Positions 1 through 64,000 of a stretch of DNA of 64,000 nucleotides are shown here, one piece after another (the first letter of the stretch is position 1; the number at the start of each line of letters is the position of its first letter). Origin of the DNA: Candidatus Thorarchaeota archaeon (GTDB lineage Archaea > Asgardarchaeota > Thorarchaeia > Thorarchaeales > Thorarchaeaceae); assembly GCA_019057475.1 (NCBI GenBank), contig DXJO01000008.1, forward strand, positions 73,943 to 137,942. The letters are read 5' to 3'. The notes beneath the pieces were generated by a model. The model was given only the letters and a program-made list of their open reading frames with translations, did no database searches and was not told where the DNA came from. The translations under genes were made by a program, and so were the position numbers.

Positions 1-663
1 TTCACAAGACGGGATGCGTGGAGGGCCGCACCCAAGTACACGGTCAAGGAACTCTCGAAGCTGCTCAAACAATCTAATGTCCCAATTCTGTCGGTGCACG
101 CGAACAGGGACGTGGGCATTTGCCTTTGCTCAGATGACTTGAGGGAGATTGCACGAGGGAAGGATATGATACACGAGAGCCTAGCGCTGGCTCAGAATGT
201 TGGTGCTGGTGTGGCAGTATTCCACCTTTGGGACACTTGGAAAGCAGAGTTTAGTCCCGCCTTCCTACGAAACCTTATGAGCGACATCGTTTCTCGATAC
301 CCGAATGTTGTTGCCGCTGTAGAGAACGTGCCAACACATCTTGTGGGCCGTACTCCTTTCGATCTCGTGAAAGAGTTCGAATATGTAACGCTTGACACTC
401 GATGGGCGGCAATGTATGATGAACTGGACAAGTTCGAGAGCATCAAGGACAGAATCATCAACGTTCATCTAAGAGGGCACCTGGAGAACAAGTGGTGGGC
501 TATTGACAACGCTCCATTCACATTTGATGAGGCTCTGGCCAAGATACAGGACGGCTGGAGGTACAGAGGTCTCTTAACCCTAGAACCCGAGCGGGGACCA
601 AGTGATGTGACGTGGGAGGGCCTGCTGGTTGCGTTGAAGAATCTAAGGAACTGTAAACATTAA
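1..663 (+). CDS. Sugar phosphate isomerase/epimerase-like (xylose-isomerase TIM barrel) protein, 5' partial (frame open to window start)
   Basis: The frame stays open from nt 1; the listed start at 94 is a GTG. The translation has a TIM-barrel epimerase-like composition. No exact family motif was verified. Confidence 0.4.
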   Translation, partial: FTRRDAWRAAPKYTVKELSKLLKQSNVPILSVHANRDVGICLCSDDLREIARGKDMIHESLALAQNVGAGVAVFHLWDTWKAEFSPAFLRNLMSDIVSRYPNVVAAVENVPTHLVGRTPFDLVKEFEYVTLDTRWAAMYDELDKFESIKDRIINVHLRGHLENKWWAIDNAPFTFDEALAKIQDGWRYRGLLTLEPERGPSDVTWEGLLVALKNLRNCKH

Positions 664-759
664 CCCGGGTGTCATGGGTGCACAGAGGTTATGTGTTGAC
701 GATATCTTTCTCTGCGCTTGAACAATCCACGCCCACTAGACAGGATGCGACCGTTCTCG

Positions 760-1305
760 CTATGCTCTGACCTTGTCAACCTCGATAGCTCGTCTGACAA
801 GATCTTTGAACATCAAGTCGACGTTGTCACCCGTTTTGGCGGATGTTTCGTAGTACATGGCATTCCACATCTTCTGGACCATTTCCCCGGCCTCGGGCGG
901 CACAAATCTATCCTTTCTGTCAATCTTGTTTGCAACTACGGCGACCACTGCATTTGGGCAAACAGCGATGAACTTGTCGTACCATTCGGTGACTTCGATG
1001 AACGTTCCTGGTCGAGTCACATCATAGACAATGAATGCCATGCTGGCACCAGCCATGTAGCGCCGCCTCAACATGCTGAATCTTGTCTGACCCGCAAGAT
1101 CCCAGAAGACCACATTGGCACTGATGTGTTCGCCATCTGGCATATCAACGTCTACTGCCTTCATGGCAATCGTAGTGCCAATGGTCGCCTTGTAGGTCTC
1201 ACTAAACGTGCGGTCGGTGAACCTCTTGATGCAACTAGTCTTACCTACACCTCCAGCTCCCAAAGCGACAAGCTTGAACTTGTGAGTAAGCACCCGTCGG
1301 GTCAC
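760..1305 (-). CDS. Ras-superfamily small GTPase (Rab/Ras-like)
   Basis: Every G-box is present: G1 GAGGVGKTS, switch-I Thr (TIGTT), G3 WDLAGQ, G4 NKID, G5 ETSAK. It is 181 aa and has no CAAX tail. Confidence 0.85.
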   Translation of the reverse strand: MTRRVLTHKFKLVALGAGGVGKTSCIKRFTDRTFSETYKATIGTTIAMKAVDVDMPDGEHISANVVFWDLAGQTRFSMLRRRYMAGASMAFIVYDVTRPGTFIEVTEWYDKFIAVCPNAVVAVVANKIDRKDRFVPPEAGEMVQKMWNAMYYETSAKTGDNVDLMFKDLVRRAIEVDKVRA

Positions 1306-1442
1306 TCTATTTCCCTTCTATGACTTCTAAACATGATTGCCGTACAAGTATTAGGGTTTACCGCCTGCGTTCCGCTTGGCCTGCAGAGGGTTTTTCACGT
1401 CCCTAAACATCACAGTGAACTACCAGTATCAGGTGTGCGACA

Positions 1443-2258
1443 GTGAATCTCCCTCGACTTCTGTTCAGATATCCCGGCGGCAAATTCTATGCTCTCAAGC
1501 TGCTGAGACCCTTCTGGCAGAACACCCCTCACGATGAATACCGGGAGGTTATGGTTGGGGGTGGTGCTGTCTTCTTCGACAAGCCAAAGGTTAGGCACAA
1601 CTGGCTGAACGACAAGCACGAGGATCTGATGACTACCTATAGAACAGTTGCTGACCCGGAACTGAGAGGGCGGCTTGTGGAGCTGTTTGAGAAAGAGGTT
1701 GCCACCAAGGAACGACACGCAGAGATGAAGGAGTTCATTCCAAGCAATGATTTCGATATTGCACTGAAATTCTTCTATCTGAACCGGACTTCATTCAGCG
1801 GCAAGACTAGGTCACCATCGTGGGGCTGGCGTCCCGTTAGAAGTCTTCCACCCAATCGCTGGAAAGAGAGAATCAGACCGTGTGGTGAAAAACTGGAAGA
1901 TACAAAGATGACATGCTTAGACTTCGAGGATGTCATCATTGCTCCCTCCCTTGGAGCGTCTACACTGCTGTTCGTGGACCCTCCTTACTTTCTCGCCAAA
2001 CAAGAGAATCACTATTCCGAATCGTTCTCAGAGAACGATCACTACCGACTAGCAGCAGTGCTTGAGAAGACATCGCACAAGTTCTTCCTAACTTATGATG
2101 ATTGCAAAGAGATTCGCGAGCTGTACAGTTTTGCAAGGATTAGCCAGAATAGGTTTCTCTATCGCATAGATAACTCAAGAAACCGGGGAGGAAAACGAAA
2201 ATATGGGAACGAGCTTGTAATAACCAACTATGACCATGAGAAGGCCTTGGAATGTTGA
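1443..2258 (+). CDS. Dam-family N6-adenine DNA methyltransferase (D12 class), paralog 1
   Basis: The N-terminus reads YPGGKFYALKLL..EYREVMVGGGAVFF, which is SAM-binding. The protein carries FYLNRTSFSG and the catalytic DPPY (FVDPPYF). GTG start. Confidence 0.8.
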   Translation: MNLPRLLFRYPGGKFYALKLLRPFWQNTPHDEYREVMVGGGAVFFDKPKVRHNWLNDKHEDLMTTYRTVADPELRGRLVELFEKEVATKERHAEMKEFIPSNDFDIALKFFYLNRTSFSGKTRSPSWGWRPVRSLPPNRWKERIRPCGEKLEDTKMTCLDFEDVIIAPSLGASTLLFVDPPYFLAKQENHYSESFSENDHYRLAAVLEKTSHKFFLTYDDCKEIRELYSFARISQNRFLYRIDNSRNRGGKRKYGNELVITNYDHEKALEC

Positions 2259-2286
2259 CCACAACATTCACATTCAAGTTTGCTGA

Positions 2287-2380
2287 GCCTTCTTGCTACG
2301 AGGCTGACCAGAAGCAAGGAGGAGCTTGCTGGTCATCTGCAAGTAACAGAGGAAAAAGAAAAGGGCGCGGTAGAGTGTTG
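2287..2380 (+). pseudogene. Decayed Dam-derived fragment (PPY-region and C-terminal remnants)
   Basis: The DNA tgctacgaggctgaccagaagcaagga is near-identical to Dam paralog 2 tactatgaggctgaccagaaacgggcg (YYEADQKR). It is followed by ggaaaaagaaaaggg, resembling Dam1 ggaaaacgaaaatatggg (GGKRKYG). There is no intact ORF. Confidence 0.35.
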
Positions 2381-3010
2381 GCGGAAAGAGGGCTGTAAAC
2401 AGCTGCTGCAAAGTTGGACATATCTGGACAATTTCATTGTGGGCTTCATATAGACCAATTCGACATTGATCTCCGAGGAATATGACACACCTGTGAAGGT
2501 TCCTCACGGAGTAGTCCAGTGCTGTTTTCTGGACGTACTAGACTTCGGTGTCAAACTTTGTACAACCTACAATGAACGGTTCGTATGGAGGGAAGGTATC
2601 GCGTGTAACGGGAGGAAAAAAGAGCCCGCCAACCCGCGCCACTGTCCATGCATGCCTGTGAGGCCATTTAAGCATCCATGAAAAACCACGGGGAGCGCAA
2701 GAGCAAGGTCAGACGCAACAGATCTACACAATGCATGGAGCCCCCGGCGAGTGCGGTGTCAAGCAGCTGGTCGAACTGTGAAAGATAATGCTTCAAGTGT
2801 CACTCATTCGCTTTTCCCAGCCAAGTCCTGCCAAGAGCAGTTCACAAAATCGGGACGATACACGATAAATCGAACAGATACAACGAAGATTCGATTATAT
2901 TATTTCATGGTAAATCGTTATATGCCTGTTCAGTCAGCTGCTTTCAGAGTCGCCCCAGCAGAAAATTGCAAGGGAATAACACTGCGACGAGGGCTGGATA
3001 TCCAAGCTGA

Positions 3011-6000
3011 ATGGACCGATTGCCAATCCAAAGGTGTATGCAGATGAGAATCAGTAGAAATTCCGTGGGTTTTGCATTCCTGATGACATTGTTACTTGTG
3101 TCAGGCTTTCTTTCGCAAATGGGGACTGCATCGCCTAATCTGAGTACTGTAGGAGCGATGCCGCACGCAATAGATAATATGCTGAGCCCTGACGCATCGG
3201 GTCCTGAAGCAGTGTATGTCACATCCGATCTCCCCTCATCGACAACCGGCACAGGATTGTTATTGCATGTAGTCGAATATGCTAATGGAACCTTTGTCGA
3301 ACGCAACACAAGAGCAAACGAATCAACCACTTTCTATCCTCAGAGGTTCGATATTCCACAGGGGTGGCACACCACTCAGATCACAGCAATAAGCTCTAAG
3401 ATGTATCATCTCAGAGATTGGGTACAGAACGGAAATTTCTCAGCCATCACCGGCTGGTCGTACAACGAGGATCCCAGTCCCACTGGTGTTCTAACAGAGG
3501 ATTACGATGGCATCAATGACTGGATTACGATTGTTCGTGAATCTGGTGGAAAAGTGCAATACGACTATTGGGGCTCGTGGAATCAAACAGTGCAAGTCAT
3601 CGAGGGTGGAGCTGCCTCTGCAACGCTGAATGTCACTTACAAAATCGATACCACAACAGGCACCAACGGGCAAACTGCAGAACCGTATCTCTTCGTCAAT
3701 GGTTCAATGTATGAACTACCATCCGGAGGAAGAAGATTCAGCAGCAATCAAGACTGGACTACCTATTCCGTTGAGCTACCGCTTTCTGAATTCACCTTTC
3801 CAGGCGACCTAGAAGTGGCGTTGGGCATTCGAGGCTGGAATGGAACTCAGTTCCAGACAAAGGGTACCTTAACTTGCGACAATGTCACGTTGACTCTACG
3901 GACCTCAAGATTCGTCGAGGCAGTTGACCTGAGAACACGCGACAAAGATGACCCCCCAAACACGGTGCAGTTCACAACGGGAGCAGGTGGAAAAGGCTAT
4001 GCCACCCTCTCAGGCAACTGGACAAATTATGTAGAGTTAGAGTTTCTAGCCAATGAAACGGGTACTGAGTTCAGTCTGGACCTCTTCATGCATTTGATGC
4101 GAAATAACAATCTTGATACCAATACATACACTGTCGCAAACGGCACTGATGCAACTTGGGACTGTGCTTTTACCGCGCGGGAGATGGCTTACCCATTTAC
4201 ATCCCACTACTTCAATGTGTCAATTCCTCATGATTGGACTCTTGAATCGGTGTATGATGCATACAATGACCTTCAGCTGTCTGGCACAACCTACTACAAT
4301 GCCACATACTACGGGGCCGAATCAATACTCGTATGCGATGTCTATGGTACTGGTGTAAGCGGAACGCCCCACTACGGCACCTGGACCTTTTCGTCGACCG
4401 CCCCCAACTACGGCAAGGCCCTCTCGTCATGGGGTGCACCGGACGGATACTGGACTGAAACGATCAACTTCTATCCGGGCTCAGATCTCCGGGTCAATGT
4501 CACATTCAGCGATGGAATAGAATCCCCCCCGACTTCTCCGGGTAACGGAACGCTGAATCTCTACAATGTGGAAACACAACTTGTATACACCGAGTCTGGA
4601 GGTGCTCTGGACGTTTCTGGCTTACACATTTACCAGAATGGAACAGGCATATCAAACATCACAATTCAACCCTCGTGGCTTGCTGGATCAATCACAGCAA
4701 TCGCTTCATGGGGCAACGGAACGTCGGTGGGAGAAATCAGGAAGCAGTTCTTCATCTATCACAGAACTGAACTAGAGATAGAGGCAGCAGTCTATTACGC
4801 GTTTCGAGGGGACACAATCTCCGTAAGAGTCAAGTATGTTGACTCTGAAACAGGACTTGGTATTCCTGCAGCCTCGCTCTACTATAACTGGACCTATGGT
4901 TCAGACGCCATGGGGTATGCTGGTAACGGATGGTACGCAGGATATGTGGATACCTCAATGGCCATGATAGGAGATTATCCAGTCACGGTGAACGCATCCA
5001 AAGAGTATAACGACTTTGCACTGACAACTGGCATCACAATCAAAATCCAAGAGAGAACCACGCTCTTCTCACCTAGGAGCCTGCAAACCCCAACCACTGA
5101 CTATGAGATCCCATGGGGGAACTCGAAGGTCATCTACTTGGCCTACGAGGATACCATTCAAATGAATCCTGTGGCCCTGAGTGCCAATCCAGGCAGTCCT
5201 GGGAGTCCAGATGTGACTGACACGTACACTTCCAACAATGTCTACGCGACGGTGACCAGTGTAGGCAATGAAATCTCTCTTACAGTTGAAACCAATGTCA
5301 CCCCTTACGGTTTCCTGACCGCTGACCTCACTTCGATGTCCTACAAGGCTGAGGGTAAGTTTAGCGTCGCAGTTAGCACCGGATCTGTTTATGCCTATAA
5401 CTTCAGCAGTGGCTCCTGGGTGATAATCATTGATTCATACCAACCAGTTGTCGACACCACTCTCTCATGGAAGACCCTCAAGCCAAGTGATTTCATCTCT
5501 ACAGGCGGTATTGTGCGGGCTCGGGTCAATGCAACCCATTCTGCATCCTTTAGCTTCGATCTCGACCTCTTCGATTTTGTGGCCAACCGCCCTATCGATG
5601 ACACTGAACCAAGTGTTTTGATTAAATCAGATTGGCCAGCACAGTCTGTCGTTGGCACTCAAGTAGGACCCGTCTACAACGCATCTCTGAATATCTGGCA
5701 GGTCACACTGAACACGAGGGATGTTGTACCTGGTGAATACACAGTACTCATTGAGGCCTCAGCCACTGGACACCAGAGCAAATCCCTAGAGTTGACAGTT
5801 GCTCTAAAAGCCCATCAGAGCCGGGTGTCGGTGTATCCACTCTCAGAAACTCCTTGGAGCTGGAAGACATGGATTAACGTTTCAATTACGGACACAGACA
5901 ACTCGTCAATGGTGCTTTCGGAGAACAACATCTCATTGATTCAAGTGGAATCCGCTTATGGTATTCAGTTTTTCACCTCATCCAATTGGACGTACAGCGA

Positions 6001-8566
6001 CTCAAGTGGATATGCTGAAGTTGCTCTCCATCTTGACACAAGCGCATGGGACATCGGTTCTCACTCTGTGACAGTCACAGTGACTACATCAGGCACAGGT
6101 CTATCCAAGTTCTTTAATGATCCATCATTACAGCATGTGGATATTGGAATCAGGCGGGTCAGGACAGGACTCTACGTTGACAGCTCCATAATTTCGGTGA
6201 ACTGGAGCGATCAGGTGAATCTTGCAGCTTGTTATGATAACCTAGATATAGGTGAACTGGTGCTTGGCGCAACCGTAAAGGCATCATTGAGTGGCCTATC
6301 ATTTGATCTTACTTCGAATGGTACAGCGTACACAGCTCACATTGACACTGCACCGCTGGATGTTGGAACCTACATCATTACCATAACGGCCAACAAGACG
6401 AACTTCGAAACCAAAATCATTCAGGTCACTCTTGTTGTGTTTGTTCTTCAGACTGTGATGGAGAGTGCAGATGGATTGTATTCATTCTCTGTCGTAAGTG
6501 GAGAACATGTCGACCTGTTAGTATACTATTACGAGCTGGCATTTGGACTTGGCGTAGGCGATGCCACTGTGTCATACGTCTGGGACCTCGGCAGCGGGCT
6601 GCTTGTCACAAATGGTACAGCTGGATACTACACGGCAACAATCAATGCAACGGCTTATGTGAACATATACACGATCTCCGTGAGAGCCAACAAAACGAAC
6701 TACGCCACAACCAGCATCTACTTCAGTCTCGATGTGGGCCTTGTTGAAACCGAGCTATCATCGGTCGGTGAGCCTACTCTCCGAGTCGTCTTTGGTGAAA
6801 TGGCATTCATGGTGGTCAACTACACCAGCAAGAATTTGGAAGAACCTGTCACAGGTGCCTCCTTGCAGTTTAGGTTTGGTGACACAAACTACACAGGCAT
6901 CCTAACTGAGTCCCAACCAGGAATCTACAACGCCACGATTGACTCCTCTCAACTGCACGCCGGGACGTTCAGTTTCTATATTGTGGCGACGAAGGCCGGA
7001 TACAAGGCTGGTACTCTCGCTCGCCTCTTGGAAGTAGCCCAGATTGACACAATTCTTACCTCTACACATCCACCGCTGACTGTTGTCTATGAGTCAATTG
7101 CCACATTCTTCTTCAACTACACAGATGTATATTACGGGCTTCCAATAGAGAATGCTACACTTGAGTACACATGGTTGGGTGGGACGGGCATCCTCGATGA
7201 GATGGGAAACGGAATCTACAGCACTGAGTTTGACAGCGTTCTCGTGGGTTTCGGACTGCACAATGTCCATGTGAGCGCTTCCAAGAGCAACTATGTGTTC
7301 AGAACTGCATCGTCGACGCTCGAGGTACGCGTCATAGCCGCCGAGGTCATTGTTGATGAGTACTACACGATTCCTATTGGCGACGCCTTGACAATCCATG
7401 TTATCTACAATGATACATCCTACAACAGATTGATCAATGATGCCACAGCTCTGGCAGTATGGAGCTACGGAAACGTAGACCTCATTCCCACGGGAGATGG
7501 CCAATACTCATTCACAATACCTGAAACCCTTGCAATGGACACCTTCTACGTGACATTCATCCTCAGCAAAGCTAACCACGAAAGTGTCAGTGTGCGCGTA
7601 ACAATTATCGTGCGAGAGATCGCCACTCATCTCTCAACACTCAGTGGCGACAACTTCGTGGGTGCCACAATCGGTGAGTTAGTCCAGATAACCATGGTCT
7701 ACACTGATACCGACCACAACATACCCATATCAGGCGCCATACTCTCTGTAACACAAGAGAGTGGAATTATTGATGAGAGCGATTGGACAGTTGTTGAGGG
7801 TCTTGTCCCTGGCCAGTATGTCATATCATTCGTCGTACCGGTTGACGAGCAGTTCAGCATACTGGTAAGTGCTCAGAACGGGGAGAACTACAATGCACAG
7901 GAGATTACTATTGCAATAGTCGCTACTCCAGTTACAGTGGATCCGCTGACGTCGATGATGACCTTATTCGGGAGTCTCGGTGTGATATTCTTCCTTGTTT
8001 GCGCTCTTCTCTATGTCAAGATCTTCAGCGTTCCGATAGTGATTCGTCGTCTGAATAGAATGATCAAGGTAATGTCCAAGGGCGGGATACCCAAGGTCCC
8101 GGAGGCCCCAGGTAGAGATGAGATAATCCAAGATATTATCAACACAGGCCTGGCCCCGGTCAACATATACAAGTCACTTGATGAGATTCCCAAGGAAACT
8201 ATCGAGCTCATGATACCTGAAACTGAAGCGCTGCTTCAGGAACTGGCGGAGATAACAGGTCTCACTGAGGATGACATAGCAGCACTCCATTCTGACCTTC
8301 TGAGAATGAAGCCTAGTGAGAGGCCCGGGTTCCTAATGGAGGTCATTCGTCAGGAGAAAGCCAGAAGGTCAAAAATCCTCGCTGAGAAAAAGGAGGAGTC
8401 AAAGAGAAGAGCAATCACCAAGGCCGAGCTTGAGGATGTGCGGGCTAGGCTTGAGGCCATGGGCTTCGATGAAGGTCAGCTTGAACTGATTATGGAAAAT
8501 GCGAAGAATCTAACCAAGGCTGAGGTAGATGCTCTGTTGGATAGCATGGGGGACTCCACTAGGTAG
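3011..8566 (+). CDS. Giant secreted/surface protein: N-terminal signal peptide, very many N-x-S/T sequons, C-terminal TM helix and cytoplasmic coiled-coil tail
   Basis: It is 1851 aa. MQMRISRNSVGFAFLMTLLLVSGFLSQMGTASP reads as a signal peptide; alternative starts are 3038 and 3044. N-x-S/T sequons run throughout (NGTF, NVTY, NGSM, NWTN, NETG, NVSI, NATY ...). Repeated Thr/Ser/Val-rich beta-like segments. TM helix LTSMMTLFGSLGVIFFLVCALLYVKIF, then about 170 aa of charged, Glu/Lys/Arg-rich tail. No PGF-CTERM. Confidence 0.7.
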   Translation: MDRLPIQRCMQMRISRNSVGFAFLMTLLLVSGFLSQMGTASPNLSTVGAMPHAIDNMLSPDASGPEAVYVTSDLPSSTTGTGLLLHVVEYANGTFVERNTRANESTTFYPQRFDIPQGWHTTQITAISSKMYHLRDWVQNGNFSAITGWSYNEDPSPTGVLTEDYDGINDWITIVRESGGKVQYDYWGSWNQTVQVIEGGAASATLNVTYKIDTTTGTNGQTAEPYLFVNGSMYELPSGGRRFSSNQDWTTYSVELPLSEFTFPGDLEVALGIRGWNGTQFQTKGTLTCDNVTLTLRTSRFVEAVDLRTRDKDDPPNTVQFTTGAGGKGYATLSGNWTNYVELEFLANETGTEFSLDLFMHLMRNNNLDTNTYTVANGTDATWDCAFTAREMAYPFTSHYFNVSIPHDWTLESVYDAYNDLQLSGTTYYNATYYGAESILVCDVYGTGVSGTPHYGTWTFSSTAPNYGKALSSWGAPDGYWTETINFYPGSDLRVNVTFSDGIESPPTSPGNGTLNLYNVETQLVYTESGGALDVSGLHIYQNGTGISNITIQPSWLAGSITAIASWGNGTSVGEIRKQFFIYHRTELEIEAAVYYAFRGDTISVRVKYVDSETGLGIPAASLYYNWTYGSDAMGYAGNGWYAGYVDTSMAMIGDYPVTVNASKEYNDFALTTGITIKIQERTTLFSPRSLQTPTTDYEIPWGNSKVIYLAYEDTIQMNPVALSANPGSPGSPDVTDTYTSNNVYATVTSVGNEISLTVETNVTPYGFLTADLTSMSYKAEGKFSVAVSTGSVYAYNFSSGSWVIIIDSYQPVVDTTLSWKTLKPSDFISTGGIVRARVNATHSASFSFDLDLFDFVANRPIDDTEPSVLIKSDWPAQSVVGTQVGPVYNASLNIWQVTLNTRDVVPGEYTVLIEASATGHQSKSLELTVALKAHQSRVSVYPLSETPWSWKTWINVSITDTDNSSMVLSENNISLIQVESAYGIQFFTSSNWTYSDSSGYAEVALHLDTSAWDIGSHSVTVTVTTSGTGLSKFFNDPSLQHVDIGIRRVRTGLYVDSSIISVNWSDQVNLAACYDNLDIGELVLGATVKASLSGLSFDLTSNGTAYTAHIDTAPLDVGTYIITITANKTNFETKIIQVTLVVFVLQTVMESADGLYSFSVVSGEHVDLLVYYYELAFGLGVGDATVSYVWDLGSGLLVTNGTAGYYTATINATAYVNIYTISVRANKTNYATTSIYFSLDVGLVETELSSVGEPTLRVVFGEMAFMVVNYTSKNLEEPVTGASLQFRFGDTNYTGILTESQPGIYNATIDSSQLHAGTFSFYIVATKAGYKAGTLARLLEVAQIDTILTSTHPPLTVVYESIATFFFNYTDVYYGLPIENATLEYTWLGGTGILDEMGNGIYSTEFDSVLVGFGLHNVHVSASKSNYVFRTASSTLEVRVIAAEVIVDEYYTIPIGDALTIHVIYNDTSYNRLINDATALAVWSYGNVDLIPTGDGQYSFTIPETLAMDTFYVTFILSKANHESVSVRVTIIVREIATHLSTLSGDNFVGATIGELVQITMVYTDTDHNIPISGAILSVTQESGIIDESDWTVVEGLVPGQYVISFVVPVDEQFSILVSAQNGENYNAQEITIAIVATPVTVDPLTSMMTLFGSLGVIFFLVCALLYVKIFSVPIVIRRLNRMIKVMSKGGIPKVPEAPGRDEIIQDIINTGLAPVNIYKSLDEIPKETIELMIPETEALLQELAEITGLTEDDIAALHSDLLRMKPSERPGFLMEVIRQEKARRSKILAEKKEESKRRAITKAELEDVRARLEAMGFDEGQLELIMENAKNLTKAEVDALLDSMGDSTR

Positions 8567-10247
8567 AACCACATTCTCCGGAGTAATACTGAAGGCTTGA
8601 CGTCGACCAGAATGCCCCCAACTTGTGACACATGAGTTCTTTGATGGCCTTGGCGGATTGCAACCCAACAATTGGCTACATTGACGACCTACTATTGACC
8701 TATTCTCTCGACATAGCTCTCTACGAACTTGGCTCTCTCGGCTCTGCATTTGTGGCTGAGCTGCGCAAATGGGCCAGCTGCCAGTACACTCTGGACCTCA
8801 ATGAGGGGGTCTCAGATAAGAGAATCAAGTCTGTCACTCTCTTACTGGGCTCAGCACTCAACTCCACAATCCATATCACAAGCTCCCTGAATCTCAACTC
8901 CACAGTCATCTTCTCGAACAATGCTCGTTTATCCTATGACAATCAAAGCTTCAAGTACGATGCTTCAGGAACCGTTGCCCGAAACTTGTACAATCTTGGA
9001 CATCAACGTCCTTGACTGATGTTTGGTTCCTGATTCATTGAGGTCTGCTCTGCAGATCCTACTGGATCTGCGACAAGTCTTGCGTCCTCTCCACAGGCGT
9101 TTTCTGTCTCCATCCAACTGGCGGCGACCGAAGTTCATGCAGGCCCTAGCAATCAGCATTGAACATCCACACTAATCAATCCTGAGCAGTATGTTATAAC
9201 CACCTACAAAATGTCTAAGAATGTACAAGTTCTTGGCAGCTGTTGCATACCCTCCGCTTTGGATTTGGTGAAGATGTAAGACTCAGCCGGTGGTTTCGCG
9301 TTTGGATTGACACAGACATGGCAGCCGTATACATTGACCTACTCGACAGTCATGGTGGTAAGATCACCTTTTCCTACCTGACAGACTACCTCATAGCAGA
9401 CATTGACGGTTGGTACTCCTGTGGTGCCCGTATGTATTCCGCCGAGGTCAAACTCACGCCACCTGTAGTTGATGTTGCGGTCAGCACGAATACTGCTGTG
9501 GTGGTTCTGTACGACTGGAACTTCTTTTGACCAGACCGCCTTACTCCTTCGTAGTTGTAGCCCCCTTGCTAGGAATATGGCCTTACGTGTCTGCTTCTCC
9601 GCAGTTGTAGCTAATTACCAGTACCCCAAAGCAGATTGATAGGACTGTATCTCTCTCCACTCGCATTAGCTGCTGAGAGCATGAAAAATCGTAGCCTCTG
9701 TGAATACAGTGAGGACGGCACCTGCGTACTTCGCAGTGATGAAACAGTGTATTGCCCATTCTCAGGTCAACTTGGAGCATGGGGTTTCGCAGGGCTCTTT
9801 GTCTACCAGTTCTACGAGATGAGGGAACAGGTACTGCACTTGGCTAACGGTCGGGAAGTGATAGAGCTCTCTCTAGAACGGGCATTTGAAGTGCCAAGCC
9901 GCAGCTACGTAGAGTCTGGGTTAGGTCCCATCACCTTCACTGACTTCCTGCGAGGAGTGGAGGAAACAGTAACATCATTTGTAGCAAACCTTTCGTGGTT
10001 GCCTCCAGTTCCTGACGAGTGACTTGTTTCGTCGAACGGTAGCAAGTTCCTGCTGGTTATGTTGACACCGTCGATTATGACAGTTTCTGTGGTAGTCCTG
10101 TCGAGAGCGCCGATAAGTTGTCTTTCCCGACCCGGGTGGTCCCATTATCCAGTAGATTGCCAGCATACTTAATACAGTCGTGTGAATAGCCGCGTCGACA
10201 AATTGGTTCAAAAATGGTGTATGATAGTGCAGGGGGATAACTCAAGA

Positions 10248-10307
10248 GACCGGAGTGGGCGCCGCAAGTCCGGTCAGGAATTAGTCATTACGAACTACGA
10301 CCCTCAG
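10248..10307 (+). pseudogene. Dam C-terminal remnant immediately upstream of Dam paralog 2
   Basis: The translation DRSGRRKSGQELVITNYDPQ mirrors the Dam1 C-terminus RNRGGKRKYGNELVITNYDHE and the Dam2 C-terminus KMGQELIISNY. It lies in frame upstream of the real Dam2 start. Confidence 0.4.
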
Positions 10308-10373
10308 ATAACTGTGGAAGAAACCACGACCCACACAGGGGGTGACGCCATTCATTCTGAAATCACCACAAGA

Positions 10374-11174
10374 ATGATGGACCGCTCTATCAAGTCTCCA
10401 TTCCGGTTTCCTGGCAGCAAGGCTCAGGCAATCAAGTACATTCGACCCCACTGGGAGAGCAATCCACACGCCGAGTATCGAGAACCATTCCTTGGTGGTG
10501 GTGCAGTGTTTTTCTCGAAGCTAAGGGTTCCATCTATCTGGCTGAACGACATTGACGAAGAACTTGTCACTACATACAAAACAATACAGGACGCTGAATC
10601 ATGCTCCCTTCTGATGGAACGAGTGAGTCAGGAAGAAGCAACAAAAGAACGCCACACGGAGATGAAGCACTGGAAACCGAAGACCGCCCTGGACATTGCT
10701 CATCGCTATTTCTACCTCAATCGTACATCGTACAGTGGTATAATGAAGAAACCCGCGTGGGGGTATCACCCGAAGAAGAGTGTCCCCCCGGAGCGGTGGG
10801 GACCACGAATCCTGCAAGCACATGAGAAGCTACAAGGTGCCAAAATCACATCTCAGGACTTCGAGTCCATAATCGAGGCACCCGCACAAAATAATGGCGT
10901 CTTCATGTTCATCGATCCTCCGTACTATGAGGCTGACCAGAAACGGGCGTATAAGCACTCATTCACTCAGGCTGACCATGTGCGGCTCGCTGCCATTCTC
11001 AAGGGGACCGACCTGCCCTTCTGCCTGACCTATGATAATTGCGAGCCAGTTAGAAACCTCTATGACTGGGCCACAATAACTCCGGTTTCTTGGAGGTATC
11101 ACACAGCAAATTCTCGAAAGGCTAGCAGGAAGATGGGTCAAGAACTTATCATCAGCAACTACAAACTCGAATGA
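10374..11174 (+). CDS. Dam-family N6-adenine DNA methyltransferase, paralog 2
   Basis: FPGSKAQAIKYI..EYREPFLGGGAVFF, YFYLNRTSYSG and FIDPPYY (DPPY). The likely ATG is at 10374. The listed ORF start at 10182 includes the Dam-remnant leader. Confidence 0.8.
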   Translation: MMDRSIKSPFRFPGSKAQAIKYIRPHWESNPHAEYREPFLGGGAVFFSKLRVPSIWLNDIDEELVTTYKTIQDAESCSLLMERVSQEEATKERHTEMKHWKPKTALDIAHRYFYLNRTSYSGIMKKPAWGYHPKKSVPPERWGPRILQAHEKLQGAKITSQDFESIIEAPAQNNGVFMFIDPPYYEADQKRAYKHSFTQADHVRLAAILKGTDLPFCLTYDNCEPVRNLYDWATITPVSWRYHTANSRKASRKMGQELIISNYKLE

Positions 11175-11391
11175 AGCCCTGAATCTTGGCCTGTCTTGAG
11201 CTTGGCCATATGTTAAGTTCGCAAGAACGATGTTGGTCCTCTGTTAAGACCGAGCCTTCGTTTCTTCTCATTTTTCGAGCACTATGATTTCTGGAGGTCC
11301 TAGAATGGTGTTTGGGTCTAGTCTGGGCGGTTTCTAAGGGAGACGCCATTACTACAACTGCTAATATGCAAAATGACAATCGTTCTGTTGA

Positions 11392-11730
11392 TTGTCGATG
11401 ACGGTACGATTAGATTCCATCTCTAGGGCTTTCAGCGAAGGAAGGACGGTATGCAATAGACTTGGCTGCGTCATTCTGTATACGGGTGACAGTTGCGCAC
11501 TGTGTGATGTCGCTATGGAGGTTCTGCAAGAGGTCGTTACCGAGTTCGGTCTTCCCCTCGACATTGTTACTGAGGTGGATATCGACACAGCCAATGATTG
11601 CGACCTTTCCGGTATTGTCGCTCTTCCCACGATGAGCATCTGTGGAAAAGTCATTCCCGGATTGCCGGATGTCGATGATGTTAGAGGAGCTCTCATGAAT
11701 GCAATTCTCGGGGGTTGCCTCTTTAGGTAG
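11392..11730 (+). CDS. Small thioredoxin/glutaredoxin-like redox protein (CxxC)
   Basis: VILYTGDSCALCDVAMEVL carries a CxxC in a thioredoxin-fold context. It was preferred over the overlapping antisense ORF 11361..11696. Confidence 0.4.
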   Translation: MSMTVRLDSISRAFSEGRTVCNRLGCVILYTGDSCALCDVAMEVLQEVVTEFGLPLDIVTEVDIDTANDCDLSGIVALPTMSICGKVIPGLPDVDDVRGALMNAILGGCLFR

Positions 11731-11755
11731 GCATGCTCTGACTGCTCGCTTCTTT

Positions 11756-13015
11756 CTACACCCGTTTGAGGATAACTAAGTGCTCTGTAGCCATTCTGCT
11801 GTCCGCATAGCCCGATGCCGGGTTAACTTCTGATTTGAACATGGATCGCGAAACTATCGGGTCTACGTAAGTGACAAGATGCTTCCAGCCCATTTCCGTG
11901 AGATGTTCAACCAAAATCTCATCAATGGGGATTGATCTTGTCCTAATCTTGGCAGGCCCAACGAATATGCACATGTAGTCATTGACTCTCTCTCCAAGAG
12001 TCGCGAATGCATTTATTGTTCCATGGAAGTACCTGTCATACAGCTGGACAAGGTGGTCCTCAACTATCTCCTTTCTGTAAGCTTGATACTTCTCAGAGTG
12101 AATGTGAATCTCGTCAACAGAGTTGTACGGGAGTTCTTTCTTGCTCAACGATCTCACGTATTCCTCATTATGCCCCAGCCAGAAGAGTTCGAGCTTCGTC
12201 GACCTGATGTACTCCTGAGCTTGCAGGTAGGGCGGAGATGTAATGAGAATATCCACATCTCTGTCTAGCTCGGTGTTGAGGGAATCAATCCCTGATCTCA
12301 GCTTGTGCTTCACCGGTTGAGGATTGAGATTGCTGTGTTCCTTCATCTTGTTGAGGAGTTTCTCAATCTGCTTTTCCAGCATGCTGTAGAACTCGGTTTC
12401 CCAATCTGTCCCCAGCAGCCGCTCTACCTTCTTCTTCGAGTGTCTGGATTTGTACAGCTTGTGCACCTTCTCATCACTGTATGAGAAGTATCTGGTTGCC
12501 TTCAGAAGAGGAATCGAGAGCATTTTCTTCGTCTTGCCCTTTGTTGCATGAACTAGTCCCCATGCCTTTGAGATAGTTGGGAGAAACTCTTCCGGGAACC
12601 AATACGTCAGGTTTGACCAGTCAGGAATGAATTCATGGTCAGAATTGCGCACTCTGGCAACTAGTTCTTGAACGTTGATTTTTGGGGCTTTCATGACTGC
12701 AGTGTCATGGAATAGGTTCATTATGGGATTCAGGTCCCAGAGCTCGTAGTCATGACCGTATACCCTTGACACAACGCCAACTGTGCCATAACCCGCAAAG
12801 GGATCGAACACGACTGACCCTGGTTCCGCGTATTTCTTCAGAGTGTAGGCGATAACCTGAGGGATGAACTTGGCTGGGTACTTGTAGATGGAGAAGGTTC
12901 CATAGGTCGTCTTGGGAATCTCTGGGACCGAGTTCCTGAACACCACGTCGACTCTCGGAGCAGCATCCTGATTGGATTGCGTGGTTCCGTTGGATGGTGT
13001 TCTGCCTTTGCTCAT
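11756..13015 (-). CDS. DNA methyltransferase, N4/N6 (N-4/N-6 methylase domain), alpha-like motif order
   Basis: Motif I VFDPFAGYGTVG lies near the N-terminus. Motif IV ITSPPYLQAQEY lies about 195 aa downstream, leaving room for a TRD in between. Confidence 0.75.
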   Translation of the reverse strand: MSKGRTPSNGTTQSNQDAAPRVDVVFRNSVPEIPKTTYGTFSIYKYPAKFIPQVIAYTLKKYAEPGSVVFDPFAGYGTVGVVSRVYGHDYELWDLNPIMNLFHDTAVMKAPKINVQELVARVRNSDHEFIPDWSNLTYWFPEEFLPTISKAWGLVHATKGKTKKMLSIPLLKATRYFSYSDEKVHKLYKSRHSKKKVERLLGTDWETEFYSMLEKQIEKLLNKMKEHSNLNPQPVKHKLRSGIDSLNTELDRDVDILITSPPYLQAQEYIRSTKLELFWLGHNEEYVRSLSKKELPYNSVDEIHIHSEKYQAYRKEIVEDHLVQLYDRYFHGTINAFATLGERVNDYMCIFVGPAKIRTRSIPIDEILVEHLTEMGWKHLVTYVDPIVSRSMFKSEVNPASGYADSRMATEHLVILKRV

Positions 13016-13044
13016 TGTTGTACACTCTTGAGAGTTCTTCAGAT

Positions 13045-13755
13045 TTAGGACTGTTTACTGTTCCTGTCTGTATGAAGGAACGCTCTTCTGCGTTTTCCAC
13101 AGACCGTAATGGCTCCCATCTTCCTCAAGCAATATGTCATCTTCTGCACCAGCCATCTCGGTTTGTCAGTGGCCTTGGCAAGGTCTGCATTAGTAAACGG
13201 TCTGGTCAGTGAATCTGGAATGAACGCGAGGAACTCCTCAGGTTTCTCGAAGAGATACTGGTCAGTAACCTCGACCAGCCTGCGGTCGACGATACTCCAC
13301 CCTTTGCGCCTCCAGCTCCCCTTTCCGTCATTGCGCCTGATTTCCTCTTCGCGGATGAGCAGAATTTCGAGTGAGAAGTTCTGATGAGCGACGAGTTCTG
13401 GGAAACTCACGAGTTCCTCAAACAGGTTCTCAAGCGACTTCCTCTTGGGTGAACGCCGTTTCCCGAGTTCGACGCTGCCGTCGAGGCTCTCCCGGACTAT
13501 CCATTTCTCGTGGGCGAGCGGATGAACGAGCCGCACCTGATGACTCCCAATCAGGGTCATTAGTTTCTGCTTGATAGCAGAGAAGTTGCTGGTCTGAATC
13601 TCGATAAGCAAGTCGCCACGCACTATGTCAATTACAAAACCATCAACTGGTACTTCCAAGAGGTCTCCTGAGTTGCTGTACCATTGCTTCAATGCAGCAT
13701 GCAAAGAGCTCTCAGCCAGTACTCCAATGCCTTGAGAGCCTCCCTCAGAAGCCAT
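13045..13755 (-). CDS. Hypothetical PD-(D/E)xK nuclease-like protein; candidate restriction endonuclease partner of the adjacent MTase
   Basis: VDGFVIDIVRGDLLIEIQT fits a D...D...E-x-Q/K layout. The gene is co-oriented and 29 nt upstream of the MTase. Start taken at MASEGG (13755); the listed ORF start at 13890 would overlap the IscU gene. Confidence 0.35.
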   Translation of the reverse strand: MASEGGSQGIGVLAESSLHAALKQWYSNSGDLLEVPVDGFVIDIVRGDLLIEIQTSNFSAIKQKLMTLIGSHQVRLVHPLAHEKWIVRESLDGSVELGKRRSPKRKSLENLFEELVSFPELVAHQNFSLEILLIREEEIRRNDGKGSWRRKGWSIVDRRLVEVTDQYLFEKPEEFLAFIPDSLTRPFTNADLAKATDKPRWLVQKMTYCLRKMGAITVCGKRRRAFLHTDRNSKQS

Positions 13756-13837
13756 GTGTTTGACTGATGCTTCACTCCTTTTGTCAGTTCTGATAAAAAG
13801 ATGGCTTCGCGCCATAAACCGAACTCTGCTCCGGGTA

Positions 13838-14617
13838 TTACCCGATAATGACAACGGCATCGATGAATAGCTCGTATTCCTCGTCTTCATCGAGGTTCTT
13901 GATCAGTGCACGTTCTACCTCAAAGTCACCTCTGATCTCAAGGAGTTGTGACTGGTACAGAATTTTGAGTCCCACGTTGCCGAGGAGCATGTTCAGCTCG
14001 TCCGGCATCTTGATGTCCTTGCCACATGTCAGCAGAATTACTCGGTCGGTATGATCTGTGAGCTTAATCGCGGCTTTGATTGATGCATCTCCAGTGTAAA
14101 TTACCAGAGTTCGCTGATCGTCAAAAACAGTCGGATCGCCTATTGTTCGGTACAACCCGTTATTCTCAAATTCGGTCTTGCACACGATGTGTTCTGTTTG
14201 GACGATATCATCACACTCGGGCTCATCCACCTCGCCACTCTCCCTGCGGCGGTAGCTGCTGATTGCCTCGTGCAAAGCTTCCGCTGCCAAATTCGAACAG
14301 TGCATCTTGATGGGCGGCAAACCGTCCAATTCTCCGGCTACATCCTCGCGCTTGACTTTCATTGCCTCATCCAAGGTCATTCCTATGACCATCTCCGTGG
14401 TCATGCTGCTTGTGGCAATAGCGGAGCCGCAACCGAAGGTTCGGAACTTGGCATCCACAATCTTGTCATCTTTCACCTTGATGAAGACCTCCATAATGTC
14501 TCCACACGTTGGATTGCCAACAGTTCCAGAAGCCACGTCATCTCCCTCGAGAGTACCAACGTTTCTTGGATTTCGGAAGTGGTCTAGAACCTTTTCAGAG
14601 TACTTTGTTGACTTCAT
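13838..14617 (-). CDS. iscU: IscU/NifU-type Fe-S scaffold fused to an uncharacterised ~130-aa C-terminal domain
   Basis: The N-terminus has the three scaffold Cys contexts (GNPTCGDIMEV, FRTFGCGSAIATSS, MHCSNLAAEAL). Residues 125-259 have no recognised motif. Confidence 0.8.
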   Translation of the reverse strand: MKSTKYSEKVLDHFRNPRNVGTLEGDDVASGTVGNPTCGDIMEVFIKVKDDKIVDAKFRTFGCGSAIATSSMTTEMVIGMTLDEAMKVKREDVAGELDGLPPIKMHCSNLAAEALHEAISSYRRRESGEVDEPECDDIVQTEHIVCKTEFENNGLYRTIGDPTVFDDQRTLVIYTGDASIKAAIKLTDHTDRVILLTCGKDIKMPDELNMLLGNVGLKILYQSQLLEIRGDFEVERALIKNLDEDEEYELFIDAVVIIG

Positions 14618-14627
14618 TAGTCATCAC

Positions 14628-15806
14628 CTATTTTCTGGCCTTGTAGATTGGCGATAATTCCCTCAGGCGATTTACCACTTTGGGAACCACCTCGAGAGCC
14701 CGGTCGATATCGCTACCTTCATTGAAGCGTCCAACCGTGAACTGCAGTGAGCCGTGTGCTTCCTCGTGCAGCAAGCCGGTTGCTATTAATGTATGCGACG
14801 GCTCAAGGGTCTTTGAGCTGCAAGCTGACCCAGTTGATACTGATATTCCCTCATCTTTGAAGGAGAGCAGTATCGACTCTCCCTCAATACCATCGAATCT
14901 AAAATGAGCGTTACTGGCAAGCCGTTCTTTTTGATGGCCGTTGAGGTAGCTGTCTGGAATCTCTTCCAAGACCTGTTTAATCATTCTATCGCGCCAGCCT
15001 ATGAACCGCTTAACCTCTCTCTTCATTTCTTTCCTCATGATTCGCGCAGCAGCCTGCATGCCGATAATGGCTGGCATGTTCTCAGTGCCCGAGCGAAGCC
15101 CTCTCTCCTGTCCACCGCCCTGAATCACAGGGTTGGGGCGGGCTCCCTTCCTGATGTACAGAATGCCAAGGCCCTTTGGTCCATAGATATCGTTGGACGA
15201 CAGTGACATCAAGTCGATGTTGTCACGCTTGACATCCAATTCAACCAGCCCCTCGGCAGCCACTGCGTCGGTGTGAAACTTAATTCCTCTCTCCCTAGCG
15301 AGATTTCCAATTTCTGCTACTGGCTGGATTGTACCTATCTCATTGCTTGCATAGCCTATGGAGATCAGTATCGTTTGGTCTGTTAGTCTTCTCTCGAGCT
15401 TCTTAATGCTCACTCTGCCATACCTATCCACGGGTACCCGCGTAACATTGAAGCCCTGCATCTGGAGGTACTTGGCGATGTTGCGGATAGAGATGTGTTC
15501 AACCTCGGAGATGATGACATGGTTTCCCTTTCTCTTGTTCTTCAGCATGTATCCTAACAGGGCGAAATTGTTGGATTCAGTCGCACCGGATGTAAAGACA
15601 ATCTCATCGTTATCAGCATTGATGAATTTCGCAATCTCCTTTCTGCTCTCCTCAAGTGCATCTGTAGCAACGTCTCCCACCTTGTGTAGCGCTGAGGGAT
15701 TCCCGAACTTCTCAGTGAAGAAGGGTATCATCTCATCTATGACTCTAGGATCGACTGGTTTCGATGACTGGTAGTCCAGATAGATTTCAGGGCGAGAGGT
15801 ATTCAT
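14628..15806 (-). CDS. iscS: IscS/NifS-like class V aminotransferase-fold protein lacking the PLP-binding lysine
   Basis: Class-V fold throughout. The active-site Cys loop is present (STGSACSS). The canonical SGHKIYGPKG reads SSNDIYGPKG, so H-K is N-D here. Confidence 0.8.
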   Translation of the reverse strand: MNTSRPEIYLDYQSSKPVDPRVIDEMIPFFTEKFGNPSALHKVGDVATDALEESRKEIAKFINADNDEIVFTSGATESNNFALLGYMLKNKRKGNHVIISEVEHISIRNIAKYLQMQGFNVTRVPVDRYGRVSIKKLERRLTDQTILISIGYASNEIGTIQPVAEIGNLARERGIKFHTDAVAAEGLVELDVKRDNIDLMSLSSNDIYGPKGLGILYIRKGARPNPVIQGGGQERGLRSGTENMPAIIGMQAAARIMRKEMKREVKRFIGWRDRMIKQVLEEIPDSYLNGHQKERLASNAHFRFDGIEGESILLSFKDEGISVSTGSACSSKTLEPSHTLIATGLLHEEAHGSLQFTVGRFNEGSDIDRALEVVPKVVNRLRELSPIYKARK

Positions 15807-15820
15807 CTTGGTACGTCACC

Positions 15821-16063
15821 TTACTTCAGTCTGCGAATCAGGAAGCGCTGCACTCCATCATCAAACTTCTCATAGGAGATGAGTTCATGACCTGTGCGCT
15901 TACAGAACCTCTTGATATCCGACTCTGCGCCTGGATCATCAGCGAGCAGCTCTAGAATCTCTCCAACTTCGACAGAGCCAATCGATTTCCGTGCCTGCAG
16001 GAGCGGCATAGGACAAAAGAGTCCCACACAATCCAATGTCTTAGTTGGTTCAGAATCATTCAT
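15821..16063 (-). CDS. tusA: TusA-like sulfurtransferase
   Basis: 80 aa, with the CPxP motif in LDCVGLFCPMPLLQARK. Confidence 0.75.
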   Translation of the reverse strand: MNDSEPTKTLDCVGLFCPMPLLQARKSIGSVEVGEILELLADDPGAESDIKRFCKRTGHELISYEKFDDGVQRFLIRRLK

Positions 16064-16183
16064 ATTGGCAACACCTAACCATTGTTAAGTTTGGGCTAGG
16101 TTCGGTTGAGAACCTTATAACTTTTAGCATAGGTCTGGCGAAAATCAAAAGCGTTTTCAAGAGGGTGCAACTCCGCGGATGCC

Positions 16184-17008
16184 ATGCCCGACTTCTCAAA
16201 ACTCCTGAGGAGAGCACGCGATGACGTAAATCTCTGCATTGGGATTTGGTCTGATTTGCTTGGGTCGCTTTATGGCGACAGCTTGGTTTGTGCCTACTCG
16301 AAGGGGTCGGGTGTGAAGCCGTGGGACGGCGAAATCGACTATGTTCCCCTCATCAGTGACGTAGATATCCACGTCCATCTAAAACCCGAAGTCCCAATCA
16401 CCACTGATGATATCAATTCATTCGGGTTGGCAATGAAAACCTCTGCGGAGTATGAGGAGCGATTCCTAGAAGCGAGCTCAGAACACCTACATATCCCGCG
16501 AACTCAGATTACTTTCGTCCGGATGCTTGAAGATATGATCAGTTATGTTGCCCCAAGAGCATCAGATGTCCAGATGCTGATTGGTCGCTTCAAGGATACC
16601 AAACCACTCTTAGCGGAACGAATCCGCGAGATAGACTACGAACAGCTCCTCTCCATGAAGCCATTTCTTGAGGACATTCCGAGAACACTCATAGATCGTA
16701 CTGGCCTTGACCTGTGGAACCTGGTTCGACGCTTGACATGGCGGGTTTCCCCGTCACCGGTCAGACTGATTACACAGCGACACGAGGACCCGTATGAGGT
16801 GTGGACCTGGAACCGTACCCGAATTCTATCTGAGCTCGAAGCGATGGATTATGATGCGATTGCACAGAATTACAATGACTTCTACGATGCAGGATGGCGT
16901 CTGTTCCTCTCAAATTTCAGTGATTCAGGTCTCTATCGTGAGATGATTGAGCATGGCTACCACCTGCTATGGGGCTGTGTTCGAGAGGTACAAGAAATCG
17001 CAGACTAG
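16184..17008 (+). CDS. Hypothetical protein with possible Pol-beta-type nucleotidyltransferase motif
   Basis: GS/GSG ... SDVDIHVHL resembles hG[GS]x(n)DhDh, followed by a helical C-terminal region. The motif spacing is atypical. Confidence 0.3.
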   Translation: MPDFSKLLRRARDDVNLCIGIWSDLLGSLYGDSLVCAYSKGSGVKPWDGEIDYVPLISDVDIHVHLKPEVPITTDDINSFGLAMKTSAEYEERFLEASSEHLHIPRTQITFVRMLEDMISYVAPRASDVQMLIGRFKDTKPLLAERIREIDYEQLLSMKPFLEDIPRTLIDRTGLDLWNLVRRLTWRVSPSPVRLITQRHEDPYEVWTWNRTRILSELEAMDYDAIAQNYNDFYDAGWRLFLSNFSDSGLYREMIEHGYHLLWGCVREVQEIAD

Positions 17009-17022
17009 TCCTTCGTGGGTTG

Positions 17023-17496
17023 TTACTGAGTATCATTGAGATGACGCAGCCAGATTACACCATCATCTTGGGGGTAGAATGAGGGGAGATTCGCAACTTC
17101 TTCGAAGCCTAATGACCTGTAGAATGACCTTCCGCCATCATTCCCATGTTCCATAAACAGATACAGAACTCTGAGGCGGTATCCGTTCTCTTCGTAGAAA
17201 CCAGCAGCATCCTTGATGAGCGCCTTCATGAGTGCACTAGCTACTCCCTTGCGGCGGAATGCAAGATTCACGCCAAGCCCAGCTATCTCAACTACGCCAT
17301 CGTCGAGACCTCCTCTTGTGTCCCAGGAGAGAGACCCCGCCAGGTTACTATCCACGAAACCGAGGATTGTCTTGAATTTGAGGGTCAGGTCATCTGCAAA
17401 CGCCTTCGCGCGCTCTTGATGATTCTCGATGTCCTTAAGGTACATTTTCTCCAATAGGGTTCTGTCAGTTTGAACGGCCTTGCGTATCTCTGGCAT
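17023..17496 (-). CDS. GNAT family N-acetyltransferase
   Basis: Motif A LAFRRKGVASALMKALI (R-x-x-G-x-A). The start is likely at MPEIRK (17496). Confidence 0.7.
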   Translation of the reverse strand: MPEIRKAVQTDRTLLEKMYLKDIENHQERAKAFADDLTLKFKTILGFVDSNLAGSLSWDTRGGLDDGVVEIAGLGVNLAFRRKGVASALMKALIKDAAGFYEENGYRLRVLYLFMEHGNDGGRSFYRSLGFEEVANLPSFYPQDDGVIWLRHLNDTQ

Positions 17497-17516
17497 ATCT
17501 GTTTCTCCATCTTGAT

Positions 17517-17966
17517 TCATTTGGGTTCCGCACTGCTCTGCGTTCTCTCTTGCTCTAGCTCTTGATGCATTGCTCTGCATCTGCCAAGCCAGAGAATCTC
17601 ATACTCCTCAGCACTGATGATTCTGTCGTGAAGGTTGGGAATCCCGCGAATACCTGCTTCCTTGCACCACTCGACGCATATCCTGTACTCCTCCCAATCC
17701 ATCTCCATGTCTTCCCACTCACATAGAATATCGGAGTGTCCTTTCAGGTGCCATACAAGGGCCCTCGTGTGTCCATCAGTGGATATCATCTCCCCATCTA
17801 GCTTCTTGATTGGCACTGGCGGTATCTTGTGCGCTTCATCTTTGTCGAAGGCCTCTAGGATTCTATCGAGTTTCTTGCGACTAATGTATAGCTGACTGGG
17901 CTGAATGTCCTCAAGGTTCATCCGAAATGTGGTCATCGATTTTCTTGGCTCCGCCACACTGGACAA
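17517..17966 (-). CDS. Hypothetical protein
   Basis: 149-aa ORF lying 20 nt upstream of the GNAT on the same strand. No motif recognised. Confidence 0.3.
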   Translation of the reverse strand: MSSVAEPRKSMTTFRMNLEDIQPSQLYISRKKLDRILEAFDKDEAHKIPPVPIKKLDGEMISTDGHTRALVWHLKGHSDILCEWEDMEMDWEEYRICVEWCKEAGIRGIPNLHDRIISAEEYEILWLGRCRAMHQELEQERTQSSAEPK

Positions 17967-18078
17967 TCAGCTCTCGGACCTTATGTTTCCTCTTGTGGAT
18001 ACGCACATCAAGGGCAATTTATTAAACCCCTTCAGTTCGGGTGAATGCTGTTGTTCTTTCATAAAATGTGTGCTGCAA

Positions 18079-19203
18079 ATGACCGGAGATCTGACAATAG
18101 TGAAAAGCCGTGCTGCTGTTATTCCTGCACCTAACGCCTCGATTGAGATTAGAGAGTTCGAAGTTCCTGAACTAGTTCCGGGCTCTGCTTTACTGAAGGT
18201 CGCCAATGCTGGTGTGTGTGGAACAGATGTTCATCTTTGGCATGGAAAACTAGCAGGTGTTCCTTATCCTCTAATTCCTGGTCATGAAGCTGTTGGAACT
18301 ATTGAGAGGATTGGTCCCAGCCCGATTAGCTATCTAAACGGCCAAGAGATCAAAGTTGGCGATAGAGTAACATTTCATGACGTGACGAAGACATGCTTCT
18401 CCTGCTACTACTGTCTCATCGCGAAGACTCCTACGAAATGTCCAAACCGAGTTGTGTATGGGATAACAATGGACTCGACCAAGTTCCCCCATTTGATTGG
18501 TGGTTACAGCGAGTACGTATATCTCATTCCCGGTACGCACATCATCAGAGTACCCGATCATGTCAGTTTTGATGGTGCCATCTCGGTGGGATGTGCGCTT
18601 CCTACTGCCATCCACGCAGTGACACGGAGTCCAATGAAGCATGGCCTTAATGTTGCAGTTCAGGGCGCAGGGCCTGTTGGGCTAATGATTGCAATCCTTG
18701 CTAAGATAACCGGGGCAGCAACGATTACCTCAATTGACCAGGCACCCAATAGGTTAGAGGTTGCGAGGCGATTTGGAGTGACTCACACACTCAACATCCG
18801 TGAAACCGACCTAGAAGAGCGAAAGCAAGCCTTGCGTGAGATATCGGACGGACATGGACCCGATATTGTGTATGAAGCAACTGGAAACGCTCTAGCCGTT
18901 CCAGAAGGTATCGAACTTGTCCGCGAGGGTGGCACATACACTATCTGCGGGCAATACACTGATAGTGGGACCGTGGAAATGAATCCACATCTCATGAACC
19001 GCAAACATCTGGACATTCGAACCGTTTGGGGCTCAGAAACCACCCATGTGTATCAGGCAATACGCACAATCGCCAACAATTATGATCGATTCCCATTTGA
19101 GGACCTTGTCACACATAGCTTCAAACTTGATGAGGCTCAGAAAGCCCTTGAAACCCAACGTGATCAGAAGTCACTGAAAGCTGTAATCAGACCACATGAA
19201 TAG
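18079..19203 (+). CDS. Zinc-dependent medium-chain alcohol/threonine dehydrogenase-like oxidoreductase
   Basis: GVCGTDVHLW and GHEAVGTIE are zinc-ligand motifs. AVQGAGPVGLM is a Rossmann motif. Start taken at the ATG at 18079 to avoid overlapping the upstream antisense gene. Confidence 0.8.
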   Translation: MTGDLTIVKSRAAVIPAPNASIEIREFEVPELVPGSALLKVANAGVCGTDVHLWHGKLAGVPYPLIPGHEAVGTIERIGPSPISYLNGQEIKVGDRVTFHDVTKTCFSCYYCLIAKTPTKCPNRVVYGITMDSTKFPHLIGGYSEYVYLIPGTHIIRVPDHVSFDGAISVGCALPTAIHAVTRSPMKHGLNVAVQGAGPVGLMIAILAKITGAATITSIDQAPNRLEVARRFGVTHTLNIRETDLEERKQALREISDGHGPDIVYEATGNALAVPEGIELVREGGTYTICGQYTDSGTVEMNPHLMNRKHLDIRTVWGSETTHVYQAIRTIANNYDRFPFEDLVTHSFKLDEAQKALETQRDQKSLKAVIRPHE

Positions 19204-20404
19204 ACAGGGAGCCAAGCGCATGGATTACCAACTTGAGATTGAGAAGAGTCAGCAAGCATGTGAGATACTCGACGAACTCGACATCGCATCTTGGCTAGTC
19301 TGGGTCCGTGAGACCTCTCAGACTCCTGACCCAGTTCTGGAACTAATCCTGGGTGGTGATGTGGTTTGGCAATCTGCTTTCCTCTTCACCAAGGATGGTG
19401 AGAAGATTGGCATTGTTGGGAACTTCGATGTCGATGCAATTGAAGCAAAGGGCATCTATGACCGAGTTGTTCCGTACACCGAGGGTATCAGAGACCAACT
19501 GATTTCAGAACTCGATAAATTCCGCCCTCGTCAGGTTGCAATCAACTTCAGCAAAGACAATGTGGCTGCTGATGGTCTGACTGTGGGAATGTTGTTGAAG
19601 CTCAAAGAGTATCTGAAAGACACTCCTTACCTGACTCGTTTGGTGAGCGCGGAGGAAATCATCACACGACTCCGGGGTCGCAAGACCGAAAAAGAGGTTA
19701 CCTGCATTAGGTCAGCTATTGAGGTAACCGAGGCAATTTACGACCGGGCCAAGAGTTTTGTCAAAGTAGGGATGACCGAGATCGAGGTGTACCAGCATTT
19801 TCATGAACTCATGAAGGAACACAAAGTCACTAGTGCTTGGAACGCGGACCACAACCCCGCTGTCGATGCTGGTCCAGACAAGCAGTTTGGACACTCAGGA
19901 CCAACCGGGAATAAAATCAAGAAGGGACACCTATTGCACTTTGACTTCGGAGTGCGCTGGCAGGGCTATTGTTCGGACATTCAACGTATGTTCTTCTTCG
20001 GGCCTAAGTCGGCGATACCTGAGGAAGTGCAGACGGCATTCGAAACGGTGCGTGATGCGATTCAGGAAGCCTCTCTTTATATCTCCCCTGGAGTTCTGGG
20101 TTACGAGGTGGATGCACTAGCCCGCAAGTTCGTAAAAGATAGGGGCTACGAGGAGTATCAACATGCTCTCGGCCATCAGGTTGGTCGGCGCGCACATGAC
20201 GGTGGGACCCTCCTTGGTCCATTGTGGGAGCGATATGGAACCAGCCCGAAGGGCGTTGTTGAGGCCGGAAACGTCTTCACGCTTGAGCTCTACGTGACAA
20301 CGAGTAACTATGGACAAGTCAGTCTAGAAGAGGACATTCTGGTCACTCGAAGCGGCTGTCGATTCCTATCTAACCCGCAGAGCGAACCAATTTGTATAGA
20401 ATAA
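19196..20404 (+). CDS. M24 family metallopeptidase (Xaa-Pro aminopeptidase-like)
   Basis: A creatinase-like N-terminal domain plus a pita-bread C-terminal domain with HALGHQVGRRAHDGG and metal ligands. Confidence 0.65.
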   Translation: MNRQGAKRMDYQLEIEKSQQACEILDELDIASWLVWVRETSQTPDPVLELILGGDVVWQSAFLFTKDGEKIGIVGNFDVDAIEAKGIYDRVVPYTEGIRDQLISELDKFRPRQVAINFSKDNVAADGLTVGMLLKLKEYLKDTPYLTRLVSAEEIITRLRGRKTEKEVTCIRSAIEVTEAIYDRAKSFVKVGMTEIEVYQHFHELMKEHKVTSAWNADHNPAVDAGPDKQFGHSGPTGNKIKKGHLLHFDFGVRWQGYCSDIQRMFFFGPKSAIPEEVQTAFETVRDAIQEASLYISPGVLGYEVDALARKFVKDRGYEEYQHALGHQVGRRAHDGGTLLGPLWERYGTSPKGVVEAGNVFTLELYVTTSNYGQVSLEEDILVTRSGCRFLSNPQSEPICIE

Positions 20405-20407
20405 GAT

Positions 20408-21265
20408 TCAGGAATTCGCCAGTTCATCCATTGCTCCGGTTCGATACCCTCTAGCGTCGATAGCAACATAGGTGAATCCAACGGAGATTGCCAACTCGTT
20501 TAGCTCGTCGAGTTTGTTGGTGTCGAAGAGTTTGTCACGCTCGTCAGAACCTACTTCTATTCGCACAAGATCACCGTGGAATCGAGCTCGGATTGTACGG
20601 ACTTCGAATATTCGTCTGACTGCTTGTTCAATCGTATCTACCATGGTGACATATTTCTTTGTGATCTGCACTCCGTAAGGAAATCTGGTTGCTAAGCATG
20701 CCATGGAGGGTCTGTCTGCAACAGATAGTCCGTTCTCTCTTGCGTACTTGCGAATCTCATCCTTCGTCATGCCTGCATCCAAAAAGGGTGATGTCACTCC
20801 CATCTCTCTGAGAGCACGTTCGCCAGGTCTGTGGCCTTTCAGATCACTTGCGCTTGTGCCTTCAACGACCATGTCGAAACCTCGTTTGCTAGCGTATTCA
20901 ATCCAGACCTTAGCCAGCTTCTTCTTGCAGAGGTAACATCGGTCGCGGGGGTTCTTTGTGAACTCATCATCGTCCAGATGATCCACATGGATTATCTCAG
21001 ACCCAATTTTCAGCTCGTCTGCGACTTTCTTTGCATTTACAAGTTCAGACTGGGGTGACAGAATACTATCGATGGTGAGTAACACAACTCTGTCTGCATG
21101 CTTCTTAGCGAGGAGTGCAAGGACAGAGCTATCAACACCGCCGCTAAACGCAACTAATACTCGTTGTCCATTCAGAAGGCGCGCGATTTTGCTAAACTTA
21201 TCCTTGGAGTGTTCATTCATCGAAGTCTTGCCTGCTTTCGAGCTGATGGTCTTAAGGATTGGCAA
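20408..21265 (-). CDS. PP-loop ATP pyrophosphatase (TIGR00268/LarE-like sulfur transferase family)
   Basis: SGGVDSS PP-loop, RDRCYLCK, and ARFHGDLVRIEV, which is typical of LarE-like enzymes. Confidence 0.7.
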   Translation of the reverse strand: MPILKTISSKAGKTSMNEHSKDKFSKIARLLNGQRVLVAFSGGVDSSVLALLAKKHADRVVLLTIDSILSPQSELVNAKKVADELKIGSEIIHVDHLDDDEFTKNPRDRCYLCKKKLAKVWIEYASKRGFDMVVEGTSASDLKGHRPGERALREMGVTSPFLDAGMTKDEIRKYARENGLSVADRPSMACLATRFPYGVQITKKYVTMVDTIEQAVRRIFEVRTIRARFHGDLVRIEVGSDERDKLFDTNKLDELNELAISVGFTYVAIDARGYRTGAMDELANS

Positions 21266-21300
21266 ACTGACAATGCTTGAGGATCTTTCCGGGCTCTCGA

Positions 21301-23148
21301 TTACTTTCCTTTATTTGTTGACATGTAGGGGTCCTCATCAAAATCCATGTCGGTGTAACCCTGGTCCTCCAGAAGATGTTCCACGGATTCCGCTCCCTTT
21401 GTCCATTTTACCTGCCACTGACCCTCTTCAGTCAGCCTGAGCTCCACATCAGGCAGGTCTCCCAGAAGGTTGTGATCCATCTCAATAACATCTTGGTACG
21501 CGCCTGTCAGGGCCAGAACGAAGTAGGAGTCCTGGACATTCTCCAAGACACCAACAGGGATTCCTTCCTCCATCCCTTCCTTTGGCAAGGTTAGCGGCCG
21601 GTCATCTCTTGTGAACAGCGGCACATCAGTGACCTTTCTGTGGAACTGAGATATCTCACCGTCTGAGTCACAGGTAATATCTACCAAGCGCACAGTCGTT
21701 TCGGGTCTTACATGCAGGTCGCGAATAGGCACAATTGGGAAGTGTTGATGGACTAGAACATAGTCTCCTACACTGTTGAACACACTGAAGTTGCCTATCA
21801 CGATGTGCTCCGGATACCAGAAGCTTCTGGAAACAGAGCCCGATTTTAGTTGATTGAGTCCGTGCTTCTTCAGTTTCCTCCGAACTGCTGCTTCAAGCAC
21901 GCCCACCAACATCTCGCTCTCGAAGATTCCTTTTAGGGTGCCAGAGGTTTCAGTGAGTTCCTTATGGAATTTATTCCACGATTTCGCCAACTCATCAGCA
22001 GAACTTGATTTCTCAATCCGATCAAGCCATTGGCGCTCAGCCCTTTCCATTGCTTTGCTTTCGTAATCCTTCCGGGGAGGAAATACTGACCTCAACTCAA
22101 GTGCTCTGACCAACACGAGTGAGCCCAAGGCAGTAATTCCCCTTCCTGACTCTATGAGAATGGTCGGCGAAATGCCTTGGTGCTGGCTCTCCTTGAGGAT
22201 ATCCTTGATTCCCTGAACAAGTGATAGGGCGTACAACTCCATCAGGTCTGAGCGATGGGCGCTAGTGTAGTCAATTGGTAACCCTCCTCCGAAGTCGATA
22301 GTATCCAAGCCAGAGAGGCCCCTGTCGCGGAGCTCCAGGAATACCCGTGTCATGAACTGTGCAAAGCCCCGAAAGCTCGCCACGTTGATTATCTGTGAAC
22401 CAGCGTGGCCAAGGATAGTGGAAACAGAGGTCAAGAACCCAGTTTCCTTGAACAGCTCAATAACATCGAAGATATCATGGATGCTCATCCCAAACTTGGA
22501 GTCGCGCCCGGTCGAGTGTGACCAATGGCCTTCAAGAGTAAGATATGGTTTGAGCCGCAATACTAAATCAGTCATCTGTGGATTGAAGCGCTCGACAATC
22601 ATCCTAGCCTCATGCAAAGATTCCACTGACACTGACATTGTGTAGCCATTATCAATGCACTTCTGAATCATATCCAAATACTCTGGGTCTTTGGCACCAT
22701 TGCAGACGATGCGTCTGTGCTTTTCATTTTTGGTCACGTTACAAACTAGAATCAACTCGGACTTGGTCCCAACCTCAAGGCCGTATTCTGTGTCTGCAGC
22801 CAGCACGGGCAACACGAAGTCCCGCCGCTGGTTTACCTTCACTGGATATACTGCATTGAATTTGCCTTCATAGTTCAATTGCTTGATGGCTGAAGCGAAT
22901 GCAGTCTTTAGCTTCTTGACTTGAGAAATAATCAACTGAGGAAGTCGAAGAGTGAACGAGGATGTATAGCCAATGGTTTCTTCGGCATCTGATTTGGTTC
23001 GTCTGACAATTTCTGAGAAGGTTATGGTTGCCTCACCCATTCTTATGCAGAGCTCACCTTCTTCTGTAATGTCAAGAAAGTGCAAATCATTGCGGTCCAA
23101 CCCGTAGACCAGTTTCGATTGACCGATAGTCCACTCTTCTTCTTTCAC
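21301..23148 (-). CDS. speA: Biosynthetic arginine decarboxylase (PLP-dependent, SpeA type)
   Basis: 615 aa. AVYPVKVNQ carries the PLP lysine context. IDFGGGLPIDY. Overall SpeA architecture. Confidence 0.8.
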   Translation of the reverse strand: MKEEEWTIGQSKLVYGLDRNDLHFLDITEEGELCIRMGEATITFSEIVRRTKSDAEETIGYTSSFTLRLPQLIISQVKKLKTAFASAIKQLNYEGKFNAVYPVKVNQRRDFVLPVLAADTEYGLEVGTKSELILVCNVTKNEKHRRIVCNGAKDPEYLDMIQKCIDNGYTMSVSVESLHEARMIVERFNPQMTDLVLRLKPYLTLEGHWSHSTGRDSKFGMSIHDIFDVIELFKETGFLTSVSTILGHAGSQIINVASFRGFAQFMTRVFLELRDRGLSGLDTIDFGGGLPIDYTSAHRSDLMELYALSLVQGIKDILKESQHQGISPTILIESGRGITALGSLVLVRALELRSVFPPRKDYESKAMERAERQWLDRIEKSSSADELAKSWNKFHKELTETSGTLKGIFESEMLVGVLEAAVRRKLKKHGLNQLKSGSVSRSFWYPEHIVIGNFSVFNSVGDYVLVHQHFPIVPIRDLHVRPETTVRLVDITCDSDGEISQFHRKVTDVPLFTRDDRPLTLPKEGMEEGIPVGVLENVQDSYFVLALTGAYQDVIEMDHNLLGDLPDVELRLTEEGQWQVKWTKGAESVEHLLEDQGYTDMDFDEDPYMSTNKGK

Positions 23149-23176
23149 TCAACCACCCCTGACGATGTGCTCTTCT

Positions 23177-24649
23177 TCAGGACTCGTCTTCTTTGATGGA
23201 ATCAAGCATCCCTTGAAAAGCTCTAGCTAACTCACCGATCTCGTCGTCCTGTGAGATGTAGGTTGTATCAACCCTAAGGTCAATCGAGTCCAGACTTTCC
23301 TCCTTTATCATAGCTTCGACGTTTCTGGTTGCCAGATCCATGAGGTATTGCAGAGGTTTCGTAATCTGATTGGAGATCACGATGGCCACAGCTCCAGCTA
23401 CTATGATTCCGCCCACGGTGATAGCCAGGATGAATGCCAATGCCTGCTGATTGGCCGCATCGATTCTCTCTTCCAACGGTGGAATCGCGCTCAGCACTTC
23501 ATCTTCAGGAACAACGATAACAACGATGTAGTTGCCTCTCTCCACGCTAGCGTACACTAGAAGATGGGTTTCACCATTTCTGGTGTAAGTTAGATTCCCC
23601 ACTCCTCCTGATTGAACGCTTCTAATCTGCAGAAGCTGTGTGTCACTTAGAGCTTCAGTCGTATCGTTATTTATCTCCACTTCAGTCAATGGCATGAGAA
23701 TCTCGTTCTCTACCCAAAACTCTGCGTAATCCTCTGGGGATAGTTCCGGATGGGCGATGATTCCTCCTCCGGCCTTTTCGATGAGCGATGCATAGCCGCT
23801 CTCCAGGACCTGCACATCTAGAATCTTCTCGTTGATGTCTGCAACTGAGATGTCACCTGAGATGACGCCTATGATGGATCCATTGTCGTATCGCACGACT
23901 CTGCCGATGGATATGAGAAGAACCCCCTCGAATTCATCAAAGTACGGTTCGACATATGTTATGTCGGGACTTCCCGAGAGGATATCTATGTACCATGGCT
24001 GTGAGCTGGCAGAGTATGGGTGAATCGACCGATCAAGGATACTGCCTGGGTAGTTAATGAAGAGGTCATTCGTGAATGCTAGGTAGAGCCATCGAAACTC
24101 AGGCATCTGCTGATGGATGCCCTGGAATATGAAGTCGAGATTAGAGGCTCGTCCAAGCTTCTCTGCATTCGCATCGGCAGTGTCATTATAGTTCACTTCG
24201 TCTGCGGATGGATGATACCAACTGCTGTAATTCCAAGAAACGCTGAGCCCGTAGCCATCTTCGTAATGGGTATCATTGGGTTGTGGTCCTCCGGAGTTCT
24301 CAAAGAAGTAGTCATAGTATGCTTCTCGAGGTTGTACTGTGGAGTCGTCGCTGAATATCTGTTCGCACTCTTCAGCCATTGCTCGAATCATCCCCTCCGC
24401 GCTAGCCAGCTTCTGGTTGATCACAAGTGCGTTCTTCTCTGCAGTGAGTTCCATGTTTCTGATTGCTTGTTCTCGCAAAGCCGTAGCGCTGAGCGAAGTA
24501 GTGTCATCCCCGATGTATGTCATGAATTGCTGGGACACCACACCAGTGACAGCTAGCGATATCACTGAGATCAACACTAGTGAGATCACCACGCTCCTTC
24601 GGAAACTCCCTCTCTTCTTCGTAACGTTCTTTTTCTGTGCCATTTTCAT
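23177..24649 (-). CDS. Membrane sensor: TM - extracellular dCache-like domain - TM - HAMP, no output domain
   Basis: N-terminal TM helix. The Cache core reads RYDNGSIIGVISGDISV..LESGYASLIEKAGGGIIAHPE. A second TM follows. HAMP (PLQYLMDL...DEIGELARAFQGM), and the protein ends there. Confidence 0.65.
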   Translation of the reverse strand: MKMAQKKNVTKKRGSFRRSVVISLVLISVISLAVTGVVSQQFMTYIGDDTTSLSATALREQAIRNMELTAEKNALVINQKLASAEGMIRAMAEECEQIFSDDSTVQPREAYYDYFFENSGGPQPNDTHYEDGYGLSVSWNYSSWYHPSADEVNYNDTADANAEKLGRASNLDFIFQGIHQQMPEFRWLYLAFTNDLFINYPGSILDRSIHPYSASSQPWYIDILSGSPDITYVEPYFDEFEGVLLISIGRVVRYDNGSIIGVISGDISVADINEKILDVQVLESGYASLIEKAGGGIIAHPELSPEDYAEFWVENEILMPLTEVEINNDTTEALSDTQLLQIRSVQSGGVGNLTYTRNGETHLLVYASVERGNYIVVIVVPEDEVLSAIPPLEERIDAANQQALAFILAITVGGIIVAGAVAIVISNQITKPLQYLMDLATRNVEAMIKEESLDSIDLRVDTTYISQDDEIGELARAFQGMLDSIKEDES

Positions 24650-24658
24650 ATCGCCCCC

Positions 24659-27526
24659 TCAGTAATCAACCGTGGTTCCTCCCACTTCCATCTGAGCCAT
24701 AAGCACTCCAATCTCCTGGAACGCTCGCTCTATGTCACTACGTACGTCGCGACTATCGACCACAGAGAGGTATTGTCCCTGTGGGATTCCCAAGCACACG
24801 GATTCTAGTAGCTCTTCGATTGTCAACCGCTGTCCGGTCTTGGGGGACCTGATTCTCTTCTTCGTGTCCACTGGTGCCCTGAGCTCCCCGCCCACACCTA
24901 TTATGATTAAGTTCACATCTAGGTGGTTGTTCCTGACGTATCCCTCTATTGTGGATTTCCTGGTCTTCTTCAGACGCTGTTGAGGCGTGAATACCCCTTG
25001 GAGAGCATCAAGTGAGAAGTGCTTTGAGCTGTTGTCCTGGCCGTCAGTAAGGGCAATCACCCATCTATGTTCGCTCGACTCCACTCTGTCAAGCTCGACA
25101 AGTGCCTTTCCAAGAGCATCGTAGAATGCTGTCGCGTTGTTGGGATGCCTTAGAGCATCAAGTGTTCGATAGATTGGACTATCACGGGGGTTCTTGTATT
25201 CACCCTTCACGGTGAGTGGCAAAAGCTCGCGGAATCCAGAATTGAACACGATTATGCTCACTTCATCCTGCGGGTTAACCTGACTGTCAAGGATCTCCTT
25301 GGCTCCTGCAACAGCAGCCTTGATTCTATCCTGTGCTCGCATACTGCCTGAATAATCGATGACGAAGATCACACTCTTCTTGAACATAATTGACCGTCTA
25401 AGCTTCTCAGCTTGCCGTCTCAGCTCGTGGCTTGGCTTATTCAGGTGGTCCAAGACCTCAGCAAGTGCATTCATGCTATGGACTGCCAACCAGTACTCCT
25501 CGACACTCTGAGCGAGTTGGATGGATGCATCAAACTCCTTTTGGGCTTTTTTCCATTTGCTTTGGTCTGCAAAGAGATCGCCCATGTGGTAGTGTATGTA
25601 AGCTAAAGCTCGCTCGTAGTTCTCTGCCTTGGCAATTTTCTGAGCCTCTTTAAATCGTGAGAGAGCCTGACTGTGGCGTCCTGCCTTGAACAAGTTGAGA
25701 CCCATTGCATCGAAACGTCTAGCGAGTCCTCGATTGTTGCCGAGGGTACGGTCAATCGCTTCTGCATCTTCCAAGTACTTCATCGCCGCACCATAATCGC
25801 CGATGTCCATCTTAACAAGCGCCATGTTATGATACACCGATGCGATTCGGATCATTGCATCCGATTCGTCAGTGGTATCTGACTTGGCTCGCTTGAGCAT
25901 CCGATTGGCGATGGTTTGAGCCCGACCGTAGTGGTCTAGCGCATTGCCAGTGTCCCCTCGCTGTCTGAACACGTTGCCAATGTTCAGACTCATTGTCTGT
26001 TCCCCAATCTCAATCTTGAGCCTTCTACTGATCTCCAATAGGTTCTGGTAATTGGCTAGTGCTCGGTTCAAGTCGCCTCTGATGAATGCCTGGTTACCGA
26101 ATCTACAGGCTTCCTGGAAACTAAGTAGGGCGTCTACAGTTGTTCCTATCTCCTCGAACATCGCCCCTGTCACCGTGACTCCGCGTGTGAAGTCCTGTTT
26201 CGACATCTTCTCAACCATTTTGGTCATTTCATTGATTGGCTTGACCACGGCTCGTCCTCTTCTGTAGGATATGGCACCGACAACCACTGCCACAACAGCA
26301 AGGACTCCTCCCAGTGCTATCGTCAACAGAAGGGTTTCTTGCATCACAACGTTCAGTATATTGTTGGCAGGTTCAATGACCTCGTCAGCAGGAACCACGA
26401 TTGCAAGTGCGAAACCTGTGTTTGTCACATTGATGTGTGTGAGTATCCATGACTCTCCATCCTTTGTGAACTCAGTACTCCCTTGTCCTGCAGTGAAAGC
26501 ACTGCTAAGCACATCTTGGAAGTCTATTGCTTCCTGGCTTGCTTCAGAGTCAAATTCCAACTCGAAGATGCTTGGCTGATCCTCAGCAACAGTGTCCAAG
26601 TCTGGATGGGCCAAGACGGTACCGTCAGATGTAAGCAGGTACGCATATCCGCTATCAAGGACCTCTATATTCAGAACTTCAGATCGAATTGTTTCAACCG
26701 ACACATCTGCAGAAACAACGCCAATCAGTGTGCCATTATCATACCTAACAGGTCTACCAAATGACAACACCCAGTCGGTGCTTGGATCGAAGTTCAGTGT
26801 GAATGTAATTTCCTCGTTCATGACTCCCTCGACATTGGTATACCAAGTCTCGACGTTAGGGTCATAGTCGTTAGCTGGGTCAAGCCATACTCCGGGGTCC
26901 TCCTGCTGAAAGTACCAGAGATCATCATATGGGTAGTTCCTCATCAAATGCTGGTCGGATACTGCTGGGTCGAATCCCATGTACAGCCAGATGTAATCTG
27001 GATTCATCTTATGAAGTGCCCTGAATATGTTGACCATGTTTGAAGAGATATCTAGGGTATTGGCCGTCTTGGGAGAGAGGTCGAATGGATCACTGTTGCG
27101 ATAGTGCGGTCGCGGCATGTAGTAACAATCGACCGTAAATGATATTCTGTCCGAACCATACTCCTCCCAGAGCTCCTCCATGTCAGGCACAACAAAACCT
27201 GATTGGAGGAATTCGAGCTGCCAATCCCAGTAATAGCTGTGCCGAGTTGTGGCATTGATTTTCCCATTGAAGAGGTCCTCACAATACCTCTCCATCATGT
27301 AGACACCGTCCATGTAGCTCTGGGTTCTCTCCTCAATGTAGAGTCTAGTGTCATTTGATATTCGAAGGAGATTCGCTAGTTCCTCCTCGTGAAGTGCATT
27401 AGCAGCATCGCCAGCATTGTCTTGTGACACATTAAAGATAGTTGTCGCTGATAACGCTGAGATAATGAGAATCGGTATCAACGATACCGTCACGAACGTT
27501 ACAATGATTCGTCTGCTTATCTCCAT
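24659..27526 (-). CDS. Multidomain membrane protein: Cache-like sensor - TM - HAMP - TPR repeats - von Willebrand factor A domain
   Basis: Cache core RYDNGTLIGVVSADVSV..LDSGYAYLLTSDGTVLAHPD. Second TM. HAMP-like FEEIGTTVDALLSFQ. TPR-like helical repeats. vWA with the MIDAS motif VIFVIDYSGSM ... ALTDGQDN. Confidence 0.7.
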   Translation of the reverse strand: MEISRRIIVTFVTVSLIPILIISALSATTIFNVSQDNAGDAANALHEEELANLLRISNDTRLYIEERTQSYMDGVYMMERYCEDLFNGKINATTRHSYYWDWQLEFLQSGFVVPDMEELWEEYGSDRISFTVDCYYMPRPHYRNSDPFDLSPKTANTLDISSNMVNIFRALHKMNPDYIWLYMGFDPAVSDQHLMRNYPYDDLWYFQQEDPGVWLDPANDYDPNVETWYTNVEGVMNEEITFTLNFDPSTDWVLSFGRPVRYDNGTLIGVVSADVSVETIRSEVLNIEVLDSGYAYLLTSDGTVLAHPDLDTVAEDQPSIFELEFDSEASQEAIDFQDVLSSAFTAGQGSTEFTKDGESWILTHINVTNTGFALAIVVPADEVIEPANNILNVVMQETLLLTIALGGVLAVVAVVVGAISYRRGRAVVKPINEMTKMVEKMSKQDFTRGVTVTGAMFEEIGTTVDALLSFQEACRFGNQAFIRGDLNRALANYQNLLEISRRLKIEIGEQTMSLNIGNVFRQRGDTGNALDHYGRAQTIANRMLKRAKSDTTDESDAMIRIASVYHNMALVKMDIGDYGAAMKYLEDAEAIDRTLGNNRGLARRFDAMGLNLFKAGRHSQALSRFKEAQKIAKAENYERALAYIHYHMGDLFADQSKWKKAQKEFDASIQLAQSVEEYWLAVHSMNALAEVLDHLNKPSHELRRQAEKLRRSIMFKKSVIFVIDYSGSMRAQDRIKAAVAGAKEILDSQVNPQDEVSIIVFNSGFRELLPLTVKGEYKNPRDSPIYRTLDALRHPNNATAFYDALGKALVELDRVESSEHRWVIALTDGQDNSSKHFSLDALQGVFTPQQRLKKTRKSTIEGYVRNNHLDVNLIIIGVGGELRAPVDTKKRIRSPKTGQRLTIEELLESVCLGIPQGQYLSVVDSRDVRSDIERAFQEIGVLMAQMEVGGTTVDY

Positions 27527-27593
27527 CTATTTTCCTCCGAGCTATGATAATGCGTGCCTTTTTTTTCTGATTCCATTATGTCCCCTCCTAGTT

Positions 27594-29135
27594 CTAAACT
27601 GCCCAATGTTTCAGTTCCTTGTTTAGTCCAACCACGAATTCTCTGATGTCTTGACTCTTATCAAGAATAAACGAGTCGCCAATCAACTCGCCTTCAACCA
27701 AACCTTCTCCGAGAAGAATTAGCAGCGTTCTACGAAGAATCTGCCTGTCCACTCCGGTTTCCAGTTCAAGCATCTCGATATCTACGGTATTTTCGCCCCC
27801 GAGCACTTTGGCTACGGAAGTTCGCAACTTGTTTGGTGTAATCGGTTTCGCTTTCTTGAGCAACTTCAATTTGGTTCGTCCTGTCCGGACAAAGACATTG
27901 TCATCGAAGTGTCCCCTGATGATCTTCTTCTTTATCATCGTTTGAAGGCTTCGTCTAAGATTGTAAGCAGCTGGTTGTGCAAGCGTTCTCCTCAAGATTC
28001 GGTCCAATTCCTTCAGGGGAATTCGAGTGTGCTTTGATGTTATCGATTCAAGACTCTCTTGAAGAAACTCCTCAATCGCGTATTCATCGAGTATTTCCAG
28101 AGTCGCGCCGCAGGAATCACAGGTTGCTGCTTCTGGTGATGCATTTGCTCCGCAGTTACCACACTTGATTGCTCGACGGTAGAGAATCGTTTTCGTGGAT
28201 TCTATCTGTTGCAGTGTGATTCTTTCAGTCTTGGAAACCTCGGTTGTTTGTTCAACTTCCCAGAAACCTAGTCTTCGGTCACCCGTGCTCACCACTAAAT
28301 ACGCAATGTCGGACACATCATCCGGGGTGCCTGTTGCAATTGCCTTGGGTGTTGCCGAGAGCTCAATCCTGGCAACCTCGCGACCATCGAGGTCCCAGAC
28401 TCTAAGATGAGTCGAATGATTGCCAGTCACAAACAGCCTTCTTTCTCCAAAGGCTAGAACTCCGAACACAGTCACAGTCTCTCCAAGCTGAAACCGCTTC
28501 AGCTGGTATCCAGCTGACGTGAGTATCGTGATTGTGCCATTTCTCTCAGCGATGACCACTTCGAGCTGGGAGTCGTTGGTGATATCTTCCAACCAGACAT
28601 CGCAGAGCGGGCTATCCATAGTCCTACTAAACAGTGCCATCTTGTCATCGTTCCAGAGGATTACTCTTCGATTTTGAAGCGCAACCACAACTTCAGCTGC
28701 AGAATCCCCATCGACGTCTCTGGAGTCACAAGCAAGAATTGGGCTCTCTAGGTCAATGTTCCACATTGGTTGACCCCTACAGGTAACGACGAGAACCTTT
28801 TTCCCGACGCCCCCGACAAGCGCATCATCCCCTTCTCCTTCCACATCTGCAACAGCAATACATCTGACCTTACTACTCCATTTTCTGGAAGCCCTGAGTG
28901 ATCCACGAGTGTCGTAGACCCTTAATCGGTCTCCATAGTCGAGAGAGAAGACTTGTGACCTTGCATCTGGTCTTTGTCTCACATACAAATTGTACGCGCC
29001 AGCAGAAGTAGCTACCTTCGCAACCGAGTGAATCCGCACTAAGCCAAGCACCATCCTTGATGTTCTCGTGAAACGATATAAGTGTGCACTCCGAAAAGAC
29101 CACCTTGTAATGAGTCCTTCCCCTGAAGACTGCAC
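27594..29135 (-). CDS. FG-GAP-like beta-propeller repeat protein with C4 zinc ribbon and C-terminal helical (possible winged-helix) domain
   Basis: Repeated D-x-D/E-G-D-xxAE-VVV motifs (ADVEGEGDDALV, SRDVDGDSAAEVVV, ...). CGNCGANASPEAATCDSCG. A basic helical C-terminus. No signal peptide seen. The start is uncertain. Confidence 0.5.
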   Translation of the reverse strand: MQSSGEGLITRWSFRSAHLYRFTRTSRMVLGLVRIHSVAKVATSAGAYNLYVRQRPDARSQVFSLDYGDRLRVYDTRGSLRASRKWSSKVRCIAVADVEGEGDDALVGGVGKKVLVVTCRGQPMWNIDLESPILACDSRDVDGDSAAEVVVALQNRRVILWNDDKMALFSRTMDSPLCDVWLEDITNDSQLEVVIAERNGTITILTSAGYQLKRFQLGETVTVFGVLAFGERRLFVTGNHSTHLRVWDLDGREVARIELSATPKAIATGTPDDVSDIAYLVVSTGDRRLGFWEVEQTTEVSKTERITLQQIESTKTILYRRAIKCGNCGANASPEAATCDSCGATLEILDEYAIEEFLQESLESITSKHTRIPLKELDRILRRTLAQPAAYNLRRSLQTMIKKKIIRGHFDDNVFVRTGRTKLKLLKKAKPITPNKLRTSVAKVLGGENTVDIEMLELETGVDRQILRRTLLILLGEGLVEGELIGDSFILDKSQDIREFVVGLNKELKHWAV

Positions 29136-30198
29136 CGTTGGTTTCGTATGGAGTGCCGAGTTTGAGAGATTCGACTTTGGTCGCAGACATCCAATTCGTG
29201 TCGGCCGCTTCCAGATGGCACATGATCTCGTTAGCGATGCGGGGTTCCTTGAACATCCTTCGGTTTGCCTAATTGATCCGATTCCACTATCAGATGAGAT
29301 GCTTGTCCGGATTCATTCCGAGGAGTACATCAAACGAGTGAAGCAGATATCACTCACCGGACAAGGAGAGATTGACATCGACACGCCTGGATTCAAGGGA
29401 ATCTATGAGTACGGTCAGCTGAGCTGTGGAGCCACATTGACAGGAGTCCGCGAAGTGGCCTCTGGGCGTCTCAATCACTTCCTCTCTCCAACGGGAGGGT
29501 TCCATCATGCGAAGTATGATTCCGGGGGCGGATTCTGCATCTTCAATGATGTCGCAGCTGCAGTGCTTGCACTGAAGGACATGGGTTTCGAAAGGGTTCT
29601 TGTTGCAGATTTCGACGTTCATCACGGGAACGGGACACAGACGTACTTCTATGAAGACCCCGGCGTTATGGTTATTTCATTCCATGAAGACCCTGAGTGG
29701 ATGTATCCTCACGATGGTCATATCGGGGATATTGGGGCTGGCAAGGGGCGCGGGTACAACATCAATATGCACTTCCCGATGGATTCAGGTGACAGTGTCT
29801 ACAGATATGCCTTTGATGAGCTGGTACCCTCTCTAGTTGAATTCTATCAGCCAGAGTTCATTCTGTTTCTTCCAGGATTCGATGCGCACTACAACGATCC
29901 GTTGGCACACATGAAGCTTACTACCAACATGATTCGGTATGTTGCTGAGTACATACACAATGCAGCTCATACTTGGAGCGGGGGTCAACTTGGCGTTCTT
30001 TCGGCTGGGGGCTACGACGCTACTGCATTCGGATGGGGAATCGGGACCATCCTCTCAGTTCTCACAGGACTCAAGTACTCACCACCAAAACAAACACCTC
30101 CGTTTGATGATGATGAGGAAACTTGGGATATCGTTCGTTCCAACGTACGGGAGGTAAAGGAAATGGTCTTCCCCGCGCTAGGGGCAGACGTAATGTGA
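29110..30198 (+). CDS. Histone deacetylase family protein (AcuC/acetylpolyamine amidohydrolase-like)
   Basis: ADFDVHHGNGTQ, HPIRV and the GGGFCIFNDVA motifs of the arginase/deacetylase fold. Confidence 0.8.
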   Translation: MSPSPEDCTVGFVWSAEFERFDFGRRHPIRVGRFQMAHDLVSDAGFLEHPSVCLIDPIPLSDEMLVRIHSEEYIKRVKQISLTGQGEIDIDTPGFKGIYEYGQLSCGATLTGVREVASGRLNHFLSPTGGFHHAKYDSGGGFCIFNDVAAAVLALKDMGFERVLVADFDVHHGNGTQTYFYEDPGVMVISFHEDPEWMYPHDGHIGDIGAGKGRGYNINMHFPMDSGDSVYRYAFDELVPSLVEFYQPEFILFLPGFDAHYNDPLAHMKLTTNMIRYVAEYIHNAAHTWSGGQLGVLSAGGYDATAFGWGIGTILSVLTGLKYSPPKQTPPFDDDEETWDIVRSNVREVKEMVFPALGADVM

Positions 30199-30277
30199 TC
30201 TCGTCAGTGGCTGTTGCATTTAGTGCTTGCCTTGCGCAAGAGAGAAATCCATGTATTGTCAATGATTCTCGATTGCA

Positions 30278-30934
30278 TTGCAGTGGAAGTATCGTGACAG
30301 AACACATGCTGGAGAAGTCCTAGCTGAGGAGCTGCTTCAACTTGAGCTGAATGTCCTGCCCTTGGTGCTTGCTGTACCCAACGGGGGAGTCGCAGTGGCT
30401 GTGCCAATCGCCCGGGCTCTAGGGGCAGAGCTGAATGTTGTGATTGTGAGAAAACTGCAAATCCCACACAACCCCGAGGCCGGTTTTAGTGCACTGACTT
30501 CCCTTGGCACACTGATACTGAACAAACCATTGGTGGCACGCCTAGGACTGACTGAAAAAGAGATAAATTCAGTGAAGAGAAAGACCGAGAGGCAGATTGA
30601 GGAGCGAAGAGAAACCTATGAAGGACTAGTTGGGCACACTGAGCCATTAGGCCGAGCTGTCATTCTCGTAGACGATGGGCTGGCTTCTGGCTACACTATG
30701 ATGGCTGCAATCGATTCAGTTCGCGAGTTCCATCCCGATTCAGTCACAGTAGCAGTTCCAACTGCTCATGATAACTCAGCTAGGATGGTGGAGGCCGCTG
30801 TGGATAGATTGGTATGTCCCAGAATTGAAACTGGCTTTGTGTTCGCTGTTGCGAATGCGTATCAGAATTGGTATGATGTTTCGGACTCTGAGGTGATAGA
30901 AGTGCTGCGTCATGCTGCAGACGCAGTAACCTAG
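30278..30934 (+). CDS. Phosphoribosyltransferase-domain protein
   Basis: PRPP-binding loop VILVDDGLASGYTMMAAI. Confidence 0.65.
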   Translation: MQWKYRDRTHAGEVLAEELLQLELNVLPLVLAVPNGGVAVAVPIARALGAELNVVIVRKLQIPHNPEAGFSALTSLGTLILNKPLVARLGLTEKEINSVKRKTERQIEERRETYEGLVGHTEPLGRAVILVDDGLASGYTMMAAIDSVREFHPDSVTVAVPTAHDNSARMVEAAVDRLVCPRIETGFVFAVANAYQNWYDVSDSEVIEVLRHAADAVT

Positions 30935-30952
30935 CGTTTCTCGTACTGCATC

Positions 30953-31588
30953 TTACTGTGCCAGTTCTCCGATGAACTGCTTGGCAACTGCGACCGCACT
31001 GGTGGCATCCTTGCCAAACGCGTCAGCACCCGTGTAGTCAACGGTTTCTTGGTTGGTGTTTCCTCCGCCTATCATAACCTTGACATCGTTCCTGATTCCA
31101 GCTGTTCTAAGGGCCTCGATTGTTATCTTCATTGAGTCATGAGCCACAGTAATGAGTCCACTGAGCGCGAGAATCCGTGCACCGGTTTCATTCAGTTTCT
31201 CAATGAACTTCTCAGAAGGCACGTTTTCACCAAGATCATGGACCTCGAAACCGTTGGACTTCAAAAAGGCAATAACCAGGTTCTTGCCAACATCATGCAC
31301 ATCGCCCTTTACAGTTCCAATCACGATTTTCCCTATTGCGCTCCCTTTCTGTTTCTCAAGCAGCTTGGGTTCCACGAATGTCATGGCTTTCTTGAACAGC
31401 TCTGCTGACAGGATGAGCTCTACAAGGAAATACTCGTTATTGGCAAACCTTGCTCCAACGATATCCATTCCTTGCCTTAGCCAATCTAGTATTTGTGCTG
31501 GGTCAGTGCCCGCGTCCAGCTGTTCCTTGACAATGTCTAGGAGCTTCTCCTCTTCTAGATCGCCCACGGCATCAATGAGGTTTTTCAT
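30953..31588 (-). CDS. Corrinoid (B12)-binding protein of methyltransferase systems (MtaC/MtbC-like)
   Basis: A helical B12-binding_2 N-terminus, then a Rossmann B12 domain with DxHxxG (GDVHDVGKNLV), SGL and GGG motifs. Confidence 0.8.
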   Translation of the reverse strand: MKNLIDAVGDLEEEKLLDIVKEQLDAGTDPAQILDWLRQGMDIVGARFANNEYFLVELILSAELFKKAMTFVEPKLLEKQKGSAIGKIVIGTVKGDVHDVGKNLVIAFLKSNGFEVHDLGENVPSEKFIEKLNETGARILALSGLITVAHDSMKITIEALRTAGIRNDVKVMIGGGNTNQETVDYTGADAFGKDATSAVAVAKQFIGELAQ

Positions 31589-31647
31589 CGTGATTCACTC
31601 ACAGGTTTCCCTCGAATCGAGCCCCCGCATAAATATGTCCCGAAAAG

Positions 31648-33261
31648 TCAGTCGTGGACTGATTCAAGTATGGTTGCTTGAGCGAAAATATCAGCGAAGT
31701 TGTCGTGAGTAGCAAGCTCGTAGTAGTTTATCTTCCTTCTCAATTGCTCAATCACCCCGCGGCTTCTCCTGGATACCAGTAACCTCTTTGCTCCTTCTCC
31801 TGCGGCGTTACCCACCGCGATAATCCTCTCAAGGTCGACCGGGGGAAAGAGGCTAATCCGCAGCGCGCTAGACGGGTCGATGTAGTTCCCGAATGCTCCC
31901 GCGAGATAAATCGCCTTGATGTCCTCAGTACGGACATTCGCAACCTGCATCAAAATTTGGGTTCCTGCTAGAATGGCTCCCTTTGCTAGTTGAACCTGTC
32001 GAACATCTCTCTGCGTAAACATGATTCTGCTCTTAGATGCGTGTTCTCCAGCACCTACGACGAGATAGGCTAGCCCCGCTTTGGTGTCATCCACTACCCT
32101 TGCTGATGCTTTCATCCTCCCACCAGCATCAACTAGTCCGTTTCTCAGCAGTTCTGCTACGGTATCCACAATGGCAGAGCCGCACAGTCCTCTAGGTGCA
32201 CCGCCGCCAATCACTGAGATTTCAGGGGCATCGTCAATCTCTCGAATTGTTAAGTGCTCAATCGCACCATCTTGGCCTCTCATGCCGTGACTGATTGTCG
32301 CTCCTTCGAAAGCGGACCCAGCAGCTGCGGAGCAACAGAACAATTCGCCTCTCTTAGAAAGCACGATTTCACCATTCGTTCCTATATCGATGCCGAGGAC
32401 GACATCATCAGCAAGGTCTAATCTTTGGGACAGAATGAAAGCAAGTGTATCGCTTCCGACAAAACCCGCTACGTTCGGGGCGAAGTATACCTCTGCGTCC
32501 GGAGTGGATTTGAGGCCGATTTTTCTCCCATTGCTTGTGAACGCATCCCGCATCTGCGGCTCATAGGGGGCTAGGCCCAATGATGAGGTATCTAGACCCA
32601 AAGCGAGATGATGCATTGCCGTGTTGCCTACCACGACCAATCTCGATAGCTTGTTTGAGGGCACTCCAGACTCATTGCAGAGCATAGTACTTAGTTCGTC
32701 AATCTTATCCAGTACTCTCTGCTTAAGGAGGGTTCTGCCTTTCTCATCTTTCATAGCGTACGCTATTCGTGACATCACATCTTCGCCGAATATGACCTGA
32801 GGGTTGAGGTCCGCAGAGTTCGCAATCTGGTTGCCTTTGCTCAGGTCAAGCAGATATGCAACTATTGTTGTGGTTCCTAAGTCGACCGCGATGCCAAATT
32901 CTCCTTCATGTCCTTCATCCAGAGCGAAATCGCTTGTTGAAGAGACCCCACTTGCTAGTATTTTAGCAGCAGTGGATGTGTGAGGAATGACTGCCCTTGT
33001 GTCAAAACTGATTCGATGCTGACAGGCAAGTCGCACACCCACGTCGATGTCATGTTCTCCAATGAGTTGGGTTTCCACACGTGTGGGGGCAGTTGCAGGG
33101 TTGAGTATGATACGACATTTCCCGCACGTTCCTCGGCCTCCGCACTCCGAGGAAACTTGGAGTCCTACCATCCGTATCGCTTCGAGAATTGTAGTCTGCT
33201 CGCCTATGGCTATGCGAAGTCCCGATGGTTCAAGGATAAGGACGTGCTCTCGCAAGTGCAT
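31648..33261 (-). CDS. RACo-type reductive activator of corrinoid protein (2Fe-2S ferredoxin + ASKHA ATPase)
   Basis: An N-terminal plant-type ferredoxin (CGGRGTCGKCR...C) is followed by an ASKHA-fold domain. 537 aa. Confidence 0.75.
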   Translation of the reverse strand: MHLREHVLILEPSGLRIAIGEQTTILEAIRMVGLQVSSECGGRGTCGKCRIILNPATAPTRVETQLIGEHDIDVGVRLACQHRISFDTRAVIPHTSTAAKILASGVSSTSDFALDEGHEGEFGIAVDLGTTTIVAYLLDLSKGNQIANSADLNPQVIFGEDVMSRIAYAMKDEKGRTLLKQRVLDKIDELSTMLCNESGVPSNKLSRLVVVGNTAMHHLALGLDTSSLGLAPYEPQMRDAFTSNGRKIGLKSTPDAEVYFAPNVAGFVGSDTLAFILSQRLDLADDVVLGIDIGTNGEIVLSKRGELFCCSAAAGSAFEGATISHGMRGQDGAIEHLTIREIDDAPEISVIGGGAPRGLCGSAIVDTVAELLRNGLVDAGGRMKASARVVDDTKAGLAYLVVGAGEHASKSRIMFTQRDVRQVQLAKGAILAGTQILMQVANVRTEDIKAIYLAGAFGNYIDPSSALRISLFPPVDLERIIAVGNAAGEGAKRLLVSRRSRGVIEQLRRKINYYELATHDNFADIFAQATILESVHD

Positions 33262-33266
33262 GACTC

Positions 33267-34217
33267 CTAAGCGATTCGATACCGTGGATGCTGGCGGTCC
33301 ACGCGCGTTCTTGTTTCAAGCAGCACTCCTGATAGGGCAACGTCAATCATCGCCACTGATGGGAACACAATGGGTGCATGTTTGATAGGTCCATAGAGCA
33401 CAAAGTCGGCTCCAAGTGTTACTGGCATTAAACTCGATCCTACAAGAGCTGGTTTCTTTGCATCTTTCCCAAATTTCGGAACCAAGCCCCTCCAAGTGTT
33501 CACAGCATTATGTGCACCGCATCCCACCGGCACGCCGAACTTGTCCTTTATCATATGCTGCGCTTTGCATGCAAGGCCAAGTGTCAACAGATCGATGACT
33601 CCCGTATCGATGATAACATTCTCAATTCCTGCCTTGGTTGTTTTGTCTAGGAGCATTTCCGCGAGATCCAACCGCTTCGTAGCTGATGCCATCGCGGCGT
33701 TAGAGAAGGTCAGTCCCACTGCATGCTTCACGCCAAGTTCATGGAACGATTCCAACGCTTCCATGCTTGTGTCTGGTGTAATGGAATTCAGCATCACTCT
33801 GTCTAGGAATCCACCTTCGCGAGCCGCTTGGACCCCTGCAAGATTTACTTCTTCAGAACCGGACCCGTCAACCAGCAGAGGCATATCTGTGACGTCTACA
33901 AGGTGCAGCAGATGCTTCTCAATCGCTTTGGGGGACTCTGCGACGACATCGAGCATGCTTGGCAGTCCAGTAGCACTGGACGCGTCCACTAACGCATTCA
34001 GCAGCGCTTCTGCACTGGGCACATCAATAGTGCCCTCTTTCGCATTCTTGACAAGTTTATCTCCCGAGTGGAAGATGGAGCCTATGAGAACGGTGGGGTT
34101 GATGCCAGGCTTTCCTCCTATCCTCATGTTGTCAATCTCAAGAACTCTTTGCTCTGCTGTGTATTCAAACATCTGATCAGCACCCAAGGCTGCACGCTGG
34201 CTCATAGCTGCCTTCAA
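33267..34217 (-). CDS. MtrH-family methyl-corrinoid:tetrahydropterin methyltransferase
   Basis: Aligns by eye along its length with MtrH, for example GADFVLYGPIKHAPIVFPSVAMIDV against MtrH GGDFVLYGPIENAEMAFPACAMADI. Confidence 0.8.
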   Translation of the reverse strand: MKAAMSQRAALGADQMFEYTAEQRVLEIDNMRIGGKPGINPTVLIGSIFHSGDKLVKNAKEGTIDVPSAEALLNALVDASSATGLPSMLDVVAESPKAIEKHLLHLVDVTDMPLLVDGSGSEEVNLAGVQAAREGGFLDRVMLNSITPDTSMEALESFHELGVKHAVGLTFSNAAMASATKRLDLAEMLLDKTTKAGIENVIIDTGVIDLLTLGLACKAQHMIKDKFGVPVGCGAHNAVNTWRGLVPKFGKDAKKPALVGSSLMPVTLGADFVLYGPIKHAPIVFPSVAMIDVALSGVLLETRTRVDRQHPRYRIA

Positions 34218-34322
34218 GTTCTGACGGTATCTCCGCTCAATAACCTTTTGCGAAGTAGAGCTAGGCGCTATGGATAGGTATCATCGCAAGTACCCATGCA
34301 TTAATCAGACGAATTTCCGACG

Positions 34323-35705
34323 GTGCCATCACTAAAAGGATGGGTCCTCGTGCTGGCGGTAAAAGAGTCATGCAATCCTTCCGAGTGCAACCTGGAGTGC
34401 GTTGAAGCGTGTCAAGGTGTACAGGGAGACGGTGCGCCCCTTACGATATCGAAAGAAACAGGCCATCCAAGCATTCGTTATGGCGGGTGTACGGCATGCC
34501 TGTTGTGCGTGCGAGCATGCCCTCTCAATGCAATTGAAATCGAGGGATCCACTGCCGGTGCTGCTCGCGCAATGAAACGTAGGAACCGCACCAAGCCGAA
34601 GCCAGCCGCCAAACAGGCCTATGAGGTGACTGATGATTTCGCCAGGTTCTCCGAGGCAGATATGATATTTGCCAGGGCATGGAATGATCCAGAATTCAAG
34701 CACTATAAGAGGAGCGAATGGGATGGGGCAAAGGCTGCGATGCAAAGTGGTCTTCCTGGGTATAGCCGAGCCTACTACGAGCTGGCGCGGGCTGGATGGG
34801 AGCTGTACAATCATCGGACATCTATGATGAACCCCTTGGCTGATCTTGAGGGAGATGGCTCGAGTTTTGCAAATGAACGCACATTCGACTCCGACTTGCT
34901 TACGAGGATGATGAAGAAGGCAGCTCATTTCTTTGGAGCTAGTCTTGTTGGGATTGCATCTCTAGACCATCGGTGGTTGTATTCTGCCAGTCGTAGAGGT
35001 GTAGAGTACTCCATACCTGACAGCATAGATCACGCAGTCGTCATGGCAATTGCAATGGATTACGACGCCATAGCAACCTCACCGACATTCATCAGCTCGG
35101 CTGCGACTGCTCTTGGGTACTCCACAATGGCATTCGTTGAAATCGAGCTGGCTGCCTTCATTCGCAGGCTTGGATATCGAGCGATACCCTGCGGGAATGA
35201 TATCGCTCTGAGTGTGCCTTTAGCTATTGATGCAGGTCTCGGACAATACGGACGGCATGGTCTTCTGATTACAAAGGAGTTCGGTTCACGAGTGCGTATT
35301 GCCAAGGTGCTAACGGACATGCCCCTTCTTCCAGATAGTCCTGACTTGGACTTCTACAACTCCGTGACTCGTTTCTGCGAAGTATGTGAGAAATGCGCAG
35401 AGCACTGTCCCAGTCAATCCATCCCTTATGGAAGAGAACGCACTTGGCATGGTGAGTGCAGGTCCAATAACCCCGGTGTCAAGAAGTGGTACGTGGATGT
35501 GGAGTCATGCTATGGTTTCTGGGTGCAGAATGGCGCTGAGTGTTCGAACTGCATCCGAAGCTGTCCTTACGACAAACGCGATGGGCCTGCACTCAGGATT
35601 CTTCTCTGGCTTACGCGTCATATGCCTAGGCTCAACTCCCTGGTTGTGAAATTGGACGATTTGCTAGGCTACGGAAAGCAGCGTCTTCCGAAAGATATGC
35701 TCTAA
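34323..35705 (+). CDS. Reductive dehalogenase-like protein (RdhA/QueG superfamily) with N-terminal ferredoxin-like Cys motifs, no Tat signal
   Basis: The C-terminus has CEVCEKCAEHCP (CxxCxxCxxxCP) and CSNCIRSCP (CxxCxxxCP). The N-terminus has CNPSECNLECVEAC plus CTACLLCVRACP. No RRxFLK twin-arginine leader. Confidence 0.55.
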   Translation: MPSLKGWVLVLAVKESCNPSECNLECVEACQGVQGDGAPLTISKETGHPSIRYGGCTACLLCVRACPLNAIEIEGSTAGAARAMKRRNRTKPKPAAKQAYEVTDDFARFSEADMIFARAWNDPEFKHYKRSEWDGAKAAMQSGLPGYSRAYYELARAGWELYNHRTSMMNPLADLEGDGSSFANERTFDSDLLTRMMKKAAHFFGASLVGIASLDHRWLYSASRRGVEYSIPDSIDHAVVMAIAMDYDAIATSPTFISSAATALGYSTMAFVEIELAAFIRRLGYRAIPCGNDIALSVPLAIDAGLGQYGRHGLLITKEFGSRVRIAKVLTDMPLLPDSPDLDFYNSVTRFCEVCEKCAEHCPSQSIPYGRERTWHGECRSNNPGVKKWYVDVESCYGFWVQNGAECSNCIRSCPYDKRDGPALRILLWLTRHMPRLNSLVVKLDDLLGYGKQRLPKDML

Positions 35706-35706
35706 A

Positions 35707-36015
35707 CTACTTGGTGCTTCTAGAGATTCTTTGGTAAAGGCCCTCAAAGAAATCTCCCTTGCGAATCTTACCCTTGTTGATTGCAAAGAAGTTTGTCTTT
35801 ATGCGATATAGCTTTGGCTTGAGATTGTCGTAATTCCGAATTCCCCTTCCGTCAATGCTATCGTCAAAAATCTTGGTGACGTACTCTGGGAAGTTATCGA
35901 TGTACTGGCATTGATTGAGCTGGATATGGAACAGGGTGCTTCGTAGTATCTCTGCTCGACTAATATTCCGCGTTGCCATTGCTTGGTCCCACCGTATTAT
36001 CGATGGTGCTGCCAA
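35707..36015 (-). CDS. Hypothetical small protein
   Basis: 102-aa ORF in an otherwise empty gap. No motif recognised. Confidence 0.2.
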   Translation of the reverse strand: MAAPSIIRWDQAMATRNISRAEILRSTLFHIQLNQCQYIDNFPEYVTKIFDDSIDGRGIRNYDNLKPKLYRIKTNFFAINKGKIRKGDFFEGLYQRISRSTK

Positions 36016-36107
36016 TTAAGAGTTCTAGTAAGACAAACCGCCTTCGAGCATTGGCATACGGTTATCAGGCACGAATAGTCACCGGTTCGTGGAAGCGTGG
36101 CAGAAAC

Positions 36108-36803
36108 ATGCGGATTGCATCCATCATTGATATCAGTCTTGTAGATGTGCCCAAGATTCCAGTAACGGTGATATTCACAGCAGGATGCAATTTCGACTGC
36201 TCATACTGTCAAAACGCTGAACTCATTCCGCTCTCATCAGGCGAGAGCATGGCGATACCTGATATTGTAGCTCATGCACGCGGTCATCTTGTAGATGGTT
36301 ATTGTGTAACTGGTGGGGAACCCACAATACACAAGGATCTCCCGGAGTTGTTGAAAGCCCTCAAAGAAGACTGCGACGGTCACATCAATCTCAATACGCA
36401 GGGGTCAGTTCCGTCCGTGCTAGAGAGGTCTCTACCCTATATTGACTCGGTCTGGTTTGACATGAAGGCAAGCCCTACTCGATATGTAGAAACCGCAAGA
36501 ACATCTTCCGATCCATGGCCGAGGGTCCAGCAGAGTCTAGAGATGCTCCTAGATTCTGAGGTTCTTTTTTGGCCTCGCACAACGTATGTTGGAAACCTAA
36601 CAACACCTGACGACATAAAGGCGATTCTTGCAAAATTGCATGAACTTGGATTCAGAGGTGAGTATCTAGTTCAGAATTACATCGATTCGGCAGGCACGCG
36701 AGATGAAGAGGTAGCAGCCTTTGAGAAACCGAATCGTGAGGAGATTGAACCGCTGCTTTCTAGCCTTCCCTCTGGAATTTCGATGCGGCTTGAGTGGAGA
36801 TGA
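36108..36803 (+). CDS. Radical SAM activating enzyme (NrdG/QueE-like, COG0602 type)
   Basis: FTAGCNFDCSYCQN (CxxxCxxC) and VTGGEPTIH. The ATG at 36108 is the probable start. Confidence 0.7.
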   Translation: MRIASIIDISLVDVPKIPVTVIFTAGCNFDCSYCQNAELIPLSSGESMAIPDIVAHARGHLVDGYCVTGGEPTIHKDLPELLKALKEDCDGHINLNTQGSVPSVLERSLPYIDSVWFDMKASPTRYVETARTSSDPWPRVQQSLEMLLDSEVLFWPRTTYVGNLTTPDDIKAILAKLHELGFRGEYLVQNYIDSAGTRDEEVAAFEKPNREEIEPLLSSLPSGISMRLEWR

Positions 36804-36954
36804 ATCACATAGAATCGAAGACCAGCCGCTAAGATGGGTGGTCGCTGCGCTCGCACGATTCAGACACAGAAATACGCTTATATACGCCGAAGGCCGTGCT
36901 CAAATTCGACCTCACCTCTTTGGTGGTTGGTCATTACAGGAGTGTCTTTGAAGC

Positions 36955-37692
36955 ATGTTCCCGACACAGTCACTAGGCTACGACCGTGCAATTACAGTAT
37001 TCAGTCCCGAAGGACGCCTATACCAAGTTGAATACGCTACAGAAGCAGTCCGTCACGGGCCGCTTGCAGTTGGTGTAAAGGCTACTGATGGTGTTGTCTT
37101 GGTTGGTGAGAAGCGTTCTCCGCACCCCCTGGTTGATTTGACCACATTGAAGAAACTCCTTCTTATCGACGATCATGTTGGAACGGCAATTGCAGGGCTG
37201 CATGCTGATGCTAGGAAGCTCATTGATCAGGCTAGAGTTCAGGCACAAATCAATAGACTCAGTTATGACGAACCGGTGTCGATACAATCACTAGTTGTTA
37301 ATGTCTGTGACACTAAACAGCTTCATACACAATATGGTGGAGTCCGACCATTCGGAGTGGCACTTCTGGTCGCTGGCGTAGATGACCTCGGCCCCCAGCT
37401 ATTCAGCACTGATCCTTCTGGATCCTACTGGGGTTGGAAGGCAACCGCAATAGGCAAGGATTCGGACGTGGTACGTGAGTTCTTCGCTGAGAAGTACAAA
37501 CCAGACATCAATCTAGATGGTGCACTCAAGTTGGCAATAGAAGGCGTCCTCACGCCTGGCAGCGACAAGACTGTATCTGACCCAGCTGAGAAGGCAAAGA
37601 CCATAGAGATTGGTCGGGTTGACACCACTAAGCGTGAATTCAAGATATTGCCGCAAGATGAGGTCGAGGCCATTCTCGCAGCTTTCGCTTAG
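36955..37692 (+). CDS. psmA: 20S proteasome alpha subunit
   Basis: YDRAITVFSPEGRLYQVEYA and YGGVRPFGVALLVAG closely match archaeal PsmA. Confidence 0.9.
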   Translation: MFPTQSLGYDRAITVFSPEGRLYQVEYATEAVRHGPLAVGVKATDGVVLVGEKRSPHPLVDLTTLKKLLLIDDHVGTAIAGLHADARKLIDQARVQAQINRLSYDEPVSIQSLVVNVCDTKQLHTQYGGVRPFGVALLVAGVDDLGPQLFSTDPSGSYWGWKATAIGKDSDVVREFFAEKYKPDINLDGALKLAIEGVLTPGSDKTVSDPAEKAKTIEIGRVDTTKREFKILPQDEVEAILAAFA

Positions 37693-37724
37693 CTTGACCG
37701 TTCCGCACTCAAGTTTGACAGGAA

Positions 37725-38600
37725 CTAAGTGCCTTTTGATTTCTTCACCAGTAGATCGACAATCATCCCAGCTATATCGAGATTTGTGACCCTTGACAAT
37801 GCACTCCAGGATGGCGAAGCATTGGCTTCTATAACACAAGGGCCATCTTTTGATTCCAGGATGTCGACACCTGTATAGTCGAGCTTCAACACCTCTGCGG
37901 TCTTGATGGCACACTCTGTGTACTCGTCATCGAGTTCCACAGCTTCTGCCTCGGCTCCTCCGTGTATGTTGCTTCGCCACTCCCCCTTTGGCACATTGCG
38001 GTACATTGCAGCCACAAGCTGATTATCTATGACAAATGCTCTAATGTCGCGGTCAGGTTTCTCAATCATTTCTTGAACGTAGAGCACCTGTCCAAGCTGG
38101 TGAATAAATTTCAGTGCACGGTAGGTTAGTTCTTGGTTCTCCGCTCGAATCATGCCCATGCCACGCGCTCCGATTAGAGGTTTGATGATTACATCCCCTA
38201 CCTCCTCGGAGAATGCTGTAGCGGCCTCTAGGTTCTCACTCACATGCGTGCGTGGCACTCTGATGCCCGCCTTGTGCAGGGCAGTAAGAGTGGCATACTT
38301 GTCCTTAGCGCGTCGGAACGAGTAGGCTGGATTCATCACGTAGATTCCGGCATCTTCGAGATGTTCAAGGAGGCTTATTCGGTATGTAATTTGATTGCCG
38401 GTGCCAAACCCAATGGTCCTCACGATGGCACCATCCAGTGTAAGGTCCTCTTCGAGGTGTACGAACCCATGAGGAATCTCAGCTGCAACGTCTAGTAGTC
38501 GAAAGGGTTTCACATCATGGCCTTTGGCTTTCATTGCATCAATCAGTCCTTTCGTAGCCCAGTTGTTGACGTTCTCGTGGTAGCTTATTCCGAACCGCAT
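37725..38600 (-). CDS. ATP-grasp ligase, RimK/LysX family
   Basis: Pre-ATP-grasp and ATP-grasp segments (VIIKPLIGARGMGM). Start taken at MRFGISYH (38600), which leaves a divergent intergenic region before YjeF_N. Confidence 0.65.
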   Translation of the reverse strand: MRFGISYHENVNNWATKGLIDAMKAKGHDVKPFRLLDVAAEIPHGFVHLEEDLTLDGAIVRTIGFGTGNQITYRISLLEHLEDAGIYVMNPAYSFRRAKDKYATLTALHKAGIRVPRTHVSENLEAATAFSEEVGDVIIKPLIGARGMGMIRAENQELTYRALKFIHQLGQVLYVQEMIEKPDRDIRAFVIDNQLVAAMYRNVPKGEWRSNIHGGAEAEAVELDDEYTECAIKTAEVLKLDYTGVDILESKDGPCVIEANASPSWSALSRVTNLDIAGMIVDLLVKKSKGT

Positions 38601-38729
38601 TCGAGCGTGGTCTCCCTTTGTTTCAGATGCACATTGCACTAGTAGCTTGGTCCATAAAAACCTGAATGCTTGCACCACAGGTGTAGCCCATGGAAAAAGC
38701 CTAAGTGAACATGCTGCTATCTGCAATCT

Positions 38730-39509
38730 ATGCCCCTCCCCGGACTCACCAAGGAACAGATGGTTGAGGTCGACCGCATCATGGTGAAAGAGCTCCATGT
38801 TCCCGTTGAATTGATGATGGAGCATGCGGGACTGAATCTAGCCCGGTTGGCCATTCGCCTTAGTGGGGTCAAGCCCATTGAGTATCTAGTTGTGGCGGGT
38901 TCGGGAAATAACGGGGGTGGGGGTCTCGCGGCAGCAAGGCGCTTACAAAACTGGAATCTTTCGGTAGAAGTGTGGCTGCCAAAAGGTGAAGACGCCCTCC
39001 GCTCGATACCTATGGAACAGCTAAACCGGGCAAAGGAAGCAGGCGTAACTATCTATGAAGGCGAACCGAAGGCGAGCAAAGGTCCTGAAGTCTGCATCTT
39101 GGACGCTTACGTTGGATATGGCTATTCTAGGAGGAATGACTCCGTGACTAGCGAAGTCTTCAGTTACTTGGCAGAACACTCCAACGTTATATCGCTGGAT
39201 GCTCCGTCGGGACTGGATGTGACTACGGGAGTCAGCGAGAACGGACTGTCACCAAGAGCCACGCTGACACTGGCGTTCCCAAAGATTGGTCTCCTTCGTG
39301 CCCTTGAGAAAACATCAGATGCGCTCTATGTTGCGGATATCGGTGTTCCATCAAGCATCTACAAAGATCGGCTTGGCATTGCGTGGAGTTCGCCATTTGA
39401 TTTGGTGAGCCTCTCCAAGCTGGACCGAGCATTTGCAGAGGACGCTATCCAACAGGTTGAGATCAGTTACGTAGAGGCAGAAGGAGTCCATTTCTGGGAT
39501 ATCAAATGA
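38730..39509 (+). CDS. YjeF N-terminal domain protein (NAD(P)H-hydrate epimerase-like)
   Basis: LVVAGSGNNGGGGLAAARRL is the signature motif. Confidence 0.75.
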   Translation: MPLPGLTKEQMVEVDRIMVKELHVPVELMMEHAGLNLARLAIRLSGVKPIEYLVVAGSGNNGGGGLAAARRLQNWNLSVEVWLPKGEDALRSIPMEQLNRAKEAGVTIYEGEPKASKGPEVCILDAYVGYGYSRRNDSVTSEVFSYLAEHSNVISLDAPSGLDVTTGVSENGLSPRATLTLAFPKIGLLRALEKTSDALYVADIGVPSSIYKDRLGIAWSSPFDLVSLSKLDRAFAEDAIQQVEISYVEAEGVHFWDIK

Positions 39510-39600
39510 TAAAGAAGTTTTAAGTGGTCCACTGGAGCCGAAGGCAAAACAGCAGAGAAGCGATTCTTGCATTGAACTGGAACGCTTTTGGTGAGCATCC

Positions 39601-40611
39601 TTGATCAACAAGATGACTGAGATATCTGACAAATTGGAGCGGCAGAGAAAGGACGATCCAAAGCTGCTTATCAAGATGCAGGTGGCCGCTCAGGGACAAG
39701 ATCCTCGTTTCTTCATAGTTTCTCAAATCCATCGAAGCACTCAAGATCTGAAGCTTCTGGGTCTTGAACAAGGAGATGCCTTCCATGGCACTCGCGTTTC
39801 AGGCTGTCCGCTCCTCTCACCCAGCAAATCGCCAGTACTGTTTGCTGGACCTGCCGCCTTCAATGGAAATTTTCCCCAGAAAGATGGCGTTGTAATCACG
39901 TTTGATAGAGATGAACCACAAGAACGAATTCGCGAATCACTTGTCAATCTTACAGAACATCCGGACCTTTCTGAGATACCCATCATAGCTCTCAGTGTTG
40001 ATTATGGTCAGGGCCATGCTCAAGCAATAGGTCACTCCTTTAATCGCAATAGAGATGTTGAGGAGATGTTCGTATCGAGGTGTGTTAGACCCGAAAGACT
40101 CGACGAGAGCGTCCTAGTGTTGTTATGCTCAGACTCGCGTGTTCATCCTCCTTTAACTCCCGTCGGAATACCCTACGCGATTCAAACTCTTGGAGCCTAC
40201 GTTTCCAAGTACACTGGTGCAAATGACGAAACTATGCAGCTGAATGATTTCTTCTCAGACTGGCTTTCCACAGACGCTAGTGAAAAACGAATTCTGATAG
40301 TTGAACATGGGGGATTCACCCAGAATGAACCGCCATGTGGTGCAGGGCAGGCATCCCTGAATCCAGACCAGGTGAAAGGAGAGTTTCTGCGCCCTGTGAT
40401 TGAGCTACTCCGCCAAGAAGCACTTCGATTCGAAGATGGCATTCCCAAGACAGTCGAAGATAGAGTTCTTGCAATCGGCCAGGCCACTGAATACAATCTA
40501 CGAAACTACCCTGCGATAGCCAGAGCGCAGGACGAAGGAGTTAGCATGGAATCGCTGTTTCAGATAGTGACAATGGACACTGTTACAGGCAAGCTCCGTG
40601 AGATTGGATAA
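39601..40611 (+). CDS. Hypothetical protein with beta-carbonic-anhydrase-like motifs in C-terminal half
   Basis: CSDSRVHP matches the beta-CA signature C-[SA]-D-S-R-[LIVM]-x-[AP]. A downstream H...C-G lies in LIVEHGGFTQNEPPCGAG. The last 12 codons are duplicated at 43920-43958. Confidence 0.4.
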   Translation: MINKMTEISDKLERQRKDDPKLLIKMQVAAQGQDPRFFIVSQIHRSTQDLKLLGLEQGDAFHGTRVSGCPLLSPSKSPVLFAGPAAFNGNFPQKDGVVITFDRDEPQERIRESLVNLTEHPDLSEIPIIALSVDYGQGHAQAIGHSFNRNRDVEEMFVSRCVRPERLDESVLVLLCSDSRVHPPLTPVGIPYAIQTLGAYVSKYTGANDETMQLNDFFSDWLSTDASEKRILIVEHGGFTQNEPPCGAGQASLNPDQVKGEFLRPVIELLRQEALRFEDGIPKTVEDRVLAIGQATEYNLRNYPAIARAQDEGVSMESLFQIVTMDTVTGKLREIG

Positions 40612-40690
40612 GGGCTTGTTGACATCATCACGCCTTCAAAGGTGACATACATACTATCATACAATTGCAGGTCCAGAATGATACTGGCAT
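40581..40690. repeat. Left copy of ~110-bp imperfect direct repeat flanking a 3.2-kb insertion
   Basis: gttacaggcaagctccgtgagattggataaggg.ttgttgacatcatcacgccttcaa...catacatactatcatacaattgcaggtccagaatga pairs with 43909-44031 at about 90% identity. Confidence 0.65.
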
Positions 40691-40789
40691 TCCCAAAGAT
40701 TGGCCTCCTTCTAAGGTTACTACTTAATAGGAAATCAGATTCCTGAATTTGAATGCGGGAGGTTATTGATAGTGTCAACAAAGGATAAG

Positions 40790-43700
40790 ATGCGCCCACA
40801 ATTTTCACATAATGATGCTGTCAGACTAGCCAAGACGATATATGGTATTGATTGTGCTGCAAGGGAATTGCCAAGTGAACGTGATAGAAACTTTCTGCTC
40901 ATTACTAAAACCAATGAGAAATACGTGATGAAAATTTCCGCAACCTCTGAATCCCGAGATGTCATTGATTGTCAAAATGCCGCGTTGCAGCATATCCAAG
41001 AGGTTGATGAATCAATAGCGATTCCAAGAATAATTCATTCTCTTAATGGAGAATTTGTTCCGCTTATTTCGACCGAAGTGGGACATGAGCATTTCATAAG
41101 ACTATTGACATATCTCCCGGGACGAGTATTCGCGAAAATTAATCCGCATACTATGAAACTGATGGAAGATTTCGGAAAATTCATGGGGTCCCTTTCTAGG
41201 GCATTAGAGAGCTTTTCGCACCCTGCTGCTAATCGCGACTTCTACTGGGATTTGAAAAACTCACCTCAAATGATTGTTGAATATAGAGAATTGATTAGTG
41301 ACAAGAAGAAAAGGGAAATTTCAGACTATTTCTACAATCTATTCGATCAAGAAGTAGTACCCCATATCCGAGAATTAAGGTCAAGTATAGTGCATAATGA
41401 CGCAAACGATTACAATGTGGTCGTTGATACAAATTGGACTAATGATTCGAGAAAACTCGGAATTTTTGATTTTGGTGACATGTTGTTTACTTGCACAATA
41501 TTTGAGCTAGCAATTGCTACTGCGTACGCAATATTAGACCATGATGATCCAGTAATGGCTGCAGCTGCAATGATTAAGGGGTATCACTCAGTATTTCCAC
41601 TAACAGAACTAGAAATGAAAGTTCTATTTCCAGCTATATGTGCAAGATTACTATCTAGTGTTTGTGTATCAGCATACCAGCAGTTTCTGGAACCAGAGAA
41701 TGAATACTTGGCGATAACTGAAACTCCCGCATGGCGGACTCTCAGCAGACTTAGAAAAATGCATCCTAAACACGTTTGGTACATCTTCAGAGATGCATGT
41801 GGATTTCCGCCAAACCCAGAAAACCCGAGAATAGTAAAATGGATAACCGATAATGAAAGTCACTTTGGCAATGTTCTGACTAAAAGCATGGAAGAATACA
41901 AGTCCGTAGTAATTGACCTAAGTGTCGGTAGTCTAGATTTCGAGTATCCTGAGGATGTCGTGGTTTTTAAAAGATTTTCTAGAATAATACAGAATAAGAT
42001 GGACGACCACAAGGCAGAGATTGCTTTTGGTCGATACGATGAAAGTCGTCTTATCTACACCGGTGACCAATATTCAGAGAATGAAGATCTCGTACAGAAT
42101 TCAAGAGTAACCCATCTTGGTATTGATATCTTTTCACCACCTAAAACTCCCATTTTCGCACCTCTAGATGGTATCGTTCATTCACTGAAAAACAATGACA
42201 TTCCATTAGATAATGGACCAACTATTATCCTTGAACATAACCCCACTTCAGATACTAAGTTCTATACACTCTATGGACATCTAAGTCTGGACTCAATTAA
42301 CGGACTAATAATTGGACAGAAAATAAGTAAAGGAGATGAAATTGCGCGCATAGGGGATTACCCTAAGAATGGTGGATGGCCTCCACATTTACATTTTCAA
42401 ATAATCACAGATATGTTGGACGTGGAGGGGAATTACAATGGAGCTTGTGGGGTAAATCAACGTGATGTTTGGCGAAGCATTTGTCCTGATCCAAATTTGA
42501 TTCTAAAGATTCCAGAAGATAAGTTTCCAGACCCTCTCCTAACTAAACAAGAGATATTACAGACTAGACAGGAGTATATTGGACCAAATCTGAGTGTTTC
42601 CTATAAAGAGCCATTGAAGATTGTAAGAGGATACATGCAGTACTTGTATGATGAAGATGGAAAGAGATACCTTGACGCAGTGAATAATGTTCCCCACGTC
42701 GGTCATTCAAATCCAAATGTGGTTAAAGCTCTACAGAAACAAGCAGCTGCACTTTATACAAATACTAGATACTTGCATGATAACCTTGTTAGGTATGCGG
42801 AGAAACTTATTGAAAAAACGCCAGAACCACTTAGTGTCTGTTATTTCGTGAATAGTGGAAGTGAAGCAAACGAACTTGCATTGAGATTAGCTAGAACACA
42901 TACTCAGCGAGATGGAATTATCATTGTGGATGATGCGTATCATGGAAACACCGATACCTTAGTCGATCTTAGTCCATACAAACACAAAGGACCCGGAGGA
43001 CGTGAACCACCCACACATGTAGTCTCAGTTTTCAAAGCAGATCCATTCAGAGGGAAGTTTGGTTCTGATGACTCCAAGGCCGGAGAGAAATACGCTTCTT
43101 ATATCAAAGATTTTGCTATACCAAGGTTGGAAGAAAGCGGTCATCCTGTAGCTGCATTCATTTGCGAACCCGTTATGAGTTGTGCAGGACAAATCGTATT
43201 TCCAAAGGGATACCTAAAGAAAGCCTATGAGCACGTAAGAAATGCGGGAGGCGTGTGCATAGCAGATGAAGTGCAGATTGGATTCGGTAGAGTTGGAAGT
43301 CATTTCTGGGGGTTTGAAACACAAGGAGCCATACCGGATATTGTAACTATGGGTAAACCAATAGGAAACGGACATCCATTAGCAGCTGTTGTTACAACCC
43401 CAGAGATAGCAAAATCATTCGACAATGGAATGGAATTCTTCAGCACTACGGGTGGAAACACTGTTTCATGTGCAGTTGGACTAGCTGTTCTTAATGAGAT
43501 CGAATCAAAGAACTTGCAGGAGAATGCATTCTCTGTTGGAAAACATATGAAAGAAAAACTGCTCGATCTGAAAAAGAAATACCCTCTCATTGGAGATGTA
43601 AGAGGTCTCGGACTGTTTCTTGGTGTTGAACTAGTAAAAGACCAGGAAGAATTGTTTGAACCAGCAGCAGAAGAAGCAACATATATTGTCAATAGGATGA

Positions 43701-43855
43701 AAGAACTTGGAGTATTAATTAGTGTGGATGGATATCTTCGTAATGTCCTCAAGATCAAACCCCCAATCATATTCTCCAATGAGGATGTAGATTATTTTAT
43801 TGAACGTCTGGAAACCGTTCTTAACGAAGATTTTCCGAGCGGTATTATAGAATAA
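40790..43855 (+). CDS. Tri-domain fusion: aminoglycoside/hydroxylysine-kinase-like phosphotransferase (APH) - M23 peptidase - class III aminotransferase (AGXT2-like, possible phospho-lyase)
   Basis: APH-type N-terminus (HNDANDYNVVVD, FDFGD). M23 (HLGIDIF...DGIV...YTLYGHLS...GGWPPHLHFQI). Class-III aminotransferase (DDAYHGNTD, ICEPVMSCAGQI, DEVQIGFGRVGSHFWGFE, TMGKPIGNGHPLAAV with the PLP Lys). Markedly AT-richer than its flanks. Confidence 0.8.
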   Translation: MRPQFSHNDAVRLAKTIYGIDCAARELPSERDRNFLLITKTNEKYVMKISATSESRDVIDCQNAALQHIQEVDESIAIPRIIHSLNGEFVPLISTEVGHEHFIRLLTYLPGRVFAKINPHTMKLMEDFGKFMGSLSRALESFSHPAANRDFYWDLKNSPQMIVEYRELISDKKKREISDYFYNLFDQEVVPHIRELRSSIVHNDANDYNVVVDTNWTNDSRKLGIFDFGDMLFTCTIFELAIATAYAILDHDDPVMAAAAMIKGYHSVFPLTELEMKVLFPAICARLLSSVCVSAYQQFLEPENEYLAITETPAWRTLSRLRKMHPKHVWYIFRDACGFPPNPENPRIVKWITDNESHFGNVLTKSMEEYKSVVIDLSVGSLDFEYPEDVVVFKRFSRIIQNKMDDHKAEIAFGRYDESRLIYTGDQYSENEDLVQNSRVTHLGIDIFSPPKTPIFAPLDGIVHSLKNNDIPLDNGPTIILEHNPTSDTKFYTLYGHLSLDSINGLIIGQKISKGDEIARIGDYPKNGGWPPHLHFQIITDMLDVEGNYNGACGVNQRDVWRSICPDPNLILKIPEDKFPDPLLTKQEILQTRQEYIGPNLSVSYKEPLKIVRGYMQYLYDEDGKRYLDAVNNVPHVGHSNPNVVKALQKQAAALYTNTRYLHDNLVRYAEKLIEKTPEPLSVCYFVNSGSEANELALRLARTHTQRDGIIIVDDAYHGNTDTLVDLSPYKHKGPGGREPPTHVVSVFKADPFRGKFGSDDSKAGEKYASYIKDFAIPRLEESGHPVAAFICEPVMSCAGQIVFPKGYLKKAYEHVRNAGGVCIADEVQIGFGRVGSHFWGFETQGAIPDIVTMGKPIGNGHPLAAVVTTPEIAKSFDNGMEFFSTTGGNTVSCAVGLAVLNEIESKNLQENAFSVGKHMKEKLLDLKKKYPLIGDVRGLGLFLGVELVKDQEELFEPAAEEATYIVNRMKELGVLISVDGYLRNVLKIKPPIIFSNEDVDYFIERLETVLNEDFPSGIIE

Positions 43856-43908
43856 GACGTAATACCAAGTCAATAGTTGAAATCCAAGAATTTGCAGGAT
43901 GCAATGGA

Positions 43909-44031
43909 TACAGTTACAGGCAAGCTCCGTGAGATTGGATAAGGGATTGTTGACATCATCACGCCTTCAAGACGCCTTCGAAGGTGATATACATGCTATC
44001 ATACATTTGCAGGTCCAGAATGAAGGAGTTT
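43909..44031. repeat. Right copy of direct repeat flanking the insertion
   Basis: Matches 40581-40690. It carries an extra internal gacgccttcgaa duplication. Confidence 0.65.
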
Positions 44032-44639
44032 AGTTTGAATATGGGTATCACGGGCACGCCTTCATGAAACTCGATATCCTCCACCATCCAAGTCACAATG
44101 ATTGGCACAAGAGAATAGGACCCGTTGGGTATGGGCTTGAGTTTTCGTGCGAGCCTGTTCATTTGATTCGCTAATTGGGCGGTTCTTTCCTTCTGCTTTT
44201 CCGCAGCGTGCGCAAGTGCCGAGGATTTCCCTGGTCTAATCCCCCACATCTTTGCATCTATGGACACGATAGTCTTTCCTCTCACGCCGACAACATCGAT
44301 TTCCATGCCCTTGATGATGCTGTTACCTCTTCTTCGGAAGCTCTCCACGCAACGGAATTCATTCTCTTCCAAGATTTCCGCAACAAATCCCTCAAAGTCT
44401 TTCCAAGTCAGCAGTTTAACAACCGTTTCGATGGCTGATCCAAGGGCAACCGCCTTGAAGGCGAGTGTGATACGGTTGCGCCTTGATACAATCCACGTGT
44501 CGTCTAATCCCCTGCTAGTCCCCAGGCTTTCAAGAACCCCTACCGTTCTTCTGTCCACAATCTCGAGAGCACTCGAATCCTTCGTATTCTTTAGGAGAAA
44601 CAGAATGCGGTCAAGGATGTTCTCGTCCATCTCACTCAT
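43959..44639 (-). CDS. Hypothetical PD-(D/E)xK (Mrr/restriction-endonuclease-like) protein
   Basis: EIDVVGVRGKTIVSIDAKMW fits D...(D/E)xK. Its C-terminal coding end is part of the duplicated repeat; the fragment ORF 40560..40808 repeats ILDLQ.YDSMY.TFEGV. Confidence 0.4.
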   Translation of the reverse strand: MSEMDENILDRILFLLKNTKDSSALEIVDRRTVGVLESLGTSRGLDDTWIVSRRNRITLAFKAVALGSAIETVVKLLTWKDFEGFVAEILEENEFRCVESFRRRGNSIIKGMEIDVVGVRGKTIVSIDAKMWGIRPGKSSALAHAAEKQKERTAQLANQMNRLARKLKPIPNGSYSLVPIIVTWMVEDIEFHEGVPVIPIFKLNSFILDLQMYDSMYITFEGVLKA

Positions 44640-44689
44640 TCGTTTTTGCGCTCTAGTTTATATCTCCCACTGCTGTGATAATAGTTTGA

Positions 44690-45190
44690 TTGAGTATGTC
44701 TGAATCTTCAGAAGGTTGGGGGCGGGTCCTCAAGGCATTCGATGATTGGATCTCCTACGAAAGCTCAGAGTTTGCTCCATGGACTGCATACTTTTCCCCA
44801 GAGAATCTGCGTGACCTTACTGACAAGGAGCGGATGGGTTGGATGCACTCCATGTACAGTGAGGTGATTCCAGGACGTGTTGAGAGCTGTAAATCGGTCG
44901 CTGTTGCTTTCGAGGACTTTTTGCCATATATGCCCGACCCGGCGTCGATAGAGACCGTGCGGTCAATGATTGACTTGAGCGCAAGAATACAGGATGGCAT
45001 GCTAGGCATGAGTGATGTCATAACTACCATGATGGAGGAGTACAAGGTTGGAGGACTTGATGAAGCCTTTCACTACCTCTCATCTCTCGCTGAAGCTGAA
45101 GAAGACATTCGGCACCACATGACTCTCTATAGTGCGGGATTTAGGAAGCTGAAGAAGTTGGGGCTCACAATGCCTGAGGAAATGACGTAG
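44690..45190 (+). CDS. Hypothetical protein
   Basis: 166-aa ORF with no recognised motif. Confidence 0.3.
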   Translation: MSMSESSEGWGRVLKAFDDWISYESSEFAPWTAYFSPENLRDLTDKERMGWMHSMYSEVIPGRVESCKSVAVAFEDFLPYMPDPASIETVRSMIDLSARIQDGMLGMSDVITTMMEEYKVGGLDEAFHYLSSLAEAEEDIRHHMTLYSAGFRKLKKLGLTMPEEMT

Positions 45191-45329
45191 GTCATGGACC
45201 GGCATGGCGTGATAAAGCATTGATTCAACAAGTAGGCCCGCCGTATTTCAGCTCGAAAGGCTAACAGCACGCCTGACAAACCTTAAGTATTGATAGACGA
45301 GAGGGAATTCGACCCACTAACAAAGTGAG

Positions 45330-45794
45330 GTGATAACACAATGGGTTTTGGAAGTAAAACCACAACCTCGGCCCATCGATGTCGGGTCGCAGAGTCAACA
45401 GGTGAGTGTCAAATTAGCCAACGAGGCGAATGTGTTCTCCAGTAGCCATCAGGTTTCTGAACAGTTCACTCATACTGCTGACAAGCCTACTTTTGAGAGT
45501 CTTGCTGCATCATTCCTACGGTTAGCCGACCTAAGGTTGAGCAGCACTCAGAAGACCGTCTTGAGAATGAGTGCCCAACTCTTGGAGCACCATCGTCTAA
45601 CGGTTACTGGGCTTGCAGATTTGCTATCCCGACGAAGCACTGTTCCATATTCGACTGCGAAATGGAATCTGCGTTCTTTGATGGACTTGGGGCTGCTTGC
45701 TGGGGGCAATGCCCAGTGCAGAGGATTGCAAGCAAGTCTGACCCCCTCTGGGCGGATGTTAGCTGCATATCTCGAAGAATCTGATGTAGACTGA
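45330..45794 (+). CDS. Hypothetical protein, possible winged-helix
   Basis: 154 aa. TVTGLADLLSRRSTVPYSTAKWNLRSLMDLGLL looks like a wHTH. Confidence 0.3.
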   Translation: MITQWVLEVKPQPRPIDVGSQSQQVSVKLANEANVFSSSHQVSEQFTHTADKPTFESLAASFLRLADLRLSSTQKTVLRMSAQLLEHHRLTVTGLADLLSRRSTVPYSTAKWNLRSLMDLGLLAGGNAQCRGLQASLTPSGRMLAAYLEESDVD

Positions 45795-45842
45795 GAAAGA
45801 GGGGACTCCATCGAGTTTCCCCTTTCTCGTTTCTTTTTTTGG
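45793..45842. terminator. Stem-loop plus oligo-T between convergent genes
   Basis: gagaaagagggga / tcccctttctc is an inverted repeat with a 2-nt bulge and a 12-nt loop. It is followed by gtttcttttttt and starts at the stop codon of 45330..45794. Confidence 0.35.
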
Positions 45843-45916
45843 TGTCCGACAGTCCAATGAAGATATCGAGGGACTCCTCGTGCTCTGCCGGTGTTGCATT
45901 GCTTTACACGCCGGCT

Positions 45917-46606
45917 TCACTGCATCTTCTTGCTGAAGAGCTCCCATGCCTTTGGAATGAGAGCCTCCGCATCCTCGTGGCTGATCCCTGATGAGATCAC
46001 GACATCGACGAACTTGCTCTCGCCTTTGTCAAGGGTTCCAAGGTTCCACTGCACTGCGACTGCAACATCCCTTGGTCCCAGCTCGAGGTTGTTCTTCAGG
46101 TCGCGGTAGGTATCTGTCACCTTTAGCTTCAGCGGAGGCGATATCTCCCAACCGGCTGGCTTGGGCTTTGAGGCCAGTTCCACATGGAGTGGCGCTTCAT
46201 CCCAGATCCGCATGACGCCTGTTTCTGGGTCGAATCTAGCCATGTCGTCCCTGTAGCTGGGCGGACCGCCAATATCGAAGTCCATCAGGTTGTAGACCCT
46301 CAGGTCTTCCAGTGGCGAACCGCTTATATTCGTCGTCCGATGGCGCATCAACAGGAATGGCCTGTTGAAGGTCCACAAGGCGATATCGAACATGGCCATT
46401 GGGACAGTCTGACCCTCTGGAGTGTATTCCAGAGCCAGTTCGAACCGTTTCTGCTTGTACTCCCTCCGCTTCACGGAATAGGACTGCTCTTCTGTGGACA
46501 TAGCACAGAAGACCTGTCCGCCGCTTCTGAATGTTGACCAGAAGCCACTTCTGTACCCGGCGGGATTCCGAAGCAGTAGGCGGTCTTTGCCGGTGGGATC
46601 AATCAA
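45917..46606 (-). CDS. Hypothetical protein
   Basis: 229-aa ORF with no recognised motif. Confidence 0.3.
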   Translation of the reverse strand: MIDPTGKDRLLLRNPAGYRSGFWSTFRSGGQVFCAMSTEEQSYSVKRREYKQKRFELALEYTPEGQTVPMAMFDIALWTFNRPFLLMRHRTTNISGSPLEDLRVYNLMDFDIGGPPSYRDDMARFDPETGVMRIWDEAPLHVELASKPKPAGWEISPPLKLKVTDTYRDLKNNLELGPRDVAVAVQWNLGTLDKGESKFVDVVISSGISHEDAEALIPKAWELFSKKMQ

Positions 46607-46862
46607 GCTGAGGCGTTTGATGTAGAAACCTAGGCGACCTTTTCGTCAGCTTGTGCACTCGACATTGTACGCGAGGTCAAGCCTAGGACGTCGGCTGCCA
46701 GTCTCTAGTATCTCAGACATGACCGATCACTTGTTCCTATGCACCATCACTTTTATTCAGGTCTTGATATAAATCTGGTCAGATGTGTGTACATGCTTTG
46801 CGAGGTCGCAAAGTTGATAAAGCGCATTCAGAAACCGAGGCCCGATTAGGTGAGCTTCCCCT

Positions 46863-48098
46863 GTGACCACTCTTACTGTCGACCAGCTCGACAAATGGTA
46901 TCGAAAGCGCTTGGCAACGCAGTCGAAGGACTTCATCAAACGCGCTGAGAAAAGCCATAAGAATGTAAGCCAGACTCTCAAGGATGTTGGGACGATTGCA
47001 GGGGATCTGGAAGACAATGCAAAAGACGATTCTGAAACCATTGGGATTGCCAGCCGATTTGCAATGAAACTGGACGGCATTGTCAAGAGATTCGAAGTTA
47101 AGCAGGATATCACATACGAAAGCACTGAGGCCATGCAAGAGGAGATTCAGCGCTTTATCCAGGAGTTGTGGGGTGCCGGTGCTCGCTGGATTCGCAGGAT
47201 GGATAAGAGGCACAAGAATACAATCAAAATGCTTGACACCTACATGAAGGAGCTTTCTAAGGAGATGAAGGTCCTTGGTAAGTTGCTTTACGAGTTCAGC
47301 TGGGTCAAGGACTTGGAACGCATTGGTGGGCGAATCCAGACATTGAGCGAACTAACCTACAGCGCTGAGGGGTTCGAGGAGCAGATCCGTCAGATTCAGC
47401 TCAAGATTGACGCGGCCACGAAAGAGCATTCAACTGCTGCGCAAGCTTACAATGAATTCACTGAAACATCTAATGTCGCAGAGCTGCTCTCGCTAGACGA
47501 GGAATCGGAGCACATCGCTGCGCTGCTCCGGATGAGGCTCAGCCCTTTGAAAAAACAAGTCAAGAAGTTCATGCAGCGTGATACCGGTGTGAGGGTGTCC
47601 CCTTCCAGTCAGAGAGCATTGGCCAATTACTTCGAGGATCCTCTGACTGCAATAATTGCAGAGCCTGATGGCACTCCTGGCTTAGTTGAGGGTCTAGAAG
47701 GCTTGCAGAAAGCTCTTGACACCGGCAAGTTGAAACTTAAGGACCGGCTAGCACGTCGTGCTTCTGAGGAGATTGAAGCGATAAAGAATGGCTCCATAAG
47801 CAATCTTCAACTACAAGCAAAGGAACTGGACGAGAAGCGTCGAACTTTCGCAGGGTCAGATGTTTACAAGAAAAGCGCCGCCCTCGCAGAGCGTTTGAAC
47901 GAAGCTTCAAGGAACTTGGAGTATCATACGAATGACCTCCTAAAGGTTGGAGCTGACATTAGGAAACAGATAGCTCGAGTTGAAGAATTCAAAACACGCA
48001 TTGAATCCGAGATACTGGAATTCTTTGAAGACACAATCTCAATTAAAATCGATAAGCTAGGTTTGGAGCCATTACTGGCACGTTGCGTCGTTAGCTGA
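46863..48098 (+). CDS. Hypothetical coiled-coil protein
   Basis: 411 aa. Helical heptad-like and charged throughout. GTG start. Confidence 0.4.
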   Translation: MTTLTVDQLDKWYRKRLATQSKDFIKRAEKSHKNVSQTLKDVGTIAGDLEDNAKDDSETIGIASRFAMKLDGIVKRFEVKQDITYESTEAMQEEIQRFIQELWGAGARWIRRMDKRHKNTIKMLDTYMKELSKEMKVLGKLLYEFSWVKDLERIGGRIQTLSELTYSAEGFEEQIRQIQLKIDAATKEHSTAAQAYNEFTETSNVAELLSLDEESEHIAALLRMRLSPLKKQVKKFMQRDTGVRVSPSSQRALANYFEDPLTAIIAEPDGTPGLVEGLEGLQKALDTGKLKLKDRLARRASEEIEAIKNGSISNLQLQAKELDEKRRTFAGSDVYKKSAALAERLNEASRNLEYHTNDLLKVGADIRKQIARVEEFKTRIESEILEFFEDTISIKIDKLGLEPLLARCVVS

Positions 48099-48099
48099 C

Positions 48100-48939
48100 T
48101 TGAGGTGCGCAGCCTTGCGAATTCTTGTAACATCGGAAAAGGATATCGCCAGCCAAACGATTCGAAACGTCCTGATAGAAGAACATGGATTCCTGGAAAC
48201 CGGAGATACATTCGAGGGCAATCCGATTCTATCATCAGATGAATCGATCTTACTGATTACTTCTACTCGTGACATGATTTTCTGTAACCATCTGGAGTCG
48301 CACTTTGATGCCGAAGTGTTCATCTTCTGTTCGCGCCACAGGGCTGAATCCGGACAACCTGCCTTGCTGGTCCACAGTACAGGCAACCTTGGTCAAGAAG
48401 CGCTCTTTGGTGGTAATCCCCAACATCTCTCCGTATCAACAGCATCTCTGGTAGCAGTCGCTCTGAAACGGCTTTACAAAGAACAAGCAGATCGCAAATT
48501 GGATGCCTTCGATGTGACAATGGAAGTCACACACCATGGGCCCACCACAATGAATGCCCCCCTGTTGTTTATCGAACTGGGCAGCGATGAAGCCCACTGG
48601 CGACACGAGGAAGGTGCGCGTGCAGTTGCTGCAGCGGCACTCGACTGCGCAAGAGAGCCGTTTGCAAAAGATGCAGTCATCGGGTTTGGGGGTACACACT
48701 ACGCCAGCAAATTCAACAAATTAGTTTTGGAGCGCAATCTGCGTGTTGGTCATATGGCTCCGAAATACGCAATACCTGGTCTAACTCGCGATGTTGTACT
48801 TCAGATGATGAATAGGTCTCGCGAAACCGTGAAGACCGCCGTTATCGATTGGAAAGGCACAAACGCTGAGCAAAAGGCGCACCTCCTCCCGCTGCTTGAA
48901 AGTCTTGGCCTGGATGTTGTGCGAGCAAAGCGCGTATAG
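48100..48939 (+). CDS. dtdA: D-aminoacyl-tRNA deacylase, archaeal DTD2 type
   Basis: Matches archaeal DtdA by eye: ILVTS..D, EVTHHGPT, LLFIELGSDE, GFGGTHYA, HMAPKYA, IDWKG. TTG start; the true start may be 48115. Confidence 0.85.
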   Translation: MRCAALRILVTSEKDIASQTIRNVLIEEHGFLETGDTFEGNPILSSDESILLITSTRDMIFCNHLESHFDAEVFIFCSRHRAESGQPALLVHSTGNLGQEALFGGNPQHLSVSTASLVAVALKRLYKEQADRKLDAFDVTMEVTHHGPTTMNAPLLFIELGSDEAHWRHEEGARAVAAAALDCAREPFAKDAVIGFGGTHYASKFNKLVLERNLRVGHMAPKYAIPGLTRDVVLQMMNRSRETVKTAVIDWKGTNAEQKAHLLPLLESLGLDVVRAKRV

Positions 48940-49090
48940 ACTTCAGGTGCCCTTTCTCACTCATTCACGGTTCTCAACGATTCCTGATGTCCCCCACAGC
49001 GTTGTTTTACGTTTTCGTAATCTTCTCCCGAAAGCCTAAATACCGGACTCACATCTCAAGCAGCACTCACACGCCCAAGTAGGGGAAATT

Positions 49091-50122
49091 ATGTCCACCC
49101 TAAAAGACGCAGCATCTAACAAGCTTGAAGAAAAAGTTGACAAACTGGCAGAGAGTCTAGCCACGATTGTCAACGAGCTAAAAGTGCTTTCTTCTGTCAA
49201 GGACATGGCCAAGAAGATGGGCGCGCTAGAAGCAGAAGTCAATGACATTAAGACGGCACTAGATCCATTGTCCAAGATTGATGATTTGCTCGCCTCAGTC
49301 AATGGCATCGACAAGAATGTCGTTGGGATTGTCGAGTCAAGGGAGTACGAGGTCGTTCTGAAGAAAATTGATGATCTTCTGGTGTCCTCTCAAGACTTGG
49401 ATGCGGGACTAGCAGAGATTAGGAACTCCAATGCCTTGAGTGAGCTTGGAAAGAAGGTGGAGGCGGTGTCAAGCTCGGTGTCAGACATTAGCAAGAACAT
49501 CGAGTTCACTCGCGCAGGGCGCAGTCTCGAAACGCTGGAAACCAAGATTGATGACCTTCAGCAGTATGTCGCTGGTCTCTCATCGCTGGAAAGCAGCATT
49601 CAGGACCTCTCCGGGACATTTGATGAAACCCGTGAGATAGTCAGTATTATCGTGCGACAGTTGGATGACATTGAGCGCAAATACAACAAGTCAGTTGAAG
49701 AGATTCGCAAGGTTGTTGAAGATGTTTCACAGGTGACCCGTACGGTTAGTGAAGATCCATCTGCAATCAAGACAACTAAGAAAACCGCGAAGACTACAAA
49801 GCGCAAGGAAATTGAAAAGAAGACTCCGCCTGCGGCTGAGGAGATAGTACTCCCTGGCACAATCGATGGAATCATGAAGCATCTTCTGGAAAAGGTATCC
49901 CCTGCAACTGAGGCTGTTGAGATGGCCAACGCATTGGAGACCGTTCGGGACCAATTGACCACGATGATTACTGGCGGTACCCCTGTCTTGTTCCAGTTCG
50001 GCAAGAGAGCGAGGGAGCTCAAATCGTACCCACCAACCGCAACTTTGAACGAGAATGACATTGCTCGACTCAACAGTGAAATCCGCAACTGGTCAACCAA
50101 GCTAAAGGAAGTTACCAAATAG
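49091..50122 (+). CDS. Hypothetical coiled-coil protein
   Basis: 343 aa, helical, with a Lys/Thr-rich linker. Confidence 0.4.
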   Translation: MSTLKDAASNKLEEKVDKLAESLATIVNELKVLSSVKDMAKKMGALEAEVNDIKTALDPLSKIDDLLASVNGIDKNVVGIVESREYEVVLKKIDDLLVSSQDLDAGLAEIRNSNALSELGKKVEAVSSSVSDISKNIEFTRAGRSLETLETKIDDLQQYVAGLSSLESSIQDLSGTFDETREIVSIIVRQLDDIERKYNKSVEEIRKVVEDVSQVTRTVSEDPSAIKTTKKTAKTTKRKEIEKKTPPAAEEIVLPGTIDGIMKHLLEKVSPATEAVEMANALETVRDQLTTMITGGTPVLFQFGKRARELKSYPPTATLNENDIARLNSEIRNWSTKLKEVTK

Positions 50123-50344
50123 GATTCGGCCTTTCTCTGTCCCGTTTGGAGTCTAATGCTTCCAACTTGTCCCAGACAATCGCAATTGCACGTAATTACT
50201 GCATTATCCCGGTTGACCACGCGCATAACTTTATTTCATTGAAAGCACAGATGCGCAATTGAATCTCGCTCGCGACTGTTTGGGTCGTTAACGAGGGTTG
50301 ACCATCTTGGTCATAGTACTACTGGGCTATCTTTAAGCAACGGG

Positions 50345-51172
50345 TTGAAAACTAAAATGAAACTGAAGAAGCATAACACGACTTTCGCCACTAAAATGGA
50401 CTTGTTGGATGTGACAGCTGATAATCAGCTGGCGAAAGAGCTAATGGAATTGCACGAAAACAAGTGTCGTGTGTGTCAAGAGGATCGATTAAGCTGCACA
50501 GTGCGTCCTTCGTGCAAAAACAGGAATTTCCTGAACATGTTGATTGAACTGGGTATTGAACCTGAGGATCTCCCAAGTTTCTGTTACAGCCAGTATCTCA
50601 ATCATGTCCAGAGGTTCGTTACGGAGCAGAAGGGACGCCGAATGATTGACCGCAGGCTTCCAATCAAAGATTTCCTCTCAGCACTGCGTGTGAGTTCGAT
50701 TAGACACTTCACAACGAAGTTCAAGAAGACTTGGTCCAAGTCGGCCTTAATTCAAAGAAAGAATACCATGCTTGTGGCTGGTGACGGTCTGCTTTTCCAC
50801 TTTGACTTTGCTCGCGGCATAGTCGTAATGAATCCCGTGCACGTAAAGATCAAAAGCCTTGAAGTGTTCAAGCTCTACGCAGACTTGTTCTCGAAGTACT
50901 ATGACTTGAAGTCAGAGGTTAAGGATGTAACTCTGAACTGGTGGATACTCAGTATCGCGGTTGATGTTGAGGGCACTGTTGAGAGTATAAAGCCTGTAAA
51001 AAGCAAACTCTCTGGCAGTTTTGATGCTCTCAATGTAGAAGCATTTGAGAATGTCGTAAACATTCATGCTGAGGTCATTATCGATGAGAATCGGAAACCT
51101 CTCTTTGTGGATGACATTGAGAAGGCATTCACTGTGAGCTCCAAGCTGAGATTGGGCGAGATTAGTAACTAG
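50345..51172 (+). CDS. Hypothetical protein with N-terminal Cys cluster
   Basis: CRVCQEDRLSC...C near the N-terminus. 275 aa. Confidence 0.35.
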   Translation: MKTKMKLKKHNTTFATKMDLLDVTADNQLAKELMELHENKCRVCQEDRLSCTVRPSCKNRNFLNMLIELGIEPEDLPSFCYSQYLNHVQRFVTEQKGRRMIDRRLPIKDFLSALRVSSIRHFTTKFKKTWSKSALIQRKNTMLVAGDGLLFHFDFARGIVVMNPVHVKIKSLEVFKLYADLFSKYYDLKSEVKDVTLNWWILSIAVDVEGTVESIKPVKSKLSGSFDALNVEAFENVVNIHAEVIIDENRKPLFVDDIEKAFTVSSKLRLGEISN

Positions 51173-51196
51173 GTAGTACAGTCCAGATTCTGAGTC

Positions 51197-54100
51197 TTGG
51201 ACTGTCATTGGATGGGATGCAATTTGACTGAGAATGCAGTTGTAGAATATATGCCTGTCTTGAAGGCGAATCTAGGTCTAACAGACCTTGAAGCCAAGGT
51301 TATGCTGCCCATTTACTTGGGCGGGAACATGACACCTGGCGCCGTCGCCATGATTTCGGGCGAGAAACTTCCCAGAGTGAATCGCACTCTGGGTAGATTA
51401 GAAAGTAAAGGATTTGTCGTTAAGGTCGAGGGTGTAGTGCCTATTTTCAGACCAGTTCCGGCAGTACTCTCCATGACTGGTGAGCTCAATTCTATGGTTG
51501 AGAATATCGAGGGATTGGCGCATGCCTCTCTCAGTGCATTGGACAACCAGATACAGCAAACTGAGGAGTCGGCTGTTGAGATTAGGGACACGCAAACCAC
51601 AGCAAGTGAGCGCACAAGGACAATCCTAGAGAATTACGAAAACAAAATGCTTCAAACCGTGCTGAGTCAGGTAGAGCTAGTCGTCGATACTGCGACCAAT
51701 GTCTTGACTGGGTACTCACAGAAAATCGAAGAAGCAGTGACAGGGCTGGACACGAGTCTGGATGACGCTCTGGGGATAAAGCTGGCGGACCTTCAAGCTG
51801 AACTGGATAAAAGCCAGATACAACTCAAGCAGGACCTCAAGGTGATATCCCGCGACTTTGACAAGGGCGTCAAACGGGAACGTGCGCCCTCACTAACTGC
51901 ACTATCGGATTTCGATAAGAAAGTCCAAGCGCTCATCAAGAAGTCAAAGAACGCAGTTTCCACTGCACTCACAGACTCAGAAAAAGCAATTCAGAGTGTA
52001 TCCCTTGATGTGTCCCAGAAGACAAGCTCACAGGTTCTTGGCACCATTGATAAGACTCTTGTAAATCTCGGTTCTTCAGCAGATTCCTTGACTGCATCTC
52101 TCGATCAGTTAGACAAAGATCTCAGTCAAGCATCAAGGGTCGCTCATGACTCACTCACCTCTCTGATAAGTCAAACAAGATTGATGTCGAACGAGCAGGC
52201 GGATCTAACTCGCATAAAGATTCTCAATGCATTCAAGGTCACCGAATCTGCTACTGACGCACTAGATTCCTGGAAAACAGATGTCAGAGGAATCATGGAT
52301 GTTGCATCCCACTCCATGACCGCGCAGTTCGAGCAGGCGGCAGTGACAGAGCGAAACTACCTAGATGCAAACAAGAATACACTTGTAGCCTATCTTGACA
52401 AGATTCGCACCATTGTTAGTGAGGAGTACAGCACTCTCCAGAGCTTGGCAGTGGCGATTGACAGTGAGTTCGCCAAGCATCTCGACGAAACCAAAATATC
52501 GATGATGGGCTTATTCCGCAACGAGCTTGAGGCTGACGAAACAACCCTTGAGGTCGCAACTGAGAAGCTACGCAAAGACTTGAACCGATGGTCAACTAAA
52601 ACGGGGCGGTCAGTTAGAAGGAAAGCGTCGAAGGCTGGCAAAGAGGTGATCGAGGTTCTTGATGGCAAAATTGCTGAAGTAGACACCATGACCGAGAAAA
52701 TGTTCAACGAGGTCAAGTCTTCGCTTGGTGCAGTCACCGCAACGGCGGGCACTAAGAACGAAACAATTCTCACTGCCATTAATAAGAGCGCACAGAAATT
52801 CGAGAAAGATGTTGATGCTAAACTTGGGGGTGTCACTACACGTTTTTCCTCGATAGCGGACAAGTACGTCACTGGAGCGGGAGTGCTCTATGAAAATCTA
52901 AATACAAGATTCGACGACCGAGTCAGTCAGTCAGTCAAGTCCTTGAGTTCGAGCGTAGAGCGAGCACGACAAGAGATTGACACCATGATGGAAGACCAGA
53001 TGACCAGAATTGATTTCCATGCCTCTGAGATTCGAAAGGAGTTCCACATGCAGGTTGAGGATATCTCAAGGCAGTTCATTAACATGACTCAAGGATTGGA
53101 AGCTGCTTTCGGAGGGCTTGTGGCGAGTCAGATAGTCGAAACACGCGATTTCATCGCATCCACACACACCGAGTTCAATGCAGCTCTGAATGCTGAGATG
53201 AATGCTCTTCGAGATGATTCCGAGAAGCTCCAAGTCGGGTATTCCTCAGAGATGACTCAACGCATAGAGAATCTCCGAGATTCGGCGAGTGTAATGCGCA
53301 AGACCCTAGAAGAGCTTGCCAAGGAGAAACGGCTGGAGATGTCCTCCTCCATAGCGGGCACGCTAACTCAGCTTGAAAGTGCGACAAATGAAATACAGAA
53401 ATCGCTTGAGAGCCTCGAAACAGATACGATTAAGGAAATCAATGATGACCTAGCAGAGTTCTCCGAGGAATTCACAGAGGCTCTTACGACGGCCAAGACG
53501 AACCTCACTGATCAGCTTTCAAATCTCAGTGAAGCAACTACAACCGACCTGGAGCGGGGAACAAAGCTTGTCAGGGACATAGCAGACTCTTACTTCACGG
53601 AGCACATGGATTCCCATCAGAGGCTTATCGCAAGCACGAGCAAAAAACTAGATTCACTCTCAACTGCCATAACTACAGGATCATCCCGTAAGGTTGAGGC
53701 GTTTCAAGCGAATCTTGCGAAGTCTGAGAAGACTGGACTACGTGGAAGGAATGCTGTGAAGACCGAGATAGCGGAAGCAATAGAGAACCATAGGACAGAA
53801 GCCAGTCAGGCGTTTGAGGGGGCTGCTGCGCGGGTTGATTCCGGTCTATCGAACACAGCTGATTCTATTACAATACTTGGTGACAAGCTCAACAACGACT
53901 TGATGGCGGTTCAGCAGCAAATCGCCCGGGCAGCCAACGATGCCGCGAAGCTTCTCGCAGAGAAGAGCCGCGAAAATTTAGAAATACTTGAAGAAACGGG
54001 AGTTTCGCTCTTCCAGAAGGCGGAGGATACTTTCCGGGAGCACGCTGTAACCTTTGGCAACACAAGTGCTGCCGCATTAAAACAAGGTGAGGATAGCATG

Positions 54101-55111
54101 TCCGACCTACCAGAGCTCATTTCAGATATCGTGGATGGCTGTCTCAAGCAAGCGATAAGTGACGCATCGAAGGATTTCGGCGATGTTACGGGCAATCTGA
54201 CTGGATCTTTCTCAGAGTGTGAAAGATCTGCTGAATCCGCAGCCACTGAATTCAAGGAGTTCGTGGAGCGGGTGTCAATGAATGTGACGAAAGTTCGTGA
54301 TTCGGCCTTTGAGAATTCCCAACAAAGTGTTCTCTTGGCCAACCAACATGCATCTAGGAAATTCGAGTCGATCGGTTTGGACCTAAGAGCGCGTTTCAGC
54401 ACTGAATCGCATGGGCTGATTGAAGCTGTGCGAAATGACTCTGCAGCAAGAACACTACAGGTTACCAATGCAGGGATAAAAGCAACAAATGCAGCTGAAG
54501 AAACAACAGCGGTCCTGTCACAGTCGCGGAGCGAGGCGTTTAACAAACTGGCCACATCCACGGACAAGACCTTGACTCGCTGGGCGAACAACGAGAAGAA
54601 ACAAGCAACATCCTTGCACAAACAAGTGGAAGAAACAGCAACCAGTTTGACAGAATCTGTCAATAGGACTGTGGAAACTATGGAGGCAGTTCGTAAAGCT
54701 GGTGAAGGATTATTGAAGGTTTCAGCTGAGAAGACATGGTATCTGACAGGCGAGGATGAAACATGTGCTTACATCATGGACATGGTGCAGAGGGCTGAGG
54801 AATCTGTGGTCGTATCCGTTCTGAGCACAGAGTGTTTAGATCTGAAGAAACTGAGTAGGATGAAAGCACCAAAGCGAAGAGTGCTCATCGTACCCCATAC
54901 AGACGAACCAGCGCTTGAGGATTTGCACGGTTGGCGAATATGGCACGTGAAGACACCTGTACTCTTTGCGGTAGCAGATGACCGTGAGATTTTTCTAGGC
55001 GGGGCGGAGGAGTCTGACTTCCCGCTTGGCGTTGTATCCACGGACGAAGCGTACGTGCGCCTCTACCACGATGTTATAGGCCCCCGGCTTATACGTAGTC
55101 GAGTCCAATAG
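51197..55111 (+). CDS. TrmB-like protein: N-terminal TrmB-type HTH, ~1100-aa coiled-coil, TrmB-C-like C-terminal domain
   Basis: LGLTDLEAKVMLPIYLGGNMTPGAVAMISGEKLPRVNRTLGRLESKGFV is a TrmB-type HTH. The long middle section has a repetitive helical composition. The C-terminus reads TWYLTGEDETCAYIMDMVQRAEESVVVSV...RRVLIV. Confidence 0.5.
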   Translation: MDCHWMGCNLTENAVVEYMPVLKANLGLTDLEAKVMLPIYLGGNMTPGAVAMISGEKLPRVNRTLGRLESKGFVVKVEGVVPIFRPVPAVLSMTGELNSMVENIEGLAHASLSALDNQIQQTEESAVEIRDTQTTASERTRTILENYENKMLQTVLSQVELVVDTATNVLTGYSQKIEEAVTGLDTSLDDALGIKLADLQAELDKSQIQLKQDLKVISRDFDKGVKRERAPSLTALSDFDKKVQALIKKSKNAVSTALTDSEKAIQSVSLDVSQKTSSQVLGTIDKTLVNLGSSADSLTASLDQLDKDLSQASRVAHDSLTSLISQTRLMSNEQADLTRIKILNAFKVTESATDALDSWKTDVRGIMDVASHSMTAQFEQAAVTERNYLDANKNTLVAYLDKIRTIVSEEYSTLQSLAVAIDSEFAKHLDETKISMMGLFRNELEADETTLEVATEKLRKDLNRWSTKTGRSVRRKASKAGKEVIEVLDGKIAEVDTMTEKMFNEVKSSLGAVTATAGTKNETILTAINKSAQKFEKDVDAKLGGVTTRFSSIADKYVTGAGVLYENLNTRFDDRVSQSVKSLSSSVERARQEIDTMMEDQMTRIDFHASEIRKEFHMQVEDISRQFINMTQGLEAAFGGLVASQIVETRDFIASTHTEFNAALNAEMNALRDDSEKLQVGYSSEMTQRIENLRDSASVMRKTLEELAKEKRLEMSSSIAGTLTQLESATNEIQKSLESLETDTIKEINDDLAEFSEEFTEALTTAKTNLTDQLSNLSEATTTDLERGTKLVRDIADSYFTEHMDSHQRLIASTSKKLDSLSTAITTGSSRKVEAFQANLAKSEKTGLRGRNAVKTEIAEAIENHRTEASQAFEGAAARVDSGLSNTADSITILGDKLNNDLMAVQQQIARAANDAAKLLAEKSRENLEILEETGVSLFQKAEDTFREHAVTFGNTSAAALKQGEDSMSDLPELISDIVDGCLKQAISDASKDFGDVTGNLTGSFSECERSAESAATEFKEFVERVSMNVTKVRDSAFENSQQSVLLANQHASRKFESIGLDLRARFSTESHGLIEAVRNDSAARTLQVTNAGIKATNAAEETTAVLSQSRSEAFNKLATSTDKTLTRWANNEKKQATSLHKQVEETATSLTESVNRTVETMEAVRKAGEGLLKVSAEKTWYLTGEDETCAYIMDMVQRAEESVVVSVLSTECLDLKKLSRMKAPKRRVLIVPHTDEPALEDLHGWRIWHVKTPVLFAVADDREIFLGGAEESDFPLGVVSTDEAYVRLYHDVIGPRLIRSRVQ

Positions 55112-55639
55112 TCAAAGTGTGATGGAGTAGATGATTGCATCTTCATCTTCGTAGTAGTCGGGTACACTACCCGACTCCTCCATTCCCATCCTCTCATAGA
55201 ACCGGCGCGCAGTAAAGTTGCTCTCACGCACCTCAAGGGTGGTTGTTTTGATTCCTCTCACAGTCAATGAGTCAAACACGTGTTGGAGTAGGCTCCTACC
55301 GAAGCCCCTTCTCTGCAGATTCTTGCTAACAGCGATATTCAGCACTCTGCCTTCGGACGTATCTGGACAATCCTCCCAGACGACGTATCCAGCCACACTG
55401 CCGTTGTTCTCGATGACTTGCATGGATGCTTGTTTTCCTCTACCCAGAGTGATACATCCCTCCGAGCTAGCCAGCGTGGCAAATACATCTATGTCCCAAG
55501 GACTAGGGAAGCAGCTGTCCTCAATGGTTTTCACTGCGATTACGTCGTCAATTCGCACGGGTCTTGTTCTGTCTGGCATCTGACTCTCTCCTGACGATCT
55601 GCTAGTCCTCGTTCTCGAAGCCCCTCTGGCATCCATCAA
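55112..55639 (-). CDS. GNAT N-acetyltransferase (RimI-like)
   Basis: LNIAVSKNLQRRGFGRSLLQHV is motif A. Confidence 0.75.
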   Translation of the reverse strand: MMDARGASRTRTSRSSGESQMPDRTRPVRIDDVIAVKTIEDSCFPSPWDIDVFATLASSEGCITLGRGKQASMQVIENNGSVAGYVVWEDCPDTSEGRVLNIAVSKNLQRRGFGRSLLQHVFDSLTVRGIKTTTLEVRESNFTARRFYERMGMEESGSVPDYYEDEDAIIYSITL

Positions 55640-56072
55640 TAGGTCTACCGCAACTGGGGCAAAAGGACGCTCGTGATGGCAGTGCGCCCTCGCAATGGTC
55701 GCATAGCGAGTCTACTCTAAGATAACGAGTGTGCAGGCGTGTACCGTCTTCGAATCCTCCAGCCTGAACTAGATCTAAGACCCCCTTTACAAACCATAGA
55801 GCGATTCCCAGAGTAATGATCAGTATGACTACTTCAGCAACTGGACCCAAGCCACTGGCGATGACGAACGGGAATACGAAGACGAAACCTGTTTCTTCGC
55901 CTGTCGAGCTAAGAGCAATCATCGCCATTCCCGCCCCAAGTAGGATGAATCCAGTAACGATGATTGCCAAATGTTTCTCCTTCATCGCACGGCCTCCTCT
56001 TCTTCCCATGAGCGCTCCATTGATGGGGCTAAAAAAACCTGTGGCACCACCGGCGTTGCCTGAATCACACAA
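55602..56072 (-). CDS. Small membrane protein with C-terminal zinc ribbon
   Basis: Two or three TM helices, then CDHCEGALPSRASFCPSCG. Confidence 0.4.
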   Translation of the reverse strand: MCDSGNAGGATGFFSPINGALMGRRGGRAMKEKHLAIIVTGFILLGAGMAMIALSSTGEETGFVFVFPFVIASGLGPVAEVVILIITLGIALWFVKGVLDLVQAGGFEDGTRLHTRYLRVDSLCDHCEGALPSRASFCPSCGRPIDGCQRGFENED

Positions 56073-56120
56073 GACATATCAATATCTAGGCCTGTGATAA
56101 AGGCACGACAGTGATTTGAC

Positions 56121-56582
56121 ATGCCACAAGGAAAGCGTCGAAAGAAGTCCAGACCTAGGAAGAAGAAACCACGCTATCTCTTCAAGATTACAGTGGTCGG
56201 ACCCGATGATAAGCTGCTTGAGGAAGTACTTAGTGTGCTGAGCGCAGAAGTTATTGCCGTTGACGGAATTCGGATTAGCTCAGCGGCGGTGACCGTGGAG
56301 AAGACAGATGTTAAGACCCTCTTCATGTCACCAAGGCATTCAGCTCTTGACATCCTGTTATCTGTGACTTTTGCGGGTGCCAGCGGAGCAATCATTGTTC
56401 TCAAGGAAGCAGATTCAGAGATGGAAACTCTCTACAGAAACGAAGTTCGGGAGAAAATCGGTGCCGGCGTGCCCACACGTGTTATCGCGATTGGATCTGG
56501 AATGGATGACTTCAAGAGAAACGAGATTGCTGTTCTCTTGGATGAGATGGTTGAAGAGATACTCTCTGTCAAAGTACACTAG
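56121..56582 (+). CDS. Hypothetical protein with basic N-terminal tail and P-loop-less GTPase-like beta-alpha pattern
   Basis: The N-terminus is MPQGKRRKKSRPRKKKPRY. LFKITVVGPDDKL sits where a G1 box would be but carries no GK[ST]. Confidence 0.3.
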   Translation: MPQGKRRKKSRPRKKKPRYLFKITVVGPDDKLLEEVLSVLSAEVIAVDGIRISSAAVTVEKTDVKTLFMSPRHSALDILLSVTFAGASGAIIVLKEADSEMETLYRNEVREKIGAGVPTRVIAIGSGMDDFKRNEIAVLLDEMVEEILSVKVH

Positions 56583-56641
56583 CTTCGGCTCTTCCACCGA
56601 CGTAATAGCAACGCTTTTTTCTAATCTATGGGTAACCATGG

Positions 56642-57586
56642 TTGGTGTCATTCGTGAGCTCAGATGAAAAAGATGAAAATTATTGGCTCGGAGTCCGTGA
56701 TGGACTTAGGATGGTGGACTCCTTCGTAAGATGGTCAGCTAGGCATAAAGACAAGGCCAAGAATCTGCAGGAATTTATCTCCGAAGGACTGATCGCGGCC
56801 GCGAAGCGATGCGAGTCGTGTTTGAGCACGACATTAGGTCTTACTTTCGGAGAGTCGCTGGGTGGCCTATCTCCGGATGATTTGCTTGAACCTGCCGATC
56901 CGAAGGACAGATTGCCGACGCATTATGAGGAACCAGCAGAGGAAAAAGATAATGCTGTTCCGGATGATGAAGTGCCGGCCACTGAGGATTTGAGTCCCGA
57001 ACCGAAATTCGAGTCAGAACCAGAGGCAAGCTCAGAAGTCGAGTCTACGTCGATTGAGGCCATCGAGCGAATGGAAGATACTGAAATTGAAGATATGCAT
57101 CTTGAGGGGCCTTCAAGGGACTTTGGAACCGAATTCGAGCTAGGTGAGCCAAGCCCCTTGACAATCGAACCTGAAGTTGAAGATCAGGAGTTGTCTGTTT
57201 CAGAAGCTTCGGAACCAGTGGAACCTTCTGAGCCTGAGCATACTGATGTGATTAAGGATGAAGTCGATGACGCTTCACTATCGACGGAGTCTGGGCTCAC
57301 ATGGAGTGAGTACGAGGACACTATTGCTCCCCCCAAAACAACTGGTACACCTACCTCTGAAGAGCGTGTGACCGAAACCGAGCCTTCAGAGACGCCTACG
57401 AAATGGAGCCCCATTGATGAGCCCATGGTATCAGAGGACGAGCCAGCTGAGGAAGAAGTTGAATCTCCTGACGAAGTTGACAAAGAAGTGCCCGAAGTCG
57501 AACCCCCGCCACCTCCACCGCCAGAATCTGATGAGAGTGAGGAAGAGCGAAGGCGTAGGGCACGAAGATTATTCTTCGGCACGTAG
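56642..57586 (+). CDS. Acidic low-complexity (Glu/Asp/Pro/Ser-rich) protein, likely disordered
   Basis: EPEVEDQELSVSEASEPVEPSEPEH ... PPPPPPPESDESEEERRRRARRLFFGT. Confidence 0.4.
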   Translation: MVSFVSSDEKDENYWLGVRDGLRMVDSFVRWSARHKDKAKNLQEFISEGLIAAAKRCESCLSTTLGLTFGESLGGLSPDDLLEPADPKDRLPTHYEEPAEEKDNAVPDDEVPATEDLSPEPKFESEPEASSEVESTSIEAIERMEDTEIEDMHLEGPSRDFGTEFELGEPSPLTIEPEVEDQELSVSEASEPVEPSEPEHTDVIKDEVDDASLSTESGLTWSEYEDTIAPPKTTGTPTSEERVTETEPSETPTKWSPIDEPMVSEDEPAEEEVESPDEVDKEVPEVEPPPPPPPESDESEEERRRRARRLFFGT

Positions 57587-57593
57587 AAGGATG

Positions 57594-58661
57594 CTATTGG
57601 AGAATGTCCAGGTAGACAGAAAGGGCTTTCTCCGGTGTTTCCACACCTCTTATGGTTGCAGTACCAGTAGTCGATAATGTGACCTTCACTGCATTACTAG
57701 TTTCAACCAACAGGAATTTTTCTTGTCTAACCACCTTGTGCTTTCTTGCTAGACGGTTCTCAATTGATTTCAGGTCGAGATTGAGGATTTTCATAGGAGA
57801 AACGTTGAAGGTGCCCGAACATAGAGCCGTCACAACTGGCCCATCCTGAACAACCGTGCTGTCTACTCGATTCACTGAACATACCGGGCAGTTCTCAGCG
57901 CGTGCGATCTCAAAGAAATCGAAACTCAAAGAGCTGATGTCTATGGTCATCAACCTGTTCCTCAAACGCGCTTCCTTCTCGGTTGTCAAGAGGACAGCTT
58001 CTCTTACTTCAATTGCGGCAGCGATTGAGAGGAGCGTAGGTGTAACCCCAATCCTTTCACAGCTGTTATCCGGATTGTCTTCCACGTTTCCCATAATGCA
58101 TGAGAAGCAACCTGTTTCTCCTGGTACAAACGTGGTCAAGTTCGCGTAGTATTCTACCGCTCCAGCAAACACATAGGGGATGCCCAACGATTGGCTAGCT
58201 TTGTTTACAGCCCGGCGGGAGTGGAACGAATCGAGTCCATCAACGATAATATCACATCCCTTCAGGATATCATTCGCATTGCTCTCCTCTATTGATATGC
58301 ATAGGGGCTCGAAGTTGACGTGTGGATTCAAGAGCGCGAGGTTTTCTGCCGCAACATCTACCTTTGGTTTCCCAACATCTTGAGTGTTGTAGATGGTCTG
58401 TCGCTGAATGTTGGATAGTTCGACCACATCTCTATCCACAATCCGTATGACACCAAAGCCGATGGCAGTCAGAAGCCTCAAGGCAGCGCTTCCAAGTCCG
58501 CCAGCACCGACAACTGCCACCCTGGTGCCCATTACGGACTCCATGTCTGCTTCTTTGAAGTCGTGGAGGGCAAGCATCCGCGAATACCGCTCTGTTTCGT
58601 CTGGAGTAATCTTCATTTTGCGGGCCCTGAGAGGTTTAGAGTCACTTAAAGCCTTGTACAC
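57594..58661 (-). CDS. ThiF/MoeB/UbaA-type E1-like activating enzyme with ~100-aa C-terminal extension
   Basis: VAVVGAGGLGSAALRLL is a Rossmann/ATP motif. Cys motifs CFSC and CPVC suggest a zinc site and catalytic region. Confidence 0.75.
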   Translation of the reverse strand: MYKALSDSKPLRARKMKITPDETERYSRMLALHDFKEADMESVMGTRVAVVGAGGLGSAALRLLTAIGFGVIRIVDRDVVELSNIQRQTIYNTQDVGKPKVDVAAENLALLNPHVNFEPLCISIEESNANDILKGCDIIVDGLDSFHSRRAVNKASQSLGIPYVFAGAVEYYANLTTFVPGETGCFSCIMGNVEDNPDNSCERIGVTPTLLSIAAAIEVREAVLLTTEKEARLRNRLMTIDISSLSFDFFEIARAENCPVCSVNRVDSTVVQDGPVVTALCSGTFNVSPMKILNLDLKSIENRLARKHKVVRQEKFLLVETSNAVKVTLSTTGTATIRGVETPEKALSVYLDILQ

Positions 58662-58676
58662 AGGCCCAATCTTGGC

Positions 58677-59519
58677 ATGAACTACACATCAGAGGTTGCA
58701 ATAGCCATTCGCAGGACTCCACAAGAATCCCTCTCAGAGGCTCTCTCCAAGCTCCTTGCCCCTCCCACTCCAAAAGGCCCAATAGATCGCGTGATAATCA
58801 AGCCTTCCATCTATAAACCCCGTTTGGCAGGAAACACAAATTCAGACCTAGTTGGTGCTCTTATCCGTCTGTTCAAGTCTATCGCTCCGGTGCTGGTCGT
58901 GGAGAGTGATAACCCTCTCAGAAACGCGGAAGATGCGTTTCGGCAGTCCTCATATCATACGCTTGAAGGGAAAACAACAACACTGGTCAACCTCTCGAAA
59001 TCGGACTTAGCTCCTGTGAAAATGGCTGGGCATCTCTTTAAGAGCAAGCCCATGCCAACTCTGCTGACTGGGTCTCGCATGCTAATCAATGCGGCGACAA
59101 TAAAGGTCGATTCTGGGATTTCAGTCATTGGAGCCAGTATGAAGAACCTTTTTGGACTACTGCCTGAGGTTGACAAGTCAGTTTATCACGACCGCATCGA
59201 TGATGCTCTGGTCGATCTTCTTCAGGCTTTCAGGCCAGATTTGACAGTTGTTGATTTGACAGAGATTGTAATAGGGCAGCGAGAAGAGGGACAGGTTGCC
59301 AAGGTCGGAGGTGTGGTGGTAGGCACAGACCCTGTTGCAGTTGATACGTTCTGTTGTGACCTCGTAGGAATAGATGCTTTCAATGTTCCCTACATAGTCA
59401 AGGCATATGAATTGGGTTTAGGAGAAGCGCTAATCGATCGAATCGGTATTCGTGGAACTGAGTATCAGAAGCGGAAAATCTACGACAGCTTGAAGATCCA
59501 GATGCCTCCCCGGAAATAA
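58677..59519 (+). CDS. DUF362-like protein
   Basis: DRVIIKPSIY ... GGVVVGTDPVAVDTFCCDLVGID is the pattern typical of DUF362. Confidence 0.5.
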   Translation: MNYTSEVAIAIRRTPQESLSEALSKLLAPPTPKGPIDRVIIKPSIYKPRLAGNTNSDLVGALIRLFKSIAPVLVVESDNPLRNAEDAFRQSSYHTLEGKTTTLVNLSKSDLAPVKMAGHLFKSKPMPTLLTGSRMLINAATIKVDSGISVIGASMKNLFGLLPEVDKSVYHDRIDDALVDLLQAFRPDLTVVDLTEIVIGQREEGQVAKVGGVVVGTDPVAVDTFCCDLVGIDAFNVPYIVKAYELGLGEALIDRIGIRGTEYQKRKIYDSLKIQMPPRK

Positions 59520-59594
59520 TATAATCCCGGTGTAGAGAATAAATTTGTTCTCAACGTTTGTGAACTAGCAACGGCAACAAAAGGGTGAACTAAA

Positions 59595-60761
59595 TTGGAT
59601 TGGACTTCACACGCTATGGAACGCATTCCCGCTTCTGGCACCTTAAAGATGTTCGAACTGGCCAAGAAACTCGAGGCTAAGGGTCGCAAGATATACCACT
59701 TCGAGGTGGGAGAACCCGACTTCCCCACTCCGGCGAATGTGGTTGAAGCGGGTATAAAGGCTCTCAAGGAGGGACACACCAAATACGTTTCCTCTCGCGG
59801 AGCGCCTCCGCTTCTTGACGCTATAGCCGATTACTACAATCAACAAGGCATCAAAATCGACAGCCAAGAGAATGTTATTGTTACACCCGGAGCCAAGCTG
59901 GCTCTGTTCAGTGGAATCATGGCGACTATCGATAGTGGCGATGAGGTTCTCTGTTTGTCTCCGGCATGGCCAACATATCGCGTTATGATACGCATGGTCG
60001 GAGCTAAGCCCGTGGATGTCCCAATGAGTCCGGACTTCCAGCTTGATGAAGAGGCTCTCAAGAGCGCTATGACGAGAACAGTAACTGCATTAATCATCAA
60101 TAGTCCATCGAATCCAACGGGCGGGGCGTTGACAAAGGAGCACCTTAAAACCATCTATGACCTAGCCTGCGATCATGACTTTGTCGTCTTCAGTGATGAG
60201 ATCTACGAGTCGCTGGTCTATGATGGCTTCCGTCAGGCATCCATGCTTGATGTCGACCCAGACATGAAGCGGAGCTTGATTATCAACGGGTTCTCGAAAT
60301 CATACGCGATGACTGGATGGCGGTTAGGTTATGCTGTAGGTAATTCGCAAACGATAGGCAACATGATCCGAATACAGCAGAACACCACCTCTTGTGCTGC
60401 AGACTTTTCGCAGATGGCTGCTGTAGAGGCTCTAAGAGGGGACCAAACCTCGATCGAAAAGATGAGGCTCGCATATCAAAAGCGCCGAGACGTCATTACA
60501 CAGTTGTTCTGTGATATGGACGGAGTTAGTTGCATGTCCCCGAAAGGAGCCTTCTATGTGTTTCCTGACTTCAGTGAATACAACCTAAGCAGTACGACCC
60601 TTGCCGAGCTACTTCTGAAGAAGGTTGGTGTTGTAGGGACGCCGGGGGTTGCGTTTGGGAAAGCGTACGACTCATATCTTAGATTCTCCTACTCAGCTTC
60701 AATGTCCGACATTCAGGAAGGCATCACCAAGCTCAGGGAGTACTTGCCCTCATTGAAGTAG
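59595..60761 (+). CDS. Class I/II (aspartate/aromatic-type) PLP aminotransferase
   Basis: NPTGGALT, FSKSYAMTGWRLGY (with the PLP Lys) and SPAWP. Confidence 0.85.
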   Translation: MDWTSHAMERIPASGTLKMFELAKKLEAKGRKIYHFEVGEPDFPTPANVVEAGIKALKEGHTKYVSSRGAPPLLDAIADYYNQQGIKIDSQENVIVTPGAKLALFSGIMATIDSGDEVLCLSPAWPTYRVMIRMVGAKPVDVPMSPDFQLDEEALKSAMTRTVTALIINSPSNPTGGALTKEHLKTIYDLACDHDFVVFSDEIYESLVYDGFRQASMLDVDPDMKRSLIINGFSKSYAMTGWRLGYAVGNSQTIGNMIRIQQNTTSCAADFSQMAAVEALRGDQTSIEKMRLAYQKRRDVITQLFCDMDGVSCMSPKGAFYVFPDFSEYNLSSTTLAELLLKKVGVVGTPGVAFGKAYDSYLRFSYSASMSDIQEGITKLREYLPSLK

Positions 60762-60774
60762 GCAGTGACCCGCA

Positions 60775-61380
60775 ATGTCTGAGAAGAGCCGCGAAACGCA
60801 AGAAAATGGCAAGAATCTTGTGCGCTTCGAGTGTATCAAGTGCGGTGAATGTTGCAGACAGAAGGGGCTGATTGTGACTGTAACTGGCAGGGACGTAGCC
60901 CGTTTGTCTTCAACACTAGGGATGGCAGCTCCAGAGCTATTACGTGCACTGGACTTCTATGTTCTTCCGGAAAACGGAAACGCCCCCAAGGGTCTGCGTG
61001 ATACTCCGCTGCTGAAGACCGAATCTGGTAAGGCTTACATGGCGCTGCGGAAGATGGAGTCGGGTGACTGTATCTTTCTCAAGGACAACCAGTGCATGAT
61101 ACATCCGATTCGCCCATTCGTTTGTAGGACTTTCCCATTTGTATTTCGTGATGTGGCTGGAAGAGTGAAGTGGGGTTTCAGCTCGATGAAGGATATCTGT
61201 CCTGGAATCGGCGAGGGCAGTAAAGCTACAAAGCAGGAACTAGTTGAGTTGTGCATAGCAGCACTTGAGGATTTGGCCATATATCGAGAGTTCGCAGAAA
61301 CCTGGAATGAAACTACTGCTGAACCAACTGTTATTGGTTTCCTTGAGGCAATTCTCTCTGATGTTCGCTTCTCCGTCTAG
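60775..61380 (+). CDS. YkgJ/UPF0153 family CxxCxxCC metal-binding protein
   Basis: CIKCGECCRQ is the signature motif. Confidence 0.7.
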   Translation: MSEKSRETQENGKNLVRFECIKCGECCRQKGLIVTVTGRDVARLSSTLGMAAPELLRALDFYVLPENGNAPKGLRDTPLLKTESGKAYMALRKMESGDCIFLKDNQCMIHPIRPFVCRTFPFVFRDVAGRVKWGFSSMKDICPGIGEGSKATKQELVELCIAALEDLAIYREFAETWNETTAEPTVIGFLEAILSDVRFSV

Positions 61381-61472
61381 CAATAAGCAATGCAATTGGC
61401 CGTTGTGTACGATGGCTCGTCAAGAAGTTTGGGCCTGTCGAGTAAATGCGCATTGAATCAGATTTCAAGAGC

Positions 61473-62447
61473 TTAGAGCCGGCTAAGGATCTCTAGGATG
61501 TTGCTGAAGTTATGCTCGACGGTCCGGCTCTTCTCCCCGTAAGCCTCGAGATGCTTGAATCTCTTATCATCCTTCACGAGGCTCATGAAGCGCTCGGACC
61601 GAATCTCAGTATGGATGCTCTCGTTCAATAGCAATATCTCATCTGAGGTCTTCAGAATGAATTGTAGCATCTTTATCAGGAGATTGAAGTCTGCGATGTC
61701 TCTAAGTTGTAATGTCTGGCTGTAAAATTGGAATTCCAATCTGGCTAGGAACTCTCTCATCTGCGCCAACTTGATGAGCCAATCATTAGCTTTCTCATTG
61801 TTGAGTTCATAGTGTATCCTCGACCAATAGGCTTGCTGCTCCAGAAGCTGCACTAGATAGCTCCGCAAGAACGCGAAGGAGTCAACACCCTCCTCGATGT
61901 CATCCTCACTACCGATGGATTTCATCATGTCGTCCATATCGCTGTGTTTGATAGCAATCTTCAGCGAGAACTTGTCGACATACCTCCTGATCTCGTCTGC
62001 CTTCTCCTGCTTAGTCATGGTGTCAGCATATGTATCACTTAGCGTCAGTATGAATTTGTATATACAATCACTACATATTTCCATACTTCCAGTCAAATCC
62101 TTCGTGGACATAAACTGAAGAGCATCCTCTATGTCACTAGCAGGAACATCCCTGCCATGAATACGCAAAACCCATCCTTGTGATATGCAATAAATGCGAT
62201 TTGTAATGTCATCAATATACACCCAAGCGTAGCAAATACAGTCCTTTTCACTTCGTTCTTTGTCCATGTCTTCCTTGGAGCGTGCAAACCCAAACAAGGA
62301 GGTGTCTACGTCGATGACATCCACTTCTAGAATTGAATCGTCATTCACACAGAGCTTTTCATCGCCAAAAACCTTGAAGCAGGGACATCCCCTGATCAGT
62401 CTGATTGTGCCTTGGCGATCACTGTCTTGGCTTCCACCAATCGTCAC
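61473..62447 (-). CDS. Hypothetical Cys-motif protein, paralog A of tandem pair
   Basis: GCPCFKVFGDEKLCVND, CICYAWVYID..IYCISQGW.LRI.G.DV..SDIEDALQF, CSDC. It shares this whole layout with the downstream paralog. Confidence 0.45.
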   Translation of the reverse strand: MTIGGSQDSDRQGTIRLIRGCPCFKVFGDEKLCVNDDSILEVDVIDVDTSLFGFARSKEDMDKERSEKDCICYAWVYIDDITNRIYCISQGWVLRIHGRDVPASDIEDALQFMSTKDLTGSMEICSDCIYKFILTLSDTYADTMTKQEKADEIRRYVDKFSLKIAIKHSDMDDMMKSIGSEDDIEEGVDSFAFLRSYLVQLLEQQAYWSRIHYELNNEKANDWLIKLAQMREFLARLEFQFYSQTLQLRDIADFNLLIKMLQFILKTSDEILLLNESIHTEIRSERFMSLVKDDKRFKHLEAYGEKSRTVEHNFSNILEILSRL

Positions 62448-62540
62448 TATTCACTGCTCCATGTCCTGCTTCCGCTTGCTCTGCGCTTTCAAACAATCAA
62501 CAAAAAACAAACGCGGAATCATGTTATAGAGTTTATCGTG

Positions 62541-63563
62541 CTATGTTCGAATCTGGCTGAGGGCTCTGAGAAGGTTGCTGAATCGGTGCTCAGTGCGCCT
62601 ACGTTTGTTAGAGTGAATTTCAAATAACTGTTGCACCTGATTTGGAACCCCACCCGTTTCCATTACCTTATGCGACTTCTCGCGGATTTCGTTGTTTAGA
62701 CTTACCACCCTCCCAGCAACTTCAACCATGAACTTCAGGATTCCCAGAGAAACGACTTGATCCGGAGCTTGGCTCAGAGTTATCACCTGGAAGAGGAACA
62801 CAGTTTCGAGTCTGGCGAGGAGCTTGTAATGCTCCATAAGTTCGATGAGACCTTCGCTGGCTCCCTCCTTCTTCATGTCGTCTATTCGAGACGCCCATTC
62901 ACTCCGTTGCTTCATGAGGTCCTCAATGTGGTTCTCAACAAGCTCAATGGGATCCACTCCCTCATCCAGCACAGCTTCTTCGACTATTTCCTCGAGATCC
63001 ATGGCCATCTTCACAGCCAAGTTCTTTACATATGCTGCGATTATTTCTCCTCTTTCAGTTTCGCTGAGCCGATCCGCGAAGACTTCAGTATTCATTATCA
63101 GATACTTGTAAAGACAATCAGAACACACGACACCGTCACTAGACTGTTCTGTTGATGTGACAAACTGCAAGGCGTCAAGAACATCTGACGACTTTACATC
63201 GCACTTGTTGATTCGTATTCGCTGACCTTGACTGACACAATATACCTTATCGTCTGTCTCGTCGAGGAAAACCAATAGATAACACATGTTCTTCCTGCTA
63301 CTCTTGAACTTGAGAAGTTCTTCCGGCGACTGTGACTCGGCGAAGAACGATGGGTCAACTGATATCGAGATGATGGGTAGCACGTCATCGTTGTTCAGGC
63401 AGACCTTCTCATCGCCGAACTCCCTGTAACAAGGGCATCCCTTGACAAGGCGCGATGAACCACTGCTGGCTCCTGCCAGAGATGATGCGCCCAGTTTCAT
63501 TTCAGACACCTTAGGTCTTATAATAGCACACTCCCGGTCCGATATTCCGATTTCTGTGTTCAA
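62541..63563 (-). CDS. Hypothetical Cys-motif protein, paralog B of tandem pair
   Basis: GCPCYREFGDEKVCLNND, MCYLLVFLD..VYCVSQGQRIRI..CDV.SSDVLDALQF, CSDC. Confidence 0.45.
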   Translation of the reverse strand: MNTEIGISDRECAIIRPKVSEMKLGASSLAGASSGSSRLVKGCPCYREFGDEKVCLNNDDVLPIISISVDPSFFAESQSPEELLKFKSSRKNMCYLLVFLDETDDKVYCVSQGQRIRINKCDVKSSDVLDALQFVTSTEQSSDGVVCSDCLYKYLIMNTEVFADRLSETERGEIIAAYVKNLAVKMAMDLEEIVEEAVLDEGVDPIELVENHIEDLMKQRSEWASRIDDMKKEGASEGLIELMEHYKLLARLETVFLFQVITLSQAPDQVVSLGILKFMVEVAGRVVSLNNEIREKSHKVMETGGVPNQVQQLFEIHSNKRRRTEHRFSNLLRALSQIRT

Positions 63564-63741
63564 GCGATATGAAGTTTTCTTGCACAGACGGCCCTTCTGG
63601 GTTCAAGAAACACAGTCCAGAAGAAGAGAATTCACTGTTAGCCGATTTCGCAGCATCTTTGACCTTCTATTGTATAGGGATAACTGAATGCAGGTCGTGA
63701 AACCTGGCATGCTAAAAGGAGGGAAGGAGCCGCGGGGTGCC

Positions 63742-63876
63742 TATGTGCCCCACAGCTCACGCTTCAGCAGGTCACGGATAGCAATCCTGATAGCTTCTGA
63801 CCTGTTCGGATAGAGATTGCTTTGTACGAGCTTCTCTAGACCATCAACGTACGTTTCCGGGACATGAAGTGTGACC
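63742..63876 (-). CDS. Probable ribbon-helix-helix (CopG-like) small protein
   Basis: The minus-strand translation (M)KLVTLHVPETYVDGLEKLVQSNLYPNRSEAIRIAIRDLLKRELWGT has an RHH beta-strand/helix signature. TTG start. It was absent from the ORF track because it is under 60 aa. Confidence 0.35.
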
Positions 63877-64000
63877 AATTTCAATGTTGTATCACCTGAG
63901 TCATGTCAGGGTCATACTGTAATATCACTGTGAGTAATACTGGGTCGAGGGTCAAGATGGCAGGCCTTCCTTGGTTCGCAAGGCAGGAGTTATATCACTT

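What the first reader, a model, noticed from the sequence alone, without database searches (positions are those of the whole stretch)
1443..11174. Two Dam paralogs each abutted by a decayed Dam fragment, bracketing an 8-kb block
Dam1 (1443-2258) is followed at 2287-2380 by DNA near-identical to the PPY/YEADQK region of Dam2. Short matches to the Dam C-terminal GGKRKYG codons follow that. Dam2 (10374-11174) is preceded in frame by a remnant of a Dam C-terminus (GQELVITNYDPQ). Between the two fragments lie the giant surface-protein gene and a 1.6-kb stretch of low coding density. This suggests repeated recombination among tandem Dam copies, or a third Dam gene that the 8-kb block split. Paired orphan Dam methyltransferases are typical of defence or epigenetic islands.
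Basis: seen in the sequence. Interest (0 to 1): 0.55.

Follow-up and report, generated by a model that had tools for sequence, protein, structure and literature searches.

The report
Fused double methylase split by insertion
The two "Dam paralogs" are the two halves of one double DNA-methyltransferase gene that close Thorarchaeota relatives carry intact; an 8-kb insertion has cut it in two here, and the "decayed Dam fragments" are the scars of that event, so this is a tidy but fairly ordinary gene fission.

Summary
The window is a Thorarchaeota contig. Dam1 (1443-2258) and Dam2 (10374-11174) are both D12-class methyltransferases and are 49% identical to each other. Ten related contigs carry a single 554-codon fused gene, eight complete and two running off a contig end. 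In nine of them the gene order is the same as here.

In that fused gene the N domain resembles M1.BsrBI and the C domain resembles M2.BsrBI. In the window an insertion of about 8.07 kb (2169/2189 to 10235/10255) splits the gene at codons 243-247. Removing the insertion restores exactly 1665 nt.

The fragment before Dam2 is real. It is the displaced original N-domain tail plus the interdomain linker, still in frame.

The fragment after Dam1 is much smaller than claimed. It is 41 nt (2273-2313), 76% identical to the motif IV region, with modest statistical support. The "GGKRKYG" matches are not significant.

Dam1's last ~30 codons are a foreign "type B" replacement tail that differs synonymously at almost every codon. 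The same type B patch occurs in one relative whose fused gene is intact (L026), which may be an excision scar.

Both halves are intact, with pairwise dN/dS about 0.15. No recombinase or nearby restriction enzyme was found. An independent assembly reproduces both junctions.

The parts
1443..2258 (+). Dam1: the N-terminal (M1.BsrBI-like) methyltransferase domain of the ancestral fused gene, now a stand-alone 271-codon ORF
   Evidence: PF02086, E 6e-27. 92% nucleotide identity to codons 1-242 of the fused genes in L001 and L026. 57.6% identical to M1.BsrBI (321 bits) against 264 bits to M2.BsrBI. The product was called identically in an independent Logan assembly, L030.
2163..2258 (+). Type B replacement tail of Dam1 (codons 241-271 plus the TGA stop at 2256-2258). 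It encodes the conserved last strand GGKRKYGNELVITNYD but with nearly every codon synonymously different from the orthologous type A tail
   Evidence: 67-71% nucleotide identity to type A tails with dS saturated, against 89% identity and dS 0.30 to the L026 patch. Codon-by-codon view. It keeps all eight invariant tail residues of alignment A6.
2169..2188 (+). Left copy of the 20-nt core repeat GATAACTCAAGAAACCGGGG (first 12 nt identical to the right copy)
   Evidence: blastn 10236-10253 against Dam1 nt 727-744. Alignments A2 and A3. The 12-mer occurs only at 2169 and 10236 in the window.
2273..2313 (+). 41-nt scrap of a C-domain motif IV region (FKFAEPSCYEADQK against FMFIDPPYYEADQK), out of frame with Dam1
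   Evidence: The best direct repeat in 1300-11400: 76% identity to 10902-10942 (D1). 78% identity to L002. Shuffle tests. tblastn E about 0.01. Not significant by profile HMM.
2316..2837 (.). Spacer of unknown origin inside the insertion
   Evidence: No ORF, and no blastn or tblastx match to any fetched locus or to the rest of the window.
2838..8566 (+). Giant surface-protein gene (CDS 3011 or 3044 to 8566) with about 170 nt of its own upstream region. It is a shortened relative of an L005 gene pair
   Evidence: blastn: 2838-6121 matches L005 9795-13075 (84%) and 6117-8541 matches L005 20662-23095 (78%). About 7.6 kb of L005 is missing here. Homologues are found only in Thorarchaeota. There is no Dam gene beside it in L005 or L006.
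8567..10235 (.). Right flank of the insertion. Coding density is low and no recombinase or transposase is recognisable
   Evidence: Pfam scan of all six frames found nothing. PADLOC found nothing for its three small ORFs. It contains a structured-RNA element at 9027-9097 on the minus strand and a Walker-A scrap on the minus strand.
10236..10373 (+). Displaced original tail of the N domain (codons 243-266, starting with the right copy of the core repeat at 10236-10255), then the interdomain linker. Both are in frame with Dam2
   Evidence: 93.6% nucleotide identity to L001 codons 243-310. Private G249S and Y254S changes. Homology to L001, L004, L008, L026, L027, L028 and L029 starts exactly at 10236.
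10374..11174 (+). Dam2: the C-terminal (M2.BsrBI-like) methyltransferase domain. The possible start codons are GTG 10182, ATG 10221 (the JGI and Logan gene call) and ATG 10374
   Evidence: PF02086, E 8e-28. 91% identical to P0121. 54% identical to M2.BsrBI (297 bits) against 280 bits to M1.BsrBI. A 317-aa product is called from 10221 in L031 and L032.

Best explanation
This is one gene, not two paralogs plus relics.

Shown:
- The ancestor carried a single 554-codon gene for a two-domain D12 DNA methyltransferase. The N domain is orthologous to M1.BsrBI and the C domain to M2.BsrBI.
- In this genome about 8.07 kb of DNA sits inside the last ~30 codons of the N domain, at codons 243-247.
- The N half now ends in a replacement tail (type B) taken from a divergent homologue, followed by a stop codon.
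- The original tail and the interdomain linker were pushed to the far side of the insertion and remain in frame with the C half.

Inferred for function, by analogy with M.AlwI and other two-methylase systems for asymmetric sites:
- Each domain methylates one strand of an asymmetric site.
- The split reproduces the two-gene layout seen in Geobacillus. Both activities can therefore persist if the C half is transcribed from within the insertion and starts at ATG 10221 or ATG 10374.

Inferred for origin:
- The incoming DNA carried a relic of a divergent fused gene: tail, stop and a motif IV scrap.
- It recombined with the resident gene through the 12-20 nt core GATAACTCAAGA(R)ACCGG.
- This looks like a single-crossover (Campbell-type) or homology-facilitated integration, which automatically supplies a working 3' end.
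- Relative L026, with an intact gene but a type B patch at codons 241-263, looks like the product of later deletion between the two tail copies.
For: Intact fused gene in relatives.
- It is complete in eight contigs: L001, L002, L004 (the same record as L007), L008, L026, L027, L028 and L029. It is partial, running off a contig end past the linker, in L011 and L012.
- The local order is Ras GTPase, fused gene, glutaredoxin-like gene, then a 419-aa N6/N4 methylase, as far as each contig reaches. L002 lies in a different context.

Breakpoints.
- L001 4007-6238 matches window 1-2241, and L001 6166-8947 matches window 10236-13017, both at 92% identity. L004, L008, L026, L027, L028 and L029 give the same right-hand breakpoint at 10236.
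- Window 1443-2168 joined to 10236-11174 is exactly 1665 nt, the length of every intact gene.

Tail types.
- The left tail has saturated dS against the right tail and all type A tails, but is 89% identical to L026.
- The left and right copies share GATAACTCAAGA exactly.
- The replacement tail keeps the invariant residues S245, R252, G255, E257 and ITNY260-263.

State of the two halves.
- Both ORFs are intact. Pairwise dN/dS to relatives is 0.11-0.17 in both halves, and there is no excess of private non-synonymous changes.
- The displaced tail carries two private non-synonymous changes.

Family assignment.
- P0045 is M1.BsrBI and P0198 is M2.BsrBI, with adjacent accession numbers. The best-hit pattern is reciprocal.
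- Methylases joined in one chain, one per strand, are described for AlwI (PMC4081073).

Reality of the junctions.
- The window is 100% identical to a JGI contig (L031). Logan contigs L030 and L032 reproduce the left and right junctions at 100% identity.
Against: - No integrase, transposase, terminal inverted repeat or tRNA marks the block as a mobile element.
- No donor locus with an intact type B gene beside the giant gene was found.
- Type B-like bases at codons 241-242 (CGC ATA) lie upstream of the duplicated core. A simple reciprocal crossover at codons 243-246 does not predict this.
- The motif IV scrap has only modest support and fails a profile test.
- Expression of the C half is untested. 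dN/dS is a pairwise value that mostly reflects the time before the insertion.
- Target specificity is inferred from 54-58% identity to the BsrBI methylases. CCGCTC has no adenine on one strand, so equating the specificity is uncertain. The site is not depleted in the window: 24 observed against 26.7 +/- 5.5 expected.
- The two assemblies may rest on the same reads.
Confidence: 0.8

Rival explanations
1. There is an array of tandem Dam paralogs that recombine repeatedly, or a third Dam gene that was split by the block. Dam1 and Dam2 are independent orphan genes.
For: Dam1 and Dam2 are true ancient paralogs at 49% identity. Sequence from a second, divergent Dam copy is present at 2163-2313.
Against: All related contigs have one fused ORF. 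Its two halves are orthologous, at 90-93% nucleotide identity, to Dam1 and Dam2. The right-hand fragment is the same gene's tail and linker, and the two parts join to exactly 1665 nt. A profile scan found no further Dam remnants in either flank.
Confidence: 0.04
2. Population introgression. The insertion first arose in another lineage whose whole fused gene was type B. The insertion allele was later moved into this background by homologous recombination between strains, with crossovers just upstream of codon 241 and just after codon 246. Under this model the ends seen here are recombination breakpoints, not the original integration junctions.
For: - The right copy begins with 12 nt identical to the type B left copy and then switches to type A.
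- Type B-like bases already appear at codons 241-242.
- Relatives are mosaics. Codons 232-239 occur in at least four versions, and L026 carries a type B patch.
Against: No lineage with a complete type B gene was recovered in the genome, metagenome or viral scans. The model still needs an initial event of the same kind as in the main explanation.
Confidence: 0.25
3. Transposon or insertion-sequence insertion. An example would be an IS607 or IS200/605-type element, hinted at by the RAGATH-18-like RNA. The Dam-like bits would then be coincidental or secondary.
For: There is a sub-threshold RAGATH-18 match at 9027-9097 on the minus strand (25.5 bits). Its homologue in L029 scores 29.7 bits. Such RNAs guide IS607 TnpB (PMC11061315). 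The element occurs at another site, and in either orientation, in relatives.
Against: No TnpA or TnpB signal in any frame. The RNA element lies 1.1 kb inside the block, not at an end. The block ends carry no inverted repeats. A transposon would not supply a homologous replacement tail whose codons are conserved at the amino-acid level.
Confidence: 0.07
4. Local tandem duplication. The segment from codon 243 to a point in the variable region downstream of the locus was duplicated, and most of the left copy was then deleted or replaced.
For: - The insertion holds a second tail and a second motif IV scrap, in the right order.
- The RNA element at 8972-9128 has homologues in L029 and L008 about 2.6 kb downstream of the Dam locus. 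In L029 it lies in the same orientation.
- The window lacks that variable segment at 13792/13839.
Against: - The left and right tails are saturated at synonymous sites, so they are not recent duplicates.
- The left copy keeps nothing of the linker, the glutaredoxin-like gene, the methylase gene or the DUF8091 gene.
- The giant gene has its closest relative in a different chromosomal context.
Confidence: 0.06
5. Assembly chimera: the 8-kb block was wrongly joined into the contig.
For: The source is a metagenome-assembled contig. A related giant gene occurs on another contig of the same metagenome (L005).
Against: - The flanks are collinear with relatives on both sides over more than 20 kb.
- The junctions carry diverged, not identical, repeats.
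- Logan contigs L030 and L032 cross both junctions at 100% identity.
- The type B tail exists independently in L026, which comes from another sample.
Confidence: 0.03

Closest known systems
M1.BsrBI / M2.BsrBI of Geobacillus stearothermophilus (ADR72999.1, ADR73000.1): two methylases serving a restriction enzyme with an asymmetric site
   Same: Dam1 and the N domain match M1.BsrBI best (57.6% identity). Dam2 and the C domain match M2.BsrBI best (54% identity). The pattern is reciprocal. After the split, the window has two separate genes, as Geobacillus does.
   Different: The ancestral archaeal form is a single fused chain. Here the two genes are 8 kb apart rather than adjacent. No cognate nuclease lies nearby. 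Specificity is untested.
Single-chain double methyltransferases of type IIS systems: M.AlwI (PMC4081073), and M.FokI and M.LlaI (from my own knowledge)
   Same: The relatives' 554-aa proteins have two complete D12 domains joined by a linker of about 30-45 aa. By analogy, each domain is presumed to modify one strand of an asymmetric site.
   Different: The window copy is no longer a single chain. Sequence relatedness to AlwI or FokI methylases was not tested. In this clade the gene lacks the conserved neighbouring 380-420-aa candidate nuclease seen in L002, L009, L010, L013 and L014.
Integration into the 3' end of a protein-coding gene with a substitute 3' end, as for phage 21 and e14 in E. coli icd (from my own knowledge; not checked in the library)
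   Same: The insertion lies in the last ~30 codons. The incoming DNA supplies an alternative tail that preserves the protein sequence through many synonymous differences. The displaced original 3' end sits at the other junction. A short shared core is found at both ends.
   Different: No integrase is present. The block has no recognisable phage or plasmid genes. The substitute end also terminates a fused protein early, so the gene is split rather than preserved whole.
Homology-facilitated illegitimate recombination in natural transformation (from my own knowledge)
   Same: One end of the foreign DNA is anchored in homologous sequence, here the Dam tail. The other junction is abrupt, with only short identity.
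   Different: The short identity at the far junction equals the start of the donor's own tail. This points to a duplicated core rather than to a chance microhomology.

Membership tests
D12-class (alpha-group) N6-adenine DNA methyltransferase, Pfam PF02086 | Full-length match to the family profile above the curated cut-off | tested here: met
   Dam1 scores 95.5 bits and Dam2 98.3 bits against a cut-off of 22, covering profile positions 1-245/252 of 253. The best PADLOC model for both is MTase_II PDLC03247.
D12-class (alpha-group) N6-adenine DNA methyltransferase, Pfam PF02086 | AdoMet-binding glycine motif and catalytic DPPY motif present in each half | tested here: met
   Dam1 has VGGGAVFF and FVDPPYF. 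Dam2 has LGGGAVFF and FIDPPYY. These positions are invariant in alignment A6.
D12-class (alpha-group) N6-adenine DNA methyltransferase, Pfam PF02086 | N6-adenine methylation activity at a defined site | not testable with these tools
   This needs methylome data or enzyme assays.
E. coli-type Dam (GATC orphan methylase; NCBIfam TIGR00571 / NF008152) | Score above the curated cut-off of the dam subfamily or equivalog models | tested here: not met
   TIGR00571 gives 92 and 108 bits against a cut-off of 114.85. NF008152 gives 40 and 34 bits against 441. 'Dam' is therefore a fold-level label here, not a claim of GATC specificity.
BsrBI-type M1/M2 methylase pair | Each half is closer to a different member of the pair (reciprocal best match) | tested here: met
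   Dam1 scores 321 bits to M1 and 264 to M2. Dam2 scores 297 bits to M2 and 280 to M1. The two domains of P0121 show the same pattern.
BsrBI-type M1/M2 methylase pair | A cognate restriction endonuclease gene lies next to the methylases | tested here: not met
   A conserved 380-420-aa protein flanks the fused gene in L002, L009, L010, L013 and L014. It gives a weak Mrr_cat hint (E 0.045). tblastn finds no homologue in the window or in L001, L004, L008 or L026-L029.
BsrBI-type M1/M2 methylase pair | Recognition of CCGCTC/GAGCGG | tested here: inconclusive
   Only site frequency could be examined: 24 sites against 26.7 +/- 5.5 expected, so no avoidance. Specificity itself is not testable here.
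Single-chain double methyltransferase (M.AlwI / M.FokI type) | Two complete methyltransferase domains in one polypeptide | tested here: not met
   This is met in relatives (554-aa ORFs). It is not met in the window, where a TGA at 2256-2258 and 8 kb of other DNA separate the domains.
Integrative mobile element inserted in a gene's 3' end | Direct repeats of the attachment core at both junctions, plus a substitute 3' end | tested here: met
   The 20-nt core matches at 18 of 20 positions, with the first 12 identical, at 2169 and 10236. The replacement tail has saturated dS.
Integrative mobile element inserted in a gene's 3' end | Element-encoded integrase or recombinase | tested here: not met
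   No Pfam family in any of the six frames of 8567-10235. The giant protein has no Pfam match above the curated cut-off, and the three small ORFs have no Pfam or PADLOC match. 2259-3010 was inspected by translation only.
Integrative mobile element inserted in a gene's 3' end | Evidence of excision or an empty site | tested here: inconclusive
   Empty sites are common: ten related contigs. L026 has a type B patch at codons 241-263 that ends where a crossover between the two tails would leave it. Gene conversion would give the same pattern.
Transposon / insertion sequence | Transposase, terminal inverted repeats or a target-site duplication at the block ends | tested here: not met
   No transposase. 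No inverted repeats at 2169-2320 against 10150-10255. The repeat at the ends is part of the target gene's own homologue.

The most novel reading that the evidence does not exclude
The block could be, or descend from, an integrase-less integrative cassette. It would home to the tail of this methylase gene by carrying its own copy of that tail. Insertion and homologous excision would then toggle a Thorarchaeota population between a fused and a split double methylase, with L026 as an excision scar. The effect would be to change the expression ratio or strand balance of methylation, a slow and recombination-driven form of epigenetic phase variation in an Asgard archaeon.
Probability: 0.12. Interest if true: 0.6.

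Novelty: new member of a known kind. Interest (0 to 1): 0.33.

Why it matters
- It corrects the annotation. Two "orphan Dam paralogs with relics" are in fact one conserved Thorarchaeota double methyltransferase related to the BsrBI methylase pair, caught just after a gene fission.
- It is a clean natural example of how a fused two-domain modification enzyme can revert to a two-gene layout without losing either catalytic core. The incoming DNA supplied a replacement for the essential last strand.
- It gives a testable prediction for Asgard methylomes: an asymmetric motif methylated on both strands, and possibly unequally in the split strain.
- It matters for annotating metagenome-assembled genomes. 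Gene callers report a 271-aa and a 317-aa "DNA adenine methylase" with no hint that they are halves of one gene.

Tried and rejected
- Further decayed Dam sequence. A profile HMM built from 31 fused homologues, run against all six frames of 2242-3010 and 8567-10235, found nothing significant. tblastn with 11 homologues gave only the motif IV scrap and noise.
- The "GGKRKYG" codon matches. These are not above shuffled controls.
- A recombinase or transposase in the block. Pfam on all six frames of the right flank, and PADLOC on the small ORFs, found nothing.
- tRNA genes as attachment sites. There are none in the window.
- Inverted or direct repeats at the block ends beyond the core. None were found.
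- A core-like motif at the variable site 13792/13839 of relatives. None was found.
- A donor locus for the block. The giant-gene relatives L005 and L006 have no Dam gene beside them.
- A viral origin. No viral contig encodes a relative of the fused gene.
- In-situ decay of a duplicated tail. This was rejected because the differences are almost all synonymous and the same variant recurs in L026.
- An old tandem duplication of the whole gene. This was rejected because Dam1 and Dam2 are each about 8% diverged from the single gene of relatives.
- Site avoidance as a clue to specificity. CCGCTC is not depleted.
- Exact look-ups. The 266-aa, 330-aa and 1851-aa products were not on record, because the gene callers used other start codons.

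Full report
**What is at the coordinates**

ORF listing and Pfam show two D12-class N6-adenine methyltransferase genes: Dam1 at 1443-2258 and Dam2 inside ORF 10182-11174. They are 48.6% identical over 259 aa. Between them lie three stretches:
- about 750 nt without a gene;
- a 1851-aa surface-protein gene at 3011-8566;
- 1.67 kb in which no frame matches any Pfam family.

Flanking genes include a Ras-family GTPase (760-1305, minus strand), a glutaredoxin-like ORF (11392-11730) and a 419-aa N6/N4 methylase (11756-13015, minus strand).

**Checking the claimed fragments**

- *The fragment before Dam2 is solid.* 10236-10319 encodes DNSRDRSGRRKSGQELVITNYDPQITVE, 64% identical to the Dam1 C-terminus (E 2e-6). 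It lies far outside shuffled controls: score 93 against 31 +/- 4, with 0 of 300 shuffles reaching it.
- *The fragment after Dam1 is smaller than described.* It is 41 nt (2273-2313), 76% identical to Dam2 10902-10942, and includes a 14-nt exact run. It beats shuffles of 2259-2400: 1 of 300 shuffles reach the nucleotide score and 0 of 300 the protein score. Over the wider region 7 of 300 reach the protein score. It fails a profile-HMM test.
- *The following "GGKRKYG" matches are not significant*.

**The key result: relatives have one fused gene**

A search with the 330-aa ORF returned 554-aa proteins that cover 96% of the query at up to 91% identity. That coverage includes the "remnant" and the stretch between it and Dam2. 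Their N-terminal halves are nearly identical to Dam1.

The contigs that encode them are L001, L004 (the same record as L007), L008, L026, L027, L028 and L029, and partially L011 and L012. NCBI names those that come from its records Candidatus Thorarchaeota. They share the window's local gene order: Ras GTPase, fused methylase, glutaredoxin-like gene, 419-aa methylase. In L026 the shared order continues through NifU, the class-V aminotransferase, the alcohol dehydrogenase and the M24 peptidase. L002 is a more distant Thorarchaeota-type copy in another context.

**Breakpoints**

- blastn maps L001 4007-6238 to window 1-2241, and L001 6166-8947 to window 10236-13017, both at 92% identity.
- L004, L008, L026, L027, L028 and L029 all resume at exactly 10236.
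- Joining 1443-2168 to 10236-11174 gives 1665 nt, the length of every intact gene.

So 8.07 kb has been inserted at codons 243-247 of a fused gene, and no resident sequence was lost.

**Anatomy of the junctions**

*Right side.* Homology to relatives starts abruptly at 10236 with GAT AAC TCA AGA. It continues as the ordinary "type A" tail and linker, 93.6% identical to L001. The tail has two private amino-acid changes, G249S and Y254S. This fits a piece that no longer closes a methylase fold.

*Left side.*
- Dam1 follows the relatives up to codon 240.
- From codon 241 to its stop it carries a "type B" tail. The protein sequence is conserved (GGKRKYGNELVITNYD, with all invariant tail residues of alignment A6 kept).
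- Almost every codon differs synonymously from type A. Nucleotide identity is 67-71% and dS is saturated. That is the mark of a long-separated homologue under purifying selection, not of local decay.
- The TGA stop aligns with a TGG codon in the linker of the distant homologue L002 (LEKW).
- Fourteen nucleotides later, in another frame, comes the motif IV scrap.
- The two junctions share a 20-nt core, 18 of 20 positions matching and the first 12 identical.

**A second genome with the type B tail**

L026 comes from a different metagenome and has an intact fused gene. Its codons 241-263 are type B, 89% identical to the window's left tail with dS 0.30. It returns to type A at codon 264.

This shows type B is real and circulating. 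It is also exactly what a deletion between the two tail copies, with a crossover at codons 262-264, would leave behind. The shared left edge at codon 241 favours such an excision scar over an independent conversion, but it does not prove it.

**Is it an assembly artefact?**

- The window is 100% identical to JGI contig Ga0326314_1000019 of metagenome 3300032107 (L031).
- Two Logan contigs from SRR1964815 cross the left junction (L030, matching window 1-2426) and the right junction (L032, matching window 9226-13751) without a mismatch.
- The flanks are collinear with relatives on both sides.

I consider a chimera very unlikely, although the two assemblies may share reads.

**What the gene is**

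- Named homologues are M1.BsrBI (ADR72999.1) for the N domain and M2.BsrBI (ADR73000.1) for the C domain, with a reciprocal best-match pattern.
- BsrBI is a type IIT enzyme that acts on an asymmetric site. Double methylases joined in one chain, one domain per strand, are described for AlwI (PMC4081073).
- In five distant loci a conserved 380-420-aa protein sits beside the fused gene: L002, L009 (Woesearchaeota), L010 (Stahlbacteria), L013 and L014. It has no family match, apart from a weak Mrr_cat hint in L002, and is probably the nuclease.
- That protein is absent from the window and from its close relatives. In this clade the double methylase is therefore a conserved chromosomal orphan.
- Neither half reaches the cut-offs of the E. 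coli dam models, so GATC specificity should not be assumed.

**Is the split gene still working?**

- Both halves are uninterrupted and keep the AdoMet and DPPY motifs.
- Pairwise dN/dS to relatives is 0.11-0.17, the same as between relatives. Private changes are few: 5 synonymous and 4 non-synonymous in the N half, 5 and 2 in the C half.
- These measures mostly reflect history before the insertion, so they cannot prove present function.
- The C half has lost its promoter and start codon. Candidate starts are ATG 10221 (the start chosen by the JGI and Logan gene calls) and ATG 10374.
- An AT-rich CTTAATAC at 10168-10175 could serve as an archaeal TATA box. This is only my reading of the sequence.

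**Origin of the block**

- The giant gene plus 170 nt upstream matches a longer gene pair on another contig of the same metagenome (L005): 84% identity over the 5' part and 78% over the 3' part, with 7.6 kb missing here. No Dam gene lies beside it there.
- The flanks 2316-2837 and 9245-10235 match nothing fetched.
- No recombinase, transposase, tRNA or terminal repeat was found.
- No viral contig carries the fused gene.

The best-fitting mechanism is homology-guided integration of DNA that carried a relic of a type B fused gene, with the crossover in the shared core. The main variant is that the insertion allele arose in a type B lineage and was moved here by recombination between strains. That variant explains the type B-like codons 241-242.

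I rate the structural conclusion (one fused gene split by an insertion) at about 0.9. I rate the specific integration mechanism at about 0.45. The overall figure of 0.8 refers to the statement as worded, with the mechanism marked as inference.

**Verdict**

This is a new member of a known kind: a BsrBI-like double methylase caught in a gene fission. It has two mildly unusual features, a supplied replacement 3' end and a possible excision scar in a relative. Interest is moderate to low.

Noticed in passing
window 8970-9244 (RNA core at 9027-9097, minus strand); L029 4401-4545; L008 about 6600-6900: A conserved element of about 100 nt gives sub-threshold matches to RAGATH-18 (RF03064): 25.5 bits here and 29.7 bits in L029, against a gathering score of 44.9. 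RAGATH-18 is the guide-RNA scaffold of IS607 TnpB. Three copies support a fold with 7 compensatory pairs. In the window it is bracketed by 34-nt inverted repeats (8970-9003 and 9211-9244). In relatives it lies at a different site, in either orientation, with no TnpB nearby. It may be a non-autonomous mobile RNA element.
   Followed up: partly
window 13792-13839, against L026 12281-14247, L008 from 5204 and L029 from 4129: The intergenic spot between the DUF8091-like gene and NifU is a variable site. L026 has 1.97 kb there with two genes (a 326-aa protein and an ATC_hydrolase). L008 has a 323-aa secreted protein plus the RNA element. L029 has the RNA element. The window has only 46 nt.
   Followed up: partly
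L002 11756-12901; L009 11616-12887 (minus); L010 11563-12786 (minus); also L013 and L014: A conserved 380-420-aa protein sits next to fused double methylase genes in Thorarchaeota, Woesearchaeota, Stahlbacteria and Chitinophagaceae contigs, at 32-40% identity across phyla. It has no Pfam, NCBIfam or PADLOC family; the only hint is a weak Mrr_cat match (E 0.045). It is probably an uncharacterised restriction endonuclease family, possibly BsrBI-like.
   Followed up: partly
window 3011-8566, against L005 10001-23120: The 1851-aa surface protein is a deletion derivative of a gene pair of about 4370 aa in total (1127 + 3240 aa) on another contig of the same metagenome. The first ~3.1 kb and the last ~2.4 kb are retained and about 7.6 kb is missing. 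The family is restricted to Thorarchaeota.
   Followed up: partly
window 9975-10211, minus strand: A short ORF holds a Walker-A motif (IMGPPGSGKTT) followed by non-protein-like sequence. It is probably the 5' scrap of an ATPase gene, reading away from the right junction.
   Followed up: no
codons 232-239 of the fused gene (window 2136-2159 and the homologous positions in L001-L029): There is a hypervariable eight-codon stretch just before the tail. It occurs in at least four unrelated versions among genomes that are otherwise about 92% identical: ISQNRF, NFPLEF, AYPLEF/TYPLEF and VSRSRF. This suggests frequent mosaic recombination at this spot.
   Followed up: no
window 11756-13015 (minus) and 13045-13890 (minus): A 419-aa N6/N4 methylase with a circularly permuted look (its match to the Pfam profile's C-terminal part lies near the protein's N-terminus, and SPPY comes late in the sequence) is conserved beside a DUF8091 protein in all close relatives. 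This may be a second modification system, or a restriction-modification pair.
   Followed up: no
The homologue search with Dam1 alone did not list the ~90% identical 554-aa fused proteins; its best hit was 63% identical. The search with the 330-aa ORF found them. The word-index search can therefore miss close relatives that are domains of longer proteins.
   Followed up: no

Follow-up and report, generated by a model that had tools for sequence, protein, structure and literature searches.

Organization of the tusA-iscS*-iscU locus

The DNA analyzed here, referred to as the window, is a stretch of 64 kb from a Candidatus Thorarchaeota archaeon, on the minus strand of which a small sulfur carrier, a cysteine desulfurase homolog, and an iron-sulfur cluster scaffold are encoded one after the other. 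The most upstream gene is tusA (15821..16063, minus strand), which encodes an 80-aa sulfur carrier with the CPxP cysteine Cys17. After a gap of 14 nt, it is followed by iscS* (14628..15806, minus strand), a misS-like gene encoding a 392-aa homolog of type-I cysteine desulfurases in which the Schiff-base lysine for pyridoxal phosphate (PLP) is missing. After a further 10 nt, a gene for a 259-aa IscU fusion protein begins (13838-14617, minus strand). The shortness of the two gaps suggests that tusA, iscS*, and iscU may be located on a single transcript. Upstream of tusA, the intergenic region (16064..16183, minus strand) contains by inspection a TATA-like element, TTATAA, at 16115-16120 and a Shine-Dalgarno-like AGGTG at 16072-16076. 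A GGTGA can also be read from the sequence about 10 nt before the start of iscS*. Downstream of iscU, a restriction-modification-like island with a 281-aa ORF and an N4/N6 methyltransferase is found, which lies outside the tusA-iscS*-iscU module. No other ISC genes are present within 10 kb of iscS*, a dsrE gene is absent throughout the 64-kb window, and no TusA loader (rhodanese, YeeE) is visible in the operon. A phmmer search with IscS* for a second desulfurase in the window, run against the ORFs of 70 aa or more from all six frames, returned only IscS* itself.

The TusA protein matches the Pfam family TusA (PF01206) at 2.5e-24, which exceeds the gathering score, and E. coli TusA (1dcj, 3lvj) at about 3e-14, with GLFCPMP lying opposite GLRCPEP. 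Its score against the NCBIfam TusA equivalog is 61.5 and thus under the cut-off of 78.

The IscU fusion consists of two parts. Residues 1-128 (14234..14617, minus strand) form an IscU scaffold domain (NifU_N, 1.1e-48) with the residues C38, D40, C63, H106, and C107. This domain matches IscU from Methanothrix (7c8m) at 6.7e-50 and IscU from Archaeoglobus fulgidus (4eb5_C) at 8.5e-46, and the latter is also its top match in Foldseek. Residues 129-259 (13838..14233, minus strand) form a C-terminal module that resembles a degenerate, acidic NAD(P)H subdomain of TrxR/FNR proteins. The resemblance comprises approximately residues 148-258 and is restricted to the NAD(P)H-binding subdomain (about 133-247 in TrxR), with values of 1.2e-5 against 2zbw, 1.7e-9 against TIGR01292 (36.9 bits vs a cut-off of 343), and about 1.6e-7 over roughly 125 columns in Foldseek comparisons with TrxR/FNR. 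The glycine motif reads YTGDAS where TrxR has GGGDSA, and both a CxxC motif and an FAD domain are absent from the module, which places it outside the TrxR family. The module is acidic (27 D+E vs 12 K+R), contains an invariant DEDEEYE stretch, and has a dN/dS of about 0.10. In the structure model of the fusion protein, pLDDT values range from 66 to 88 across the C-terminal domain; the confidence of the model is moderate (pLDDT 66) because the underlying alignment had 11 rows. HMM searches of the loci detected the module in 13 loci, all from the subclade of the query, and a word-indexed search returned 10 fragments, all of them Thorarchaeota-like. A 112-aa ORF downstream of iscU in A. fulgidus was considered as an unfused counterpart of the module and rejected, as it has no similarity to it (E = 2.6).

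Loss of catalytic residues in IscS*

The ORF of iscS* is intact, with an ATG start and 392 codons, and its product has the class-V aminotransferase fold of type I (IscS/NifS-like; Pfam Aminotran_5, 1.6e-74). At residues 203-212 (15171..15200, minus strand), the protein reads SSNDIYGPKG where canonical enzymes have S(G/S)HKIYGPKG, so that N205 and D206 take the places of H205 and K206. The Cys loop STGSACSS (residues 324-331; 14814..14837, minus strand) includes Cys329, which corresponds to Cys328 of E. coli IscS and Cys321 of A. fulgidus IscS. The first-pass annotation of this DNA had described the exchange of the Schiff-base lysine for Asp and of the preceding His for Asn, the retention of the Cys loop, and the position of the gene between tusA and an IscU fusion on the minus strand, and all of this is borne out by the translations, the alignments, and the gene map. 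It had also named pairwise alignment with IscS from E. coli and A. fulgidus as the check for a misjudged indel; these alignments reveal no such indel and no lysine at the PLP position. There are zero gaps around the motif, which aligns directly with FSGHKIYGPKG of E. coli IscS, with ftahkmygpkg of the PDB entry 9wer, also an IscS, and with the S(S/G/A)HK motifs of 55 Lys-type homologs from genomes. Because these alignments are gap-free, N205 and D206 do occupy the positions of H205 and K206, and no lysine is rescued by an indel.

In the established enzymology of IscS and NifS proteins, conserved residues form the Schiff base with the cofactor, contact its phosphate group and O3', and bind the carboxylate of the substrate. 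Four positions of E. coli IscS are altered in IscS*: K206 is replaced by D (D199 in A. fulgidus IscS2), H205 by N (N198), Q183 by A (A176), and R354 by Q, at position 355 of the window protein (L347 in A. fulgidus IscS2). In the alignment with the A. fulgidus and E. coli proteins, T76, H104, N155, D180, S203, T241, and C329 are kept. IscS* does not reach the trusted cut-off of any NCBIfam equivalog for NifS/IscS, with 473.6 vs 530.75 for TIGR03402, 407.8 vs 548 for NF010611, and 404.7 vs 643.2 for TIGR02006. These scores agree with the public name of its relatives, which is "cysteine desulfurase family protein".

Conservation, selection, and phylogeny

Of 239 natural relatives in the databases, 238 have the combination of N205 and D206, termed the N-D state in the following. 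When the query is considered with the 120 database clusters closest to it (72-96% identity), D206 is found in 120 of the 121 sequences, the remaining one being N-Y; A183, N205, and C329 are invariant (121/121), and Q355 is present in 118. Realignment of natural sequences of the A. fulgidus IscS2 type revealed the N-D state in all 119 of them. In both sets, the substituted positions and the retained pocket and Cys-loop positions show little or no variation. The nearest genomic loci, with 94% and 92% identity, belong to Candidatus Thorarchaeota MAGs, and the complete Thorarchaeota chromosome CP070761.1 has the same gene order as the locus in the window. Named relatives originate from Thor-, Hermod-, Hod-, Odin-, and Promethearchaeota, and Thorarchaeota as well as other Asgard lineages have this type of protein as their standard IscS. 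Comparison of iscS* with the two nearest Thorarchaeota loci gave dN/dS values of 0.07 and 0.13; tusA has values of 0.12-0.15 and the IscU domain has values of 0.08-0.16, which indicates purifying selection.

Phylogenetic trees were calculated by neighbor joining (NJ) with the four signature columns left out. In these trees, the query falls into a Lys-free clade together with other Asgard sequences, a high-GC group, Archaeoglobi, Hadesarchaea, and Bathyarchaeia. As a measure of support, the absence of Lys-type members from the smallest clan was used in place of the exact bipartition. In 96 of 100 NJ bootstraps, no Lys-type member is found in the smallest clan that includes both the query and A. 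fulgidus IscS2, and for all 29 N-D sequences the corresponding figure is 92 of 100. The exact 32-member bipartition is unstable, with 24% bootstrap support, as rogue Lys-less representatives join the clade in some replicates and leave it in others. At the level of 50%-identity clusters, 16 of 150 representatives are Lys-less; most of these have also lost Q183 and R354, and the Cys is kept in all but one. Other Lys-less lineages are located outside the N-D clade and have, for example, AVQ, ANQ, or HHV at positions 183/205/206.

Comparison with known systems

The best PDB match of IscS* is IscS2 from A. fulgidus (AF_0564; 4eb5/4eb7/4hvk; E = 7.5e-135), with an identical SSNDIYGPKG motif, followed by 4r5f, an engineered D199K variant of the same protein. 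Sequence identity of IscS* amounts to 53% with A. fulgidus IscS2, 50% with a Lys-type IscS from Methanobrevibacter, and 43% with E. coli IscS. In the literature, IscS from A. fulgidus is described as a protein with Asp199 and bound PMP in which desulfurase activity is absent, and PMP is reported to be bound also in the D199K variant (PMC8918507, PMC7585200). For this protein, PMC7585200 refers to Marinoni 2012, Yamanaka 2013, and Pagnier 2015. The Cys residue of A. fulgidus IscS is a ligand of the [2Fe-2S] cluster on IscU in 4eb5 (PMC8918507, PMC7585200, PMC13066941). How this pair forms clusters when desulfurase activity is absent is treated as an open question, and sulfide has been proposed as the source (PMC8918507, PMC7585200). 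The complex of IscS with the IscU variant D35A from A. fulgidus was modelled with PLP and not with PMP (PMC8918507).

IscS* and A. fulgidus IscS2 have the motif, the Q183A exchange, the loss of R354, the Cys loop, and the pocket in common, and in both cases iscU is located immediately downstream. The two systems differ at position 355, which is Gln in IscS* and Leu in A. fulgidus IscS2, and in the upstream carrier gene, which is tusA without dsrE in the window and dsrE without tusA in A. fulgidus. Furthermore, IscU has a C-terminal module of about 130 aa in the window, whereas the 153-aa IscU of A. fulgidus has none, and the hosts are an Asgard archaeon and a sulfate-reducing euryarchaeon, respectively. 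By its description, IscS1 from Methanosarcina acetivorans resembles IscS* in the absence of the essential lysine, and a mode of action like that of A. fulgidus IscS has been suggested for it (PMC7585200).

With canonical IscS/NifS/NFS1 proteins such as E. coli IscS (1p3w/3lvl), IscS* shares the fold, the length, the position of the Cys loop, and the pairing with an IscU-type scaffold, but Lys206, which forms the Schiff base, His205, Gln183, and Arg354, all present in the canonical proteins, are missing. TusA is a known partner of IscS in E. coli (PMC2854127), and tusA adjoins iscS* in the window. The minimal ISC system MIS (MisS-MisU) has the same core of adjacent iscS and iscU genes without hscBA, iscA, and fdx, and its archaeal and anaerobic distribution is shared with the N-D module (PMC12192291, PMC13066941). 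In contrast to the N-D module, in which the catalytic residues are missing and TusA or DsrE occurs regularly, MIS has been described with a cysteine desulfurase and with no additional components, the latter among others in a 2026 review (PMC12192291, PMC13066941).

Linkage with tusA and dsrE

Gene linkage was surveyed in 147 loci, of which 59 were from genomes and 80 from metagenomes, while 7 had been found from named proteins and the last one was that of the window. Among these are 28 loci of the N-D type, 25 of which could be assessed. A tusA and/or dsrE gene adjoins iscS on the same strand in 24 of the 25, although these counts are phylogenetically non-independent. In detail, tusA is located upstream on the same strand in 23 of the assessable loci, and in 16 a dsrE-like gene is found between tusA and iscS*. 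Clustering of the N-D loci at 70% identity resulted in 11 clusters, every one of which has a linked member. No TusA or DsrE ORF was found anywhere in the 116 Lys-type loci, even at E<1, and 98 of these loci include at least 1 kb of upstream DNA. The carrier cysteine of TusA is kept in at least 90% of 26 tusA neighbors, and the cysteines of the DsrE-like carriers are also conserved. In nearly all N-D loci with downstream DNA, iscU follows immediately, mostly after gaps of 0-35 nt.

The order of the carrier genes varies among the N-D loci. In A. fulgidus, dsrE lies directly upstream of iscS2, and a locus from Hadesarchaea has the order tusA-dsrE-iscS*-iscU. The Bathyarchaeia N-D locus L067 has neither tusA nor dsrE nearby. 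In a separate Lys-less lineage, represented by the loci L111 and L134, the carrier genes are located downstream of iscU. Since the N-D clade is monophyletic, the linkage may in part be inherited gene order; pure inertia of gene order is disfavored by the variation in gene order and by the divergence of the 11 clusters. A link between TusA or DsrE and Lys-less IscS proteins was not found in the literature searched, and a description may still exist elsewhere. What is new here is the Asgard (Thorarchaeota) host, the linkage with tusA and dsrE, and the C-terminal module on IscU in the subclade of the query.

Proposed function of IscS*

The explanation that best fits these findings, and which can be regarded as probable with considerable confidence, is that IscS* is a non-catalytic partner of IscU as in 4eb5, with Cys329 acting as a ligand or as a residue for the hand-over of sulfur. 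The first-pass annotation had already pointed to A. fulgidus-type IscS proteins, which lack the lysine and serve as non-catalytic partners of IscU, and this comparison is strengthened by A. fulgidus IscS2 being the best PDB match, by the clan shared with it, and by the published inactivity of the A. fulgidus protein. IscS* keeps the fold with its dimer-type architecture, the mobile loop with Cys329, and most of the pocket for pyridoxal phosphate, and it has lost the four residues required for PLP-dependent desulfuration of cysteine (Lys206->Asp, His205->Asn, Gln183->Ala, and the substrate-carboxylate residue Arg354->Gln). By homology to A. fulgidus, an (IscS*-IscU)2 complex is predicted as the most likely assembly, in which a [2Fe-2S] cluster would be built on Cys38, Cys63, and Cys107 of IscU, with Cys329 as the fourth ligand or as the hand-over point. 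We infer the inactivity of IscS* as a desulfurase from its homology to A. fulgidus IscS, with 53% identity and the same substitutions, and the role of Cys329 as a ligand is deduced from the A. fulgidus complex in the same way. At this degree of identity, IscS* may have residual or alternative activity.

Alternatively, IscS* could be an adaptor in sulfur trafficking for uses other than Fe-S clusters, such as thiolation of tRNA, molybdenum cofactor, or LarE-type reactions, and IscU would then merely be a historical neighbor. This would be in line with the tight linkage of the N-D loci with tusA and dsrE, as TusA is best known for delivering sulfur for s2U in tRNA and for Moco (PMC13066941). In addition, a gene for the sulfur transferase LarE is found 4.6 kb from iscS* in the window and 3.2 kb from iscS2 in A. 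fulgidus. However, LarE also adjoins six Lys-type IscS loci, so it is not specific for the clade and was rejected as a specific partner of N-D IscS. Moreover, iscU directly follows iscS* in almost all N-D loci for which downstream DNA is available, the cluster ligands of IscU are intact and under purifying selection, and in the A. fulgidus complex the [2Fe-2S] cluster bridges IscS and IscU (PMC8918507). A role confined to sulfur trafficking is thus unlikely.

Even less credible is a cysteine desulfurase that is still working with non-covalently bound PLP, in which another residue or a partner protein carries out the acid-base chemistry of Lys206. The residues of the pocket (T76, H104, N155, D180, S203, and T241) and the Cys loop have been kept in a manner that would suit such an enzyme, and the PLP modelled in the A. 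fulgidus IscS-IscU D35A complex would suit it as well (PMC8918507), but four catalytic or substrate-binding positions, including the Arg for the substrate carboxylate, have been lost together. Wild-type IscS from A. fulgidus is without desulfurase activity (PMC8918507, PMC7585200), and IscS* itself stays under every NCBIfam cut-off for NifS/IscS equivalogs. A sequencing or assembly error or a decaying pseudogene, for which only the unusual motif itself would speak, has a negligible probability in view of 392 intact codons and a conserved operon structure. The N-D state recurs in 238 of 239 natural relatives, which come from many assemblies, and dN/dS is as low as 0.07-0.13; this excludes chance, sequencing error, and gene decay as causes.

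With IscS* being a probable non-catalytic partner of IscU, caution is required in the annotation of Asgard genomes, and "cysteine desulfurases" from these archaea should not be annotated as active enzymes. This also bears on arguments that tie the ancestry of NFS1 and ISCU to Asgard archaea (PMC12872458).

Source of sulfur

For cluster formation by a non-catalytic IscS*-IscU pair, sulfur would not be derived from cysteine but would be taken either directly from environmental sulfide or from a protein-bound persulfide. In the case of a persulfide, the presumably co-transcribed TusA would deliver it via Cys17, and in most relatives the DsrE-like carrier encoded between tusA and iscS* would join in. 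Because synteny is the sole basis for this persulfide relay from TusA/DsrE to IscS*/IscU, it is put forward tentatively, as a conceivable route that falls somewhat short of being the favored one. The linkage with tusA and dsrE nevertheless provides a testable hypothesis of sulfur delivery for the open question of the sulfur source of the A. fulgidus pair (PMC8918507). Minimal archaeal systems have been described without accessory components (PMC13066941), whereas the N-D module is nearly always accompanied by TusA and/or DsrE.

A more far-reaching and rather doubtful proposal is that the Lys-less IscS clade as a whole represents a cysteine-independent ISC-type route for Fe-S clusters. Persulfide from TusA and/or DsrE-like proteins would be passed to the Cys loop of IscS* and from there to IscU, and this transfer would take the place of PLP chemistry in the mobilization of sulfur in Asgard archaea, Archaeoglobi, Hadesarchaea, Bathyarchaeia, and some high-GC bacteria. 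The acidic relic of an NAD(P)H domain that is fused to IscU in the Asgard/actinobacterial subclade could then function as a docking module or as a module for the delivery of electrons or iron.

A precedent for contact between the two proteins exists in E. coli, where the Cys of IscS-bound TusA is found about 4 A away from Cys328. Sulfur is passed there from IscS to TusA, and the binding of TusA and of IscU to IscS is mutually exclusive (PMC2854127). A reversed flow would therefore need TusA and IscU to bind one after the other. The direction of flow opposite to that in E. coli and the mutual exclusion of TusA and IscU count against the relay, as do the lack of dsrE in the window and of a visible loader. 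According to the alignment, three of the residues of E. coli IscS that contact TusA are also changed in IscS*: W45 is replaced by Asp, and E49 and D52 are replaced conservatively.

Distribution and irregular loci of the tusA-iscS-iscU module

The module consisting of tusA, dsrE encoding a DsrE-like sulfur carrier, the Lys-less iscS with Asn205-Asp206 (N-D) instead of His205-Lys206 (E. coli IscS numbering), and iscU with a C-terminal domain was also found on high-GC contigs, namely at the loci L003 (65.5% GC), L069 and L072 (70% GC). L003 originates from an Actinomycetota MAG, in which genes for IclR, acyl-CoA dehydrogenase, ETF and xanthine-dehydrogenase are neighbors of the module. This occurrence on high-GC contigs, including that of an Actinomycetota MAG, suggests that the module has been transferred across the archaeal-bacterial boundary.

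Within this comparison, individual loci deviate in their organization. At the 'Odinarchaeota'-labelled locus L062 (7279-8119), iscU is apparently broken over two frames, a sign of either a frameshift or an assembly error. The 'Hermodarchaeota'-labelled locus L063 (2463-4994) harbors an opposite-strand gene of 529 aa between the Lys-less iscS and iscU. The Lys-less IscS of a Thermoplasmata MAG (L050) is an independent case; it has His-Val at positions 205/206, retains the substrate-carboxylate residue Arg354 and is placed outside the N-D clade, and neither tusA nor dsrE was found in the neighborhood of its gene.

Further sulfur-related and redox genes

A LarE-type ATP-dependent sulfur transferase with a CxxC...C pattern is encoded in the window (20408-21265, minus strand; TIGR00268, 254 bits versus a cut-off of 150), and a gene located 3.2 kb upstream of dsrE-iscS2 in A. 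fulgidus encodes a protein with 43% identity to it. LarE homologues likewise adjoin six IscS loci of the lysine-containing type. Thus, the link to LarE is unspecific, and LarE is ruled out as a partner restricted to the Lys-less clade. Other possible sulfur or redox players are a ThiF/MoeB/UbaA-type E1-like adenylyltransferase (57594-58661, minus strand), whose scores do not reach the equivalog cut-offs, and a small thioredoxin-like protein of the MJ0307 type (11392-11730, plus strand), both encoded by genes unlinked to the tusA-iscS-iscU operon.

Other gene clusters in the window

Directly downstream of iscU, a cluster resembling a restriction-modification island (10182-13890) comprises genes for a D12-class adenine methyltransferase (10182-11174) and an N4/N6 methyltransferase (11756-13015) as well as a 281-aa ORF (13045-13890), which overlaps the 3' end of iscU by 53 nt and whose homologue at L062 is annotated as DUF8091. 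A second D12 methyltransferase is encoded at 1443-2258. For an 1851-aa ORF (3011-8566, plus strand), a Pfam search returned zero matches at E<=1e-4. GC is low in just one part of the window (about 0.41 at 40-44 kb); there, a 1029-aa ORF (40766-43855, plus strand) combines domains of the phosphotransferase (APH), peptidase M23 and class-III aminotransferase types. A corrinoid methyltransferase set (30953-34217, minus strand) consists of genes for a B12-binding protein, for a reductive activator of the RACo type that carries a 2Fe-2S domain, and for an MtrH-like methyltransferase.

Follow-up and report, generated by a model that had tools for sequence, protein, structure and literature searches.

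Several described systems share parts with the locus considered here. Transmembrane receptors such as PctA, McpU, TlpQ and the M. mazei histidine kinase 3LIB have the order TM-dCache_1-TM-HAMP, and a census of archaeal signalling found dCache domains nearly restricted to Methanomicrobia. The motility repression module ArnA-ArnB of Sulfolobus acidocaldarius pairs an archaeal cytoplasmic vWA protein that has an intact MIDAS with a C4 zinc-finger partner and produces its output by protein-protein interaction, not catalysis; ArnA has an FHA domain and ePK phosphorylation, and the soluble ArnB combines a beta-sandwich with a four-helix bundle (PMC6509490). MIDAS sites bind a Glu or Asp of the partner, as in midasin-WDR12 (PMC6509490). 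Midasin (Rea1), an AAA+ ring-driven machine of eukaryotic ribosome assembly that works without a membrane receptor, binds through its MIDAS the WD40 proteins Ytm1/WDR12 and Rsa4, ligands that carry a MIDAS-binding UBL. The BatA/BatB/BatC proteins join a membrane-anchored vWA domain with TPR repeats in operons that carry MoxR AAA+ and DUF58 genes, and they have neither Cache/HAMP domains nor a propeller partner. In the integrin alpha/beta heterodimer, a MIDAS vWA domain and a propeller with DxDGD loops belong to one system that signals conformationally and without an enzyme, and its alpha-propeller/beta-I interface is not known to form via the MIDAS. To our knowledge, alpha2-delta and CACHD1 are the only well-known single chains that join a MIDAS vWA domain to dCache, and they hold both domains outside the cell, without HAMP or TPR.

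The locus described here lies in a 64,000-nucleotide stretch of Thorarchaeota DNA, which we call the window. A sequence-only reading had singled out three co-oriented minus-strand genes (g1, g2 and g3), and the ORF list of the window places them where it said (Table 1); the module extends past position 23177, where a SpeA-like decarboxylase gene comes next after 28 nt, and the unit in this genome is a four-gene operon of g3, g2, g1 and this putative SpeA-type arginine decarboxylase (ADC). Like the dCache_1/HAMP receptors, g1 has the TM-dCache_1-TM-HAMP order, which g2 follows with a HAMP-like segment, and both use the Tyr/Trp/Tyr/Asp pocket positions; unlike them, the module has no MCP signalling domain, kinase, cyclase or phosphatase, g1 has no output, g2 carries TPR and vWA regions, and the presumed dedicated partner is a propeller-winged-helix protein. 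Unlike in ArnA-ArnB, one protein serves here as both vWA carrier and membrane receptor, its presumed partner is the propeller-winged-helix protein, and neither an FHA domain nor a kinase is found in g3 or the neighbouring genes; what the two modules share is limited to the vWA MIDAS and a C4 Zn finger. In contrast to the ligands of midasin, g3 has no UBL, and homology beyond the fold is not shown; in contrast to Bat operons, the module loci lack both MoxR AAA+ and DUF58 genes; and whereas alpha2-delta and CACHD1 keep Cache and vWA on one side, here the membrane splits Cache (outside) from vWA (inside), a comparison that implies no orthology; CACHD1 (8s7c) is a weak match of the g1 Cache domain in a PDB sequence search (E = 0.0014). 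We read the three genes as the core of a conserved, enzyme-free transmembrane sensing module of Asgard archaea that would respond to a cationic amine via the TPR-vWA region and g3, a reading to which we give a probability of roughly 45%.

Table 1. Features of the module and its flanking genes, with positions in the window.
Feature	Position	Strand	Basis or remark
LarE-family PP-loop ATPase	20408..21265	-	TIGR00268 254 bits (cut-off 150); downstream of ADC
Putative SpeA-type (PLP, fold III) arginine decarboxylase (ADC), 615 aa	21301..23148	-	28 nt downstream of g1
g1: TM-dCache_1-TM-HAMP, 490 aa	23177..24649	-	Pfam, TM segments
g1 HAMP, residues 425-486	23192..23377	-	Pfam HAMP (PF00672) 25.9 bits (cut-off 25)
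g2: TM-dCache_1-TM-HAMP-like-TPR-vWA membrane protein, 955 aa	24659..27526	-	Pfam, TM segments
g2 cytoplasmic vWA domain	24662..25375	-	VWA_2 46.5 bits (cut-off 27)
g2 MIDAS DYSGS	25343-25357	-	With T799 and D828 in vWA domain
g2 cytoplasmic TPR region, about residues 477-700	25427..26098	-	TPR_12 70.9 bits, three stretches
g2 TM2 and HAMP-like juxtamembrane segment	26093..26344	-	Pfam HAMP, hhalign, distant orthologues
g2 extracellular dCache_1 sensor	26357..27424	-	Pfam 61.8 bits (cut-off 45), pocket columns
g3: soluble beta-propeller, Zn ribbon, tandem winged-helix protein, 486 aa	27594..29054	-	ORF, alignment, AF2
g3 tandem winged helix	27597..28076	-	wH1 327-392, basic linker, wH2 407-466, C-terminal helix
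g3 C4 zinc ribbon (CGNCG...CDSCG)	28095..28166	-	Four Cys invariant
g3 propeller, residues 1-270	28245..29054	-	AF2: 24 strands, six blades
Divergent HDAC-family deacetylase	29110..30198	+	Hist_deacetyl E = 1.2e-74; 55 bp from g3

The two sensors are largely built as the sequence-only reading described them. The dCache_1 domain (PF02743) of g1 scores 72.2 bits, above the gathering cut-off of 45; its HAMP domain, borderline in score and directly C-terminal to TM2, keeps the AS2 motif DEIGxLxxAFxxM across all lineages, and the protein ends four residues later with no output domain. What remains is a short, acidic tail (KEDES), a property kept in the family, as 33 of 41 g1 orthologues have a net charge of -3 or lower over the last 12 residues. 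At 28% identity (E = 4e-40), the two sensor halves are paralogues, and they share the predicted TM1-extracellular Cache-TM2 topology, and g3 has no predicted TM segment. The architecture of g2 is identical in 150 orthologues of about 941-965 aa. Its HAMP (PF00672) match in the window reaches 14 bits (E = 0.065), under the cut-off of 25, and we call the segment HAMP-like; it aligns in register with the g1 HAMP domain (hhalign E = 0.025), and HAMP passes the cut-off at the equivalent position in the distant orthologues of loci L057 (29.3 bits) and L058 (35.1 bits). Several Asn and Arg residues of the TPR region are invariant from Thorarchaeota to Hodarchaeales. The vWA domain also matches Pfam VWA (27.6 bits, cut-off 23.8), and its MIDAS, judged by a DxSxS motif with a Thr and an Asp (consensus after PMC6509490), is intact, D724, S726, S728, T799 and D828 being invariant in all 20 Thorarchaeota orthologues and all eight cross-lineage sequences. 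Kinase, methyl-accepting and cyclase outputs had been reported missing, and we likewise find no HisKA/HATPase_c, MCPsignal, GGDEF/EAL, cyclase or PP2C domain in g1, g2 or g3 at E <= 0.1, while the NCBIfam kinase and MCP matches are limited to TM/HAMP or TPR stretches and lie far under cut-off. Since no enzymatic output domain is present, protein-protein interaction is the natural reading of how the module signals.

The third protein, g3, most probably starts at the ATG at 29054, as alignment with 21 orthologues suggests, giving 486 aa from a longest ORF that spans 27594-29135; its AF2 model has a pLDDT of 73.5. The sequence-only reading saw in it integrin-alpha-like FG-GAP repeats: DxDGD-type loops are indeed present in three blades, but other blades have WD-like dipeptides, FG-GAP_3 scores 22.5 bits against a cut-off of 26.9, and the model, six-bladed where an integrin-alpha propeller would have seven blades, resembles WD40/NHL folds. 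The companion idea, that the vWA domain engages the propeller as integrin beta-I and alpha-propeller domains pair, found no specific support, for the nearest solved vWA sequences in a PDB sequence search are ITIH4, BatB, a Bat membrane protein and ITIH1 (the two Bat sequences at E = 0.055-0.12, with a weak BatC TPR match), and integrin is absent among the matches. The C4 zinc ribbon held up, with Zn_ribbon_3 matching all 13 family members searched (E down to 8.6e-6); several Hodarchaeales relatives are without the ribbon, and one Hodarchaeales version of the propeller protein has a double Zn finger at its C-terminal end.

The C-terminus, described earlier as basic, helical and possibly DNA-binding, is a tandem winged helix, and the recognition-position helix of wH1 is basic only in the main Thorarchaeota lineage, where it carries +2 to +4 and a linker rich in K/R (+1 to +7) comes after it. 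These charges, together with weak matches to TFE and SAMD1 winged-helix profiles and a 55-bp divergent intergenic stretch between g3 and the HDAC-family gene that holds one TATA-like element (GATATAAG), suit a more specific version of our reading, in which g3 would be a DNA-binding regulator held at the membrane by the TPR-vWA region of g2 and freed by ligand, so that it could regulate, at the level of transcription, the operon with its decarboxylase gene as well as the divergent deacetylase gene. We consider such a membrane-sequestered transcription factor unlikely, because in deep Thorarchaeota, Hodarchaeales and other versions of g3 the charge of this helix is only +1 to -2, neutral or acidic, family-wide conservation falls on the hydrophobic core and on D351 and N365, all DNA-binding winged-helix matches are non-significant (E of at least 0.24), and the Zn ribbon is missing from the Hodarchaeales relatives mentioned above. 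DNA binding by this region as a property of the family thus appears doubtful. The deacetylase gene adjoins g3 only in the main Thorarchaeota lineage and is absent at deep Thorarchaeota and Hodarchaeales loci, and the LarE-family gene is present in most loci of the main lineage and missing in L001, L005 and L016.

Conservation of the neighbourhood had been set beforehand as the test on which the three-gene module would stand or fall, and we find it kept from Thorarchaeota to Hodarchaeales in four gene orders. Genome records and contig look-ups give the identical order g3, g2, g1, ADC in 18 Thorarchaeota loci; in a deep Thorarchaeota lineage (g3 38% identical) all four genes are kept amid unrelated flanks, with the ADC start overlapping the g1 stop, and all four are also present in Hodarchaeales L026 (g3 22% identical). 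L029 and L030 have ADC leftward, then g2 and g1 rightward, then the propeller gene leftward; L028 has the three genes without ADC; L057 runs g2, g1, propeller; and in L058 a HAMP-TPR-vWA gene that lacks Cache is separated from the propeller gene by a 146-aa gene. The unit is usually four genes, not three, the decarboxylase following g1 here and in most lineages. Across 55 loci, vWA and propeller genes occur together in 45 and vWA and ADC genes in 34, most of the remaining loci being contigs that end too early. The TPR-vWA and propeller genes are neighbours in Thorarchaeota, the deep lineage, Hodarchaeales and unclassified contigs, and among arrangements with both flanks readable this linkage is broken in one arrangement only; for one g3 relative, P0246, linkage to Cache-vWA genes is absent. 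As the linkage persists even with the Cache-less vWA protein of L058, it fits a partnership of the two proteins, and as it outlasts four rearranged gene orders with unrelated flanks, it argues against mere inherited synteny without a functional link.

We rate such synteny, or else a conflict or defence system built of vWA, TPR and propeller proteins, as extremely improbable. NTP-dependent conflict systems are reported often to contain vWA, TPR and WD40/propeller domains (PMC7159879), but PADLOC returns a generic TPR match only, no MoxR/AAA+, DUF58, STAND NTPase or effector domain is found in any locus examined, and the Thorarchaeota orthologues, which are near single-copy, 57-67% identical and in a fixed core-genome context, behave in the opposite way to a defence island, whose genes are patchy in occurrence and evolve fast. 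We judge the Cache-vWA-propeller system to be a real, conserved transmembrane receptor system.

Neither the linked decarboxylase nor the non-amino-acid pocket of both Cache domains figured in the sequence-only reading. The decarboxylase is SpeA-like, scoring 337.5 bits against NF003763 (cut-off 369; E = 1.6e-100; residues 2-604 aligned) and 323.9 bits against TIGR01273 (cut-off 624; E = 2e-96), and with both curated scores under cut-off we call it a putative SpeA-type arginine decarboxylase; it contains PVKVN, HAGSQ, GGGL and CDS, which we take to be its PLP-Lys and active-site motifs. For the pockets our reference is the dCache_1AA motif of PctA (Y121, R126, W128, Y129, Y144, D173), in which the carboxylate is held by R126, a residue missing from amine sensors, and the amine by D173, and in which single mismatches abolished binding (PMC10589655). 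The g2 pocket residues are Y221, E226, W228, Y229, F246 and D274. Equivalents of D173, W128, Y129 and Y144 are conserved, with F at the Y144 position in g2 of the window. The canonical Arg is missing from both sensors, replaced by Q217 in g1 and E226 in g2; across all Thorarchaeota orthologues g1 has E, D or Q at this position and g2 has E or Q. Neither Arg nor Lys occurs there in about 40 Thorarchaeota orthologues of each sensor or in two ADC-linked Hodarchaeales loci, which have D or E. Exceptions elsewhere are Lys in g1 of L029 and Tyr in g2 of L031. L028, the sole ADC-less operon, has canonical RPWY in both sensors, a contrast that concerns one ADC-less lineage. 3LIB, an AM-motif sensor, is the best PDB sequence match of g1, and the shared positions (two aromatics and the Asp) and R126 loss would fit the dCache_1AM motif, which in full also has an upstream insertion with the R103-D133 pair (PctD numbering); within archaea this motif is reported from Halobacteriota only (PMC10589655).

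Because both pockets keep the Asp and the aromatics of the amino-group site and replace the carboxylate-binding Arg by Glu, Asp or Gln, they point to a cationic amine ligand, and the usual neighbour, an arginine decarboxylase gene, suggests that the module senses amines such as agmatine or polyamines, compounds of a kind for which the dCache receptors McpU and TlpQ have acidic pockets that bind agmatine, putrescine and spermidine (PMC6234866). The inference draws on one substituted position and the gene context, and its most plausible candidates are agmatine, which the decarboxylase would produce, and polyamines. The sensors might instead detect an amino acid, for instance arginine, the decarboxylase substrate, or another non-amine, the substitution leaving the ligand class unchanged: five of the six dCache_1AA positions are retained (equivalents of Y121, W128, Y129, Y144 and D173), an acidic residue could bind the arginine guanidinium, and the L028 orthologues, with a full or nearly full amino-acid motif, suggest that the ancestral module may have been an amino-acid sensor. 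We think this rather improbable, given the consistent absence of Arg or Lys at the carboxylate-binding position in the Thorarchaeota proteins and the two ADC-linked Hodarchaeales loci and the sensitivity of such motifs to single mismatches.

Eukaryotic membrane-coat and GATOR-type complexes repeatedly combine propeller, alpha-solenoid and Zn-finger elements. On this precedent the TPR solenoid, vWA domain and propeller could form a structural or trafficking scaffold, a coat-like or adhesion-like membrane assembly that does not signal and whose Cache domains are extracellular binding modules; the g3 fold matches include propellers of coatomer, IFT-A and BBS, SNAP and PCI matches occur below threshold (no Pfam PCI above cut-off in wH2), and small GTPase genes lie near four loci outside the main Thorarchaeota lineage. 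We find it very unlikely, since such propeller matches are generic, Cache and HAMP are a pair dedicated to signal input and transmission, the pocket residues are conserved in the manner of a small-molecule site, a metabolic enzyme is linked to the operon, and Asgard genomes are so rich in GTPases that chance could account for the proximity (roughly p = 0.2, an estimate). The GTPase genes hint at another role, in which an Asgard transmembrane amino-acid or amine sensing pathway would talk to Rag/Arf-type small GTPases via the TPR-vWA platform and the g3 adaptor. In L057 a single gene separates the module from a Gtr1/RagA-scoring GTPase gene, small GTPase genes lie within a few kb of it in L022 and L028, and one propeller-protein paralogue, not linked to the module, has as its neighbours a Ras-like GTPase gene and a gene whose precomputed SMCR8_C match our own Pfam search did not reproduce; the Hodarchaeales double Zn finger and the amino-acid-type pockets of L028 are further hints. 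We hold this GTPase-linked pathway to be highly improbable.

Returning to the enzyme-free sensing module, we propose that a cationic amine (agmatine or polyamine) would bind the extracellular Cache pockets of g1 and g2, which would work jointly, possibly as a heteromer in which the acidic C-terminus of g1 may dock on the TPR groove or the MIDAS of g2. HAMP would relay ligand binding to the TPR-vWA platform, and the platform would then bind g3, in a metal-dependent way, more or less strongly, so that g3 is drawn to the membrane or let go; such ligand-controlled g3 binding is the mechanism that we propose. As the presumed adaptor carrying the output, g3 could in Thorarchaeota bind nucleic acid through its basic wH1 and linker, and the physiological output would be tied to agmatine or polyamine production, although the ADC could be a co-transcribed housekeeping gene and not a regulated target.

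The sequence-only reading did not recognise this architecture as a described one, and our own search agrees with it, as we found no prior description of a Cache-vWA-propeller module in the literature searched. Should the GTPase-linked pathway prove true, the module would be a prokaryotic forerunner or analogue of eukaryotic nutrient signalling of the GATOR/KICSTOR-Rag type. For the dCache-HAMP type of transmembrane receptor, the TPR-vWA platform and its presumed propeller-winged-helix partner would be outputs without a description in the literature searched.

The three minus-strand genes described in the sequence-only reading, which encode a dCache-HAMP membrane protein (g1), a dCache-HAMP-like-TPR-vWA membrane protein (g2) and a soluble propeller-zinc ribbon-tandem winged-helix protein (g3), lie exactly where that reading placed them, but it closed the module at 23177, one gene too early: because a gene for a SpeA-like arginine decarboxylase (ADC) adjoins g1, the module in the window is a four-gene operon. 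Intergenic gaps measure 67 nt between g3 and g2 and 9 nt between g2 and g1; the co-oriented decarboxylase gene follows 28 nt beyond g1, with a fifth gene, of the LarE family, 35 nt further on. Judged by alignment with 21 orthologues, g3 probably begins at the ATG at 29054 and is then 486 aa long. The decarboxylase scores a little under the 369-bit cut-off of NF003763 (E = 1.6e-100, 337.5 bits) and keeps the motifs PVKVN, HAGSQ, GGGL and CDS, which have catalytic roles. Just 55 bp separate the probable g3 start from the probable start, at 29110, of a divergent HDAC-family gene; this interval contains one TATA-like element, GATATAAG, and similarly tight divergent spacing (about 64-69 bp) occurs in two comparison loci (L001 and L003). 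As judged from sequence, the interval may be a bidirectional promoter shared by both genes. Rfam and tRNA scans found no RNA genes in the window. Separately, GC content at about 40000-44000 is 0.41-0.42, versus about 0.49 elsewhere in the window, and this stretch, in which a fusion gene is flanked by two ORFs without a Pfam match, may be horizontally acquired.

Features of the operon and of the low-GC stretch, in window positions
Feature	Position	Strand	Description
LarE-family PP-loop ATPase	20408-21265	minus	TIGR00268, 254 bits
ADC	21301-23148	minus	SpeA-like, 615 aa; full-length match to biosynthetic arginine decarboxylase
g1	23177-24649	minus	ORF, 490 aa
g1 acidic tail	23177-23194	minus	
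g2	24659-27526	minus	ORF, 955 aa
g3	27594-29135	minus	longest ORF
g3/HDAC-family interval	29055-29109		
ORF	39601-40611		
Fusion gene	40766-43855	plus	1029 aa; APH-type phosphotransferase + Peptidase_M23 + class-III aminotransferase
ORF	43959-44639		

The two membrane proteins share a topology of TM1, extracellular Cache domain and TM2, and their sensor halves are paralogous (28% identity, E = 4e-40). Pfam assigns dCache_1 (72.2 bits) and HAMP (25.9 bits, barely over the cut-off) to g1, and dCache_1 (61.8 bits), TPR_12 (70.9 bits) and VWA_2 (46.5 bits) to g2. The segment behind TM2 of g2 is merely HAMP-like in the window protein (Pfam E = 0.065); it aligns in register with the g1 HAMP domain in hhalign (E = 0.025), and the equivalent position in distant orthologues carries HAMP matches over the cut-off (29.3 and 35.1 bits). 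The metal site of the g2 vWA domain, or MIDAS (DxSxS + Thr + Asp; D724, S726, S728, T799 and D828), shows no variation among 20 Thorarchaeota orthologues or among the eight cross-lineage sequences, and several Asn and Arg residues of the TPR region are invariant from Thorarchaeota to Hodarchaeales. The g1 protein ends four residues beyond its HAMP domain, and this very short tail is acidic, with the pattern [KR]-E-[DE]-[DE]-x-COOH; its variants (KEDES, GEEE, EEESEE, DETEEEE, DDEEDEDF) are kept from Thorarchaeota to Hodarchaeales; the last 12 residues have a net charge of -3 or lower in 33 of 41 orthologues, and two loci (L029 and L030) differ, ending in S-[IF]-W-D. Domain searches of all three proteins found no kinase, MCP, cyclase or phosphatase domain, in agreement with the earlier claim that no kinase, methyl-accepting or cyclase output is present.

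An AlphaFold model of g3 built with 22 sequences (pLDDT 73.5) shows a six-blade, 24-strand propeller at residues 1-270; a disordered linker connects it to a C4 zinc ribbon, behind which come a pair of winged helices and a final helix. The C-terminal half scores better when modeled separately (pLDDT 80, pTM 0.73). No hydrophobic segment occurs in g3. The FG-GAP assignment of the sequence-only reading stands in part: DxDGD-type loops are present in three blades, and one of these loops (D113, D115, G116, D117, E121) is invariant as far as Hodarchaeales, but FG-GAP_3 reaches 22.5 bits against a cut-off of 26.9. The four ribbon cysteines are invariant in the orthologue alignments, and zinc-ribbon families match 13 of 13 family members tested. 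Sequence-profile searches of the PDB with the C-terminus yielded no significant match, the best being the eL40 zinc ribbon (E = 0.086) and the SAMD1 and TFE winged helices (0.24-0.38). Across the family, accessory modules are swapped (a propeller gene at L030 12338-13666, minus strand; propeller-family proteins P0302, P0290, P0318, P0369 and P0374): Thorarchaeota members have zinc-binding motifs between propeller and winged helix, several Hodarchaeales members have none, a Hodarchaeum-type protein places a double zinc finger C-terminal to the winged helix, and another variant has a C-terminal ribbon and no winged helix.

Homologues of g3 and g2 are named almost exclusively as Thorarchaeota, and one public MAG contig shows 92-95% protein identity across the block. 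These protein matches identify the source as a Thorarchaeota (Asgard) archaeon. A scan of the genome collection with the g3 alignment, which used a Thor-specific pattern, returned 15 Thorarchaeota loci and three spurious bacterial loci (L019-L021) that were left out, and a word-indexed search with distant g3 relatives recovered the deep Thorarchaeota lineage alone; Hodarchaeales relatives were reached through an exhaustive profile search, in which full-propeller relatives were few among 1.84 billion representatives and several carried the NCBI name Hodarchaeales, and through direct contig look-ups. In the main Thorarchaeota (18 loci) the order is HDAC-family (minus), g3, g2, g1, ADC, in most loci LarE-like, and M24 (minus), with variable outer flanks. 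In the deep lineage g3 is 38% identical and all flanking genes differ, yet g3, g2, g1 and ADC are contiguous, with the g1 stop overlapped by the ADC start. One Hodarchaeales locus (L026) keeps the four genes amid unrelated flanks, with a g3 protein that is 22% identical and has a single winged helix and no zinc ribbon. Elsewhere, ADC faces away from a g2-g1 pair followed by a convergent propeller gene (<-ADC, g2-> g1->, <-propeller; L029 and L030), the order is g2, g1, propeller (L057), the g1, g2 and propeller genes occur without ADC (L028), or a 146-aa gene lies between an upstream HAMP-TPR-vWA gene that lacks Cache and the propeller gene (L058); one propeller relative (L027) has no link to any Cache-vWA gene. 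The HDAC-family and LarE-family neighbors are lineage-specific and outside the core, the latter being absent from L001, L005, L016 and the deep Thorarchaeota and Hodarchaeales loci. Among 55 loci, the vWA gene accompanies the propeller gene in 45, g1 in 44 and ADC in 34, the remaining loci being mostly contigs that end too early. HAMP-TPR-vWA and propeller are the pair that remains linked, in all but one lineage arrangement with both flanks readable. Linkage maintained through four gene orders and total flank turnover is strong evidence that the Asgard Cache-vWA-propeller genes form a functional unit, and the co-conservation on which the first proposal of a module depended extends across Thorarchaeota, the deep lineage, Hodarchaeales and other contigs.

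Small GTPase genes also recur close to propeller-family members (L027 7122-10945; L057 5199-7793; L028 3590-4132; L022 18986-19897), although this proximity may be chance because Asgard genomes are GTPase-rich. The unlinked L027 paralogue, a propeller with two winged helices, has a Ras/Rab-like GTPase gene on one side and, on the other, a gene whose precomputed SMCR8_C match a repeat Pfam search did not reproduce; in L057 a 515-aa GTPase (Gtr1/RagA, 57.8 bits) is next but one to the module, and L028 and L022 have Arf/Rag-like genes within a few kb.

The sensor pockets suggest a class of ligand. Amino-acid-sensing dCache_1 domains hold the ligand carboxylate with R126 and the amino group with D173 (PctA numbering), and amine sensors lose R126 and retain D173 and aromatic residues (PMC10589655). 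Mapped through Mlp24/PctA alignments, the pocket residues in the window are Y-Q-W-Y-Y-D in g1 and Y-E-W-Y-F-D in g2. At the R126 position, about 40 Thorarchaeota orthologues have E, D or Q, never R or K, and the ADC-linked Hodarchaeales loci have D or E, with exceptions in L029 g1 (Lys) and L031 g2 (Tyr). L028, the sole operon without ADC, has the canonical Arg (DARTRPWY in g1, placed by this motif and its spacing to PY.D; YDPRERPWY in g2). The top PDB sequence match of g1 is 3LIB, a sensor of M. mazei that PMC10589655 discusses among amine-motif domains. Of the dCache receptors, McpU and TlpQ have acidic pockets that accommodate agmatine, putrescine, cadaverine and spermidine (PMC6234866). 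These pocket sequences suggest that g1 and g2 may bind a cationic amine, plausibly agmatine or a polyamine, with the ADC-less contrast being the single case of L028. Literature searches on the regulation of Asgard arginine decarboxylase returned nothing. In archaea, both polyamines and the modification of tRNA-Ile to carry agmatidine depend on agmatine.

Architecture, absent enzymatic output, invariant MIDAS and linkage are observations, and from them we infer the steps of a mechanism. The g1/g2 sensor pair would bind the amine; the signal would be relayed via HAMP to alter g3 binding by the TPR-vWA platform; and g3 would act as an adaptor delivering an output tied to agmatine or polyamine production. 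This general scheme is the most likely one, and we give it a probability of 0.45. Its protein-protein logic, as in the sequence-only reading, holds with enzymatic output absent; the decarboxylase and the pocket change had been missed there. MIDAS metal coordination is completed by a partner Glu or Asp, as in integrin-laminin and midasin-WDR12 (PMC6509490), and g3 and the g1 C-terminal tail are candidate acidic ligands, although the tail could equally dock in a TPR carboxylate-clamp groove of g2. That g3 is, more specifically, a transcription factor set free by the platform appears unlikely: in the first winged helix, the helix occupying the recognition position is basic in the main Thorarchaeota lineage, as the earlier suggestion of a basic, possibly DNA-binding C-terminus had it, but neutral or acidic elsewhere, so DNA binding is not a conserved property of the family.

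The input of the module is an ordinary dCache/HAMP receptor, whereas its output is not ordinary. The nearest archaeal precedent, ArnA/ArnB, also combines a vWA-MIDAS protein with a zinc-finger partner, but is a soluble pair dependent on FHA and phosphorylation; Bat proteins join TPR and vWA as g2 does, but are accompanied by MoxR, a gene the Asgard loci lack. The analogy to integrin vWA/propeller pairing first proposed does not hold, and homology to integrins was rejected on a PDB sequence search of the vWA domain and on propeller fold searches; where a MIDAS captures a propeller protein, Midasin-Ytm1/Rsa4 offers a closer analogue than the integrins do. Animal alpha2-delta-type proteins also bring vWA and Cache together, but both on the same membrane side; CACHD1 ('VWFA and cache domain-containing protein 1', PDB 8s7c_A) weakly matches the g1 Cache domain in sequence (E = 0.0014). 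A defence system was considered and rejected, as PADLOC matched no defence-system model beyond a generic TPR hit and the synteny is that of a core genome. An archaeal signalling census found dCache nearly restricted to Methanomicrobia, and the literature searched contains no account of such an architecture or of the operon.

Our findings correct database names: g2 orthologues appear as 'Methyl-accepting chemotaxis protein McpC', which is wrong because the MCP signalling domain is absent, 'tetratricopeptide repeat protein' or 'cache domain-containing protein', and g3 orthologues as 'WD40 repeat protein' or 'zinc ribbon domain-containing protein'. In known prokaryotic transmembrane sensing, the output end is nearly always enzymatic or methyl-accepting. 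The module, conserved in Asgard archaea, represents a new form of transmembrane receptor signalling in which the sole output of a Cache/HAMP receptor is a TPR-vWA(MIDAS) platform with a dedicated propeller-winged-helix partner. Besides Thorarchaeota, it is present in Hodarchaeales, a group now ranked among the archaea most closely related to eukaryotes, in which scaffold-based receptor signalling of this kind is typical of the eukaryotes themselves. Together, the decarboxylase linkage and the altered pocket provide a testable hypothesis, that extracellular agmatine or polyamine sensing may be coupled to agmatine production.
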